Shown piece by piece: positions 1 to 64,000 of a stretch of DNA of 64,000 nt. The stretch is from the NCBI GenBank assembly GCA_016748015.1, contig JAAOMT010000303.1, positions 372,001 to 436,000 of the forward strand, in the 5' to 3' direction. Within the stretch, counting starts at the first letter, position 1. Each line of letters opens with the position of its first letter. A program made the position numbers and the translations under genes. Under the pieces are notes generated by a model that had not been told where the DNA came from, made no database searches, and was given only the letters and a program-made list of their open reading frames with translations. Origin of the DNA: Geosiphon pyriformis uo1. Lineage: Eukaryota > Fungi > Glomeromycota.

Positions 1-980
1 TTTGATAGCAGTTGGTCTTTGTTGTATTATTATTTAAAACAATATTATGGTATTTTAACCAAAGAAAAACTTGTATAAAAGACATCTAAAATATACAAAT
101 AAGCTGATTTTTATTAATTTCAAACTCTATAACCCATTTAAAATCATTTGATTTGTGATTTATAAGAGTTGTTAACAAATAGAATATATTGTGTTTTTTA
201 TTGTCATGAATTTTAAATCTTTGTATTGTATTTGTAAAGTTACAATCAAGAATAAATGCTATTAAAAATTTTACTTTTAATAATATTTTTTGAATGGTAA
301 TTAATAGATTTGTATATTCCATAAAAAATTGAATCTTTTAAAGAATGTTATCTGAAATTTTTTGATACATCAATGCATATTTTCTAGTATTAAAATATAA
401 TAAATGATTGTGTGTATTATTAAGAATAATGAAAATTATTTTGTATAAGTTTTTGATGCAGTTAATATTGGTATGTCAACTATATTCTTGATGTTTTGAT
501 TTGGTATTCTGATAATTTTAAACATTGATTTTTTTTTTGGTTTATATTGACTGCCAAATTCACATTCAAAAGTGCAATGTTTAATGTTTTCATCTGAATA
601 TTATTTTAATCTTTTTTGAATAACTCTAAATCCTTGTTGTTTACTATAGATTTTTATAATTATGTTAACATTTTTCTATGTTTCAAAAACATAACTGGTG
701 CAAAGTTTTATAGCTAAATAAATGTAAAAAAATCTAATACTAAATATAACTAAAATTATAATCAAAAATTTTATCTCTATTTATAGGTACTTGGTTACTT
801 AATTGAAATAAGTCTTTATTAATGTAATTTTGAAGTTGATTGGCCAGCTTTACATTAAAAATAAGTTTTAAATTAAGATAAAAATTACTTTAATTTTTTA
901 ACACATGGTTTTTTACTAGATATATATACATACTTTTTTTTAAAGACAAACTGGTTATTTTTTTTGCTCTGTGTTTACAC

Positions 981-1954
981 TGTTATTAAAGATTTTTGGT
1001 CTCTTTTCTTGAATGTTGTTAATGCTTGTCTGTTGCTAATTTCACGTTTTTTAGAAGCAGTTGAATTTTCAATAACCGAATTTATCTTCAAATTGTCTTC
1101 TATAATTTGAACTGTTAAGCTTATAAGTAGAATAGCCAATTCTGTATCAGTTACTTTGTGTAGTTATGTTGTAGTAAATGTTAACTCTTTTTCAGGAATT
1201 GCTTATCTGGAAGCTCACTAAAAATGTGTAGTTACTTTGCTATGAAAGTCAACTCTTCTACAGGAATCTCATCTGTAGGCTACCCTAATGATTATGATAA
1301 GAAAAATAAAATAAAATAAAAAAAATGTAAAAGAAATAGAATTGTCAAGAGAAATGTTTTCTATCAAAACCTGGAGTCACTAACAAATTACTGAAATTGG
1401 TAGCTAATCAATTTCAAAAATATTAGTTTGTGTTGAAAGAATTTCAAGTATAATAATCAAAAGATTTGGATTTTGAATATTTAATTTTTATTTGAAATAT
1501 GTAAAAGGTAATTTGTTTCAATTAAGATATCTAAAATAGAATACTATGGTAAGATACTATGAGAAGATATATTTTCTTGAAAAAAGAAGCTCTTTTTTTA
1601 TACAACTTGTTGTAGTACTAGTCTTTAAACTTGCATTTTTCTCTTTGCTACAATTTTTGGTAAACTAAAAATACATTTCGGCAAACTACAAGTTATTTCA
1701 CTGAACTATTGATTATTTCGGCCAATTTTTATTAATTTTGGCGAATTTTAACTATATTAAATAGTTTAGGGTATTGTGTAATTTGATTATCTTAATTTCT
1801 ATGGTACAAATCAAATTATTGATTGAGTAATAATATTTGATAATTTGATTAAATAATAAGTAATAATCGAAATAATAATAATATATGCTAATTAATAATA
1901 GAACTTATGAAGGTAATTTTATGCTAATTAATAGCTGAAATTCTACTGGTAACA
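981..1954 (-). mobile_element. Solo LTR of Gypsy family A
   Basis: Reverse complement of the LTRs at 35114/43907. TGTTA...TAACA termini. 4-bp TSD ACAC at 977-980 and 1955-1958. Confidence 0.92.
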
Positions 1955-3444
1955 ACACTAAAATATTAACTTTAATATAATACATAACATATAAAATATT
2001 ATATTTAAAATTGCTAATATATTATTAATCATAATATTAATTAATATATTTAAGTAAATGTTATCTAAAATAGTTTGAAGAGTTAAACTTTACATAATCT
2101 GTTGTTTTTAATACTTTAGAATCTATAATTCATATTTGGTACACAAATTTTCAATTACACCAAAAATTTTAATGTGTTTTTATATTATAATATACAGATA
2201 GTATGTATTAAATTCAAAAATTATGTAATGTAATATATGTAATTTATTTTTAACCAATAAAAATAATTAATATTATATAATTTAAAACTGATTAATAAAA
2301 CAAATAAAGTTATATATCACAATATTAAATTACATGCTTTTCTGAAGTTGTTACAAATTTTTTTTTGTAACAGATTGTTATAAATCTATTAATTTTAATT
2401 AATATTAGTATAAAAAAACTAATAAAAATATCAAATAAATATTTTTGTTTTTTTTAGTTATTTAAAAAATAATTATAATAAATTGTTTAAAAAATAATAA
2501 TTAATTATATAATTCTATTATTTGATTTTAAAAATTAAATTAATAACATAAAAATTAAACCTAATTTTTTATCTAGTTTTATTAATTCTAAAATAATTAT
2601 AAAAGTTAAAAAACAACTCTTTGTCTTCTTAATTTTATGATCATAATTAAAACAAAGAGTAAAAAACAGTACTTGTTATTTTTCCTATAGTAACTAATAA
2701 AGTTTCAACATAAAAGAGTCTTTTTGTTATTAAAGCAGCTAAATATAATGTTTTGGCTATATTTTTCTTAAATATTAATAGTAAAAAGCTGCTTTTAGTG
2801 ACTATTAGAGCATCTTTTTTATCTTTGGCTGGTTTTTTACCAGTCAAAGTTCTTTCAAAGAGACACATTTGGATTAATCTTAGTGTTGTTTCTACTTTTT
2901 TCAAGAGCCCAAAGGTCTTTAATAACAGACTAGTTAACAAACTGGTCTTTTCTTCTATAGCTTTTATATCTGGTGCTGCTAGTATCACTTCTTCAAACAA
3001 AATAATTAAAAAAACCAAAGATTCAAAAAAGTGGGAGCAGTTGCTTGTTTTTGTTATTGTTATACCAAACTCTTTTGTGGTTTCAACTGAAATCTTAAAT
3101 AAGATCTCTACTATTTTATTCAGCATATCATTCAAAATAGGCCAAGATCAACTACTGGTTGTGTTGCCAAATGTGGTGTTTTTTGGTAAATTTTTACTGA
3201 TTTTAAAAGCAAAACAATCATTTTTTATTGGGTTATCTGTTTTTAAGAACTAGACTAATCAAATAAAAACTGAATCATTTTCTCTAGTTTCTGGTGCTGC
3301 CACTGATAGTGCTTGGAAAACTATTATTAGTTATCAAAAATTTATTGGATAAATGGTCTTTACTCTAATACTTAGTAATATTTTTAAGATCAAATTGGCT
3401 TATGTTCAAGCTGTTTTTTAGTCTGTATATGGTTTTTTGAATGT

Positions 3445-4295
3445 TCTTACAGAATGGTTTTCTTGGTATATTTAATTGCCAATATTCCATTTTAATTGCA
3501 ATCAGTCTCTTGTGAGTTCCTCAATTCTATTTGTGTGATAATGTTACTTGTTATACTGAAGACTTTCTCTTTAATATTGCGATCTAAGTTATTTCTCAAT
3601 TCCTGATTGTTGTGTGTATTTATGTACTTCTTCTCAGAGACTGAACTGAAATCTATCCACTGTTTGGAGTCTTCTCTGAGGCTATCTTTGCAATTGTCTA
3701 ATGTGTTTCTCTAATCTAGAAACACGGAATGTTAATAATCTTTAGCACTTTTCCTAATTCTTACAATAAAGCTTTTATCAATTAGTAACAACATGAATAA
3801 TCTTGATCAGGAATTATTCTTCCAAGGGATTCAGCTGATGAATAATAGTTTCATTCAATAAATAATACAAGTAAGTTTCTTAACACATTGGATTCAGTTT
3901 TTAATATTCTTTTTCATTTCTTTTTGATTAAAAGTTTTTGTGGATATTTATTTTTAAAAATAAAGACTAGAAGATAATTAAAGTGGAACTGTTGAATGAA
4001 TTGTTTTGTTGGATGATATCATTTTTCTCAATATTAAAGCTACTGTATATATACATGTTTGTAGTTCTATGAGAAAACACATTGTAATACTTTCTTTTTG
4101 ATATTTCAACCTGGTGTTTGCTGCTATCACCAGTTGGTGTTGGCTGCTATTGTGAACTGGTGCTTGCCACTATCACAAGATGGTGTTTGCTACTATGTTA
4201 ATTATTATCTTTCTAAGATTATTACTGCACTATATTATGATTGAATAGTTTATATTATTTTTATGATTTTTTTGCTAAATTCTTAAACCATAACA
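3445..4295. mobile_element. Solo LTR of a third family (C)
   Basis: TCTTACA (eroded TGTTACA)...CATAACA termini. TSD ATGT at 3441-3444 and 4296-4299. The host ORF (GFLNV-KSVSK) rejoins when it is removed. Confidence 0.85.
4112..4197. repeat. 23-bp tandem repeat (about 3.7 units) inside the family C LTR
   Basis: TGGTGTTTGCTGCTATCACCAGT / TGGTGTTGGCTGCTATTGTGAAC / TGGTGCTTGCCACTATCACAAGA / TGGTGTTTGCTACTATG. Confidence 0.85.
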
Positions 4296-5472
4296 ATGTA
4301 AAATCAGTGTCAAAAAACAATTTGAAGTTTTTTTGTATGAAGTTTGCTTTCTAAAGTTCTTTAAATGTAGTGTTTTTAATTAAGCTTACAAGTTTTGTTT
4401 ACCTTGTCATTCTTAAAATTGTCAAGTCTTTGGTAGTTTCTGAATCTGGCTCTCTTTTTGCTGTTGTTGTGCTATATGATGTACTTTTAAGTATGTTTGC
4501 TGCTAACATTAAGACAGCTTTCAGTGTTTTTGATATGGTTACTCATATTGTGCTAAAGTCTGTTGGCATTTGGCAATATATGATAATTTATTTCGAAAAG
4601 TTGGACTTTGCTGTATCTATTTTGTCTTATTAATCAGTTTTAATGAACAGAGATAGTATTAGAATTTTTTTCTTGGTAAATCAAAATAAGACTATTCTGT
4701 CTTGTAATAAATTTAAGACCAAACTGGTTAATTTTTTTTCTGACTGTATAGCTTTTAAGATTAATAATATGATTTTTTAGATTGATAGTCAGACATGTTT
4801 TATTCTTTGCTTTCTTAAATTTGGTTGTTACTCCCAGTTTGCTCTGATTATGTTTGGTTCTCAAGTTGATTTGGATGCTATAGTATTTAAGACTAGTACA
4901 CTAAGAAAGTTCCATATCTAGTGAAAAATTTCTAAAAATTAATGCTGTTTTTAATGCCAAAGTTCAGATCATCTGGCTTTAGATTATAAGATGTCTCTAT
5001 CTTTTCCTCTTAAAAATTTCAAGGTGTTTATTTCTCATGTTGTTGGTAACAAGTCTTATGTTAAAGCTGCTGCTCTTGTGCTTTTTTCAGTTTCTAGTTC
5101 TTTAGTTGGTTCAGTTCTTTTTGTTAATATAATATCTGATAACTTTATGATCTCTTTTTAGTTGACCTCTTTGAAATTGAAATTGGCCAAGCTTTTTAAT
5201 CTAGTTAATTCTATTGTTAAGTCTGTTGGTTTCATGATAAAAGTATTTGAATAATTTGTTAATGAAAACTTGGTTTTGAGTAGTGTTTTTGGTTTTAGGG
5301 TTAATAAAATTTTGATACACATAAGTTTTTTTAGCAAAGCTGTTGGTAAGCTAAAACATAAAATAATTGCTTTAAAAACTAAATGTGGTTATGCAAACAT
5401 TAATATGTCTGGCCCTTATATAGATTTGTTTTTTATTAATAATAATATGTTTTCTAATTTGATGTTTTTTTT

Positions 5473-6347
5473 TACATTTAATGAATAAAATCCAAATGCG
5501 GCTTAGACTATAAACCATTCAAATAATCTAAACTAAGTGTGAATTATGCATTTTCTACACATGACTAGCCACTTAGGCCAATCAGAATGACACTAGACAC
5601 TTATATGAACAGAAACCTCATCCCCAATACCTGAAAAAAACAAACAGGACTTACAAAATCCGAAACTAACACCAAACACATTAGCAATACCCAATAACCT
5701 AATTACACCAGCCAAAAAACCAAAGAGTGACCAGCAACTGGGATAAAAATAGAACTATTATGTGGGATCAATCCATTTTTTTCTATAAAAGCCTGGTGCT
5801 TGGCACAAACCAACCAAACATTATCATAGAACACAAGACAAAATACACACACAAAATTCACAATATTTTGACCTGCAATCTTAGAATCTTTGAATACAAA
5901 AACAGACTCATGATACCATTCATTAAAAACAAAGTCCTTAAACAGAGCTGTTCTAACCACCAAATTGAAGCCACAAGTAGACAAAAACTGAGAAACATGT
6001 GAAGAAGAATAAAACAAACCAAAGCACACTTCCCAAGCTGAAGCATAAACGGTCATCAACTTAGCATGACTAGCAGTCTCAAATGGACAAGAGAAGATAT
6101 GATCTGAAACTTCGACATCACCACAGAATAAACACACCACACTAGAATATTGCCTATTATACAGCCACTTACACACAGCAACTGAAAGTTGGTGATACAA
6201 AGCTTTCATAAAATATGTGTAAAAGCCAGCAGTCTGTGCACTAATAAAGCCAGCAGTCAAATAAGAATCTGGATGCCACACCAAAGATGATCTTGTTCAA
6301 TCAATATTGTTACAAAGACTTTTTGCCACAACCTGAGAACCAAAGCC
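5473..6347 (-). mobile_element. 5'-truncated LINE (ORF2 C-terminal zinc finger plus 3' UTR)
   Basis: ORF 5703-6284 (WHPDS...CLFCGDVEVSDHIFSC) matches 45472-46188. Poly(T) at the left end. Approximate TSD TTTGATGTT..TTT at 5458 and 6348. Confidence 0.88.
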
Positions 6348-6699
6348 TTTGATGTTACTTTAAAAACATAAATCTGTTGCTGTTAAGACTGATGTTTTTA
6401 AAATAGCTGAGTGGTTGGTTGAATTAGTTAATAATAGTCTTATATTATTTGAAATTATTCAAAAGATGTCATCTTTAAATAAGTTTTCTTTCAGAGTATT
6501 AATGTAGTATAGCCTAAATTGGCTTGAATAACTGGTTATATATAAAAAATATGTAAACTATATTTAGCATTGGAACACTTAGTTTGTTCTTAACTTTTAG
6601 ATTGTAGTTAGGTCTTGCTTATTAAATCTAATAATAATAATAATAATAAAATTGATAATAATTTTTTATATATATATTTTTTTTATATTTTTATAATTA

Positions 6700-7330
6700 T
6701 AACTAAAACAAAAAGTAAAAAATTACAATTTTTTTTATTTTAATGCTTAATAAAACTGTAAAAATTAAAAATTTATTTTAAATTGTATTTTAAAATAATA
6801 TTAATTATTAAAAACAATATTATATGTTTTTATATAAAGTTTTTATTTTAAGTTTTTTTAAATATTATTATATAAATTAAACTTATTAAATTATTTTTTT
6901 TGTTTATTTTTAAGATTGTTAAGTTTTTAATAATTTTTAAATTTATATTTTTTTACTGTTATTGTTTTATAAAATATTTTTTAATTAATAATATTAAAAA
7001 TACTTTTAGTGTTTTTGATAAAATTTTTAATATTAAATTAAAATTTGCTAATATTTGACAATATATTATTGTTTATTTTAAGTTTATATTGCTATTATAA
7101 CTGTTTTTGCTTATTAATTAGTTTTAATAAAAAAAGATAATATTAGACTTTTTCTTATATTTAATCAAAATTATTATTTTAAGATCAAATTAATCAATTT
7201 TTTTTAACTATATAATTTTTTAATTTTTTTTAAAAATAATTAAACTTATTTGTTTTTTGTATTACTAAATTTTATTAGTATTTAAAATATGTAATTATTA
7301 TGTTTGGTTAAAAAATTATATATTTTTTAT
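6700..7330 (+). mobile_element. Heavily eroded, internally deleted fragment of the ORF1-only element
   Basis: 6700-6730 resembles 2644-2670, and 7100-7230 resembles 4620-4760, allowing for C>T/G>A decay. Confidence 0.5.
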
Positions 7331-7339
7331 TTATTAGAT

Positions 7340-9620
7340 ATTTAACAAGTATAGTTTAATTACTATTTAAAAGTTAAGAACAAATTAAGTATTTTAATGT
7401 TAAATAAAATTTATATGCTTTTTACATATAACCAGTTGCTTAAATCAGTTCAAACTATACTATGTTAAAACTCTAAAAAAAACTTATTTAAAGAAAGATA
7501 TTTTTTGAACAATTTTAAACAAATAATATTGTTAAAAACCAATTTAACTAACTAATTAGCTGTTTTAAAGACATTAGTCTTAATTTTAGTAAATTTATAT
7601 TTTCAAAGTAATAATAAATTAGAAAACATATTATTATTAATAGCAAACAAACTCATATGAGAACCAGATATATTAATATTATTATAATTATATTTAGCTT
7701 TTAATACAACTATTTTTTATTTTAATTTATTAACAGTTTTGCTAAAAACTCTTATATATACCAGAATTTTATTAATTTTAAGACTAAAAAAACTGTTTAA
7801 CATGAGATTTTTCTTAATGAATTATTCAAAAACAGTAATTAAAAAACCAACAAATTTAGTAATAAATTTAACCAATATAATCAATTTGGCCAAATTAACT
7901 TCTAAAAAAACCAAAAAATTACTAAAAGATTATCAACAACTATAAAAAAAAACAAGAGTTATCAAAAGTGAAAATTCAGAAAAACTCAAAAAAACAGAAG
8001 TTTTAACATAAAATTTAGCATCTACAAAATTCAATATAAACACTTTAAGAATTTTGAAAAGAAAAGATAAAAACACCTTATAATTTACAGCTAAATAACT
8101 TATTTTTTAACACCTAAAACAGTATTAACAATCAGAAGTTTTTCATAAAATACAACATTTTTTTAATGTATTAGTTTTAATTACTACAACATCCAAATTA
8201 GCTTAAAATCTAAATATAATTAAAACAAACCAGAAACAATAATTAGAATTAGAAAAACAAAAAATAAAACACATTTAATTATTAATTTAAATAATCATAT
8301 AACTAATTTCAAAAACAATACAACCAGAAAAATGATTAACCAACTTGGCCTTAAATCTATTATGAAACAAAATAGTTTTATTTTAATTTATTAAAAAAAA
8401 ATCTTAATATTATTTTTATTTATCAATACTAATTAATAATTTAAAGCAGATATAACAGTATTTAGTTTTTTAAAATAAACAACAACATATTGCCAAATAC
8501 TAATAAACTTTAATATAACACAGATAATCTTATCAAACTTATTAAATACTATCTTAATATTAACAGCAGACACACTCAGAAACATATTATACAGCATAAC
8601 AGCAGTAAAAAAAAACCAAATTCAAAAATTATCAAAGATTTGGCAATTTTAAAGATAACCAAATAAATAAAACTTGTGAACTTAATCAAAAATACAGTTT
8701 TCAAAAACTTTTGAAAAGCAAATTTTACACAAAAAGCTTTATATTGTCTTTTAAAACTAACTTTATATTTAAAAAACCATATACAAACTGGAAAATAGCT
8801 TTAATATAAGCCAATTTAATCTTAAAAATTGTACTAAACATTAGAGTAGAAGCTATATACTTAGCAAATCTTTAATAATCAGTAATAGTTTTCTAAGCAT
8901 TATTAATAATAGTATTAAAAACCAGAAAAGATAATAATAAACCAGTTTTTATTAGTTAAACCAGTTTTCAAGAACAGATAATCTAACAAAAAACTATTGC
9001 TTTGTTTTTAAAACCAGCAAAAATCTGCTAAAAAACATCATATTTAACAATACAGTCAATAATTAATCTTGGATTATTTTAAACAATATATTAAATAATA
9101 CAATAAAAATTTTACTTAAGATTTTATTTAAAATCACAAAAAAATTTGGTGTAATAATAGCAAAGCAAGCAACTACTTCTATTTTTTAAAATCTTTGGCT
9201 TTTTAATTATTTTCAAAGAAATAATATTAGTAGTATTAAGTATAATAACAATGATTGGAAAGATTAATTTGTTAACTAGTCTATTATTAAAAACTTTTAA
9301 GCTTTTAATAAAGATAAAAGCAACATTAAAACTGATCCAAATATGTCTTTTTAAGAGAACTTTGACTGATAAAAAACCAGTTAAAAATAAAAAAGATGTT
9401 TTAACAGTTATTAAAAACAGCTTTATACTATTACCATTTAAAAAAAAAGCTTTTAAAATATTTTGTCTAGCAGTTTTTACAACAAAAAAAACTTTTTTGG
9501 TTAAAACTTTATTAGATATTTTAGAAAAAATATTATGTACAACTTTTTTGTTTTTTGTTTTAATTATAGTTATAATATTAAAAAAACAAAGAGTTTTAAT
9601 TTATTTTAAATTATATTTTG
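7340..9620 (-). mobile_element. ORF1-only (HAL1-like) non-LTR element, copy 2, uninterrupted, about 2.3 kb
   Basis: Colinear reverse complement of copy 1 without its inserts. Antisense ORFs 9251-9640 and 2647-3135 are homologous. 3' UTR at about 7340-7465. Confidence 0.82.
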
Positions 9621-10178
9621 TAAAAACTTTTAAATATTAATATTATTTTTACTGTTAAAATTTTAATTATTTGATTTTTAATTATAAAATATTTACTTTT
9701 TTTAAAAAAGTTTTTGTTTAAATTTGTAGTTAATTTTAAAATTTTTGAGCTTTGCTTTATTAATATAAATTTTATATTAAAATTTCTGTTTTTTGATTTT
9801 TTTTGTTGTTATTATAATTGTTAATTTTGTAATTAATCTTAGATTAACTTTTTTAAAATTTGAATTAACAAAATTAAAATTGCTGTTGATTATTTATTGT
9901 GATAATACTAACTTAAAAAATTAGTTATAAATAGATATACTATTATTAAAACAAAAATATCTTTAATTAATATAAACAATTATTCTTTTGATTAAAACAT
10001 TTAAAATATTTTATACTTTTTATAAATATTAAACCAAAAATTATTCAAATATTATCTTAATAACTTTTTTCTCTCTTACCTCCAAAAATCCTTAAAAAGT
10101 GCATTTTCTGAAAAAGAAGTTTTTATTTTTTCTTGTTAGTTTTTTCTCAATATTTTTTTAAACAATAACCCCTTCATT

Positions 10179-11989
10179 ATGGATTTGAAGACTGCTTCAG
10201 GCAGTGATATGTCAAAAAAGAAAGCACCCAAAAGTGCTTTCCATGGTTCTGCTGGTGGTTCTTTTGCTCAGAAAAAAAAGGTGGTTTTTGACAATATTAA
10301 ACACTCTGATGATGAGAAGAATATCTCTTTAAGTAAATCTGGGCCTGGTAATAGTGTATACTCTGATGTGGATAGTCTGTCTGGTGATAATGAGGATGTT
10401 GGCATAACAGATGTAAATGGAGGGTCCCTTCTGGGTTTGGCTGCAACCACTCCCAAGATGAAACATATTGATACTGATACAATATTTGGCTTTCCGCTTG
10501 GCTCTCCTGATTTTACTATGGATGATGATAAAATTGTGCTTCCTCCTCGCTTGTCTATCTCTCTGGAAAAAAAGTGAATTGATCCTAAGATTATTAAGAC
10601 TCCTGTAGAAGTGTCAGTTAAGAGGTTATTTGTTTTAGATATTAATCTCTCAGCTGTAGAAAGAAAATCTGCAATGGCAAAAACTCAGTTAATTAAGAAA
10701 ATTTTTTCAATAGTCAATGGTTTTGGAGGGGTCACTACCTCTTCAAAATTTGAAAGGATCATTCAATCAACGTTTACTTCAGAAGAAAGCATGGAAGTGG
10801 CTGCATTATTGGTTAGAAAAAAAGAAATCGACGTAAACAGCAATCTCAAGAGACAAGGAATGAGGTCAGATTGGGGTGTGGTAATCAAAGAAATTTCCAT
10901 AAATACTCTTAAAGATATAATCATCACCATAGTATCTGAGTTTGGAGAAATTAAGTTGATCAAAATTCAACTAATAGGAATGTGGCAAAAAGCTGTGATG
11001 GAGTTTGCTAAATTGGGCCAAACTAATTCATTAGCCTTTAGGTGGTCATTTCTAATTGGTAAGAATTCTGTACAAGTAGCCAAAGCAGTGGGAGATTGTG
11101 AAATTTGGGTATCAAGGAATCAGTTCAGGGCACTTTTATTTACTTTGCCAATAGGAACTATAGCACATGATCTTGAGACTCTTCTTAATAGAGCTGGTGG
11201 GAAAACTTGTGTCATAAACAGATTTCTGAAAACTGGTAATAAGATTCATTGTACTGTTGTTGGTTTTGAATCTGATAATGACCTGAAATCTGCCTTTTGC
11301 ACAGAGCTGATTTTTGGTGGTATTAAACTTTCTTGGGCAAGGATGGATCTGGTTCGGTGTGAAAAATGTGAGAAGTTTGGTCATTCTGCTTTGAAATGTG
11401 ATGCATCTATTGCATCTCCATCCAAGCCTTTAAGAACATTTAAAAGGGTTGCTTCTGATGGATGTCATTTTCAGTTGGCAAAGTTGTATGAAAAAAAAAG
11501 TGTTCCAATATCTTGCCCCACTGCCTTTGGTGGCAAATCTTGGGCCCAGGTGGTCTCACTTGCTGGTTTTTCTGGTGGTTTTTATTTCAGTTTTGGTTCC
11601 GGCTCTGGCACTCCTTTTTTTGGTGTCTTAGATTCAGACAGTGGTTTTCCTCTCACTTCAGCCAATGACTCTTCTTTAAATATCTGTCTGGCCACTTTAG
11701 AACACTTTTTGGAGCTCTTAACAGATCAGGTGTTTGGTATATTAAAAAAGTTAGGTGACATAGAACTGGTACCAAAGGCAACCTCTTCTGGTGTTTTTTT
11801 TCCAGCCACTCCTACCTCTTTGGTGCCACTTTTGGATGTGAATATGATTTTTCCAAGGTTTTGATCTCTAAGGTGGGCAGATTGGAATCAAAAATGTTAG
11901 CTTTTGAGGTCTCAATCAGTTCAGTTTTGGAAAAGTTGAATTGTCTGTGTTCTAGTGCAGGTTCTTCAACTCCTTTTTTATCTCAATGA
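10179..11989 (+). pseudogene. LINE ORF1 (RRM-like domains, CCHC knuckle, coiled coil)
   Basis: ORFs 10179-10577 and 10611-11864 are in one frame, with CEKCEKFGHSALKC. Frameshift or deletion near 11850, then ...STPFLSQ-TGA at 11987-11989. Confidence 0.88.
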
Positions 11990-12247
11990 GTGGTTTGGTG
12001 TAGAAAGTGACTACTTGTAATGTTCAAAGTCTCAATGTTCTTGCTAAGCAGGAAGACATTGTTTGTTGACATAAAGAGTCTGGAAATATGGTTTTTATTA
12101 TTACAGAAATGAAATTGAGGTTCAGTAGCAAGTCTTGAATTGCTAACAAGTTTGAGGGTGTGCATGTTTTTATGTCTGGCTTGGATAGAGGTTTTCTGGG
12201 TGCTGGAGTTGCTGTGATTATGAACAATTCATTGGCTTGTTATGTGT
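11986..12247 (+). pseudogene. LINE ORF2 part 1: APE endonuclease N-terminus
   Basis: MSGLV*KVTTCNVQSLN...ITEMKL...GAGVAVIMNNSLACYV, showing the APE N-terminal N-V-x-G/S-L-N, E and GVA motifs. Confidence 0.85.
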
Positions 12248-13229
12248 TGTTACCAGACGAAATTAGAGATATTATTTAGCATGAAATTATCTTATAAATC
12301 CTATCATTAATTAGCATATATTATCATTTCAAATTATCACCTATTACATTAGCAAAATGTCTGAAATTATTATTTAATTAATAACCCAATTTGTACACAA
12401 CACAAATGTAACCTAATTGTGATGATTAAATTATGCAATACTCCAAACTATATAACATTCAAAAGTTTGCTAAAATTTGTAGAAATTTGCCAAAATAATT
12501 AATAGTTCACCGAAATATCTAATAGTTCACAGAAATAACTTGTAGTTTGCCAAAATGTATCTTTAGTTCAGCAAAATTGTAGAAAATAGCAAAGTTCAAG
12601 TTCATAGAATAGTGTTATAACAAGTTGTATAAAAGAAGAGCATCTCTCTTCGAGAAAATGTATCTTACTTTAGATTTATTTCTTAAAAACTGTTCCTATA
12701 CACACAAAAAAAAATAAATATCAAATAATTCAAAAAACCAAATTCTTTAATTATTGTACTTGGAAAATCCCCAAAACCCAACTAACATTTTGAAATTGAT
12801 TAGCTACTAATTTCAGTAAACTGTTAGTGACTTCAGGCCTGGATAGAAAACGTTTTTCTTGACAGAAATTCTATTTCTTTTACATTTCTTATATTTCTCT
12901 TTTATTTTCTTATTACAATCATTAGGGTAGCCTACAGACGAAATTCCTGTAGAAAAGTTGACTTTCACAGCAAAGTAACTATACATTTTTAGTGAGCTTC
13001 CAGACAAGCAATTCCTGGGAAAGAGTTGACATTTACTACAACGTAACTATATAAAGTAACTGGCATAGAATTGGCCATTCCACTTATAAGCCCAGCAGTT
13101 CAAATTATAGGAGATAATTTGAAGATAAATTCAGTTACTGGAGGTCCAACTACTTCCTGGAAACATGAATTCACAACAAATCAACATTAACAACATTTAA
13201 GAAAAGAGACCCAAAAACCTCTGGTAACA
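12248..13229 (+). repeat. A1 5' LTR (982 bp)
   Basis: TGTTACCAG...CTGGTAACA inverted termini, TATAAAA at 12628, direct repeat of 21122-22104. Confidence 0.96.
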
Positions 13230-13245
13230 TTTGGTGCTCTTCCAT
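13230..13245 (+). promoter_or_regulatory. Primer-binding site
   Basis: TTTGGTGCTCTTCC immediately after the LTR; TGG is complementary to tRNA CCA. The same TGGTGCT occurs in A2 and A3. The tRNA identity (Ile- or Thr-like) is not resolved. Confidence 0.75.
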
Positions 13246-13275
13246 GGAAATAACACAGCAACAACAAAATTCAAA

Positions 13276-16200
13276 ATGGCAACCACACCAGATGCAACAA
13301 CTCTAGAGTATTACCAATCAATTTACACCCACTATAAGCAAAGATTCAACATTCCAGACGGAATTGAAGTTGTCAAGAAATCAGTATACCAATACATTGA
13401 AAACCACATCAACAATTATCTTTTTGGAAATTACAATATCTTAGAAGTTAGAAACAACCTTAACAATAATTTAGTACACTATTTACAGTTGGGAACTGAA
13501 GACCTTAACAGTGAAACACTTGCCACTTACTTTCACGAACTTAATTTTAACATTATCAAATACTGTGAAGAAACATATCTAGTGCAGTCTCAATACTTTA
13601 TTGATTTTGAATCAGAAACAAAAACAAGCAACAAAGACAAAAACAAATTGAAGCAATACTCAAAAACCACTCCAAATACTCCAACACTACCAAAAACAAC
13701 TGCTAACTATTTACAAACACCTGAACAAAGAACCAGTTCAAAACTTCCACTTACTATCACATCTTTTCCAGCTTCACTTGCACAAGCACAAACGCCTAAT
13801 TCACCCTTAAATCAATTTACAAGACCAGAAGATTTTACATCACTTAGAAGTCCCATCAGACAACAATGACTCCTTCAAACTAGTTCCAATCTCCTTGACT
13901 TTCTAGCTGAAAATCAAAGTGAATACTTTGAGACAGCAGCAAACAAAAAAAACGAACCTGAAATATCTAAAAAAAATTCAATAGACAGTGAAAATAAAGA
14001 AGACGAAATGACAACATACATTGCAAAAATCTCTGAATTTAATGGAGAAGACATTGAGACCAGTCCCCAAGAATGGCTCGACCAAGTTACTAAAGCTGGA
14101 GATGCAAATGGATGAAATGCTGCCAGAATATTAAGAACAATTCCCTACTTTCTCAAAAGAACAGCAGGAGAATAGTTTGAAAATTTGGCCGCCTCATTCA
14201 ATGATTGGAATGCTTTCAAAGCAGCCTTCCTTGAACAGTTCACCAACAATAATACCTCCATCACCCTTCGCAATTGTTTTCGAAATATCAAACAAGAACC
14301 TTCCAAATCTGTTATAACTTATATTAGAAAATTCAACAAACTTCTTAGATGAATTCGCCAACTCAAAACAAATGATTATTATTCCGATGCTCAAATCTTG
14401 GATCAATTTATCGCTGGTCTAAAAGATAAACTAATTAAAAAGGTTTGCCCACATGTGCCAGAAGATTTAAACTCTGCCATACAGCATGCGAAAAGATACG
14501 AAATGGCCATGAAAGAAGCCAATCGCACAAAACTTGTAAATTTGGCAATTGGAGAAACCAGCTCAGCAGCTGAGAAAAAAATTGACCAACTCACAAAGAA
14601 GGTTGAAAACTATTTCACCAATCAACAACAACAGCAACTCCAAAAATATCAATCACTCCAAAGACAAAATCAAAATAACTTTGCACCACTTTCCAATAAC
14701 CAGTCTCAGAATTGCCATTACTGTAGAATCTTTGGCCACTGGAAAAAAGATTGCAGAAAGCTACAACGAGACCAACAAAATAGGAGTAATCAATGTTACT
14801 CTCCATCACAGCAATCTTATTATCAACCACCACCACCAGCTTACTATCTACCAAGACCCCAATACCAAAATAACTATTATCAGTCCGCCTCACAGCCAAT
14901 CCAACAGCAATACCGACAACCACCCACACAACATTATCAAGTACCTGCTCAAAGACTGAGTACACAAAGTCAATTCACACCACAAAACTGATACCAAGTA
15001 AACAACAATAGAATCATTTCGAACAACCAATTGGTTCCCCAAAATTCCATTCAACCAAGACCCAACCACTATCACACTTAACTCAGTTATTTAACAATGT
15101 CAAAAGAACAGGATTTTCACCATACTGTACCCTCGGAAGATAGAGCTGCAGCACAACAACAAAACCCTTCTCATAACCACACCACTATTCCACCAGCCCA
15201 AATTGCTGAAAATGCCAATCTCTCTGATATCTTTCTTTTCAAGTTTGAAGCCAAAGAATCACCATTTTTACTCAGCAATGCAGCTGCCAATAAACAAAAA
15301 ACAATCACTGCTATGTACATTGAAGAAGAAGTCGAAAGAAAGACAATTCGCTTGATCCTAGACAGTGGATCTACTGGAAGCATTATCATCTACCAGTTAA
15401 TGCAACAGTTAAAAAAAAATGTCGACCGACCAGCTCAAACAGTAATCGTTACTGCCGATGGCATGAAAAAGACCCCAGTAGAAAAAATTGACAATTTTCC
15501 ATTCACTCTTGATGGAATCACCATTCCAATCAAAGTTCTTGTAATGTATGCACCCCAGTACCAAGCTCTTGTCAGAAATGATTGGCTTTAAAAAGCCAAT
15601 GCTAATCTGAATTGGGAAACACAAGAGTTAACAATCTCCTACTAAGGACAACACGCCCGAGTACCTGTTACTTGTGGTACATTCAACAAACGCTCTAAAA
15701 AAACCCCAGCTTTTGAATTCAAACCAGAAGAGGAAAAACCTCTCATTGAAACATTTATGGCTCTTAGATCAACGTCCAACTGGGCTGATGAAACAGAACA
15801 AGAACATTTTACTCCACACTTTAAACCTGAAACCTCTGGATGGAATATCCCTTACTCAAAACCTGAACCAAAGAAACAATGCTCTTATATTCCCCTTAAA
15901 TATAAGGACTGCTACAAGAAACTATCATCAATGAGAGCCTGCATTTCACCTGAAAAAAAATATGAAAATCATACTTGTTATTACTGCAAGGCTTGCCACA
16001 GAGAACGATGGGGCCATCTAATAAAAAGAAGCAGAAAATGGGATAACACCCCTTATTTGACTTGTGGAGATATGCTACCAGAAGAATGCAATTAGATTGA
16101 TATAACCATAAGAGGAGGAGTCTGTGATCAGACCTGCCAATATGCTTTATCAATTTCAGAAAAAGTAAAAAGAGGAACACTTTTTAATACAGCATACAAC

Positions 16201-18893
16201 AGTACTTTCAACAAACTTTATCACTACTCCTATGATGCCAAGATGATTTTCGACCTAGCAATGACATTAATTAATGGAGCTACCAAAGAAGATGTTTGTC
16301 AAATGAAGGAAGCAGAATACATTGAATACACCATGAAATTAGTTGGATTCAATTATGAAGACAAAGTAGAAGTCTATCACCAAATTGCAAGTCACACTTA
16401 CCCAACCCAAGAAGCTCAAATTCAATGATTAGAGCAAATGAACATTAGGCTATGTGAAAAATACATTATGCCTTGTAATGAACAATGGTGTTCTGAATGC
16501 TATGCTCTTAGTATTCTTTTGCCCAGTGAAAATGATGAGAACAAAATTGAATTTGGAGAACCTGAAGCAATGGAAAAAATTGAAACAACACCTATCTATC
16601 TTATTGAAAATCAGTCTGCCTTACAACTTAAATACTTCAACAACAACGGACAAGGAATGAAACCTGAAAAAGCACATGAAATTGATGCTGGATATGACCT
16701 AAGATATCCAGGCAAGGATACTTTTGTTCTCAAACCCAAATCTCTTACAAAAATCAATCTCAAAATTGCACTCAAAATCCTGCCAGGAGCAATAGTTCAA
16801 ATCACCTCCCGGTCCTCTCTGGCAAGCAAAAGAATCAATGTCAGAGGAGGAATAATTGATGCTGGATATACTGGAGACATTACAGTGATGCTTTAAAATG
16901 AAACTAACAAACCATTCAAGATTGAACATGCTGAAAAAATTGTCCAAGCTATTTACCTACCTCTAATCAACATTTCGAGTTTGCAACTAGTTAATCAAAG
17001 AGAATAATTAGGAAAAAGTGATAGAGGAACCCAAGGTTTTAGTTCAACTGAATGATTCACAGTTTCAGTTAATATAGCTCTTAACACAAAGAACGAATCC
17101 CACCAGATTCTTAGACTTCCACAACCAATTACCATCTCACCCTTTGGAGAACATCCAGAAATCTACATCTGCTCAAAGCCAACAACCACACAACAAATTT
17201 TTGAGTCCAATGAACAAGTTTGCTTAGAACATAATATTTTGATCCCAAACATTTATATTCCAAAAAGAACAAAGAAAGTCTGAGTTACTTTTTACAACCC
17301 CAATAATTATCCCATAATTTTATTAAATAATTTAGAAATTGGAGTTATTCACAGTAATATATTTCAACAAGAATTACCGCAAACAGTTCCTGATTTCTCT
17401 GAAATTATTGGACATTCACTACCAAAAATCAACCCAAACCCCAGTTCTGAAAACTACCATGTTGTTATGGAAAAACTATCTTGAATCAACATAGGACAAC
17501 TTGAACCACAACAACAAACCCAGCTCAAAGAGCTAATTGTAGAATTTGCCGATATCTTTGCTGAAAACAACAATAACTTAGGAAGAACTGATTTGGTCCA
17601 ACACCAAATTTATACAGAAAATGCCAAACCAAAAAGACAACAAGCATATCAAGTTGCTCTAGAAAGCCACCAATTCATCTGAGAAGAAGTACAACAAATG
17701 CTTAACAATGGGCTCATTCAACCCTCCATGAGTCCTTGGGCTTCACCTGTAGTGCTAGTTAAAAAAAAATGGAAAGATCTGATTTTGTGTTGACTATTGA
17801 CAACTCAACAGTGTTACAATTAGAGATGCTTATCCCCTTCCCCAGATTGATGACATGTTAGATGCTTTTGGAAAATCCAAATACTTTTCAACACTAGATT
17901 TAGAAAGTGGTTACTGGCAAGTTGCTATAGATCCCAAAAACCACCCCAAGACAGCATTTACCACCCAAGGCGGAAATTACAAGTTCAATGTAATGCTTTT
18001 TGGATTATACAATGTACCAGCAACGTTTTAGAGATTAATGGATGTTGTGTACTAAGGACTTCTTTGGAAGTCAGTAGTTGTTTATCTTGATGATACTGAT
18101 GTTTATTCTCCATCATTTGAATTACACTTAAAACACCTGTGAAAAGTTTTTCAATGATTACGAAAAGCAGAACTAAAACTCAACATCGAAAAATGCTACT
18201 TTGGAAAAACAAGCTTGGCCTTTCTTGGGCATATCATTAGTAAAGATGGAATCAAACCAGACCCTGGAAAAATCAGCATTGTCAAAAAATTTTAAAACTC
18301 CTTGAAACACTACAGAACTAAGAGGATTTATAGGATTAGCATCCTACTATCAGAAGTTTATCAAAGGATTCTCGGAAATTGCAAAACCCCTCAACCAGCT
18401 CACCACCAAAAACATTGAATACAAATAGACTACCGAATACCAAAAAGCTTTTGAAATTCTCAAGAAAAAACTGACAACAGCTCCAATCCTCGCCTACCCA
18501 GATTTCAGCAACCAATTTTGACTAGCTATAGATGCTTCGTATACTGCCTTTGGTGCCATTTTATCACAACTAGATGACAACGGAAATGAGCAAGTAATTG
18601 CTTATGCTAACAGAACATTAAAACCAGCTGAGAAAAATTATCCTGCCACAGAACTAGAAACAGCAGCCATAATTTGGGCCCTACACCACTTCAACTTTTA
18701 TTTCAGGCCTAAAGAATTCGATATTATTACTGATAATATTGGACTCAAATGGCTTCAGAACAAAAATACTCAGCTGAATGCAAAACAAATCTGATGGACA
18801 GGATTTCTAGCAAACTATCAATACATAGTACATCACAAACCAGGAAAACTTCACACCAATGTTGACTGTCTTTCCAGAATGAGACAAGATTAG
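13276..18893 (+). pseudogene. A1 Gag-protease-Cys-rich-dUTPase-RT-RNase H polyprotein
   Basis: Capsid-like region, CHYCRIFGHWKKDC knuckle, LILDSG protease, dUTPase motifs, YLDD near 18083, RNase H ending NVDCLSRMRQD-TAG. Many C>T stops and homopolymer frameshifts. Confidence 0.93.
16660..17052 (+). pseudogene. dut: Trimeric dUTPase domain of A1
   Basis: AGYDL, RSSLAS, GIIDAGYTG, KIVQ and RGTQGFSST correspond to the five dUTPase motifs in order. Confidence 0.93.
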
Positions 18894-18940
18894 AAAACAC
18901 AAAAACCAACACTCAAACCAACCAAAAGAGCCAACAAACA

Positions 18941-20326
18941 ATGAATTTAGAAAACTACAACAATCTCAAACAATATTTGGAAACATTAACAATCCCAACA
19001 AATTGGTCTCCAGATGAAAAACATCAACTACAACAACAAGCCAAACAATATTTTCTACACAACAACATTATTTATCATTGAAATTTCAAAAACCCAAACA
19101 AACCACTCAGATTAATACAAGAACAGAAAAAAGAGACCATATTATACAACATGCACTCAAATCCTTCATCAACACACTTTGGAAAAGACGGCACCACCCA
19201 AAAAACACTAGAATACTACTTTTGGCCTTGAATGAGAAAAAACATTCACAAATATGTCAAATCTTGTGATAGTTGTCAAAAAAAAGGAGGAACACGCCCT
19301 ACTGAACCATTAAATCCAATCAAAGTTGGACCACCCTTTGACCGAGTTGGTATTGATTTAGTTGAACCACTATCTATCACCACTTAAAGAAACCGTTATA
19401 TTGCAGTAGCTGTAGACTATCATACTAAATGGCCCGAAGCCAGAGCCATTCAATGAACAGATGCAAAATCAGTAGCAAATTTCATCTACGAAGACATCAT
19501 TTGTAGACACTGATGTCCAATTGAACTTTTATCCAATCAGAGGACACACTTTGTGAACAACTTAATACAAGAAATTTGTAAATGATTCAATATCAAAAAA
19601 CTTCTGTCTTCGCTCTACCATCCACAAACAAATAGACTTGTGGAACATTTTAACAGAACATTGTGTGAGTCATTAGCCAAAGTCTCAACTGATTTTGAGC
19701 AAGAGTGGGATATTTTTATTTCATCAGTGTTGCTAGCATACAGAACACTAAAACAGGATACCACAAAACACACACTATTTGATTTAACTTATGGAAAGAC
19801 AGCAATATTACCAATTAGTTTCACAGTGGAAATATACCCAGCACAACCAATTAATGAAAACAATTTCCAAGAAATGCTCCAGCAAAGAGCCTACACTCTG
19901 CTTAGCACATTGGAAGAAAAACGACGAATAGCAGCCACCCATATTGAACACTCCCAAGCTTGACAAAAAGAACAGCATAATGACAAATTGCCTCCAGTCA
20001 TCAATGAATTTAAAATCGGAAACAAAGTTCTCTTACACAGAACTAAAGCTGAAAAACAATGGAGTGAAAAATTTGAAAATAAATGGGATGGACTATTCTT
20101 TATTCATGAAGTCTTAGGCAACGAATCATACAAGCTAAGACTTGATGACAAAATCCTAGCAAAAGTTGCACATGGAAATCATTTGAAACACTATCATTCC
20201 AGAAACAATTCTGAACCATTAATTCCACAAATTGGTACACATTCCCTTTTAGTTAATCCCAAAGATATTCTCCGAAACTTAGAACCAATAGTTGTTATTG
20301 AACAATCTTCTAATCTGAACACTTAA
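18941..20326 (+). pseudogene. A1 integrase, separate ATG-initiated ORF
   Basis: HHCC zinc-binding region, GIDLV / HFVN / LVE catalytic-core motifs, C-terminal W-D-G-P-F (GPY/F) module. No chromodomain. Confidence 0.9.
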
Positions 20327-20433
20327 TTTAATTTTACTAGTTATTCCCTTATAATTTAGAAACAATCAAAACAAAAAATAACATAAATACCCATACACCA
20401 AAAATAATTTTCTTTTATTTCAAATCTCTTATA

Positions 20434-21153
20434 ATAACTATTCCTCAAAACATTCAACAATTATCCCAAAAACTAATGTTAGCTTTAAAAACAATACCCG
20501 AATTATCCATTACTGTTACTGGAAACCATATTAATTATACTCAAACAGAAGTAGTTACAAATTTAGCCCCAAATTCACAAAAATATCACCCATATAAGAA
20601 GAACACAAGAAGTTATTCTGGAATTCACCTGCCAGAACTTTTAAAGCTTGCTTTAAAAGAAAACCTAATGCTCACTCCGATTAGTATTCCACCAAATGCT
20701 ACAATTCAACAAAGACTTCAACTGTGTCTCAATGAGGAAAACACTGAATATTCTCCAATTTATAGATATTTCCACATTGGAAAAACACTCTACAAATGGA
20801 AACTGGAACTTACAACAGCAAATCTCACAAAAAAAGCTATTCAGAAACAATTCCACAATAAATTCAAGACAACAGCTGGACCAACAAACAGTCACTACAA
20901 GCTCAGAGCTGCTCTTAGACTTTATGACCTATTCCACACCTGTGAAAATGTCCTACAAAACCCAATTTTACGATCTTTGAAGATTTAATACATTGGAAAG
21001 CTCACAGAACTGAAATTTCAACAATTTTCAGGCCAAATTTCTTTAATAATTTTGGATTACTATCTGGAAATTACAGACAGTACTTGAACTTCGACGGAGC
21101 TCAGTCTTGAGAAGGAGGTTATGTTACCAGACAAAATTAAAGATATTATTTAG
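20434..21153 (+). pseudogene. A1 ORF3, unknown accessory protein
   Basis: Homologous to 24546-25265 and 43219-43926. Two C>T/G>A-type internal stops. Terminates 32 nt inside the 3' LTR. Confidence 0.85.
21109..21118 (+). promoter_or_regulatory. Polypurine tract
   Basis: GAGAAGGAGG, 3 nt before the 3' LTR. GAGGAGGAGG in A2 and GAGAAGAAGA in A3. Confidence 0.85.
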
Positions 21154-22104
21154 CATGAAATTATCTTATAAATCCTATCATTAATTAGCATATATTATCA
21201 TTTCAAATTATTACCTATTACATTAGCAAAATGTCTGAAATTATTATTTAATTAATAACCCAATTTGTACACAACACAAATGTAACCTAATTGCGATGAT
21301 CAAATTATGCAATATCCCGAACTATGTAACATTCAAAAGTTTGCTGAAATTTGTAGAAATTTGCCGAAATAATTGATAGTTCACTGAAATATCTAATAGT
21401 TTGCAGAAATAACTTGTAGTTTGCCGAAATGTATCTTTAGTTCAGCAAAATTATAGAAAATAGCAAAGTTCAAGTTCATAGAATAGTGTTATAACAAGTT
21501 GTATAAAAGAAGAGCATCTCTCTTTGAGAAAATGTATCTTACTTTAGATTTATCTCTTAAAAACTGTTTCTATACACACAAAAAGAAATAAATATCAAAT
21601 AATTTGAAAAACCAAATTCTTTAATTATTGTACTTGGAAAATTCCCAAAACCCAACTAATATTTTGAAATTGATTAGCTACCAATTTCAGTAAACTGTTA
21701 GTGACTCCAGGCCTGGATAGAAAACATTTCCCTTAACAGAAATTCTATTTTTTTTACATTTTTTTTTATTTCTCTTTTATTTTTTTATTACAATCATTAG
21801 GGTAGTCTACAGACAAGATTCCTGTAGTAGAGTTGACTTTCACAGCAAAGTAACTACACATTTTTAGTGAGCTTCCAGATGAGCAATTTCTAGGAAAGAG
21901 TTGACATTTACTACAACATAACTATACAAAGTAACTGACACAAAATTGGCCATTTCACTTATAAGCCCAGCAGTTCAAATTATAAGAGATAATTTGAAGA
22001 TAAATTCAGTTACTGGAGGTCCAACTACTTCCTGGAAACGTGAATTCACAACAAATTAACATTAACAACATTTAAGAAAAGAGACCCAAAAACCTCCAGT
22101 AAGA
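21122..22104 (+). repeat. A1 3' LTR
   Basis: Direct repeat of 12248-13229; terminal CA mutated to GA. Confidence 0.96.
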
Positions 22105-23595
22105 GTGTCTAAGGTCAAAGAAATTCCTGGCTGGGTTATTTCAGTCCGACTTTTATTTAAAGGCAAGCTCTCAGTCACAATTCTGGGTTTATATGCTGGT
22201 GCCTCTTCTGGGACCAGATTTGCTTAAGCTTTGGAGGTAAACTCTATGATTGCAGAAGCTGTTAACTTTAGCATTTTTATGGTCTTGGGTGGGGATTTTA
22301 ATGAGAATGGATTTAAGAGGAGTGTAATGTTCAAGTTCTGTTTGGATTTAGGTTTGGTCAATTCGTTTACCAATCATCATTTGGCAAAAAGCCCCACATG
22401 GTACAACTCACAGGGAATTAAAAAGACAATTGATTTTATTTTCATTGGCAGTAATTTTTCTTCTACTGTCGCTGGACATTGGATATGCTCTGTATCTGAA
22501 TTTTTTGATATGGATCATGAGGCTGTTTTGGTTTCAATTGGCTTGAGTGGACTCCTAGATGTTCAGTTGAATAGCTTGTGCAAACAGGCTAACAAAGATT
22601 ATTGGAAGTTCAAAATCAAAGCCGCTGATGGCCCCAAGTGAACTGGATTTAGAGAATGTCTTTCTGCTAAACTTTTGGCAATTACTGATGAATTTCTTGG
22701 TGCTGAAACTTATAGTGATGTGGATACTATGTGGGCAGTTTTGGAGAAAGTGATGGTAGAGTCAGCCAATAAGACATTTTTGAAACATTGGTTTAGTGAG
22801 TTTCATTGTTCTAAGAACAAACTTTTCTCTAGATTCTTTGGTTTGGAATTGTTAATTGCCAAAATTGTTAAGAAGTTTGGTTTAGGCGACTTGCATAGCA
22901 TTCATTGTTTCGTGAAGACGTGGTCGACATTAGATAGTGTCAAGGCTCATGCTTTTGCTGACTTGGTTAGCTTGGGTGAGAAGTTTGAGGTAGTTCTCGG
23001 GCATTTGTTATTGGTTCATAAAGAATGCAGAAAATTGAAGATGCATGAATTAAGAGTGGCTGAAGAGGTTTCTATTAGATTGGCTATCTCAAAACACATG
23101 GAAAATTTTTGCTTTGACAAAGACAACATGATCAGAAGCATTTTGAATTGGCCTTTTTGCAAAGTAGTTTTAGATTACTTAGTGATAGATGATGAATTAA
23201 TTTTGGAATCTGGGGAAGTGAAAATCAATGTAGACAAAATCATGGAGGGTTGGACTAGGAAATAAACAGTGCCTTTGGTGTTGCCTAACCTCTGGGCCTG
23301 TCAATATGCTCCATTGAATTATGTGCAGGACTGTGCTTTTTCTGGCATGATGGATGCTGTCAGTCTGAATGAGCTGCTCTTGGTTGTTAATGGTCTGCCT
23401 GATGGTAAGGCTGCTGATTTGTCTGGCATTTTTAATGAACTCTGGAAGCATAGTAGCATTAAAGCATTGGGATTTCTTTCAAGATTGCTGAATACATGTT
23501 TGGTGGTTGGTAGTGTTCTTGTTTCTTAAAAAAGAGCTTGGGTCTCAATGATTCCCAAACCTTATGATTAGGACGGAATTCTTATGAATACACGG
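22105..23595 (+). pseudogene. LINE ORF2 part 2: rest of APE, linker, RT start
   Basis: GLYAG, GGDFN, TW..SQG...IDFIF, MDH, GKAADLSGI (K-A-x-G-x-x-G-I), IPKP; ends MNTR. Confidence 0.92.
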
Positions 23596-24545
23596 TGTTA
23601 CCAGAGGTTTTTGGTCTCCTTTCTTGAATGTTGTTGATGCCTATTTGCTGTGAATTTACGTTTCCAGGAAGTAGTTGGACCTCCAGTAACTGAATTTATC
23701 TTCAAATTATTTCCTATAATTTGAACTTGCTGGGCTTATGAGTGAAATGGCCAATTCTATGCCAGTTGTTTTATGTAGTTACATTGTAGTAAATATCAAC
23801 TCTTTCTTAGAAATTGCTTGTCTAGAAGCTCACTAAAAATGTGTAGTTACTTTGCTGTGAAAGTCAACTCTCCTACAGGAATCTTGTCTGTAGGCTACCC
23901 TAATAATTGTAATAAGAAAAGAAAAGAAAAATAAAAGAAATGTAAAAAAAATAGGATTTTATCAAGAGAAACATTTTTCTATCCAGGCCTGGAGTCACTA
24001 ACAGTTTACTGAAATTGGTAGCTAATCAATTTCAAAACGTTAGTTGGGTTTTGGGAATTTTTCAAGTACAATAATTAAAGAATTTGGTTTTTCAAATTAT
24101 TTGATATTTATTTCTTTTTGTGTGTATAGAAACAGTTTTTAAGAAATAAATCTAAAGTAAGATACATTTTTTCGAAGAGAGATGCTCTTCTTTTATACAA
24201 CTTGTCATAACACTATTCTATGAACTTGAACTTTGCTATTTTCTACAATTTCACTAAACTAAAGATATATTTCGGTGAACTACAAGTTATTTCTGTAAAC
24301 TATTAGATATTTCGGTGAACTATCAATTATTTTGGCAAATTTCTACAAATTTTGGCAAACTTTTTGAATGTTACATAGTTTGGGGTATTGCATGATTGAT
24401 CATCGCAATTAGGTTACATTTGTGTTGTGTACAAATTGGGTTATTAATTAAATGATAATTTCGGACATTTTGCTAATGTAATAAGTGATAATTTGAAACG
24501 ATAATATATGTTAATTAATGATAGGATTTATAAGATAATTTCATG

Positions 24546-25265
24546 CTAAATAATATCTTTAATTTCATCTGGTAACATAACCTCCTCCTCAAGACTGAGC
24601 TTTGTCGAAGTCCAAGTACTGTCTGTAATTTCCAGATAGTAATCCAAAATTATTGAAAAAATTTGGTCTGAAAATTGTTGAAATTTCAGTTCTGTGAGCT
24701 TTTCAATGTATTGAATCTTCAAAGGTCATAAAATTGGGTTTTGTAGGACATTTTCACAGATGTGGAATAGGTCATAAAGTTTAAGAGCAGCTTTGAGCTT
24801 GTAGTAACTGTTTGTTGGTCCAGCTGTTGTCTTGAATTTGTTGTGGAATTGTTTCTGAATAACTTTTTTTGTGAGATTTGCTGTTGTAAGTTCCAGTTTC
24901 CATTTGTAGAGTGTTTTTCCAATGTAGAAATATCTATAGATTGGAGGATATTCAGTGTTTTCCTCATTGAGACACAGTTGAAGTCTTTGTTGAATTGTAG
25001 TATTTGGTGGAATACTAATTGGAGTGAGCATTAGGTTTTCTTTTAAAGCAAGCTTTAAAAGTTCTGGCAGGTGAACTCCAAAATAACTTCTTGTGTTCTT
25101 TTTATATGGGTGATATTTTTGTGAATTTGGGGCTAAATTTGTAACTACTTCTGTTTGAATATAATTAATGTGGTTTCCAGTAACAGTAATAGATAATTTG
25201 GGTATTGTTTTTAAAGCTAACATTAGTTTTTAGAATAATTGTTGAATGTTTTGAGGAATAGTTAT
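24546..25265 (-). pseudogene. A2 ORF3
   Basis: ORF 24726-25223 MLALKTIPKLSIT..., same frame continuing into the LTR. Confidence 0.85.
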
Positions 25266-25372
25266 TATAAGAGATTTGAAATAAAAGAAAATTATTTTTG
25301 GTGTATGGGTTTTTTATGTTATTTTTGTTTTGATTGTTTCTAAATTATAAGGGAATAACTAGTAAAATTAAA

Positions 25373-26758
25373 TTAAGTGTTTAGGTTGGAAGATTGTTCA
25401 ATGACAACTATTGGTTCTAAGTTTTGGGGAATATCTTTGGGATTGATTAAAGAGGAATGTGTACCAATTTGTGGAATTAATGGTTTAAGATTGTTTCTGA
25501 AATGATAGTGTTTCAAACGATCTCCATGTGCAACTTTTGCTAGGATTTTGTCATCAAGTCTTAGCTTGTATGATCCGTTGCCTAGGACTTCATGGATAAA
25601 GAATGGTCCATCTCATTTATTTTCAAATTTTCCACTCCATTGTTTTTCAGCTTTAGTTCTGTATAAGAGAACTTTGTTTTTGATTTTAAATTCATTGGTG
25701 ACTGGAGACAATTTGTTATCATGCCGTTTTTTTTGTTGAGCTTGGAAGTGTTCAATATGGGTGGCTGCTATTCGTTGTTTTTCTTCCAATATGCTAAGTA
25801 GAATGTAGGCTCTTCGCTGAAGCATTTCTTGGAAATTGTTTTCATTGATTGGTTGTGCTGGGCATGTTTCCACTGTGAAATTAATTGGTAATGTTGCTGT
25901 CCTTCTGTAAGTTAAATCAAATGGTGTGTGTTTTGTGGTATCTTGTTTTAGTGTTCTGTATGCTAGCAACATTGATGGAATAAAGCTATTCCACTCTTGT
26001 TCAAAATCAGTTGAGACTTTGGCTAATGACTCACACAATGTTCTGTTAAAACGTTCCACAAGTCCATTTGTTTGTGGATGGTAGGGCAAAGACAAAGGTC
26101 TTTTGACATTGAATCATTCGCAAATTTCTTGTATCAGGTTGTTCACAAAGTGTGTCTCCTGATTGGATAAAAGTTCAATTGGACATCCGTGTCTACAAAT
26201 GATGTCTTCGTAGATGAAATTTGCTACTGATTTTACATCTGCTCGTTGAATGGCTCTGGCTTCGGGCCATTTAGTAAGATAGTCTACAGCTACTGCAATA
26301 TAATGGTTTCCTTGAGTGGTGATAGATAGTGGTCCGACTAAATCAATACCAACTCGGTTAAAGAGTGGTCTAACTTTGATTGGATTTAATGATTCAGTAA
26401 GGCGTGTTCCTTCTTTTCTTTGACAATTATCACAAAATTTGACATATTCATAAATGTTTTTTCTCATTCGAGGCCAAAAGTAGTATTCTAGTGTTCTTTG
26501 GGTGGTGCCGTCTTTTCCAAAGTGTGCTGATGAAGGATTTGAGTGCATGTTGTATAATATGGTCTCTTTTTTCTGTTCTTGTATTAATCTGAGTGGTTTG
26601 TTTGGGTTTTTGAAATTTCGATAATAAATAATGTTGTTGTGTAGAAAATATTGTTTGGCTTGTTGTTGTAGTCAATGTTTTTCATTTGGAGACCAATCTG
26701 TTGGGATTGTTAATGTTTCTAAATATTGTTTGAGATTGTTGTAGTTTTCTGAATTCAT
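25373..26758 (-). pseudogene. A2 integrase ORF
   Basis: MHSNPSSAHFG...CDNCQR, GIDLVGP, YHPQTNGLVER. Confidence 0.92.
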
Positions 26759-26809
26759 TGTTTGTTGGCTTTTTTGGTTGGTTAAGTTGAGTGTTGGTTT
26801 TTGTGTTTT

Positions 26810-29800
26810 CTAATCTTGTCTCATTCTGGAGAGACAGTCAACATTGGTGTGGAGTTTTTCTGATTTGTGATGTACTATGTATTGATAATTTGCTAGAAAT
26901 CCTGTTCATTGGGTTTGTTTTGCATTCAGCTGAGTATTTTTGTTCTGAAGCCATTTGAGTCCAATATTATCAGTGATAATATCGAATTCTTTAGGCCTGA
27001 GATAAAAGTTGAAGTGGTGTAGAGCCCAAATTACAGCTGCTGTTTCTAGTTCTGTGGCAGGGTAGTTTTTCTCAGCTGGTTTTAATGTTCTGCTAGCATA
27101 AGCAATTACTTGCTCATTTCCATTGTCATTTAGTTGTGATAAGATGGCACCAAAAGCAGTATACAAAGCATCTGTAGCTAGTCGAAATTAGTTGCTGAAA
27201 TCCGGGTAGGTGAGGATTGGAGCTGTTGTCAGTTTTTCCTTGAGAATTCCAAAAGCTTTTTGGTGTTCAGTAGTCCATTTGTATTCAATGTTTTTGGTGG
27301 TGAGCTGGTTGAGGGGTTTTGCAATTTCCGAGAATCCTTTGATAAACTTCCGATAGTAAGATGCTAATCTTATGAATCCTCTTAGTTCTGTAGTGTTTTG
27401 AGGAGTTTTGAAGTTTTTGACAATGCTGATTTTTCCAAAGTCTGGTTTAATTCCATTTTTACTAATGATATGCCCAAGAAAAGCCAAGCTTGTTTTTCCA
27501 AAGTAGCATTTTTTGATGTTGAGTTTTAGTCCTGCTTTTCATAATTGTTGAAAAACTTCTCACAGGTGTTTTAAGTGTAATTCAAACGATGAAGAATAAA
27601 CATCTGTATCATCAAGATAAATGACTACTGACTTCCAAAGAAGTCTTTGGTACACAACATCCATTAATCTCTGAAACGTTGCTGGTGCATTGCATAATCC
27701 AAAAGGCATTACATTGAACTCGTAATTTCCACCTTGGGTGGTGAATGCCATCTTGGGGCAATCTTTGAGATCCATAGCAATTTGCCAATAACTGCTTTCT
27801 AAATCTAGTGTTGAAAAGTATTTGGATTTTCCAAGGGCATCTAACATGTCATCAATCCGGGAAAGGGGGTAGGCATCTCCAATTGTAACACTGTTGAGTT
27901 GTCGATAGTCAACACAAAATTGGATTTTTCCATTTTTTTTTTTAACTAGCACTACAGGTAAAGCCCAAGGACTCATGGAAGGTTGGATGAGCCCATTGTT
28001 AAGCATTCATTGTATTTTTTTTTGAATAAATTGGTGGCTTTTTGGAGCAACTTGATATGTTTGTTGTCTTCTTGGTTTGGCATCTTCTGTATAAATTTGG
28101 TGTTGAACAAATTGGTTCTTCCTAAGTCATTGTTGTTTTCAGCAAAGATATCGGCAAATTCTGCAATTAGCTCTTTGAGCTGGGTCTGTTGTTGTGGTTT
28201 AAGTTGTTCCATGTTGATTTGTGATAGTTTTTCCATGACAACATAGTAGTTTTTGGAGCTGGGGTTTGAGTTGATTTTTGGTAGTGAATGTCCAATAATT
28301 TCAGAGAAATCAGGAACTGTTTGGGGTAATTCTTGTTGAAATATATTACTGTGAATAACTCCAATTTCTAAATTATTTAATAAAATTATGGGGTAATTAT
28401 TGGGGTTGTAAAAAGTAACTCGAACTTTCTTTGTTCCTTCTGGAATATAAATGTTTGGGATTAAAATATTATGTTTCAAGCAGACTTGTTCATTGGACTC
28501 AAAAATTTGTTGTGTGGTTGTTAGCTTTGGGCAGGTGTAGATTTCTGGATGTTCTCCAAAGGGTGAGATGGTAATTGGTTGTGGAAATCTGAGAATCTGG
28601 TGGGATTAATTCTGTGTGTTAAGAGCTATATTAACTGGAACTGTGAATCGTCCAGTTGAACCAAAACCTTGGATTCCTTTATTGCTTTTTCCTAATTGTT
28701 TTCTTTGATTGACTAGTTGCAAACCCGAAATGTTGATTAGGGGTAGGTAAATAGCTTGGGCAATTTTTTCAGCATGTTTGATCTTGAATGGTTTGTTAGT
28801 TTCATATTGAAGCATCACTGTAATGTCTCCAGTATATCCAGCATCGATTATTCCTTCTTTGACATTGATTTCTTTGCTTACCAGAGAAGACCAAGAGGTG
28901 ATTTGAACCATTGCTCCTGGCAGGATTTCGAGTGCAATTTTAAGGTTGATTTTTGTGAGAAATTTGGATTTGAAAACAAGAATATCTTTGCCTGGATATC
29001 TTAGGTCATATCCAGCATCAATTTCATGTGCTTTTTCGGGTTTCATTCCTTGTTCATTGTTGTTGAAGTATTTAAGTTGTAAGGCAGGCTGATTTTCAAT
29101 AAGATAGATGGGTGTTGTTTCAATTTTTTCCATTGCTTCAGGTTCTCCAAATTCAATTTTGTTCTCATTATTTTCGCTGGGCAAGAGAATACTAAAAGCA
29201 TAGCATTCAGGACACCACTGTTCACAAGGCATAATGCATTTTTCACATAGCCTAATGTTCATTTGCTCTAATCATTGAATTTGAGCTTTTTGGGTTGGAT
29301 AGGTGTGATTTGCAATTTGGTGGTAGACTTCTACTTTGTCTTTATAATTGAATCCAGCTAATTTCATGGTATATTCAATGTATTTTGCTTCCTTCATTTG
29401 ATGAACATCTTCTTTGGTAGCTCTATTAATTAATACCATTGCTAGGTCGAAAATCATCTCGGCATCATGGGGGTAGTGATAAAGTTTGTTAAGAGCATTG
29501 TTGTATGCTGCATTAAAGGGTGTTCCTCTTTTTACTTTTTCTGAAATTGATAAAGCATATTGGCAGATCTGATCATAAACTCCTCCTCTCATGGCTACAT
29601 TAATCCAATTGCATTTTTCCAGTAGCATATCTCCACAAGTCAAACAAGAGGTATTGTCCCATTTTCCGCTCCTTTTTATTAGATGGCCCCATCATTCTCT
29701 GTGGCAAGCCTTGCAGTAATAACAAGTATGATTTTCATATTCTTTTTCAGATGAAATGCAGGCTCCCATTGACGATAGTTTCTTGTGACAGTCCTTACAT

Positions 29801-32424
29801 TTAAGGGGAATATAGGGGCATTGTTTCTTTGGTTCGAGTTTTGAGTAAGAGATATTCCATCCAAAGGTTTCGGGTTCAGAGTGTGGGGTAAAATGTTCTT
29901 GTTCTGTTTCATCAGCCCAGTTGGATGTTGATCCAAGAGCCATGAATGTTTCAATGAGAAGTTTTTTCTCTTCCAGTTCGAATTCAAAAGCCGGGGCTTT
30001 TTCAAAGCATTTGTTGAATGTACCACAAGTGGCAGGTACCCGGGCGTGTTGTCCTTGGTAGGAGATTGTTAACTCTTGTGTTTCTCAATTCAGATTAGCA
30101 TTGGCTTTTTGAAGCCAATCATTTCCGACAAGAGCTTGGTACTGGGGTGTGTCCATTACAAGAACTTTGACTGGAATGGTGATTCCATCAAGAGTGAACA
30201 GAAAATTGTCAATTTTTCTTACTGGGGTTTTTTTCATGCCATCGGCAGTAACAATTACTGTTTGAGCTGGTCGGTTGACATTTCTCTTTAACTGTTGCAT
30301 TAACTGGTAGATGATAATGCTTCCAGTAGATCCACTGTCTAGGATCAAGTGAATTGTCTTTCCTTCAACTTCTGCTTCAATGTACATAGCCGTGATTGCT
30401 TTTTGTTCATTGGCGGCTGTATTGCTAAGCAGGAATGATAACTCATTTGCTTTGAACTTAAAAGGGAATATATCTAAAAGGTTAGCATTTTCAGCAATTC
30501 TGGCTGGTGGGATTGTGGTGGGAGTATAGAAAGGATTTTGTTGTTGTGCTGCAGTTCTACTTTCTAAGGATGTAGTATGGTGAAAATCCTGTTCTTCTGG
30601 CATTGTTAAGTAACTGGGTTGAGTGTGGCAGTGGTTGGGTCTTGGTTGAGTGAAATTTTGGGGAATTAATTGGTTGTTCAAACTGATTCTATTGTTGTTT
30701 ACTTGGTATTGGTTTTGTGGTGTGAATTGATTTTGTGTAATCAGTCTTCGTGCAAGTACTTGATAATATTGTGTGGGTGGTTGTTGGTATTGCTGTTGGA
30801 TTGGCTGTGGGGTGGGCTGATAATAGTTATTTTGGTATTGGAGTCTTGGTGGATAGTAAGCTGGTGGTGGTAGTTGATAATAAGATTGCTTTGGTGGAGG
30901 GTAACGTTGATTACTCCTATTTTGTTGGTCTCGTTGTAGCTTTCTGCAATCTCTTTTCCAGTGGCCAGAGATTCCACAGTAATGGCAATTCTGAGGCTGG
31001 TTATTGAAAAGTGGTGCAAAGTTATTTTGATTTCGTCTTTGGGGTGGTTAATATCTTTGGAGTTGCTGTTGTTATTGATTGGTAAAATAGTTTTCAACTT
31101 TCTTTGTGAGTTGGTCGATTTTTTCCTCAGCTGCTGAGCTGGTTTCTCCAATTGCCAAATTTACAAGTTTTGTGCGATTGGCTTCTTTCATGGCCATTTC
31201 ATATCTTTTTGCATGCTGTATGGCAGAGTTTAAATCTTCTGGCACATGTGGGTGAATCTTTTTAATTAGTTTATCTTTTAGACCAGCGATAAATTGATCC
31301 AAGATTTGAGCATCAGAATAATAATTGTTTGTTTTGAGTTGGCAAATTCGTCTGAGAAGTTTGTTGAATTTTTCAATATAAGCCATAACAAATTCAGAGG
31401 GTTCTTGTTTGATATTTTGAAAACAATTGCAAAGGGTAATGGAGGTATTATTGTTGGTGAACTGTTCAAGGAAGGCTGCTTTGAAAGCATTCCAATCATT
31501 GAATGAGGCGGCCAAGTTTTCAAACCATTCTCTTGCTGTTCCTTTGAGAAAGTAGAGAATTATTCTTAATATTCTGGCAGCATTCTATCCATTTGCATCT
31601 CCAGCTTTAGTAACTTGGTCGAGCCATTCTTGGGGACTGGTCTTAATGTCTTCTCTATTAAATTCAGGGATTTTTGTGATGTATGTTGTCATTTCGTCTT
31701 CTTCATTTTCATTGTCTATTGATTCTTCTTCAGATATTTCAGGTTCATTTTCTTCGTTTGCTGCTGTCTCAGAGTGTTCACTTTGATTTTCAGCTAGAAA
31801 GTCAAGGAGATTGGAACTAGTTTGAAGAGGTTTTTGTTGTCTGGTGGAACTTCTGAGTGATGTAAAATCTTCTGGTCTTGCAAATCGATTCAAGAGTGAA
31901 TTAAGTGTTTGTGCTTGTGCAAGTGAAGCTGGAAAAGGTGTGATAGTAAGTAAAAGTTTTGAACTGGTTCCTTGTTCAGGTGTTTGTAAATGTTTGGCAG
32001 TTGTTTTTGGTAGTATTGGAGTATTTGGGATGGTTTTTGAGTATTGCTTTAATTTGTTTTTGTCTTTGTTGTTTGTTTCTGTTTCTGATTTAAAATCAAT
32101 AGAGTATTGAGACTGCACTGGATATGTTTCTTCACAGTATTTGATAATGTTAAAATTAAGTTTGTGAAAGTAAGTGGCAAGTGTTTCACTGTTAAGGTCT
32201 TCAGTTCCCAACTGTAAATAGTGTGCTAAATTATTGTAAAGGTTGCTTCTAACTTCTGAGATATTGTAATTTCCAAAAAGATAATTGTTGATGCAGTTTT
32301 CAATGTATTGGTATACTGATTTCTTGACAACTTCAATTCCGTCTGGAATGTTGAATCTTTGCTTGCAGTGGGTGTAAATTGATTGGTAATACTCTAGAGT
32401 TGTTGCATTTGGTGTGGTTGCCAC
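26810..32424 (-). pseudogene. A2 Gag-PR-Cys-rich-dUTPase-RT-RNase H
   Basis: LILDSG, dUTPase ORF 28606-29262 with GFGSTG, RT with MPFGLCNAPATFQR and YLDD, RNase H IAYASRTL...ELE. Confidence 0.94.
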
Positions 32425-33453
32425 TTTGAATTTTGTTGTTGCTGTGTTATTTCCATGGAAGAGCACCAAATATTACCGGAGGTTTTTGGTCTCCTTTCTT
32501 GAATGTTGTTGATGCCTATTTGCTGTGAATTCACGTTTTCAGGAAGTAGTTAGACCTCCAGTAACTGAATTTATCTTCAAATTATCTCCTATAATTTGAA
32601 CTTGCTGGGCTTATGAGTGGAATGGCCAATTCCGTGCCAGTTGCTTTATGTAGTTATATTGTAGTAAACGTCAACTCTTTTCCAAGAATTGCTTGTCTGG
32701 AAGCTCACTAAAAATGTGTAGTTACTTTGCTGTGAAAGTCAACTCTCCTACAGGAATCTTGTCTGTAGGCTACCCTAATGATTGTAATAAGAAAAGAAAA
32801 AAAAAATAAAAGAAATATAAAAGAAATAGGATTTTATCAAGGAAAATGTTTTTCTATCCAGGCCTGGAGTTACTAACAGTTTACTGAAATTGGTAGCTAA
32901 TTAATTTCGAAATGTTAGTTGGGTTTTGGGAATTTTTTAAGTACAATAATTAAAGAATTTGGTTTTTCAAATTATTTAATATTTATTTCTTTTTGTGTGT
33001 ATAGAAACAGTTTTTAAGAGATAAATCTAAAGTAAGATACATTTTCTCGAAGAAAGATGCTCTTCTTTTATACAACTTGTCATAACACTATTCTATGAAC
33101 TTGAACTTTGCTATTTTCTACAATTTCACTGAACTAAAGATACATTTCGGCAAACTACAAGTTATTTCTGCAAACTATTAGATATTTCGGTAAACTATCA
33201 ATTATTTTGGCGAATTTCTACAAATTTTGGTGATTTTTTTGAATGTTACATACTTTGGGGTATTGCATGATTGATTATCGCAATTAGGTTACATTTGTGT
33301 TGTGTACAAATTGGGTTATTAATTTAAATGATAATTTCAGATATTTTGCTAATGTAATAAGTGATAATTTGAAACGATAATATATGCTAATTAATGATAG
33401 GATTTATAAGATAATTTCATGCTAAATAATATCTTTAATTTTGTCTGGTAACA

Positions 33454-35113
33454 ATGGCCTATAGCTTTGATCGAAACTGTCAGGAAGATTCTCTTCAAGA
33501 TTCTTTCTGATAGAATTTCTTCTGCATGCAGCAAGTTTTGTGTTTTACAGGATGACAACTTTTTCATCTTAAAGGATATGTCTATCCAATCTCTTGTGTT
33601 TGCAGTTGGTTTGGTTGTCAAAGATGCTCTTAAGAAAAATCGTGAACTTTGGTTGGTTCTCCAAGACATGCACAAGGCCTATGATTTTGTGAGTTGGCAT
33701 CACTTGGAGGCTAGCTTGCGTTGAATCAAAATGTGTGATAGGTTCATTGGATTTTTTGGCAGCATACATGGTAATAGGATTAATAGAGTTATGACCAATT
33801 TCGGTTTTACTGATGGATGCAGAATGTGTGACGGATTGGATTAAGATGAGGTCTTTTCGCCTCTACTTTGGAAGATCTTCTACAATTCTCTTCTGTGCAA
33901 AGTCAAGAGACATAAACATTTATGTGGTTATTGAATTGACACTAAGTTGGTTGCAAGAACTGGTAGAATTGAGACTAGTGGTGAGTTATCTTCTTTCTTT
34001 GCTGCTGGTGTATTTGTGGATGATACAATTTGAGTTAGCAATTGTCAAACATTGATGCAATATACTCTGAATATTGCTAGTGAATTTTTTGTGATTAATG
34101 ACATTTCTATTAACAATGAAAAAACTGGCCATTTCCATTAATCAGGGTGTTAAGTCAGCTTTTTTGAACATAAGTGGTCAGCCAATTTCAATAGTCAGAA
34201 AGAGTGAAGCTCATAGATACTTGGGTATTTTTTTGTCTACCAAAGGGTTGTTTAAGCCAAGTGTGGCCAAAGCTCATTCTGATGTGCGCTTTTTTGTCAA
34301 TGTGGTACTAAAGAAGGCTATTACCAACAAGCAGTTCTCTTATTTGGTTTCAGCCGTTCTGCAGCCCATTGTTAGCTACAGGATTCAGTTTAGTTTTGTT
34401 TCATTGGGAGTTTGCCACAAATGGGATGCTATGATTTGAAAGGGTCTTAAGTCTAAGACACACTTGCCATGTGATTTTCCAGTAGAAGCAGTACATTACC
34501 CTTTATTATATGGCTTGAAGTTGTTTGAACAATTGCAGTCAGAGTGTAAATCAGTTGCCATGGTTTCATTTGCTAATGCTTCTGGCATTCTTGGACATTT
34601 GTTCAATTATAGATTTTTGGATTTGCAGATTCTGGGTTGGACTCTGATGAACCCTTTGCAGTTCCCTGTTAAGTTGTGTATCAGTTCTGTGAACAATTTT
34701 TTGGCTGGCATGGTCAAGATTTTTTTGGGTAATAAGCTGTCTTTAGCTAACAATTTGCTGAATGCTTTCCGCAGTCCTGGTGTGTTTTTTGTATCTTTTG
34801 TGTTGGGAAATAATCTTTACTTCAGTTCAGTTTGTTCATTGAAATGTTTTGGTGTTGCTTTTGGTAATAGACTGTTGGATAAAAATGGTTGGGTGATGGA
34901 GTGGAAGACCTTCCATCATTGGAAGAGGCTGGATCCGAAGGGCCCTGTCTTTTTATGGTTTGTGACTGTTACGAAATTTTTGTTGAATATGGACTCTTCG
35001 TTGGTTGTTTCTGTTGGGGCCAATCTTCTATCTGAGACAGATGTTCTGAATTCATTGGAGTTCTCTAATATACGGAGTGGGTTGCACAAAATTTGGTCTA
35101 GTTTGTTTGATGT
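33454..35113 (+). pseudogene. LINE ORF2 part 3: reverse transcriptase core and downstream region
   Basis: (R)PIALIETVRKI, LQDMHKAYD, FVDD at 34013-34024, RYLGI. Confidence 0.92.
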
Positions 35114-36172
35114 TGTTATCAGTAGAATTTTAGCTATTAATTAGCATGAAATTACTCTTATAATTCCTATAATTAATCAGTATATTAATATCATTTCAAA
35201 TTATCATTTATTATTTAATCAATTATCACATATCACGATTCAATTAAAATAATCTAATTAGTATAACAGAAAGTAAGATGATTAAATTACACAATACTCT
35301 GAACTTTGTAACATTCAAAAATTTGCCAAAATTTACAGAAATTTGCCAAAATTTATAAGAAATTCGCCAAAATTTACAGAAATTCGCCGAAATTATGAAT
35401 AGTTCACCCAAATTAATCAATAGTTCAGTGAAATAACTTGTAGTTCATCAAAATGTATCTTTAGTTTGCTGAAATTTGAGCAAAGAGAAAAAGTGCAAGT
35501 TCATAGACTAGTACTACAACAAGTTGTATAAAAAAAGAGCTTTTCTCTTCTGGAAAATGTATCTTACTTTAGATTTATCACTTAGAACCATTCTTACACA
35601 CACAAAAAGAAATAAATATCAAATAATTCGAAAAACCAAATTCTTTAATTATTGCACTTAAAAAATTCTCAAAACCCAACTAACGTTTTGAAATTGATTA
35701 GCTACCAATTTCAGTAAACTGTTAGTGACTCCAGGCCTGGATAGAAAACATTTCCCTTGATAAAATCTTATTTCTTTTACATTTCTTTTATTTTTATCTT
35801 TTCTTTTCTTATTATAATTATTAAGGTAGCCTACAAATAAGATTTTTGTAAAAGAGTTGACTTTCACAGCAAAGTAACTACACATTTTTAGTGAGCTTCT
35901 AAACGAGCAATTCCTGGGAAAGAGTTGATGTTTACTACAACATAACTACATAAAGTAACTGGCAAGGAATTGGCCATTCCACTTATAAGCCCAGCAGTTC
36001 AAATTATAGGAGATAATTTGAAGATAAATTCAGTTATTGGAAGTTCAACTACTTTTAGAAAACATGAATTTGCAACCAACAAACAGTTACAACATTTAAG
36101 AAAAGAGACCAAAAACCTCCGGTAACATTTGGTGCTTTCTCACAGAAATAACACAGCAACAACAAATTCAAA

Positions 36173-39100
36173 GTAGCAATCACACCAGACACAGCAACTC
36201 TAGAGTATTACCAGTCAATTTACACTTACTGCAAGCAAAGATTCAACATTCCAGACGGAATTGAAGTTGTCAAGAAATCAGTATATTAATACATTGAAAA
36301 CCACATCAACAATTATCTTTTTGGAAACTACAACATCTCAGAAGTTAGAAGCAACCTCTACAATAATTTAGTGCACTATTCACAATTGAAAACAGAAGAC
36401 CTGAATAGTGAAACACTTGCTACCTACTTTCAAGAACTTAATTTTAACATTATTGAGTATTGTGAAGAAAAATACCCAGTACAGTCTAAATACTCTTTTG
36501 ACTTTGAATCAGAGACAGAAACAAGCAACAAAGGCAAACAAAAATTGAAGCAATATTCAAGAACCACTCCAAACACTCCAACACTACAAAAGACATCTGC
36601 CAAACACTTGCAAACACCTAAACAAGGAACTAGTGTCAAATTACCACTTTCTATTACACTCTTTCCAATTTCACTTGTTCAACCACAAACACCAAATTTA
36701 CCACTCAACTGCTTCTCCAGACCAGAAGATTTTCAGTCACCTAGAAACCCTACTCAACAGCAGAAACCAATATCAACAAATGCCAATATCATTGATTACT
36801 TACAGGAAAACGAAAGTAATCATTCAAAAAGCTTGAAAAGTGAAGGAACTGAATCAGAACCAGAAGAAATTACAGAAAATGAAGAAGAAATGGCAACTGC
36901 TTACATTGCAAAAATCCCAGAATTCACTGGTGAAGACAATGATACCAGTCCTCAAGAATGGCTTGACAAGGTTCAAAAAGCAGGAGATGCAAATGGTTGG
37001 ATTGCAGCAAGAATGCTCAAAACAATTCCCTACTTTCTCCAAGGAACAGCAGAAGAATGGTTTGAAAACTTAGAAAAACCATTTGAAAACTGGTAAGCAT
37101 TCAAAGATGCTTTTCTACAACAATTCACTGATAACAATACCTTTATCACTTTCAGAAACTGCTTTTGCAATATCAAACAAGAAACATCTAAAACTGTTAT
37201 GACCTATCTTGGAAGATTTAACAAACTTCTCAGACAAATCCAACAATTGGAAACCAATGACTACTATTCTGATGCTCAAATTCTGGATCAGTTTATAGCA
37301 GGATTAAAAGACAAACTGATTAAGAAAATCTGTCCACATGCTCCAGCAGACTTAGCAACTGCTATTAGACATGCAAAAAGCTATAAAATGGCAATGGAAA
37401 AAGCAAATCACACCAAGCTTGTAAACCTTGCAATTGGAGAAACCAGCTCAGCAGCTGAAGAGAAAATAGACCAATTCACAAAAAAAGTTGAAAGCTACTT
37501 CACAAACCAACAACAACAGCAACAACAACCACAAAGATATCAACCCCCACAACGACACAACCAAAACAATTTTGGATCACCATCCAACAACCAATCTCAA
37601 AATTGTTATTATTGTGGAATTCCAGGACATTGGAAACGAGATTGTAGGAAATTACAAAAAGACCAACAAAACAGGAGTAATCAATATTACTCTTCACCAC
37701 AACAATCTTATTACCAATTTTCACCACCAACCTATTATTCACCAAGACCACAAAATCAAAACTACTATCCACCAGCTCCACAATCAATGCAGCAACAATA
37801 TCAGCAACCTTTACCAATTCAGCCATATCAGACACCACCCACTCAACAATATCAAGTACCAGCAAGAAAATTGGTTCAACATAACCAATTCATACCCCAA
37901 AATCAATTGCAGAATAACCACAACAGAATCAATCCAAATAACTAGTTGGTTCTCCGAAATTCGGATCAGCAAAGACCCAATCACTATCACACTCAACCCA
38001 GTTATCTTACAATACCAAAGGAATTGGATTTTCAACAAACTGCACTTTCTGAAGGTAAAGTTGCAACACCAAGATCAAACCCTTCCAACCACACCATTCC
38101 ACCAGCTCAAATTGCCCAAAATGCCAATTTTTCAGACATATTTCCATTTGAATTTGAAGCAAATGAATCACTATTTCTGCTTAGTAATACAGCAGTCAAT
38201 GAACAGAAAGTAATTACTGCTATGTATACAAAAGCTACAGTAGAAGAAAAACCCATTCGCTTAATCTTAGATAGTGGATTGGCTGGAAGTATCATCACTT
38301 ACCAGCTAATGCAACAACTCAAACAAAATGTAGACAGACCAGCTCAAACAGTTATTGTCATAGCTGATGGTATAAAGAAAACTCCAGTAGGAGAAATTGA
38401 TGATTTCCCTTTTTCAATTGATAAAATCACCATTCCAGTTAAAGTTCTTGTTATGGATGCACCCCAATACCAAGCTCTAGTCAGAAATGATTGGCTTCTC
38501 AAGGCCAATGCAAACCTAAACTGGGAAACTCAAGAACTTAAAATCTTATACCAAGGACAATATACTATAGTACCTGCAATCTGTAGTACCTTTAACAAAC
38601 AATCAGAAAAAGCTCCAGTATTTGAATTTGAAGAGGAGAAAAAAATGCCACTTACTGAAACCTACATGGCTCTTGGATTAACATCCAATTGGACTGAAGA
38701 AACAGAACAAAAGATTTTTGAAGAATCAAGGGGATGGAAGAAAGTTAGATATTCTACACCAGAACCACGGAAACAACCACCCTATATTCCACTCAAATGC
38801 AAAGATTGCAACAAAAAACTTTCATCAATGGGAGCATGTATTTCTCCAGAAGAGGAATATGAAACTCGTACCTGTTACTTTTGCAAAGCATGCCATAGAG
38901 AACGATTTGAATCTCCAAAAAAAAGTGGAAAATGGGACAACACACCTTGTCTTACATGTGGAGAAATGCTACCAGAAGAATGCAATTGGATTGATGTAGC
39001 AATGAAAGGAGGAGTATGTGATCAAACCTGTCAATATGCTCTATCAATTTCGGAAAAAGTCAGAAGAGGAACACCATTTGATGCAGTATACAACAGTGCT

Positions 39101-41794
39101 CTCAATAAACTTTACCACTACTCTCATGATGCTGAAATGATTTTTGACTTAGCAATGGCATTGATCAATGGAGCCACTGAAGAAGATGTTCACCAAATGA
39201 AAGAAGCTGAATATATTGAGTATATCATAGAATTAGCTGGATTTGATTATGAAGATGAAGTAGAAACCTACCACCAAATTGCAAGCCACACATATCCGAC
39301 CAAAGAAGCTCAAATTCAATGATTAGAGCAAATAAACATTCAATTGTGTGAAGAATGTGTCATGCCTTGTGATGACCAATGGTGTTTAGAATGTTATGCT
39401 CTTAGCATTCCTCTGCCAGATGGGAATGATGAAAATAAAATCGAATTTGGAGTATCTGAACTAGTAGAAAAACTACCAACCACTCCCATTTATCTTCTTG
39501 AAAAGCAACCATTTCTACAACTTAAATATTTTGACAACCATGGCCAAGGAATCAGACCAGAAAAAGCACACGAAATTGATGCTGAATATAACCTAAGATA
39601 CCCAGGAAAAAATACTTTGATTCTCCAACCAAAGTCTTTGACAAAAATCAATCTAAAAATTGCTCTTGAAATTTCACCAGGAACAATGGTTCAAATTGCC
39701 TCCAGATTATCATTGGCAAGCAAAGAAATCAATATTAGAGGAGGAGTTATAGATGCAGGATACACTGAAGACATTACCATCATGTTACAGAATGAGACAA
39801 ACAAACCATTCAAAATTGAACATGCTGAAAAAATTGCTCAAGCAATTTACTTACCCTTAATCAACATTTCGGGTTTACAATCAATAAACAACAGAGAACA
39901 ATTGGGAAAAAGTGAAAGAGGAACTCAAGGTTTTGGTTCAATTGGACAATTTACAGTTCCAGTAAACATAGCTCTTAATACACAAAATAAATTTCACCAG
40001 ATTCTTTAACTTCCTCAACCAATTACCATTTCACCTTTTGGAGAACATCACGAAATTTACACTTGTTCAAAACCCACTACTACTCAACAAATCTTTGAAT
40101 CCAATGAACAAATTTGTTTGAAGCATAAAATATCAATTCCAAACGTTTATATTCCCAAAGGAATGAAAAAATTTTGAGTTATATTCTACAACCCCAATAA
40201 TTACCCTATTGTCTTATTAAACAAATTAGAAATTGGAATCATATACAGCAATATCTTTCAAGATGAAAACCCTCAAATTGTCTCTAATTTCATCGAAATT
40301 GTAAAGCACACTTTACTCCCAAATTCAAATATCATTCTCACTACTGAAAACTACCACTTGTTGGAAAAAAAACTCTCTCAAATCAATATGGGTCCCTTAG
40401 AATCTCAACAACAAAGACAATTGAAACAATTGATAGCTGAATTTGCAGATATATTTGCAAAAGACAACAATGACTTGGGAAAAACAAACATTGTTCAACA
40501 TCAGATCCATACAGGAGATGCTCTATCAAAACGTCAACAAGCCTATTGAGTGCCACCTGCCAGCCACCAATTCATCAGAGAAGAGATCCAAAGAATGCTC
40601 AATAATGGATTGATTCAACCATTAAGAAGTTTTTGGGCCTTACTAGTAGTTTTAGTTAAAAAGAAAAACGGAAAAATCAGAATCTGTGTTGATTATAGAC
40701 AACTGAATAGTGTTACAATTGGAGATGCCTACCCTCTTCCAAGAATTAATGACATGCTAGATGCTCTAGGAAAAACCAAGTTCTTCTCAACTTTAGACTT
40801 AGAAAGTGGATATTGGTAAGTCGAAATAAACCCAAAAGACCGATCCAAAACAGCATTCACCACTCAAGAAAGAAACTATGAATTCAATATTATGCTTTTT
40901 GGACTCTACAATGCACTAGCAACATTCCAATGACTCATGGATGTTGTATATAAAAGACTCTTATGGCAATCAGTAGTTGTTTATCTTTATAACACTGATG
41001 TATACTTACCAAGCTTTGAAGCCCATCTTATTCATCTGTGAGAAGTTTTTCAATGACTACGGAAAGCAGAATTAAAGTTAAATATTGAGAAATGTTACTT
41101 TGGAAAAACAAGCTTAATCTTTCTTGGACACATGGTTAGCAAAGATGGAGTCAAACCAAACCCTGGAACAATTAGTGCTGTCAAAAACTTCCAAACCCCA
41201 AAAAATACCACAGAGCTACAAGAATTTGTAGAATTAGCCTCTTATTATCGAAAATTCATTAAAAGATTCTCAGAAATTGCCAAACCACTCAATTATCTCA
41301 CCAATAAAAATGTGCCATACAAATGGACTGAAGAACAACAAAAAGCATTTGAAATCCTCAAAACAAAGCTGACAACAGCCCCAGTTCTTGCTTATCCAAA
41401 CTTCAACAAACGATTTCAACTAGCCACTGATGTTTTACACATAGCATTTGGTGCTATCTTATCACAAATAGATGAAAAGGGGCAAGAACAAGTCATTGCT
41501 TATGCTAGTAGAACACTCAAACCAACAGAACTAAAATACGGCTCAACTGAATTAAAAGCTGCTGCAGTTATTTGGGCTCTTAAACATTTTTAACAATATC
41601 TGAAGAATGGAAAAGAATTTGACATAATAACAGACAACATTGGCCTCAAATGGCTCAATAAAAAGAAAACTGAACAAAGTGCCAAACAGTCTCGATGGAA
41701 TGACTTCCTAGCAGACTACAGATATATTGTACATCACAAACCAGGAAAACTACATACCAATGTTAATAGCCTCTCAAGAATGAAACAAAATTAA
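36173..41794 (+). pseudogene. A3 Gag-PR-Cys-rich-dUTPase-RT-RNase H
   Basis: CYYCGIPGHWKRDC, LILDSG, GVIDAGYT, RGTQGFGSIG, RT (YLDD decayed to YLYN), RNase H ending LSRMKQN-TAA. Confidence 0.93.
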
Positions 41795-41851
41795 TACCAA
41801 CAACAATTCCACCACAACTTACCAACTTACCAACAAAATAACCAAACAAGA

Positions 41852-43076
41852 ATGAATCCCAGAAATTACAGCAATCTTAAAAATTATTTAGAGACTCTTA
41901 TCATGCCAGAAAACTGGTTTCCAAGTGAAAAACACCACTTACAACACCAATTAAAACAATATTTTATACACTAGAACAAAATCTATTATAAAAATTACAG
42001 AAAACCAAACCAGCCACTCAGATTAGTACAAGAGAATGAAAAAAAAACAATTTTATACAACATGCACACAGATCCGTCTTTAGCACACTTGGGAGAAGAG
42101 AGAACAATTCAAAGAACCCTTGAATATTATTTTTGGCCTCACTGCAAAAAAACATTTGACAATATGTAGAATCTTGTAATAGCTGTCAAAGAAGAGGAGG
42201 AACTTGCCCCACAGAACCTTTAAATCCAATCAAAATTGGACAATCTTTTGACAGAGTTGGAATTGATTTAGTCAGACCATTACCTATTACAACCCAAGGA
42301 AATCATTATATTGCAGTTGCAGTGGATTATCTTACCAAATGGCCTGAAGTTAGAGCCATCCAAAGAGCAGATGCAAAATCAGTAGCAAATTTCATCTATG
42401 AAGACATTATCTGTAGACATGGATGCCCAATTGAACTCTTATCTGATCAAGGAACACATTTTGTGAACAACTTGATACAAGAAATTTGTAAACAGTTCAA
42501 TGTCAAAAGACCTCTATTATCACCTTATTACTCTCAAACAAATAGACTTGTAGAATGTTTCAACAGAACATTGTGTGAATCTCTAGCCAAAGTCTCAACA
42601 GACTTTGAGCAGGAATANNNNNNNNNNNNNNNNNNNNNNNNNNNNNNNNNNNTAGTACACAAAAAAAAAAAAAAAGAATAGCAGCAACTCATATTGAACA
42701 TTCCCAAGCTCAACAAAAAGAAAGACATAACAACAAATTACCACCTATTACCAACAAATTTAAAGTTGGAAATAAAGTTTTCTTACACAGAACTAAGGCT
42801 GAAAAACAATGGAGTGGGAAATTTGAAAACAAATGGGATGGACCATTTTATATTCACGAAATTCTAGGCAATGGATCATATAAGTTAAGACTTGATGACA
42901 AAATATTAGCAAAAGTTGCACATAGAGACAGATTGAAACACTATCATTCCAGAAACAATCTTGAACCATTAATTTCACAAATTGGTACACATTCCCCTTT
43001 AATTAATTCTGAAGATATTCCCCGAAATTTAGAACCAATAATTATAATAGAACAACAACCAAACTTGAACACTTAA
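41852..43076 (+). pseudogene. A3 integrase ORF (contains N gap)
   Basis: ATG at 41852, SDQGTHF, WDGPF. Confidence 0.9.
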
Positions 43077-43260
43077 ATTTTAGAATAATTCTCTAATAAA
43101 AACACAAAGACAAAAATAGTAAATAATTACAAAACACCCAAACCCAAAAACAAATAAAAACCCCATATCCAAAAATAATTTTCTTTATTCTCTCTTTTCA
43201 TAATTAGTCAATTTTATCATGATTATTCTCTGAAACATTCAACAAATATCCCAAAAATTA

Positions 43261-43926
43261 ATGTTAGCCTTGAAAACACTCTCTGACTTATCTATAACGA
43301 TTAATAGAAGTCAAATTAATTACATTCAGAAAGAAATCACAGCCCCAGTAGCAAATCATTTACAGAATTATCACCCCTATAGAAGAAAAACAAGAAGTCA
43401 CTTTGAGAATAGATTACCAAAACTTTTGAAGCAAGCACTAGAAGAAAATCTTTTAATTGCTCCTATTGACATTCCACCAAATGCTACAATGCAACAAAAA
43501 CTTTTATTACTTCTCAATAAACAGAACAATGAACACATCCCTATCTATAAATACTTTCACATTGGAAAAACACTTTATGAACGAAAACTGGAACTTGAAG
43601 CAACAAATCTCACTCCTGAAGCTATACAAAAACAAATCTACAATAAATTCAAAACAGCAGCTGGACCAATAAACACTCACTACAAACTTAGAGCAGCTCT
43701 TAGACTCTATAACTTGTTTAATATTTGTGAAAATGTTCTACAAAATCCAATACTGCAACCAATAAAAGTCCAATATATTGGCAAACTCACAGAACTGAAA
43801 TTTCAACAATTTTCAGACCAGATTACTTCAATTATTTTAGATCACTATCTCAATATTACAGATAGTGCTTGGACTTTGACGGAGCTCAGTTTTGAGAAGA
43901 AGATTATGTTACCAGTAAAATTTTAG
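43261..43926 (+). CDS. A3 ORF3, open 221-aa copy of the unknown accessory protein (likely true start 43219)
   Basis: Uninterrupted ORF conserved with A1 and A2. Overlaps the PPT and 3' LTR start. No obvious signal peptide or transmembrane segment. Confidence 0.75.
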   Translation: MLALKTLSDLSITINRSQINYIQKEITAPVANHLQNYHPYRRKTRSHFENRLPKLLKQALEENLLIAPIDIPPNATMQQKLLLLLNKQNNEHIPIYKYFHIGKTLYERKLELEATNLTPEAIQKQIYNKFKTAAGPINTHYKLRAALRLYNLFNICENVLQNPILQPIKVQYIGKLTELKFQQFSDQITSIILDHYLNITDSAWTLTELSFEKKIMLPVKF

Positions 43927-44899
43927 CTATTAATTAGCATGAAATTACTCTTATAATTCCTATAATTAATCAGTATATTAATATCATTTCAAATTATCAT
44001 TTATTATTTAATCAATTATCACATATCACGATTCAATTAAAATAATCTAATTAGTATAACAGAAAGTAGGATGATCAAATTACACAATACTCTGAACTTT
44101 GTAACATTCAAAAATTCGCCGAAATTTACAGAAATTTGCCAAAATTTACAGAAATTCGCCGAAATTATGAATAGTTCACCCAAATTAATCAATAGTTCAG
44201 CGAAATAACTTGTAGTTCATCAAAATGTATCTTTAGTTTGCCGAAATTTGAGCAAAGAGAAAAAGTGCAAGTTCATAGACTAGTACTACAACAAGTTGTA
44301 TAAAAGAAGAGCTTTTCTCTTCTGAAAAATGTATCTTACTTTAGATTTATTACTTAGAACCATTCTTACACACACAAAAAGAAATAAATATCAAATAATT
44401 CGAAAAACCAAATTCTTTAATTATTGCACTTGGAAAATCCTCAAAACCCAATTAACGTTTTGAAATTGATTAGCTACCAATTTCAGTAAACTGTTAGTGA
44501 CTCCAGGCCTGGATAGAAAACATTTCCCTTGATAAAATCCTATTTCTTTTACATTTCTTTTATTTTTTTCTTTTCTTTTCTTATTACAATTATTAAGGTA
44601 GCCTACAGATGAGATTTCTGTAGAAGAGTTGACTTTCACAGCAAAGTAACTACACATTTTTAGTGAGCTTCCAGACGAGCAATTCCTGGAAAAGAGTTGA
44701 TGTTTACTACAACATAACTACATAAAGTAACTGGCAAGGAATTGGCCATTCCACTTATAAGCCCAGCAGTTCAAATTATAAAAGATAATTTGAAAATAAA
44801 TTCAGTTATTGGAAGTTCAACTACTTCTAGAAAACATGAATTTGCAACCAACAAACAGTTACAACATTTAAGAAAAGAGACCAAAAACCTCTGATAACA

Positions 44900-46188
44900 A
44901 TGTCTACATGGATGGCTTGTTAAAAAATGCTGGAACTGCTGATGTTACTGGCGGTGCAGCTGCATATTTTTCTTCAATGAATCTGAATGTTGGTGTTAGG
45001 GTTTATGGTTTATTGTCTTCCACTCTATCTGAATTGCAGGCAGTTGCTTTGGCATTGGAGTGTGTCACATCCTCTTGTACTGTAGTATTGTATCTTGACA
45101 GCCAGGCTGCCATTGATGTGTGTGTATCTAAAATATCTCTGGCAGTGTCTGACTTTTGTGTTCCATGCTGGATAGAAAGACGTTACATTTTTAATTTCGT
45201 TAGAGATAAAGATCTTGCCATAAGTTGGATAAAGGTCAAAGACCATTCTGAGATTGTAGGTAATGTGAAGGTGAATGCTGCTGCTGGTTATACTACATGT
45301 TTTAAATTTTTTTTGCCTGTTGGAGTGCATGAATGTTTTTTGGTGGCAAAAAATACAGTCATGTCTGGCAATGCCCACCATTTTGTTAGAGATGTGTTTC
45401 AGTCTATTTGTTGTGCTTGTTGAAAGGCTGGTCCTGGCCAGGATGTTGTTCCAAGTAATCTGGTTGGGTGTGTGGACTGGAATGTTATGGCTAAGGTATG
45501 GCATCCTGATTCCCATATGCTTGCTGGTTTTACTAGTCGGAAATTTTCTGGTTTGTGTACATATTTGATGAAAGCTGTGCACCAATGGCTGCCTGTTGTA
45601 ATTAGAAAAAAATTGTATAATAGGAAGTACTCTGGCATATTGTGTTTATTGTGTAGTGAGGTGAAGGTGCCTAATTATGTTTTTACGTGTGTATTGGATG
45701 CTGGAGTTCGAAAAAAGATTTTGGCTAAAGCCTTTGCATCTTGGATTTCTTTGTTGGGTGTTGTCAGCATGGCTTCTTTTGCTGTTTTGTGGGATCTTGG
45801 TTGATGCTCTTTGGATGTTAGTTTGTATTCAGTTTTATGCAAGAAGTTTGTGCTTAAAAACTGGTATAAGGAAGCTGTCAATGTTTTTGACAGGAAAGAG
45901 GAGGCTTTCCACATGATTGTTGGGTTTGTTCGGTGGTTTGCTGAGTTGTATTGCTTTAAAATTTGGCTGGTAAGATGTAAACATAGAGTGGAAATGGAAA
46001 GAACAGGCTTGGTGGGTGATGGTGGAGTAGTGTCAGGTTTGTCACATTGTGTTGGGTCTTTGCTGTCAAAGGGGGTAGTTAGAATGCTTGGTGTTATTGA
46101 GTCTTTTGCAGTTAATTTTGGCCAGCAGTGGTTGTGTTTTATTTTCACCAGTTTAGATTGTAACTCTTGTGTTGTTTTAGGTGTATAG
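44900..46188 (+). pseudogene. LINE ORF2 part 4: RNase H and C-terminal zinc finger
   Basis: DVYMDGLL (VYTDGS), ELQAVALAL, LDSQAAI, WIKVKDHSEIVGN, CLLC; stop at 46188. Confidence 0.92.
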
Positions 46189-46321
46189 TGTTGTTTTGTC
46201 TGGCTTGAGTGGCTAGCCACATGTGGAAAATGTGTGAGTTGTATCTAGTTTTAATCACTTAGTCTGATTTTGTATACTAGATAGCAGTTGGGACTTCACT
46301 CATTAAAAGCTAAAATAAAAT
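46189..46321 (+). other. LINE 3' UTR with palindromes, ATTAAA and A-rich tail
   Basis: GTGGCTAGCCAC palindrome at 46209-46220 and a TATCTAGT...ACTAGATA stem. Homologous to the tails at about 5480-5600, 6508-6630, 7340-7465, 51960-52050 and 53510-53630. Confidence 0.8.
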
Positions 46322-46869
46322 AAAAATTATCTTAATTATTAAAAAACAAATTACTATAATTAATAACAATAGTATATATATTATTATTAAATCAAAAAAA
46401 TTACCAAAAAAAAATGATAATAATATATGTTTAAATATATAATAGTAATTAAAAAAATAATTATTTATAAACAAAAACTTGTTATATAAATAACAACTAA
46501 AATTTTATAATTAATTTAATAAAATTATAAAAAATATAAAGTTTTTAAAAAAACAACTTAAATAATACAAATAAAAATTTTAAATATTATATGATTAGAT
46601 ATCTTTAAAGTTTTAATTATTATAAAAAGAACCAAAACTTTTATATAAAGTTTTAATTTTTAAATACAAAACTTATTTTATTTTAAATATTAAATATTTT
46701 ATTAACAAAAAATTTCATTAAACTAATTAGTTTTAGGTTAAACAAGATTTTTTAATTAAAATATTTCATAAATAATTTAATTTTATTAAAGTTAAATTAA
46801 TTTTAAAAAAGTATATTATAGTTAAAAATTATAGTTTTATTAAATATTATATATATTAAATAAATAATA

Positions 46870-49500
46870 TTATAAAACTTTTTCTTTTTTTTAATTTTAT
46901 AATCATAATTAAAGCAAAAGTAAAAAAATTTTAAACATTGTTTTTTTTATAATAATTAATAAAGTTTTAATATGAAAATATTTTTTTGTTATCAAAACAA
47001 CTAAGCAAAATGCTTTAGTAATATTTTTTTAAATATGAATAGTAAAAATTGTTTTTGACAACTTTTAAAGCATTTTTTTTATTTTTAACTAATAATTTTT
47101 TCTTAATTAAAGTTTTTTCTAAAAAATACATTTAGATCAATTCTAGTATTGTTTTTATTTTTTCTAAAAACCCAAAAGTTTTTAATAATAAGCCAGTTAA
47201 TAAGCTGGTTTTTTTTATTTTTACTATTATTATTACTTTTTTACAAATAATTAAAAAAGTTAAAAACTTAAATAATAATAATAGTTACTTGTATTTGTTA
47301 TTATTATACTGAACTTTTTTGTGATTTTAGATGAGATCTTAAAAAATTTTTTTAATAATATTTAGCTCTTTTTTTAATATAAGTAATAATAATAACAGCA
47401 AATTTTTTAAAATAAGCCAAAATTAATTATTAATTGTATTGTTAAATATAATGTTTTTTAGCAAATTATTATTGGTTTTTAAAGCAAAACAATTTATTAG
47501 ATTATTTAATTTTAAGAATTGAATTGATTAAATAGAAACAAAATCAATTTTTTTTGGTTTTTTAGTACTATTAATAATAGTATTTTCAAACCAATTTTTA
47601 ATTATCAAAGATTTTTTGAATAAATAATCTTTACTTTAATATCTAATATTATATTCAAAATTAAATTGGCTTTAATTATTTTTTTGTTGGATATAAGTTA
47701 ATTTTAAAAGATAATATTAAGCTATTTTATATAAATTTTGTTTTTAAATCTTTCTTAATTGCTATTATTAAAGTTTTTATTAATGGTTTTTTTTCTTAAT
47801 TACACTTAAAATTGCAAAATTTTTTGTAGTAATTTCTGGTTTTTTTTTCATCTTTGTTATACTTTATAATATATTTTTTAATATATTGTTATAGTTAAAA
47901 CTCATATTTTTTATTAGTTATCACATGTATTAACTACTGATATCATATAATTAGCCAACTTATTTTTAGATAGTAATTATTGACCTGATTAATAACTTAA
48001 CTATTAACTTAATTATTGACCTAATTATTAATCTGGTTATTAACCACTTTTAATAATTATATAAGTAATAAGTCTCTTTGCTATAGAAAAATATAATCAA
48101 AGTAACAAAATAAAATCCACTATTAAATACTTTTTTTATATTAATTATTCTTTTTTCCTTACCTTTAAGTATCTGAACATTTTGGAATAAAAGATTACTT
48201 GTTAGCATTCACATATTTTATCTTTTCTTTTTTTTGATTTGTATTATTAGAATTAGTCTGAAAAGCAATTGTTTGTTTTTGTAATTTATTAAATAAAAAA
48301 ACAATTAAAAAGCACAATAATATCTGTTATTAATTCTAAAAATTGCTGAGTTAAGACATAGAATAATAGCAACAGTATTATTTTGTTAATAATTACAAAC
48401 TATTTCTTTACCTTCAGATTTCCAAAAAAAATTTACAACTGTGATTTTTATGAGACTAATCATGCATATTGAATCCTTACTTATTTAATTTGCTCCTATA
48501 TTGTAATTCTTTTTTTGATTATTTTTATCATCTTACAATTTTGTTTTTTTTTGCTATTTGTTAGCTTGTTATTTTAATCTGTAACAATATTTTCTAATAA
48601 TATTAAGAATATTTTTGATATTTTTAGTGTTGTTATTTTAATTAAATTAAAATTTATTGAGTTGTAATAATATGTTATTATTAATTTTATAAATTTTTTG
48701 TCTGTTGTTACTGTTTTTATAATTGGTTTGTGTTAATTAAAAAAACAGTATTAGAATTTTTCTTCTATTTAATCAAAAAAAATTATTATTTTAAGAAACA
48801 ATTTTAAAATTAAATTAATTTTTTTTTTTGGTTGTATTGTTTTTAAAATTAGTACTATAATTTCTCAGGTTGGTAATTATACTTGCTTTATTTTCTGTTT
48901 TTCTGATTTTTATTATTATTAATTTTTTATTGTTATAATATTTAAATTTTATAAATTTATAAATTTTGTTATTATAAAAACTAATACTTTATATAAGTAT
49001 TATATTTAATAAAAAACTTTTAAATATTGTTATTGCTATAGATATTAAAAATTTAAACATTTGTCTGTTAATTATAAAATAATAATAATATTTTTTTTCA
49101 AATTGTTTATTAAGTTTTCTATTGGCTTCAAGTTTTTTGTGTTTTTTTTATTAATAAAAAATTTTATATTAAAACTTCTGTTTTTTTAGCTTTATTTTTT
49201 GTTGTTTCTTTAACTGTATTTATTGTTGATTTTGTTATTAAATTTAGATTAAATTTCTTGAATTCTCAAATCTTAAGTTTGATTGTTTTAATTAAATTTG
49301 TTATTAAACTTATTGGTTTTTTTGTTATTTTAGTTACTACTTTTTTAAATATTTTTTTTGTTTTGTATATAAAAATTAAAGATTTAGTTTTCAATATTTA
49401 AAATAAAATATCTGTTTTTAATAAAACTATAGATTAATTTTTTTTAATTATAGCAATAATTAAAACTAAGTGTGGTTTTAATAATATATATAAATAAGTA
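46870..49500 (+). mobile_element. ORF1-only (HAL1-like) element, copy 3, strongly eroded, with solo LTR insertion
   Basis: 46905-47700 aligns by eye with 2644-3440; 48590-49490 aligns with 4500-5400. Confidence 0.7.
47887..48586 (+). mobile_element. Solo LTR of Gypsy family B
   Basis: TGTTATAG...GTAACA, TSD ATAT (47883-47886, 48587-48590), 12-bp TATTGACCT-type repeats. Homologous to 55368-56113. Confidence 0.88.
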
Positions 49501-49779
49501 TAATATTAGTTTATTTAAATTTTATATCAAATTAATTATTCTTTGAGAATATTAATCTAATAATATTAAATCTAACTTAAATATAACTATAAAATAGCTA
49601 AATAACTTGATTAAAAATAGTAGTATATTGGTTGTTATTATAAATAAAATATCTTTTCAAAATAGATTTTTTTTTAAATTTAATGTAATTTAACTTAAAT
49701 TAGACTTATGTTTAAATATATGTAAAATAATTTATAAATTATATTTAATTTAAATTATTTAGTTTAATATATTGTATTA

Positions 49780-49990
49780 AATATAGTTAAATTATAATTA
49801 TTAATTTAATTAATAATTTAGTTATTAATCTAATTATTAATCTAATTGTTAATTTAATTATTAATTTTTTTAATAATTATATAATAATAAATTTTTTAAT
49901 TATAAAAAATATAAAATAAAAAACATTATTATAAATAATTTTTAAATTTATTTAAGTTTTTATAACTTAATATTTAGTTTAATAATTTTT
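49780..49990 (+). repeat. Eroded fragment of a family B LTR
   Basis: Degenerate 12-bp array (TATTAATCTAAT) followed by TTTTAATAATTATATAA...TATAAAAA, as in family B LTRs. Confidence 0.5.
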
Positions 49991-51959
49991 TAATTTGAAG
50001 ATTTTTTTAAAGATTTTAATATTAAGTTTTTTATATAATAAACAAAAATTTAATATTTATAAAAGATAATTAATATTTAACTTTTTAGTATAATAATTAG
50101 TTTATTTTAGTGCTTTTTACTTTTTTAATAAGCAATCCTAACTTTTAATTATATTTTATACTTTTTTTTAATGTTTTTTATTAAATAATCTTTAATATTA
50201 TAATTTCAGTATTTTTAATTAATTAATTAATAAACATAAAATAAAACAAAAAAAGAAAATAAAAAATTAATATTTTGTTAATAATTATAGTTAATTTATT
50301 ATTTTAGTATTGTTAATAAAATTGTATTAATATTAATAATATTAATAAAAAAATAAATAAATTTTAACAAAATAAGTATATATTTATAAATTTAAAGTTT
50401 AAATAATATAAACAATAAATTTATTTTAAAGAAATATAAACTTTAAGTATTAAATAACTAATTATAAAAACTACTTAATAAAATATAATTAAGCTTGTTT
50501 TTAATTTAATTTGTCTTTTTTTCTGTTTTTAATACTTTTGCTATATATATATAAATATTTATAATACAAAATTTTTATAATTTTTATAATTTTTTTGAGT
50601 TATTATTAGAATTTTAATATTCTTGAAAATTTTAATATCATATGTTTTAATAATTTCTATTATATTATTAGATATCTAAATTATTTTTTGTTTTTTATTT
50701 TTTATTTTATTTTATTTTATAATAATAATATATTTTTTTTTAATATTAATTTTAATAAAATTTTTTAAATTTTTTTTTGATAAATTTAGGTATTATAATA
50801 TTAAAAATTTTTGTTTTTAGTTTTATAAATTATGAATTAGTTATTTTTTTTAGTTAATTTGTTATTAATATTTTTATAATTAAATATATTAGTATTTTAT
50901 TATATTTATTAAATATTATATATAGTTAATATATTTTTTTTAAATGAGTTATTAAATTGTTTTTTTCAATAAAATGGTTTATTTATTATATTATTTTTTT
51001 GTCAAATACTTTCTTGAATCTGTTATTATATAAAGTTTAAATATTTAGTTATTGTCTTAAATAATAATAATAATAATAATCTATTAAAAATTGTTTTTTT
51101 TTGTTTTTTTAGTTATTTTTTATTGGCTTTCTGAATTAAACAACTATTAATAAATTTTTGAAAGTTTTTTTACTTTTTTAATAATTTTTTTACATAATTG
51201 TCTGATTATATTTATGATTTATTATTTTATATTGTTTTTTTTAAGTGCTTTTATAGCAAATTTTTTAGTTGTTAATTGTTATTTTTATGTTCAATTTTTT
51301 ATTTTTTAATATTTAAAATAATTATTAAGCAATTAAGTAAATATTGTTTGTAATTTCTATTTTATTGGGCTGTTTTGTCATATTTTAAAAGTATTTATAT
51401 ACTTTTTTTAATTTTGTAATATATTAGTTTTAATAATAATAATTGGTTTTAAATCTTATATAATTTTATTTAATTTAATTAGTATTTTTGATGCTTTAAT
51501 TATAATATATTAAATATTAATAATATTTTGATATAATATAATTTTAGTCAATTATTATGTATTATTTGGTCAAAATTTTGTTTTTTTATCATAATTTATA
51601 TGTTTTATTTCTAAGTATTTTTTAATATAAAATAATTTATTTTATTTTAAATTAAAATTTTTATTTTATTGTTTTTTATTTTAGTATAATATAATAGTAT
51701 TTTGTTTCTAATTTTAAAATTTAGCTAATTTGTTTAATAATTAACTATCATGTTTTTTTTTATAATGTTTTAATATTATTAGCTGCTTTTTTTTTGTTTT
51801 TTAATATTTTTATTAAGTTATATGTTTATTTTAATAATATTTCTTAAAATATGATTTTTGTTATTGGTTTTTTTAAATATGTTGTTAATTTTTTCTATTA
51901 ATAATATTGCTGTTTTATTATTATTATTATATACAAGTAATGTCTAATTACTATTTAAT

Positions 51960-53400
51960 ATAATACAACTATCTAAAGTTCTAAATTAAATATAATTTAT
52001 ATGCTTGCTATATGTAACCAGTCACTTAGCCAATCAATATAACATTATACAACTATGTTAATTAAAACTTTCCTAATTGTATTTACAAAAAACAAATAGC
52101 TAATTTTTGATCTAAAACTAACAGTATAACTTTTCTCAATTTTTAACAAATAAGCAATTCTATTTAAAACCCTAACAAAAAAACTACAAACACTATTAAA
52201 CATAAAGTTATTCTTATTTAACAAGTTTTTATAATTTATTTTTGCTCAAAGCTTTAAATTAAGTATCTATATTTACTTTTTATGACCAATAACTAAACCC
52301 TAAAAAATTCAATCACTCTAAACACAACAAGCTTAATATTTCTAAAAAAAAGTTTTAACTTCTATTAACCAATTCTCAAACACAAATTCTTTGTACAAAA
52401 CTATATACAAATTAATATCAAAAATACATATAGCTAATAATTAAAAAACTACAAATAAAACCAAATTTGTACTAGTTAAAGACTTTTAAATAGCAAAATA
52501 TTTATTAACAAATTTTAACAAACAAAAAAATTCAAGTTGCAAACAAAACTATAATTTAAAAACTCCATTTTATCATAATATATATACAATATACTTAAGT
52601 AATTGTAATTATATAGGTGCTTTCTAACTATTAATAGCAATCTTCTATGTAGAGCTTTTATTAGATATATATACAAACCAGCAATGGCTTTGCTTGTGTA
52701 TTCAGCAGCCATATAAGAATTAAGATGCCAAATTAAAGCAGTATGCTTTCAACTAATATTATTAATTTACAAAAAATTTACAATATTAAAACCTGGTCTA
52801 ATTTTCATTAAAAATATCTTATAGTATTATTTATAGTTCTAATAAAATAATAAATATTGTCAAACACTATCTTACTATTGGCTATTAAAAATTTTTTCTT
52901 AATATTTACTAGAAAAACAAATCTCAAAAAGATAGTTTAATCTGCCAATCTATTAGTATACTTATTATTTAATACATTCAAATAATCTTTTATCTTGGCC
53001 CAATTTACAAAAATGTTTTTATCTTAAACCAAATTACTAACATAATAGCACTCTATTCAACACTTATTACAAAAGTTAAATGCTATTAATTTTAACTTAG
53101 CTTAATATACATTCAAAAAAACCTAATTGTTAGAATAAATTGTGATTTTAAATAAAACCAAAACACATTTTAACCAGAGTCAAAGACAACAATTTATGAA
53201 TCTCTACATCTGTATACAAACTCAGATCAAAAAAGTAGACAGCCATATTACCAATAGCACCAATAGAACCAAAGTTTTTAATTAAACTATCAGTATAAAT
53301 TAATGTCTTAAGCAAAAATACATCTCTTAAATTAGAATAAATAATACTGAAGTCATATATATTAGTTATATTCATCTTGAAAAAGTGTTTAAAAGCAGAT
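51960..53400 (-). mobile_element. 5'-truncated eroded LINE (RNase H, ZnF, 3' UTR)
   Basis: IYTDSLIKNFG...LLSLTL (53148-53375) and YLIKALHRRLL..RKHLYN (52515-52712). Confidence 0.85.
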
Positions 53401-53499
53401 AAAAAATATTAAACCAGATCACTATTTTTGACAAAACTTGAAACTTATGTAAACTAAAAAAAACCAGACTTTTTTTATTATATATATATATATTTTTTT

Positions 53500-54386
53500 A
53501 TTAAGTTTAATAAGTATGATCCAATCACTACTTAGTATTTTAAAACAAATTAAGTGTTTTAAACTAAGTATAATTTACATACTTTCTATATGTAATCAGC
53601 TATTTAAGCCAGTTTAGACTATGTTATATTGCTATAATGAAAGTAAACTTACTTAAAGCCAACATTTTTTGAATTATATCAAATAATAAAAAATTAATCC
53701 AACCAGTTATTTAGTTGTTTTTAAGGAATCAGTTTTAATACTATTAGACTCATATGTTTAAAAAAACATCAAATTAGAAAACATATTATTATTAATGCCA
53801 ATTAAAGGATCTGAATTATCAAACATGTCAACATTATCTATACAGTACTTTTTTTTAGTGAAACCACTTTTTTTTCCAACTTATTAACAACTTTGCTAAA
53901 AAAAACTCAGATGAATCATAAATTCATTAATTTTAAGGCTAAAAACACTACTTAATACCAAATTACCATTAATAAATTATTTAAATATAGTAAACAAAAA
54001 GCTAACAAACTTAACAATTAATTCAACCAATACAGAAAGTTTGGTCAGATCAGATTCCAAGAAGACAACCAAGACAGCACCAAAGGGTCACTAATAACAA
54101 CAGAAAAAAAGGCAAAAGTTGTCAAAAATGGAAACTTAAAGAAGTTTAAAAGAGCAGAAGCTTTGGCATAAAACTTAAAGCTTACAAAATGTGGTATAAA
54201 CATCTTGGAAGTTTTGAAAGCCTTAAGAGAGGAAGATAAAAACACTTTACAATTTACAGTTAGATGACCTACTTCTTAATACTTAAAACAGTGCCAACAG
54301 TCAAAAATTTCTTACCAAATGTAGCACTTTTTTAGCATACCAATTTTGCTTATAGCAGTATCTAAATCTACTTAAAATCCAAACAT
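53500..54386 (-). mobile_element. 3' half of ORF1-only (HAL1-like) element, copy 4
   Basis: Reverse complement of 4850-5470 plus 6350-6620. Cut at ACAT by a TGTTACAG LTR-like terminus at 54387. Confidence 0.78.
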
Positions 54387-55451
54387 TGTTACAGATAATT
54401 ATTTAGAGTATTAAAACAAATAACAAACTCATAACTTGGTGCTTAATAGCTATTAATATTGGTAATTTTTGAAGATTTTGGAATTTAAAAGTTTTGGTTA
54501 AGCTTTTTATATAATAAACAGAGATTTAATTAATGATTTCTTTTGTAAATTTTTTTTTCAGCATAGTAGCTAGTTTATTCTGGCAGTCATATCCTTTTAA
54601 TATACTATTTTTAAGTTTTCTACCCTTGTTTCTGAGTCTTTTACCAGGCTATTTTTGATGTTAAATATTTAGTATTATTATTAGTAAAATTTTAACTATT
54701 AACTAGCATGAAATTACTCTTATAATTTTTATCATTAATTAACATATATTAATATCATTTTAAATTATTACTTATTATTTAATTAAATTATTGAATATTA
54801 TCATTTAATTAATAATTTGATTTATATAATAGAAAGTAAAATAATCAAATTATACAATATTCTAAACTATGTAACATTCAAGAATTTGCTAAAATTTGTA
54901 AAAATTTACTGAAATAGTTAATAGTTTATCAAAATAATTTGTAGTTTCTTAAAATATATTTTTAGTTTGTCGAAATTATAGCAAAGAAAAAAGTTCAAAT
55001 TTATAGACTAGTATTATAACAAGTTGTATAAAAAAAGAGTTTTTCTCTTTGAAGAAATATATTTTATTCTATCTTATTTAAAATCATTTTAATTTACATT
55101 AATTAGTCTTTCAAAAAGTAATAAAAACATCAAATACTTAAAAACCAAATTTCTTAACTATTTATACTTGAAATTCTTTTAAAAACCAACTAATATTTTG
55201 AAATTAATTAGCTACCAATTTCAGTAATTTATTAATGATTTCAGGTCTGAACAGAAAATGATTTCTTTAATAAAATTTTATTTTTTTTATATTTTTTTTA
55301 TATTTTTTATATTTTTTTATTATAAGAAATAATTTGAAGATAAATTCAGTTATTAGAAATTTAATAGTATTATAGTTGAAATCCATACTTTTTATTATTA
55401 CATATATTAGCCACTGATATTATATAATTAGCCACCTTATTTTTAGATAGT

Positions 55452-55585
55452 AATTATTGACCTGATCAATAATCCAACTATTAACCTGATTATTAATTTG
55501 ATTATTAACCTAATTAATAATCTAATTATTGACTTAATCATTGACCTAATTATTGACTTAGTTATTGACTTGGTCATTGACTACT
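55452..55585 (+). repeat. 12-bp tandem array (TATTGACCTAAT-like) in family B U3
   Basis: About 11 units here, about 12 at 62428-62572, fewer in the solo LTR at 47975-48045. Confidence 0.85.
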
Positions 55586-58500
55586 TTTAATAGTTATATA
55601 AGTAATAAATCTCTTAGCTGTAAAAAAACATGTAAGAATCAAAGAAAGCAAAAAAATAAAATACCAATTTTATCTCAATTTTTTTTTTCTTGTTAATTTT
55701 TTTTTCCTTATTTTTAAGTATTTGAATATCTTGAGATAAAAGATTACTTGTTGGCATTTACTTACCTTTTTTTTGAATCATATAATTGTAACATATAAAG
55801 ATTATTGAATAAAATATAACTGAAAAGCACATTTAATATCTGATATTAAATTTTAAGAGCATTAATATAAGGCATAGAATTATACTAATGTGTTATTATT
55901 TGTTAATAGTATGAACTATTTTTTTATCTTTAAATTCTCCAGTTATTTTTTGAAAAAAATAGTGACTGAAATATTTTATAAGACTGATCTTATATATTAA
56001 ATCCATATTTATTCAATTTGTTCTTTGAAGTTGAATTTTCTTTGATTAATTCTATCATCTTATAATTTTCTTCTTTTTTGTTATTTATTAGCTTATTACT
56101 TCAACTCATAATATTAAAGTGGTGGTTTCTATAAGGTTGTCAAAATTCACATTGTTTTTTATTATATGAATAATTATTTATACTTGTCATAACAATTAGA
56201 AGAACATTTTAAAGCACACAACAAAAATAATCTAAATTTTATTGAACTCAATTTTTTGTTCTTCTGCTTGATTTGTTTCTCTGTTAAAAAACAATTTAAT
56301 AAACAATTTCAAAACTTTTGAAACTGGTTTCTAAACAAGCACTTAGCTGAAACCTATACAGTTTACACAACTTACTTCTTTGACCAAGCTTATTTTGAAG
56401 ACAATCTTGAAAAAAGAAATAATAACATCAATTAGCTTTTACATTCAACAATTTTTGAACAGTCTCCTAATTTCGAATATCTGAATTATCAAATTCATAT
56501 TTGGATTGTTGCATATTAATCAGTTGAAACTCTCCTTGAAACAGAAAAAAAAACTATTAAACTACTCCTGTTTTTGATTCCTTCTTAAATAATTCAGATC
56601 ATTTCACACAAACTGTTATTTCTGAACCAATGGCTGCTAATTCCATACAAGCAAACATTCTAACTGCCCTCCAAAATATACAAACTGCTTTAAGATAAAA
56701 AAACAACACTCTATTATTATTATTTAAAGATAATGCTCAAAACCCAATTAAATAATTGAACAAGTTTGAAAAAACAGTCACTGCAAATTAGTATAATACA
56801 GAATACAAGTTCCAAATTGTTTGTGGCTATTTTCAAGGCTTTTTTGCTACTTGGTTTTCACAAAAAACTGATGCTAGTGCTCACTAAAGAATCATTAGAT
56901 AAATATTAACAAATGCCAAAGAAAAAAATATCTTTTTTACCATTCAGTTTAAAAACAAATTCAAAACTTCCATCTTAATCTTAAAATGGCATATAGAATT
57001 AGAAAAAAGAACTCAAAGTCCTGGTGAAGTTGTAATCAAATATGTCAAAGCAATCAGAAAACTAATTAAATGAATAGACTCTAAAAAAAATTGAACAGAA
57101 AAACAAAAGATTCATTTTTTTACAAAAAATTAAGAACTGATTTCTGATATGCTCTTTAGTCTTTCCTGGTTTTAAAAAATAATTCAACAATGGATATGGC
57201 TATTGAACTTGCTCAGAGAATTGAAGATAATTAAAGAATATACTTGCAATTTACCCTTTTAGTTTTTGTTTTTGCTCCTATTCTGGCTTCTGTTTCTCAA
57301 ATGGCTGTTATCTTTTTTACTGCTCAAATTCAAGATCCAAATAAACAGTTAATAGATAAACTTACAGCAAATCTTGCTTGACTATTAAAACCTTTGGCAC
57401 AAGCAGTCAAAAATAACCAGCAACTACAAAAAACCAGATTTAAACTACACTTTAATTAGCTTCAACAACCATTTTATCAAAAACAACAAAATTATAGCCC
57501 ATCTGTGTGTTATTGTTGTGATTTAACTGAACACTTTTTCAGAAATTACAACAATTTTTTTTTGTCCCCTTTAGCTTCTAAAAACAATAAAACTTAAAAC
57601 AACAGAATCAATAACAATAATACTCCTAATCATGCCAACATTAATTTTTTTGAAAAGGATTTTTTAGTTAAAGCTATTATTTATCAGTCTTTAAACTAGT
57701 AAGTATATTTTCAAAAAGTAAAAGTACAAGCCAACCAAATAGAAATCTTTTTTACATTTTTAACTTAATTGATAATGATTATAATATGAATAAATTGACA
57801 ATCAACCTCTCTAACTTAACAAAAAAAAAAGCCAAGATTGATTTTATTCTAAATCCCAATAAAGCTTTTACATTAACTGTTAACAACAATAAGCCACCAA
57901 AAACAAAAATTTTTAAAAATCTTTCAAAGCTAAAACTCTTAAAAATTGTACAAAAATTTGGTCTTTATTTTGTTGTTAAAGATCTTATAAAAACACCAGC
58001 TCATATTATCTTTGGCCAACTAATGACCCATCCACAATTCAGAAAAAATCTTCACAAATTATTGATCACAAAAAAAAACCACTAAAAACCAACAAGTATT
58101 TTTGTCAAACTAAACTTGCTAACAATAACAATGTCATTTCTTTAATTTGCAAAGCCTAAATAACTAGATACTTTATTGACCTGATCTTAGATAGTGGATT
58201 ATTTATAAATGTTATTGCCAAATATTTCTTGAAAGTAATTGATAAAAAGATTAATGAACTTTTAACCAGATCTATAATCAATGTGCATAATAACAAAAAA
58301 AAAGCTTGGCATAGCCAAAGCTGTTTCTGTTAACATCAATAGCATCAGCATTGAAACTGATATAAAGGTTTTTAAAGTTAAAAAATATATTATTATTGTT
58401 GACAATAAATGGCTTAAGAAAGCAAAAGACTTACTTGACTATGAACTCTGTGAACTAACCATCAGATGTGATAAAAAGCCTATTGTGATTAAATATTACT

Positions 58501-60442
58501 ATTGGACAACTTCTTTAATATTTAAGCAAAACCAAAAAAAAAAACAATTAAATGAATCAGATAATAAAGAAAATAAAATAAAATAAAATAAAATAAAAAA
58601 AAACAAGAAGAAACTGTTGAATTTGTTTACACTATCTTTACCAGCAATAACAAGCCACTAAACAATATTAAAGCTAACAAAAAAAGAATTATTGTAAATA
58701 GCAAGTTAATCTGTTGATTATATAATAATATACTCAAAAGAATCTTTAACAGAAAATCTAGCAAAAAAGCTAAATATAGTTATTGGTGGCATAATCTTTG
58801 TGCCTTGTATTGGTGTAATAAGCTATTGTATTCTTCCAATAATAAATGCAAATTCTGTCTAATATATTACAAAAATTAGGAACCTATTAACTTGATACCA
58901 AAAGAAAAAATACAAGAAGTACAAAAGTTTTTTGAAAATAAACTACCAGAGATACAATCATTAAAAATAGAGCAAAAAGAACTCTCTCCAAAAAAAAAAA
59001 AGATAAACATTGAAAATCTGTTAGTTAGAAACAGCCCAGTTATCTCAAAAGAAGATAATATCTCTAGACATATTCATATAATACAATATACTATTACCAC
59101 CAAAGAAACTCATTCTATCTACCTAAAGTTTTATCAATTCAATTGCCACAATAGTGAGTTTATCAAAAAAAAATAAACTGAATGAAAAATCTTGGATTTA
59201 TACAAGAAACCAAAAGTAAATAGGCTTTTTTAATAGTAGTGATATTCAAAAAAAAAGAAATCTTATGCTTTTGTGTTGATTATTACCAATTAAATATTAT
59301 TATTAAAAGAAACATGTACTTATTTTTCAAAATTAATGCAATATTAAACAAATTCAATAGTGCTGTTTTTTTCTTAATTATTAACTTAATTGCTAAATTT
59401 TGGCAAGTAAAAATAGATCCAAAAAGCAGAAAGAAAACTGTTTTTATCACCAAATATGGTACTTATAAATTTACAGTTATGTTTTTTGGTCTCACTAATG
59501 TTCCTTTCACTTTTCAATGCTTAATAGACAAAGTATTTGAATCAGTAAAAGAAAACTTTGTTCTAGTCTATTTGGATAACATAATGGTATACTCAAAAAC
59601 TTGGAATAAATATTTAAAATATCTACAAAAGATTTTTGATTTCTTTAAAAATGCTGGCCTCAAAATCAACCCAATCAAATCTTTTTTTGGACATCAATTC
59701 ACCCAGTTTTTTGGTTATTTTATTACAAAATATGAAATTTTCTTTGATCTAGCTAAAGTTAAAAAAGTCCAGAATATTAAACAATCAATAAATGTTTATA
59801 AACTATGCTTTTTTCTTGGATTGGTTTTCTATTATTACAAATTCATCAAAAATTTCTTCAAAATTATCTTTTTTTTTAATTAGCTACTCAAAAAAACTAT
59901 TAATTATTATTGGAATATACATTAACAAAAAACATTTGAAACTTTGAAAAAAAAATTGGTTACAAAACCTATTCTCATGTAATTTAATCTAAATCAACTT
60001 TTTATTCTTTATACTAAAACATCTGGCTATGAATTTGGTGTTGTTTCCTTACAGAAAATAAAAATAACAAAGAACATACTATAGTATATACAAGTAAAAC
60101 ACTCTTACCAGTAGAACAGAACTATTTAGTTACTAAGCAAAAATGTTTAGTAGTAGTTTGGGCTATTAATTACTAGAATAAATAGCTTCTTAATGTGAAA
60201 TTCCTAGTAATAACAGATCATTAAGTCTTGGTTTGGTTACACAACAAAAAAAAGCTAGAACACAAAAAAATAACTTACTGAATACTTTACTTAGATAAAT
60301 TCAACTATAATATTCAATATTGTAAAAGAACAAATTATTAAAATGTCAATGCTTTTTTCAGACTTATCATTTAGTAATAATACAATTTTTACAAACCAAA
60401 CCAATCTAATTATTAGTAACTCTCCCTTAACCAAACACAATA

Positions 60443-61730
60443 ATAAACTTGAATAACTACTCTGTACTAATAAAATTTTTGAGTAAAAAACAATACTTAT
60501 TAGACTACAATTAATAACAAAAAGAATATTTGCATAAATAATCAAATTTTTATTTGATTTACCAGAACCAGTTATATAAAAGAAATAGAAAAAATTCTGA
60601 CTGCTTCCAAAAAGTCATCAAATTTGAAGAAAGAAAAATTGTAATTTATAACATGCATATTAATCTATTAGCTGAACATTTTGAAAAAACAAAAACAATT
60701 TAAAAAACTTTAGCTTGCTATTATTGGCCTATTTTGAAAAAAAACATTGCTAAGTACATTAAAACTTGTAATATCTGCCAAAAAAAAGGAAAATCCAATT
60801 GCAAAAAAGATATCTATTTAATTTCTGTTGATTAATTATTTGACAGAATTGGTATAGATGTTGTTAGACTTTTAACAATAACTTCTAATGGCAACAAATA
60901 TATTATAACAGCTACTAACTATCTTATAAAGTAAGTAAAAACAAAAATTATTTCAGACCAAATAGCAGTTTCTATAACCAATTTTATTTATGATAATATT
61001 ATCTACTGTTATGGCTGCCCCAAAAAACTTTTATCTAATAGAAGAAGAGCTTTTTTTAGTATATTAATTGAAGAACTTTGTAAGAAAATGGGAATACATC
61101 ATAAATTCTCTTTTCCTTACCACTCTTAAACAAATAGTCTAGTAAAACATTTCAACAAAACACTATGTAAAACATTAACCAAAACCAGTAAAGAAACAAA
61201 TTTATGGAACAAAATGCTGCCTTCAGCCTTGTTTGCTTATAGGACTGTAAATTATAACATAATAAGTTATGAACTTTTTTATCTGCTTTATGGGTAAATA
61301 ACAACTTTACCAATAAAAACTGATATTAAGACAATACCATTTGAAAAAATCACAATAGAAAATTACAAAAACATTTTGTAAAAAAGATTTGGTATCATTT
61401 TTGACTCCTTAGTAGAAGCATAAATAATTGCCTTTAAAAAGATAAAACAGTTTTAAAAAAAGCTTAAGAAGAAAAAAACCTATAAAACACTTTCTTTAAG
61501 TGTTAATAACCTAGTTTTGGAATATTACTTAGACAAAAACAATGTTTATGATGATAAATTTTCTAGCCAGTAGAAAAAACTCTTTATAGTTAACAAAGTT
61601 TTGAACAATAATTTTTATATCTTATAAAATTAATATAAAACAATCTTCAATGATTGCTCTGTTTATGATATAAAACTTAAAAAATATGACAAATAATCTA
61701 ATTGGTTATCTGTTGTGGTAATATTGACCT
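60443..61730 (+). pseudogene. Family B integrase ORF
   Basis: (ATA)NLNNY..., MH.N.LAEHF...CNICQK, GIDVV, PYHS*TNSLVK. Confidence 0.8.
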
Positions 61731-61759
61731 AATTAATCAGCAAAAATTAAGTATAAATA

Positions 61760-62340
61760 AATATACTATTTCCAAAACAGAAGTATTTTCAATCCATATA
61801 AACAATTATTTTTTGGATTAAAATATTTAAAACATCTTCTATACTTTTCATAAGTATTAGATCAAAAACTATTTAAACATTACTCTAATCATTGAAAAAC
61901 AAATTACCATAACTGATAACAGTAGAACACATACTGTTATTAAATCAAAAAAAACCACTACCAAAAGAGAAAAAATTGGAAATCTTATTTATAGACAAAA
62001 ACTTGTCATATAAAAGTCAACTAGAACTCTATGGTTGTTTTGGTAAAATTATAAAAGATATAAAGTTCATAAAAAAAAAAACTTCAAAAATACAGATAAA
62101 AATTTTGGATATTATACAGTTAGATATCTTAAAAGTTTTAACTATTGTTAAAAGAACCAAAACTCTTATACAAAAATTTGGTCTTTTGAATACAAAACTT
62201 ATTTTGTCTTAAGTATTATATATTTTATTTACAAAAAACTTTAATAAGCTAGTTAGTTTTAAGCTAAACAAAACTCTTCAATTAGATTATTTTATGAATA
62301 ACTTGAATTTGTCAAAGCTCAATTTCTTTGGAGAGTATAA
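61760..62340 (+). pseudogene. Family B ORF3-like region before the PPT
   Basis: Residual ORF 61976-62212 (LELYGCFGKII...VKRTKTLIQKFG) in the same slot as family A ORF3. Confidence 0.5.
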
Positions 62341-63184
62341 TATTATAATTGAAACTTATACTTTTTATTAGTTATTACATGTATTAACTACTGATATCAT
62401 ATAATTAACTATCTTATTTTTAGATAATAATTATTGATTTAATTAATGATCTAACTATTGATTTAATTATTGACCTGATCATTGATCTAATTATTAATCT
62501 AATTAATGACCTGATTATTGATCTAACTGTTAATCTAATTATTGACTTAGTCATTAATCTGGTTATTGACCATTTTTAATAGCTATATAAGTGATAAATT
62601 TTTTAGCTGTAGAAAAACATGTAAAAATCAAAAAAAGCAAAGAAATAAAATAACAACTTTATTTCAATTCTTTTTTTTTTGCTAATTTCTCTTTCTTTAC
62701 TTTCAAGTATCTGAACATTTTAGAATAAAAGGTTATTTGTTGGCATTTACTTACTCTTTTTTTAACTTGTATAATTGTAGTATTTGAAGATTATTAAATA
62801 AAACATAACTAAAAAACACATCTAATACCTGATATCAAATTCTAAGAATATTGATGTAAGACATAAAATTATACCAGTGTGTTATTATTTGTTGACAGTA
62901 TAGATTATCTTTTTATTTTCAAATTTTTCAGTTATTTTTTGAAAAAAATAGCTACTGAAATATTTTATGAAACTGATCTTGTACATTAAATCTATACTCA
63001 TTTAATTTATTCTTTGAAGTTAAATTCTCTTTAATTAATTCTATTACCCTACAATTTTGTTCTTTCTTACTATTTATTAGCTTGTTACTTTAACCCATAA
63101 CAATAGCTTCCAATAAACGTAAATTAAATAGCAAACTAATATTAGCAACAATTAAAAAAAGAGACCAAAAAATCTTTGTTAATA

Positions 63185-64000
63185 CCATCCAAGAAAAAAT
63201 TATGAATTTAATGTAATGTTTTTTAAACTTTGCAATATACTAGCAATATTTTAATAACTAATAAATATTCTTTATAAAAAATTTTTATTGCAGTTAATAG
63301 TTGTATATTTTAATAACACTAATATTTACTTTCTAACTTTTAAAACTTATTTGGTCTACTTGCAAAAAGTATTTCAATAATTATAAAAAGCAAGATTAAA
63401 ATTAAATATTAAAAAATATTATTTTAAAAAAACAAGCTTAAGTTTTCTTGAACATATTGTTAAGAAAAATAAAGTTCTATCCAATTCAAAAACAATTAAT
63501 ATAGTGAAAAATTTCAAAGTTTTTTGAAATACCACTGAATTAAAAAAATTTACTAAATTAGTCTTCTACTATTAGAAATTTATTAAAAAATTCTCAAAAA
63601 TTGCCAAATTTTTTAACTATTTGATTAACAAAAATATAAAATTTTAATAAATTTTAACACAACAAAAAGCCTTTAATATTTTTAATGAAAAGTTAACAAC
63701 AGCTTTAATTTTTGTTTATTCAGACTTTAACAAACAGTTTTAATTAGTTACTAATGTTTTTCACATTATATTTGATGCTATTTTATTACAATTGAATAAC
63801 AACAGCAATAAGTGAGTTATTGTCTATGTTAATAAAACATTCAAATCTACAAAAACAAAATATGGATTTACTAAATTAGAAGCAATAACTGTTATCTAAA
63901 TCTTTAAACATTTTTAATAATACTTGTAAAAAAAACCAGAATTTAATATTGTTATAAATAATATTGGTTTTAAATAGCTTAACAAAAAAAATTTAAACTC
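63185..64000 (+). pseudogene. Old Gypsy RT-RNase H fragment (family A-like), runs off the window
   Basis: NYEFNVMFFKLCN, FLEHIV, YY*KFIKKFSKIAK, YSDFNKQF, colinear with 17965-18770. Confidence 0.85.

Follow-up and report, generated by a model that had tools for sequence, protein, structure and literature searches.

A three-ORF Gypsy layout, consisting of a Gag-Pol frame that ends after RNase H, a separate integrase ORF, and a conserved non-Env ORF3, is supported by the data. The first-pass annotation knew of no description of its combination of features; this three-ORF architecture was indeed not found in the literature searched. Our overall reading, with a probability of about 0.5, is that the sequence, probably from Geosiphon pyriformis, contains a decayed Ty3/Gypsy copy of a fungal lineage, in which the integrase ORF is likely re-initiated and a helical ORF3, likely expressed from its own RNA, is a predicted nucleic-acid-binding regulator. 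Integrase usually enters the particle within Gag-Pol, both in retroviruses and in Ty3/Gypsy elements. A broad, successful lineage with a free integrase represents another solution to integrase supply, posing the questions of what drives translation of a downstream ORF and by which route integrase gets to the cDNA.

Copies, domain order, and cargo

The window (i.e. the whole 64-kb stretch of DNA analyzed) contains three dead Ty3/Gypsy copies, all nested inside one LINE. As annotated before, they come from two subfamilies, one comprising E1 and E2 and the second E3 (Table 1). Hallmarks of Ty3/Gypsy elements (Metaviridae) are present: two LTRs of ~982 nt with TG..CA ends, 4-bp target site duplications (TSD) flanking the copies, a primer-binding site, a polypurine tract (PPT), and the domain order gag-PR-RT-RH-IN with an RVT_1-type RT. 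The 5′ and 3′ LTRs of E1 show 57 differences over 982 nt, of which 54 are transitions. The TATA-like box is presumably a promoter element. A single frame of ~1,870 codons comprises the Gag extension, CA, NC, PR, the Cys-rich domain, dUTPase, RT, and RNase H, followed by a stop. Every domain, including ORF3, was found to be under purifying selection.

Table 1. Features of the three copies; coordinates refer to the window.
Feature	Position	Strand	Remarks
E1, full-length copy	12248-22104	+	TSD GTGT
E2, full-length copy, E1's subfamily	33453-23596	-	92% identity to E1; TSD CCAT/CCGT
E3, full-length copy, second subfamily	35114-44899	+	~77% identity to E1; TSD ATGT
E3 integrase			160-nt gap and 35-N run
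Solo LTR, related subfamily	981..1954	-	TSD GTGT
E1 5′ LTR	12248..13229	+	TG..CA
U3 array	12466..12576	+	TTYRNNRAA imperfect palindromes, 10/20/21-nt spacing
TATA-like box, 3′ of U3 array	12628..12635	+	TATAAAA kept in 7/7 LTRs
~67-nt tandem duplication	12932..13048	+	two short hairpins per unit
10-bp hairpin, LTR 3′ half	13099..13123	+	5-nt loop
Primer-binding-site-like 18-mer	13232..13249	+	TGGTG..., G at position 16
Gag N-terminal extension	13276..14007	+	no internal Met; no Pfam match
Gag core	14008..15250	+	capsid, CCHC knuckle, and tail rich in Q/P; E2/E3 match Pfam Retrotrans_gag and zf-CCHC
Aspartic protease (DSG)	15330..15640	+	dN/dS 0.15
Cys-rich domain	15860..16520	+	several CxxC; no family match; dN/dS 0.18
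dUTPase	16663..17046	+	between PR and RT; Pfam PF00692, E 2.4e-17 (E3), 1.6e-16 (E2)
RT (YLDD) and RNase H	17481..18893	+	stop 18891-18893; E1-private frameshifts near 17761, 18284
Spacer, RNase H stop to integrase ATG	18894..18940	+	A/C-rich, AUG-free; 47, 51, 57 nt (E1, E2, E3)
Stand-alone integrase ORF	18941..20326	+	461 codons; YPYY-like N-terminus, HHCC, DDE, GPY/F-type SH3 tail
ORF3	20434-21153	+	239 codons; overlaps PPT and first 32 nt of 3′ LTR
Polypurine tract	21109..21118	+
E1 3′ LTR	21122..22104	+

The earlier placement of a Cys-rich domain and a dUTPase between PR and RT was confirmed: both lie there in frame, the dUTPase (dN/dS = 0.25) being recognized by Pfam. The Cys-rich domain is a putative zinc binder. 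Neither domain, nor this Gag extension, had a match in 80 metagenome loci (seven of them inspected across PR-RT), and dUTPase and Cys-rich domain are presumably local cargo of the window subfamily. Together with the absence of ORF3 from at least one subclade with split integrase, this contradicts the proposal that six features form one package. The counter-defence genes proposed in the first-pass annotation are unsupported: dUTPases with this location have been described before from fungal Gypsy elements (PMC2864245), and the lowering of dUTP pools by the enzyme would not stop the CpG-biased decay found here.

The split integrase and its translation

In all three copies a stop (TAG, TAG, and TAA) follows RNase H, ahead of the separate integrase ORF. 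The window by itself does not prove the split, since E2 and E3 keep the reading frame across the spacer and all three copies also share two TGA codons of CpG type (16426 and 18140). It is the relatives that establish this feature of the first-pass annotation, with a split in 17 of 17 top-ranked metagenome loci having RNase H in view, plus L043. Integrase has its own conserved Met in these relatives and occurs in any of the three frames relative to RNase H (14 of 18 out of frame, four in frame). Among the 120 top integrase homologues, five of them named R. irregularis, 97 open with the same Met motif; the protein search covered 52–807 residues, leaving no room for fused forms. Across these sequences the split is lineage-wide. 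The lineage reaches Rhizophagus irregularis and many metagenome contigs, and by this sampling is more widely spread than first thought. Intact relatives are present in R. irregularis. A single origin of the split was not rejected (AU p = 0.115 for integrase and 0.131 for RT-RH); that the split may, but need not, have arisen once counts against our explanation.

Integrase inside the pol ORF is usual in Ty3/Gypsy (PMC3248453), the superfamilies being told apart by domain order and not by fusion; in the three copies and 18 relatives it lies outside. Collapse to a standard single pol, named beforehand as an outcome that would speak against the proposal, was not what we found.

The 'strong C>T attack' of the first-pass annotation is evident: C>T and G>A dominate the polarized changes (420 of 662), at a rate of 0.31–0.33 per CpG site vs. 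0.07–0.11 elsewhere. RIP was rejected as the source, the decay being CpG-biased without an excess at CpA. Such decay of an ordinary gag-pol element might itself have created the stop and the extra ORFs, as the 15–35 premature stops per copy and the two shared TGAs could suggest. This is hardly credible, as it is contradicted by intact relatives that show both split and ORF3, by the dN/dS of ORF3 (0.33, 95% CI 0.22–0.48), and by the length of 200–245 residues in 88 of the 120 listed ORF3 proteins. Between subfamilies, integrase ORF and ORF3 are both under purifying selection. At none of 139 CAA/CAG-type codons was a derived stop shared between copies.

There is about an even chance that integrase translation depends on re-initiation, with ribosomes terminating after RNase H and resuming beyond the short AUG-free spacer. 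RNase H stop and integrase start lie within −11 to +5 nt of each other at 5 of 18 junctions (TAATG in L012), and nine spacers of 30–163 nt contain one ATG vs. 6.8 expected (hand-summed). Coupling at UAAUG has been demonstrated for a fungal virus (PMC2699510). Counting against re-initiation, the window spacer of 47–57 nt shows no stop-start overlap; nor does scanning re-initiation fit the 4 of 18 spacers that are 278–727 nt long with 3–12 ATG each. Outside Gag-Pol, a free integrase would have to find another way to the particle or cDNA.

Foamy viruses express Pol from a separate subgenomic or spliced mRNA. Possibly, though with clearly smaller probability, integrase is likewise translated from an mRNA of its own in a three-ORF element. 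This would accommodate the long, AUG-rich spacers, the range of spacer lengths from −11 to 727 nt, and the extra ORF immediately 5′ of integrase in L018, but not the stop-start overlaps. Moreover, no suppression of synonymous sites was detected before the integrase start (15, 17, and 12 of 30 over the last part of RNase H), the place expected for a promoter or acceptor, and inspection by eye of the 18 upstream 40-mers revealed no common acceptor motif. Clear suppression of synonymous sites was seen at the beginning of Gag and immediately ahead of ORF3 (2 of 30 vs. 34% overall, P = 0.0004 per segment). Recombination between the subfamilies could locally produce low synonymous divergence as well; divergence in the LTR 3′ half is just 2–8%. 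Readthrough of the RNase H stop, yielding an ordinary Pol-integrase fusion, is very improbable: the spacer is open and in frame in E2 (51 nt), E3 (57 nt), and four relatives, but the frames differ in 14 of 18 relatives, integrase keeps its Met, and spacer peptides are unlike between the two subfamilies. Furthermore, AAA or TAC comes after the stop, and not the CTA found at in-frame PR/RT stops of three relatives.

Upstream, the leader and Gag extension (12661–14003) contain 4–5 ATGs per copy vs. 13–14 expected (P ~ 0.005 per copy, the copies not being independent). Of the nearly AUG-free leader and Met-free Gag extension previously noted, the AUG-poor leader and the lack of internal Met over 243 codons stand, but the first codon (13276) is ATG in E1, alone among the copies, with GTG in E2 and GTA in E3. 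Synonymous sites are suppressed at 13279–13435, and the first in-frame AUG common to the copies is at 14008. A non-AUG (GUG) start of the extension is likely: ribosomes would probably start at a GUG near 13276, yielding a long Gag(-Pol), with leakage to AUG 14008 yielding a short one.

ORF3 and the LTR repeats

ORF3 starts with ATA in E1 and E2 and with ATG in E3. It runs into the LTR and is non-Env, as annotated: Pfam searches with 28 ORF3 proteins gave no Env family, and its core is modelled as a compact 148-residue domain of seven helices (pLDDT 89). An Env-like glycoprotein, as in errantiviruses, was rejected on these grounds. Database searches gave 203 matches, the 120 listed all being Geosiphon pyriformis proteins. 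At least 120 annotated 'hypothetical proteins' of this fungus are ORF3, affecting gene counts in mycorrhizal-type fungi; LTR sequences make up 41.2% of its genome (PMC11952901). In 13 of the 21 loci that extend far enough, an ORF3 homologue lies 3′ of integrase. A profile built without Geosiphon rows ranked the three window ORF3s on top and recovered 68 of the 120 Geosiphon proteins at E < 1e-3, but no integrases.

The likely product of ORF3 is a small protein that binds nucleic acid and regulates the element. Its core has K+R > D+E in 12 of 13 relatives, and the model aligned with a sigma-F HTH fragment (Z = 4.5, rmsd = 2.3, 57 aligned). A weak match to DUF1016_N was obtained for six of 28 members (best Pfam E = 0.0028; Atlas, 0.89), and for just one of 21 in a wider alignment. 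It is slightly favored that ORF3 is expressed from a subgenomic or spliced RNA, with a signal overlapping the integrase 3′ end; synonymous sites of integrase are suppressed from 20147 to the ORF end.

The phased palindrome array reported in U3 was recovered with z = 8.7 and 10.4 against local shuffles, compared with −0.7 to 1.5 for three internal controls. Unit number varies between LTRs, and in several relatives the arrays consist of AT-rich low-complexity units rather than palindromes. U3 repeats with z ≥ 6 were detected in 6 of 8 scored ORF3-bearing loci (the other two having z = 1.5 and 2.0) vs. none of five clearly ORF3-less loci, with uncertain LTR starts for L013 and L020; repeats were weaker in the ORF3-less L018 and L027 (z = 2.7 and 4.2). 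As the loci without ORF3 comprise a single clade and L018, the link between ORF3 and array amounts to one independent tree pair. Self-regulation by ORF3 through the LTR is plausible; that ORF3 binds the U3 array and tunes LTR transcription or silencing is a tentative proposal.

Comparably tentative is a role on RNA, as a TAV-like re-initiation transactivator, silencing suppressor, or integrase-to-particle adaptor, with the array serving host factors, nucleosome phasing, or small-RNA production. The basic charge suits RNA as much as DNA, and the 10-nt AA/TT period of the array also fits DNA bending. The 3′-most position and possible own RNA resemble CaMV ORF VI (PMC5902531), and palindrome-rich U3 regions are small-RNA hotspots in Sireviruses (PMC4728375). 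On the other hand, TAV-like proteins are stated to be unknown outside Caulimoviridae (PMC5902531), and the ORF3-less clade retains a split integrase, so ORF3 is dispensable for integrase expression or packaging.

Covarying R/U5 hairpins were upheld in part. In the commoner letters of the two duplication units, three stem pairs differ, and each is altered at both of its positions, in two cases through a double transversion, but covariation was not seen among seven LTR copies (98 of 500 shuffles were equally high), and folding z of the LTR hairpins was −0.05 to −1.9.

Comparison with known elements

Complex retroviruses encode regulators such as HTLV Tax, foamy Tas, and HIV Tat/Rev. The likeness of our element to them (extra 3′ ORF, LTR repeats, leader hairpins) is by analogy alone; it has neither Env nor a sequence link, and the regulator role of ORF3 is predicted. 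The label 'complex-retrovirus-like' is therefore unsupported beyond analogy. Another parallel is provided by TRP28 of plant Retand (Tat) elements, proposed as a DNA-binding regulator by analogy with retroviruses: a conserved extra ORF between pol and 3′ LTR, with family-specific tandem repeats (PMC11963269). TRP28 ORFs are antisense with repeats inside the element, whereas ORF3 is sense, overlaps PPT and LTR, and has its repeats in U3. In maize Sireviruses, too, the cis-regulatory region of the LTR contains a palindrome-rich array that evolves fast, but they belong to Ty1/Copia, and the available text of PMC4728375 does not link the array to an element-encoded binder.

In translation, the element would resemble (i) RTBV, with a non-AUG first start after long AUG-free scanning (PMC5902531); (ii) CHV1 and non-LTR elements, with UAAUG stop-start junctions (PMC2699510, PMC5902531); and (iii) CaMV P6, a 3′ ORF on its own RNA (PMC5902531). 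These are pararetroviruses, an RNA virus, and non-LTR elements, unlike our LTR retrotransposon; LTR elements are described as using frameshifting (PMC5902531).

A dUTPase between PR and RT is shared with PosPlaTy3-5, Phanerochaete elements, and Tmt1, and some fungal elements carry an additional ORF of unknown function (PMC2864245, PMC6431247). The fungal elements surveyed there are of chromodomain type with no separate integrase given, in contrast to the window element, which has a separate integrase, an upstream Cys-rich domain, and no chromodomain. A chromovirus assignment was rejected, as the E3 integrase tail matches SH3_Tf2-1 only and no chromodomain is annotated in the 120 best integrase homologues.

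Placement relative to the YPYY (Athila/Tat) group and Ginger1 is by description, the trees having been built on the relatives' loci. Like YPYY-motif Gypsy integrases (Athila/Tat-related, including Gypsy-1-I_RO and DGLT-A1; PMC2836005), ours has DDE and GPY/F, and the element has TGTNR-type ends; a ~40-residue stretch before the HHCC finger resembles, by eye, the Y-P-Y/F-Y pattern of that description. The available text of PMC2836005 mentions no Gypsy element whose integrase occupies a separate ORF. A Ginger1 DNA transposon was rejected, direct LTRs and RT-RH being present instead of TIRs without RT; the OTU/Ulp1 tail of Ginger1 is also lacking (PMC2836005). An unlikely but conceivable extension is an ancient fungal Gypsy lineage with a free, re-initiated integrase and a regulator that binds the LTR, has an unplaced helical fold, and co-evolves with the U3 repeat arrays of each family; such a self-regulating three-cistron retrotransposon would be a living kind of intermediate between Gypsy and Ginger1. 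Ginger1 does share the 4-bp TSD and a stand-alone transposase/integrase protein, and a YPYY-like integrase with its own start codon bears on the question of a Ginger1 origin from Gypsy (PMC2836005).

Element copies, coding layout and decay

Self-comparison of the window revealed three full-length LTR elements, the Ty3/Gypsy copies E1, E2 and E3, each bounded by TG..CA LTRs and a 4-bp target duplication and carrying both a tRNA-type primer site and a polypurine tract (see table). E1 and E2, which form one subfamily, were 92% identical, and E3, the representative of a second, was about 77% identical. All three LTR insertions broke a single LINE-like element (target sites GTGT, CCRT, and ATGT), whose pieces resume past each insertion. 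The primer-binding sites of the two subfamilies (13232-13249 and 36130-36147) differed at several positions, which suggests that different primer tRNAs may be used. No tRNA genes were found in the window, an Rfam search gave no match at E ≤ 1, and searches of viral contigs returned nothing useful. In another repeat family, three AT-rich copies carried tandem arrays with a 12-nt unit (TAATTATTGAYC-like; 47974-48045, 55451-55582, and 62428-62571). More decayed RT fragments were located at 59224-59883 and 63183-64000, one of them 66-69% identical to the RT of the E1-E3 family.

Coordinates of the elements, ORFs and in-frame TGA codons (L-numbers denote metagenome loci)
Feature	Position	Strand	Remarks
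E1	12248-22104	+	self-comparison
E2	33453-23596	-	self-comparison
E3	35114-44899	+	self-comparison
Solo LTR	1954-981		self-comparison
Partial LTR	near 54.7-55.3 kb		self-comparison
LINE-like element, pieces	10182-12247, 22105-23595, 33454-35113, 44900-46300		ORF1, endonuclease-like region, RT
Integrase ORF	starts 18941		461 codons
ORF3	starts 20434		239 codons; extends 32 nt into 3′ LTR
In-frame TGA then CTA, protease-RT interval	L001:870, L020:3358, L027:1585

Codon-by-codon reading of the copies gave a single frame of ~1,870 codons from 13276 to the stop at 18891, in which subfamily indels add up to multiples of three. The frame encodes, in order, the Gag extension, capsid, CCHC knuckle, protease, Cys-rich domain, dUTPase, RT, and RNase H, with Pfam assignments outside the extension and the Cys domain. 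With 35, 17, and 15 premature stops in E1, E2, and E3, the copies are dead, and dN/dS between E1 and E2 ranged by region from 0.37 to above 1, drifting toward neutrality. Between subfamilies, every region was constrained (enzymes and capsid, 0.15-0.25; Cys domain, 0.18; helical part of the extension, 0.22; ORF3, 0.33). At kappa 4 all 95% intervals lay below 1; at kappa 8 only the Gag extension linker reached 1. The placement of a Cys-rich domain and a dUTPase between protease and RT, put forward in the first-pass annotation, held, with a Pfam match for the dUTPase and constraint on the Cys domain. Synonymous-site suppression was confined to two places, the initial 160 nt of the Gag frame and the final 180 nt of integrase (2/30 vs. 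34%; P = 0.0004 per window, among 97 windows that overlap).

C>T and G>A changes made up 63% of the decay, with CpG sites changing about three to four times faster. Repeat-induced point mutation (RIP) was ruled out as the cause, as an excess at CpA was absent. The strong C>T attack noted earlier corresponds to CpG-biased decay and not to RIP; this decay was probably of the methylation type and followed insertion. CG methylation of transposable elements has been reported for R. irregularis (10.1101/2021.03.30.436303).

The claim of a nearly AUG-free leader was confirmed: leader and Gag extension hold a third of the AUGs expected. The first codon at 13276 reads ATG, GTG, and GTA in the three copies, and the bias toward G>A makes GUG the most probable ancestral Gag start. 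From such a start, leaky scanning to 14008, the first shared in-frame Gag AUG, would follow, as described for RTBV (PMC5902531).

Neither the Cys domain nor the Gag extension had a Pfam match, and Atlas scores reached only ≤0.82. The dUTPase, Cys domain, and Gag extension matched nothing in any of the 80 metagenome loci, and a shorter Cys cluster was present in two of the seven loci inspected across protease-RT. These three regions are subfamily cargo. Nothing observed shows counter-defence, a role that had been proposed for genes of the element.

The RNase H stop and the separate integrase

The window copies alone provide imperfect proof of a split between RNase H and integrase, because E2 and E3 have an in-frame spacer and all three copies also share two TGA codons of the CpG type. 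In favour of a genuine stop, not one of 139 CAA/CAG-type codons had turned into a stop codon in two or more copies. The split junctions of the relatives settle that the stop is real. RNase H was in view at 41 of the 80 metagenome loci (39 had none in view). All 17 loci with RNase H among the top-ranked 41 were split, as was L043, in agreement with the stop and separate integrase ORF of the first-pass annotation; the distant loci with RNase H comprised 19 fused and four broken ones. The latter (L052, L059, L060, and L064) were scored as split by script but grouped with the fused loci and were excluded from the split group. In a search that could not return proteins longer than 807 residues, 97 of the 120 best integrase homologues began with the same Met motif (five of the 120 were named R. 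irregularis). Integrases of intact family members in R. irregularis include GBC53574.1, GET57239.1, and GET66802.1. A protein search across the junction (372-1185 aa) recovered only four fused proteins, at 23-33% identity. We consider the three-ORF architecture real (probability about 0.95). In a quick integrase tree, 25 of the 27 split rows formed one group (SH-aLRT 95), against just 21 in a careful one (91/94); the split may have a single origin, which AU tests did not reject (p = 0.115 and 0.131).

Additional coding sequence was noted at several loci: (i) L018:509-1234, a 242-residue ORF matching the restriction endonuclease family Mrr_cat_2 (E = 5.5e-9), directly 5′ of the stand-alone integrase; (ii) L007:3452-4438 and L020:4900-6702, long tails (~310 and ~580 residues) of no evident family, between RNase H and the stop; and (iii) L012:7404-8255, an extra 284-residue ORF that separates integrase from the ORF3 homologue and brings the ORF total to four or more.

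Across the 18 split loci, the distance between the stop and the integrase ATG ranged from -11 to 727 nt, and the ATG was out of frame in 14, which excludes read-through as a general rule. Five of the 18 junctions were stop-start coupled (one, in L012, as TAATG), nine had spacers of 30-163 nt with one ATG against 6.8 expected, and four, L001 among them, had long, ATG-rich spacers. In the window copies, the spacer (51 nt in E2) is a short A/C-rich stretch that lacks AUG, and the synonymous sites 5′ of it are not conserved. Integrase may be made by termination-reinitiation after the RNase H stop, to which we give even odds. Such a mode fits most junctions; it has a fungal precedent in CHV1 (PMC2699510) and has been reviewed (PMC5902531). 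Translation from a separate RNA, for which the long spacers argue in at least some families, appears less probable.

A TGA at 16426-16428, between Cys domain and dUTPase, is common to E1, E2, and E3. TGA-CTA is a read-through-type context, and three relatives carry it in frame between protease and RT, so that Gag-protease is likely also parted from RT-RNase H in some families. A programmed read-through stop at 16426 would agree with these relatives and with the presence of the codon in all three copies; however, TTA and not CTA follows the TGA here, and at the equivalent position a sense residue is found in three further Geosiphon gene models. We regard read-through at this site as improbable and the shared TGA as probably due to parallel CpG decay.

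ORF3 and the LTR

ORF3, which runs into the 3′ LTR as had been claimed, gave 203 matches, at least 120 of them (every match listed) Geosiphon pyriformis proteins, with identities up to 89%, which makes this fungus the most likely host. A homologue was present 3′ of integrase in 13 of the 21 metagenome loci whose sequence extends 350 nt or more past that gene; one intact example is L006:2239-2712. A profile built from eleven of those loci, with no Geosiphon row, found two further loci and, in a six-frame scan, ranked the three window ORF3s first (E = 8e-4 to 1e-2). Against the 120 Geosiphon ORF3 proteins it detected 68 at E < 1e-3, and no integrases; two metagenome proteins link the Geosiphon ORF3s with those of the relatives. 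Since integrase runs almost straight into the LTR in one clade and in L018, ORF3 is dispensable.

An early ORF3 model from near-identical sequences only was poor (pLDDT 47), and its fold search was uninformative. With a wide alignment, the core was modelled as seven helices (pLDDT 89, pTM 0.83). Conserved motifs were Y/F-x-L/I-G and A-x-R-x-Y-x-L-F, and 12 of the 13 relatives' ORF3s had a basic surplus. The confident model had no Foldseek match at E ≤ 0.001 among PDB or viral models, its best VIA hit had a Z of 5.6 across 59 residues, and no PDB sequence matched; from these searches one can infer neither that the fold is new nor that an HTH is lacking. PHROGs gave weak matches only (best phrog_23683, 3 of 21 ORF3 members), DUF1016_N leads were likewise weak, and a homodimer prediction that left the alignment unused (score 0.06) is no evidence either way.

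ORF3 would be expressed from its own message, through a promoter or splice signal at the integrase 3′ end. Such a signal is expected to suppress synonymous sites in the last 180 nt of integrase, where recombination could instead have produced the suppression. For the mechanism as a whole, the chances are about equal either way.

The palindrome array in U3 proposed at first pass was substantiated (z = 8.7 and 10.4; controls, -0.7 to 1.5), and within E3 alone the 5′ and 3′ LTRs differ in unit number. In relatives, other repeats of 9-12 nt occupy the same place, with z ≥ 6 in six of eight scored ORF3 loci vs. none of five clearly ORF3-less loci, an association for which the tree offers a single independent pair. 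This is the pattern that a family-specific binder would give. Palindrome-rich U3 regions are also known without an element-encoded binder (PMC4728375). Self-regulation by LTR binding of ORF3 is plausible but less likely than not.

Covarying hairpins had been placed in R/U5. In a ~67-nt duplication, the three stem pairs that differ from one unit to the other were all compensatory, two by double transversion, but no covariation was found among seven LTR copies, and folding energies were unremarkable. The hairpins sit about 300 nt 3′ of the TATA box and are thus likelier to belong to U5/leader than to the RNA 5′ end. Subfamily divergence in the 3′ half of the LTR (12700-13170 and matching LTRs) was 2-8%, compared with 15-40% in U3, reflecting strong constraint or recombination.

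Comparison with known elements

E1-E3 are non-chromovirus Ty3/Gypsy elements. On matching by eye, their integrase N-terminus resembles the YPYY motif that integrases of Athila/Tat-related Gypsy elements have in common with the transposases of Ginger1 (PMC2836005). A dUTPase located between protease and RT has been described for Postia, and domains of this type for Phanerochaete and Tuber elements (PMC2864245; PMC6431247). Consistent with the initial claim of novelty, no description of a Gypsy lineage combining a stand-alone integrase with ORF3 was found in the literature searched, including papers on AMF transposable elements and a survey of fungal LTR elements, though Repbase or GyDB may catalogue one. 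Plant Retand elements resemble the elements described here in having extra 3′ ORFs, which have been proposed to encode DNA-binding regulators (PMC11963269).

Follow-up and report, generated by a model that had tools for sequence, protein, structure and literature searches.

A selected, non-Env third gene behind integrase in a Ty3/gypsy lineage of Geosiphon pyriformis, with a possible role in control of the LTR

The window studied here (the whole 64,000-nucleotide stretch of Geosiphon pyriformis DNA that was analysed) contains three decayed copies of one Ty3/gypsy lineage, together with a solo and a partial LTR:

12248-22104, + strand: element A1, ORF3 broken
33453-23596, − strand: element A2, ORF3 broken
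35114-44899, + strand: element A3 (LTR, gag, PR, dUTPase, RT, RH, IN, ORF3, LTR), with the 4-bp target duplication ATGT; dead
1954-977: solo LTR
54675-55331: partial LTR

A1 resembles A2 at about 92%, and A3 resembles either of them at about 77%. The host element has LTRs with TG...CA ends, a PBS, a polypurine tract and gag followed by PR-RT-RH-IN, as expected of Ty3/gypsy, and Pfam matches run along the elements in the order gag, zinc knuckle, protease, dUTPase, RNase H, integrase and SH3-like integrase end; no integrase chromodomain was found by Pfam, only the SH3-like end. The gag-pol frame of A3 carries 13 stops. Between integrase and the 3′ LTR of this dUTPase-bearing element lies a third frame, ORF3, which spans the polypurine tract and stops 20 nt inside the LTR:

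42160..43076, + strand: integrase core and SH3-like C-terminus of A3, interrupted by an N run (42618-42652)
43077..43218, + strand: pol-ORF3 spacer of A3, with no ATG, a TATA-like word at −125 and AG at −135, −109, −99 and −11
43219-43926, + strand: ORF3 of A3, 235 codons plus stop, with ATG at 43219, TGA at codon 5 (43231-43233) and a second Met at codon 15 (43261)
43894-43903, + strand: polypurine tract of A3, doubling as coding sequence for the ORF3 tail
20434-21153, + strand: ORF3 of A1 (other subfamily than A3), beginning with ATA, stops at codons 185 and 218
25265-24546, − strand: ORF3 of A2, beginning with ATA, stops at codons 12 and 180
51360-50773, − strand: a fourth, distant ORF3 relative (P0147-like, iE 1e-18), heavily decayed and strongly A/T-shifted

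A faint integrase C-terminal remnant (51666-51562, iE 0.005) lies about 200 nt ahead of the fourth relative.

Several features of the surroundings were recorded alongside. The flanks of A1, A2 and A3 (10140-12247, 22105-23595, 33454-35113 and 44900-46190) look like consecutive pieces of one + strand LINE-like element, with an ORF1-like part, endonuclease (E 0.01), RNase H (E 4e-6) and RT-like motifs recognized by eye, and the three copies appear to be Gypsy insertions nested in it. The 4-bp target duplications of A1, A2, A3 and the solo LTR are GTGT, CCGT/CCAT, ATGT and GTGT, and an NNGT target preference is possible. Since the PBS (36130-36141 in A3, with corresponding sites in A1 and A2) diverges between subfamilies after its first eight bases, the sequences suggest that A1/A2-type and A3-type elements use different tRNA primers. 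Two more distant Gypsy elements are present at 59164-61200 and 63190-63990, and no ORF3 relative was found behind the integrase of the former. The decayed repeats at 46000-54400 are extremely A/T-rich (GC 10-21%), consistent with long-run C-to-T and G-to-A decay.

The ORF3 frame agrees with the preliminary description, which had given a protein of about 235 residues, ATG at 43219, a TGA in A3, ATA in A1 and A2, and four quoted motifs, all of which were recovered. All three window copies are broken; among the 120 relatives listed, the frame is open from the first Met in 29, and 38 begin at the second. Since the first 14 codons can be aligned with distant families, the long start (ATG 43219) is the genuine one.

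Comparison of A3 with the A1=A2 consensus, over the 192 codons identical between A1 and A2, gave dN 0.166, dS 0.873 and a ratio of 0.19 (bootstrap 0.11-0.31), which is not near 1 and indicates purifying selection between the subfamilies; pairwise ratios of A3 against A1 and A2 were 0.22 and 0.24. The ratio for A1 versus A2 was 0.85 (0.36-2.83), as expected for post-insertion decay. As yardsticks, integrase core, RT, dUTPase and gag core gave 0.06, 0.09, 0.16 and 0.05, respectively. The other five frames over ORF3 contain 13-22 stops, with ratios of 0.53 and 2.07 (sense) and 0.48, 1.54 and 0.33 (antisense), and the last 23 ORF3 codons (0.74) are uninformative. It had also been proposed that the upstream DNA diverged while ORF3 was retained. 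The spacer does differ by indels, but substitutions are equal at 23% in both (22 of 94 spacer sites, 147 of 647 ORF3 sites), so the contrast lies in indels and codon pattern; the coding signal of ORF3 is in its codon pattern and not in overall divergence.

ORF3 belongs to a coherent family. A protein search returned 203 matches, the 120 listed being all G. pyriformis gene models with 58-90% identity, and 35 matches at E 0.001 were obtained when 1.84 billion representatives were searched with a profile. Distant relatives include P0144 and P0152 (ENA) and P0146 (JGI/ENA), and Geosiphon holds two further groups, P0147/P0148 and family B (P0149, P0150, P0159 onward), whose gene models fuse the integrase end to the ORF3 relative. 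Six sequence groups with a mutual identity of about 25-30% can be distinguished, and in the tree four clusters sit on long branches, while P0146 and P0147 each form a long single row. Relatives with 24-31% identity also occur in other Gypsy families and in metagenome contigs with the same layout. In locus L001, RH and IN are followed by a 316-nt spacer, an intact ORF3 relative and a polypurine tract/LTR junction nearly identical to that of A3. In L002, an extra 128-codon ORF (L002:425-811, downstream of a TATA-like box, without a Pfam match) stands between the integrase end and the ORF3 relative. Between families ORF3 is 24-37% identical versus 64-74% for integrase parts, and it diverges much faster.

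The predicted structure of the relative P0146 is small, helical and confident (pLDDT 81). Three features of the protein were placed on A3:

43369..43398, + strand: PY-NLS-like basic linker YHPYRRKTRS
43483..43848, + strand: helical core, residues about 89-210, confident in the P0146 model
43663..43719, + strand: G-x-T-N turn with the basic third helix, a putative recognition helix

ORF3 gave no significant match to a Pfam family or a known fold. The linker is predicted to be disordered (pLDDT < 50 at the matching residues 42-51 of P0146) and has a net charge of +4 to +7 in four of four proteins. Pro-Tyr is the commonest pair at this site in all six groups, and the C-terminal motif R/K/H-x2-5-PY, as defined for PY-NLSs (PMC2408616), is present in seven of the seven distant relatives listed and in 18 of 48 A3-type and 29 of 50 A1-type decayed copies. 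A basic run ahead of it, N-terminal to the PY, is clear in P0146, P0144 and family B and weak in the A3 type. Of the retained YHPYRRKTRS segment proposed earlier, the Pro-Tyr within a basic linker is kept in six of six groups, but the literal string is specific to the A3 subfamily. In the turn and third helix, N145 and R155 (P0146 numbering) are kept in all six groups, and the net charge of the third helix ranges from +2 to +4 over the 39 sequences counted.

The following parts of the LTR were located:

43907..44899, + strand: 3′ LTR of A3, its first 20 nt closing ORF3
44115..44247, + strand: U3 array of near-palindromic TTCGCCGAAAT-type units, spaced mostly by about 20 bp; putative target of ORF3
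44299..44305, + strand: TATA-like box of the A3 LTR, kept in 8/8 LTR rows

The TTCGCCGAAAT-type unit, with a palindromic core spaced by one base, occurs in 3-6 copies per LTR U3. The CpG observed/expected ratio is 1.1 in the A3 U3 (kept) versus 0.15-0.28 in internal DNA (depleted), and differences between LTR pairs are almost solely transitions; CG methylation of transposable elements is reported in Rhizophagus (bioRxiv 2021.03.30.436303). The window U3 motif does not occur in the L001 LTR, nor the L001 motif in the window LTRs, and from this one comparison the arrays would be family-specific, with a motif that changes between families. Host factors are equally possible as their binders. R/U5 (44320-44899), which has recurring hairpin units and a long run of pyrimidines, differs by 8% between subfamilies (42/531), set against an ORF3 dS of 0.87.

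As for expression, a splice acceptor had been suggested near 43207, where the pyrimidine tract plus AG is found in A3 only; the nearest AG before the ORF3 start lies at 74 nt in A1 and A2 and at 71 nt in L001, and the proposed acceptor, with no counterpart in these three, is not conserved. Each of the three window copies has an AG shortly past the pol stop (at −135 in A3 and −93 in A1 and A2), and since the spacers are also ATG-free, a spliced ORF3 RNA with its acceptor just behind the pol stop is still conceivable. TATA-like words, which are common in A/T-rich DNA, occur 84-126 nt upstream of the ORF3 start in four of four spacers. The L001 spacer has several words in common with U3, including T[CT]GCCCT, found twice in the spacer, four times in the LTR part and nowhere in pol or ORF3 of this locus; two spacer copies were reached in 1 of 2000 Markov shuffles, the motif having been chosen after inspection. 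No word sharing between spacer and U3 was found in the window's own family (A1, A2 and A3).

Taken together, ORF3 is a real, selected, non-Env third gene. We assign a probability of about 0.45 to the reading that its product is a nuclear, probably DNA-binding, family-specific regulator of the element's own LTR, working like Tas or VANC while belonging to neither family. A transportin-type carrier would bring the protein into the nucleus via the Pro-Tyr linker, the turn and third helix may bind the repeat array in its own U3, and the acidic, hydrophobic tail would activate, with LTR transcription switched on or the LTR kept unsilenced as the outcome. Expression would be from a short RNA initiating in the pol-ORF3 spacer, or from one spliced just past the pol stop. 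The preliminary description had likewise named a nuclear helical regulator; selection, solubility, the helical fold and the PY-NLS-like segment hold, and "nuclear regulator" is the best reading that we infer.

Known systems offer partial parallels. Foamy-virus Tas (Bel-1), which binds response elements in U3 and at an internal promoter, is also encoded among the last genes before the 3′ LTR (PMC3798896), and the word common to spacer and U3 ahead of TATAAA in L001, absent in A1, A2 and A3, may parallel this arrangement. Tas, however, is a protein of an env-bearing vertebrate retrovirus, with no homology seen to ORF3, and the internal promoter and activation are putative for ORF3. VANC of VANDAL elements is likewise a fast-evolving, transposon-encoded protein beside family-specific tandem motifs in non-coding element DNA (PMC5735166; PMC13547354), and VANC-bearing elements are also CpG-depleted; unlike ORF3, VANC is an anti-silencing protein of plant Mutator-like DNA transposons that resembles MAIN, and no VANC/MAIN match was among those listed in the sequence and fold searches. 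The ORF3 core weakly resembles, in structure and profile, the ParB/Spo0J/KorB DNA-binding domain and DUF1016_N (YhcG N-terminal; PMC1189080), which are all-helical and of similar size but prokaryotic and from other contexts, all scores being below significance.

Alternatively, ORF3 could be an integration cofactor that moves the pre-integration complex into nuclei within the multinucleate hypha or anchors it at chromatin targets. The PY-NLS-like motif, an integrase with an SH3-like end and no detected chromodomain, target duplications ending in GT on at least one side in four of four cases, and the apparent nesting of three elements in one LINE-like element would suit such a role. An integrase partner might be expected to co-diverge with it, yet identities are 24-31% for ORF3 against 64-74% for integrase, and target preference is usually a property of integrase itself; we regard this role as unlikely. 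The low R/U5 divergence noted above, together with the small size, helical fold, basic patches and fast divergence of the protein, could instead point to an RNA-binding factor, either a suppressor of RNA silencing or a helper in export or packaging that acts on the conserved R/U5 leader; small RNAs are reported to target transposable elements in a related fungus (bioRxiv 2021.03.30.436303). However, the A1 U5 segment has no folding advantage over shuffled versions (z −0.92), no Rfam family was found in R/U5, and a sequence-blind suppressor would leave the family-specific third-helix residues unexplained; we consider this improbable too.

An Env-like, movement or particle protein is suggested by the env position and by a closterovirus coat-protein cluster (0.92-0.93 from language-model features), which is weak evidence since both Atlas queries fall under the recognition mark. 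The six intact relatives have 235-239 residues, 1-3 cysteines and, by hydropathy, neither a membrane segment nor a hydrophobic leader (Kyte-Doolittle means of 0.81-1.33 for the best 19-residue window); no fusion-protein match was among those listed for Pfam, PDB and BFVD. The soluble, helical and non-Env character claimed earlier is supported, and this assignment is very unlikely. Finally, a by-product frame without protein function, for which the three broken copies and the A1 versus A2 ratio could be cited, is ruled out by the ratio of 0.19 and the conserved full-length relatives (24-37% identity, same position), with 29/120 open from the first Met.

The regulator reading may be extended to an independently evolved, foamy-virus-like control circuit, in which ORF3 has an internal promoter, an HTH-like protein of an undescribed family carries a recognition helix that co-evolves with the CpG-bearing U3 array, and the LTR is activated or shielded from methylation; such a circuit would have helped to drive LTRs up to about 41% of the genome of Geosiphon (reported as 41.2% LTRs; PMC11952901). 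We regard this fuller scheme as rather doubtful.

Additional ORFs (aORF, "add. ORF", ORF3) are described in Ty3/gypsy elements of fungi, plants and bdelloid rotifers, some plant products having predicted NLSs (PMC2864245; PMC11728184; PMC5408684). Like these, ORF3 is a sense frame between pol and the 3′ LTR, and a recorded fungal element also carries dUTPase between PR and RT. Unlike them, ORF3 overlaps the polypurine tract and the end of the LTR and constitutes a family of its own, with no sequence link to them found by Pfam. The slot is already known, this family is undescribed in the literature searched (largely main texts outside subscription), and the proposed mechanism is plausible.

Such additional ORFs are frequent, and for almost none of them is a function known. 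The present family is coherent and well modelled, and in its natural variants distinct proteins go with distinct U3 motifs, which would make a comparison of binding across families direct. If ORF3 is a self-activator or anti-silencing factor, an LTR retrotransposon would gain a control circuit of a type hitherto recorded in complex retroviruses and plant DNA transposons, and this role, if true, would give an explanation for LTR bursts in the genomes of Archaeosporales.
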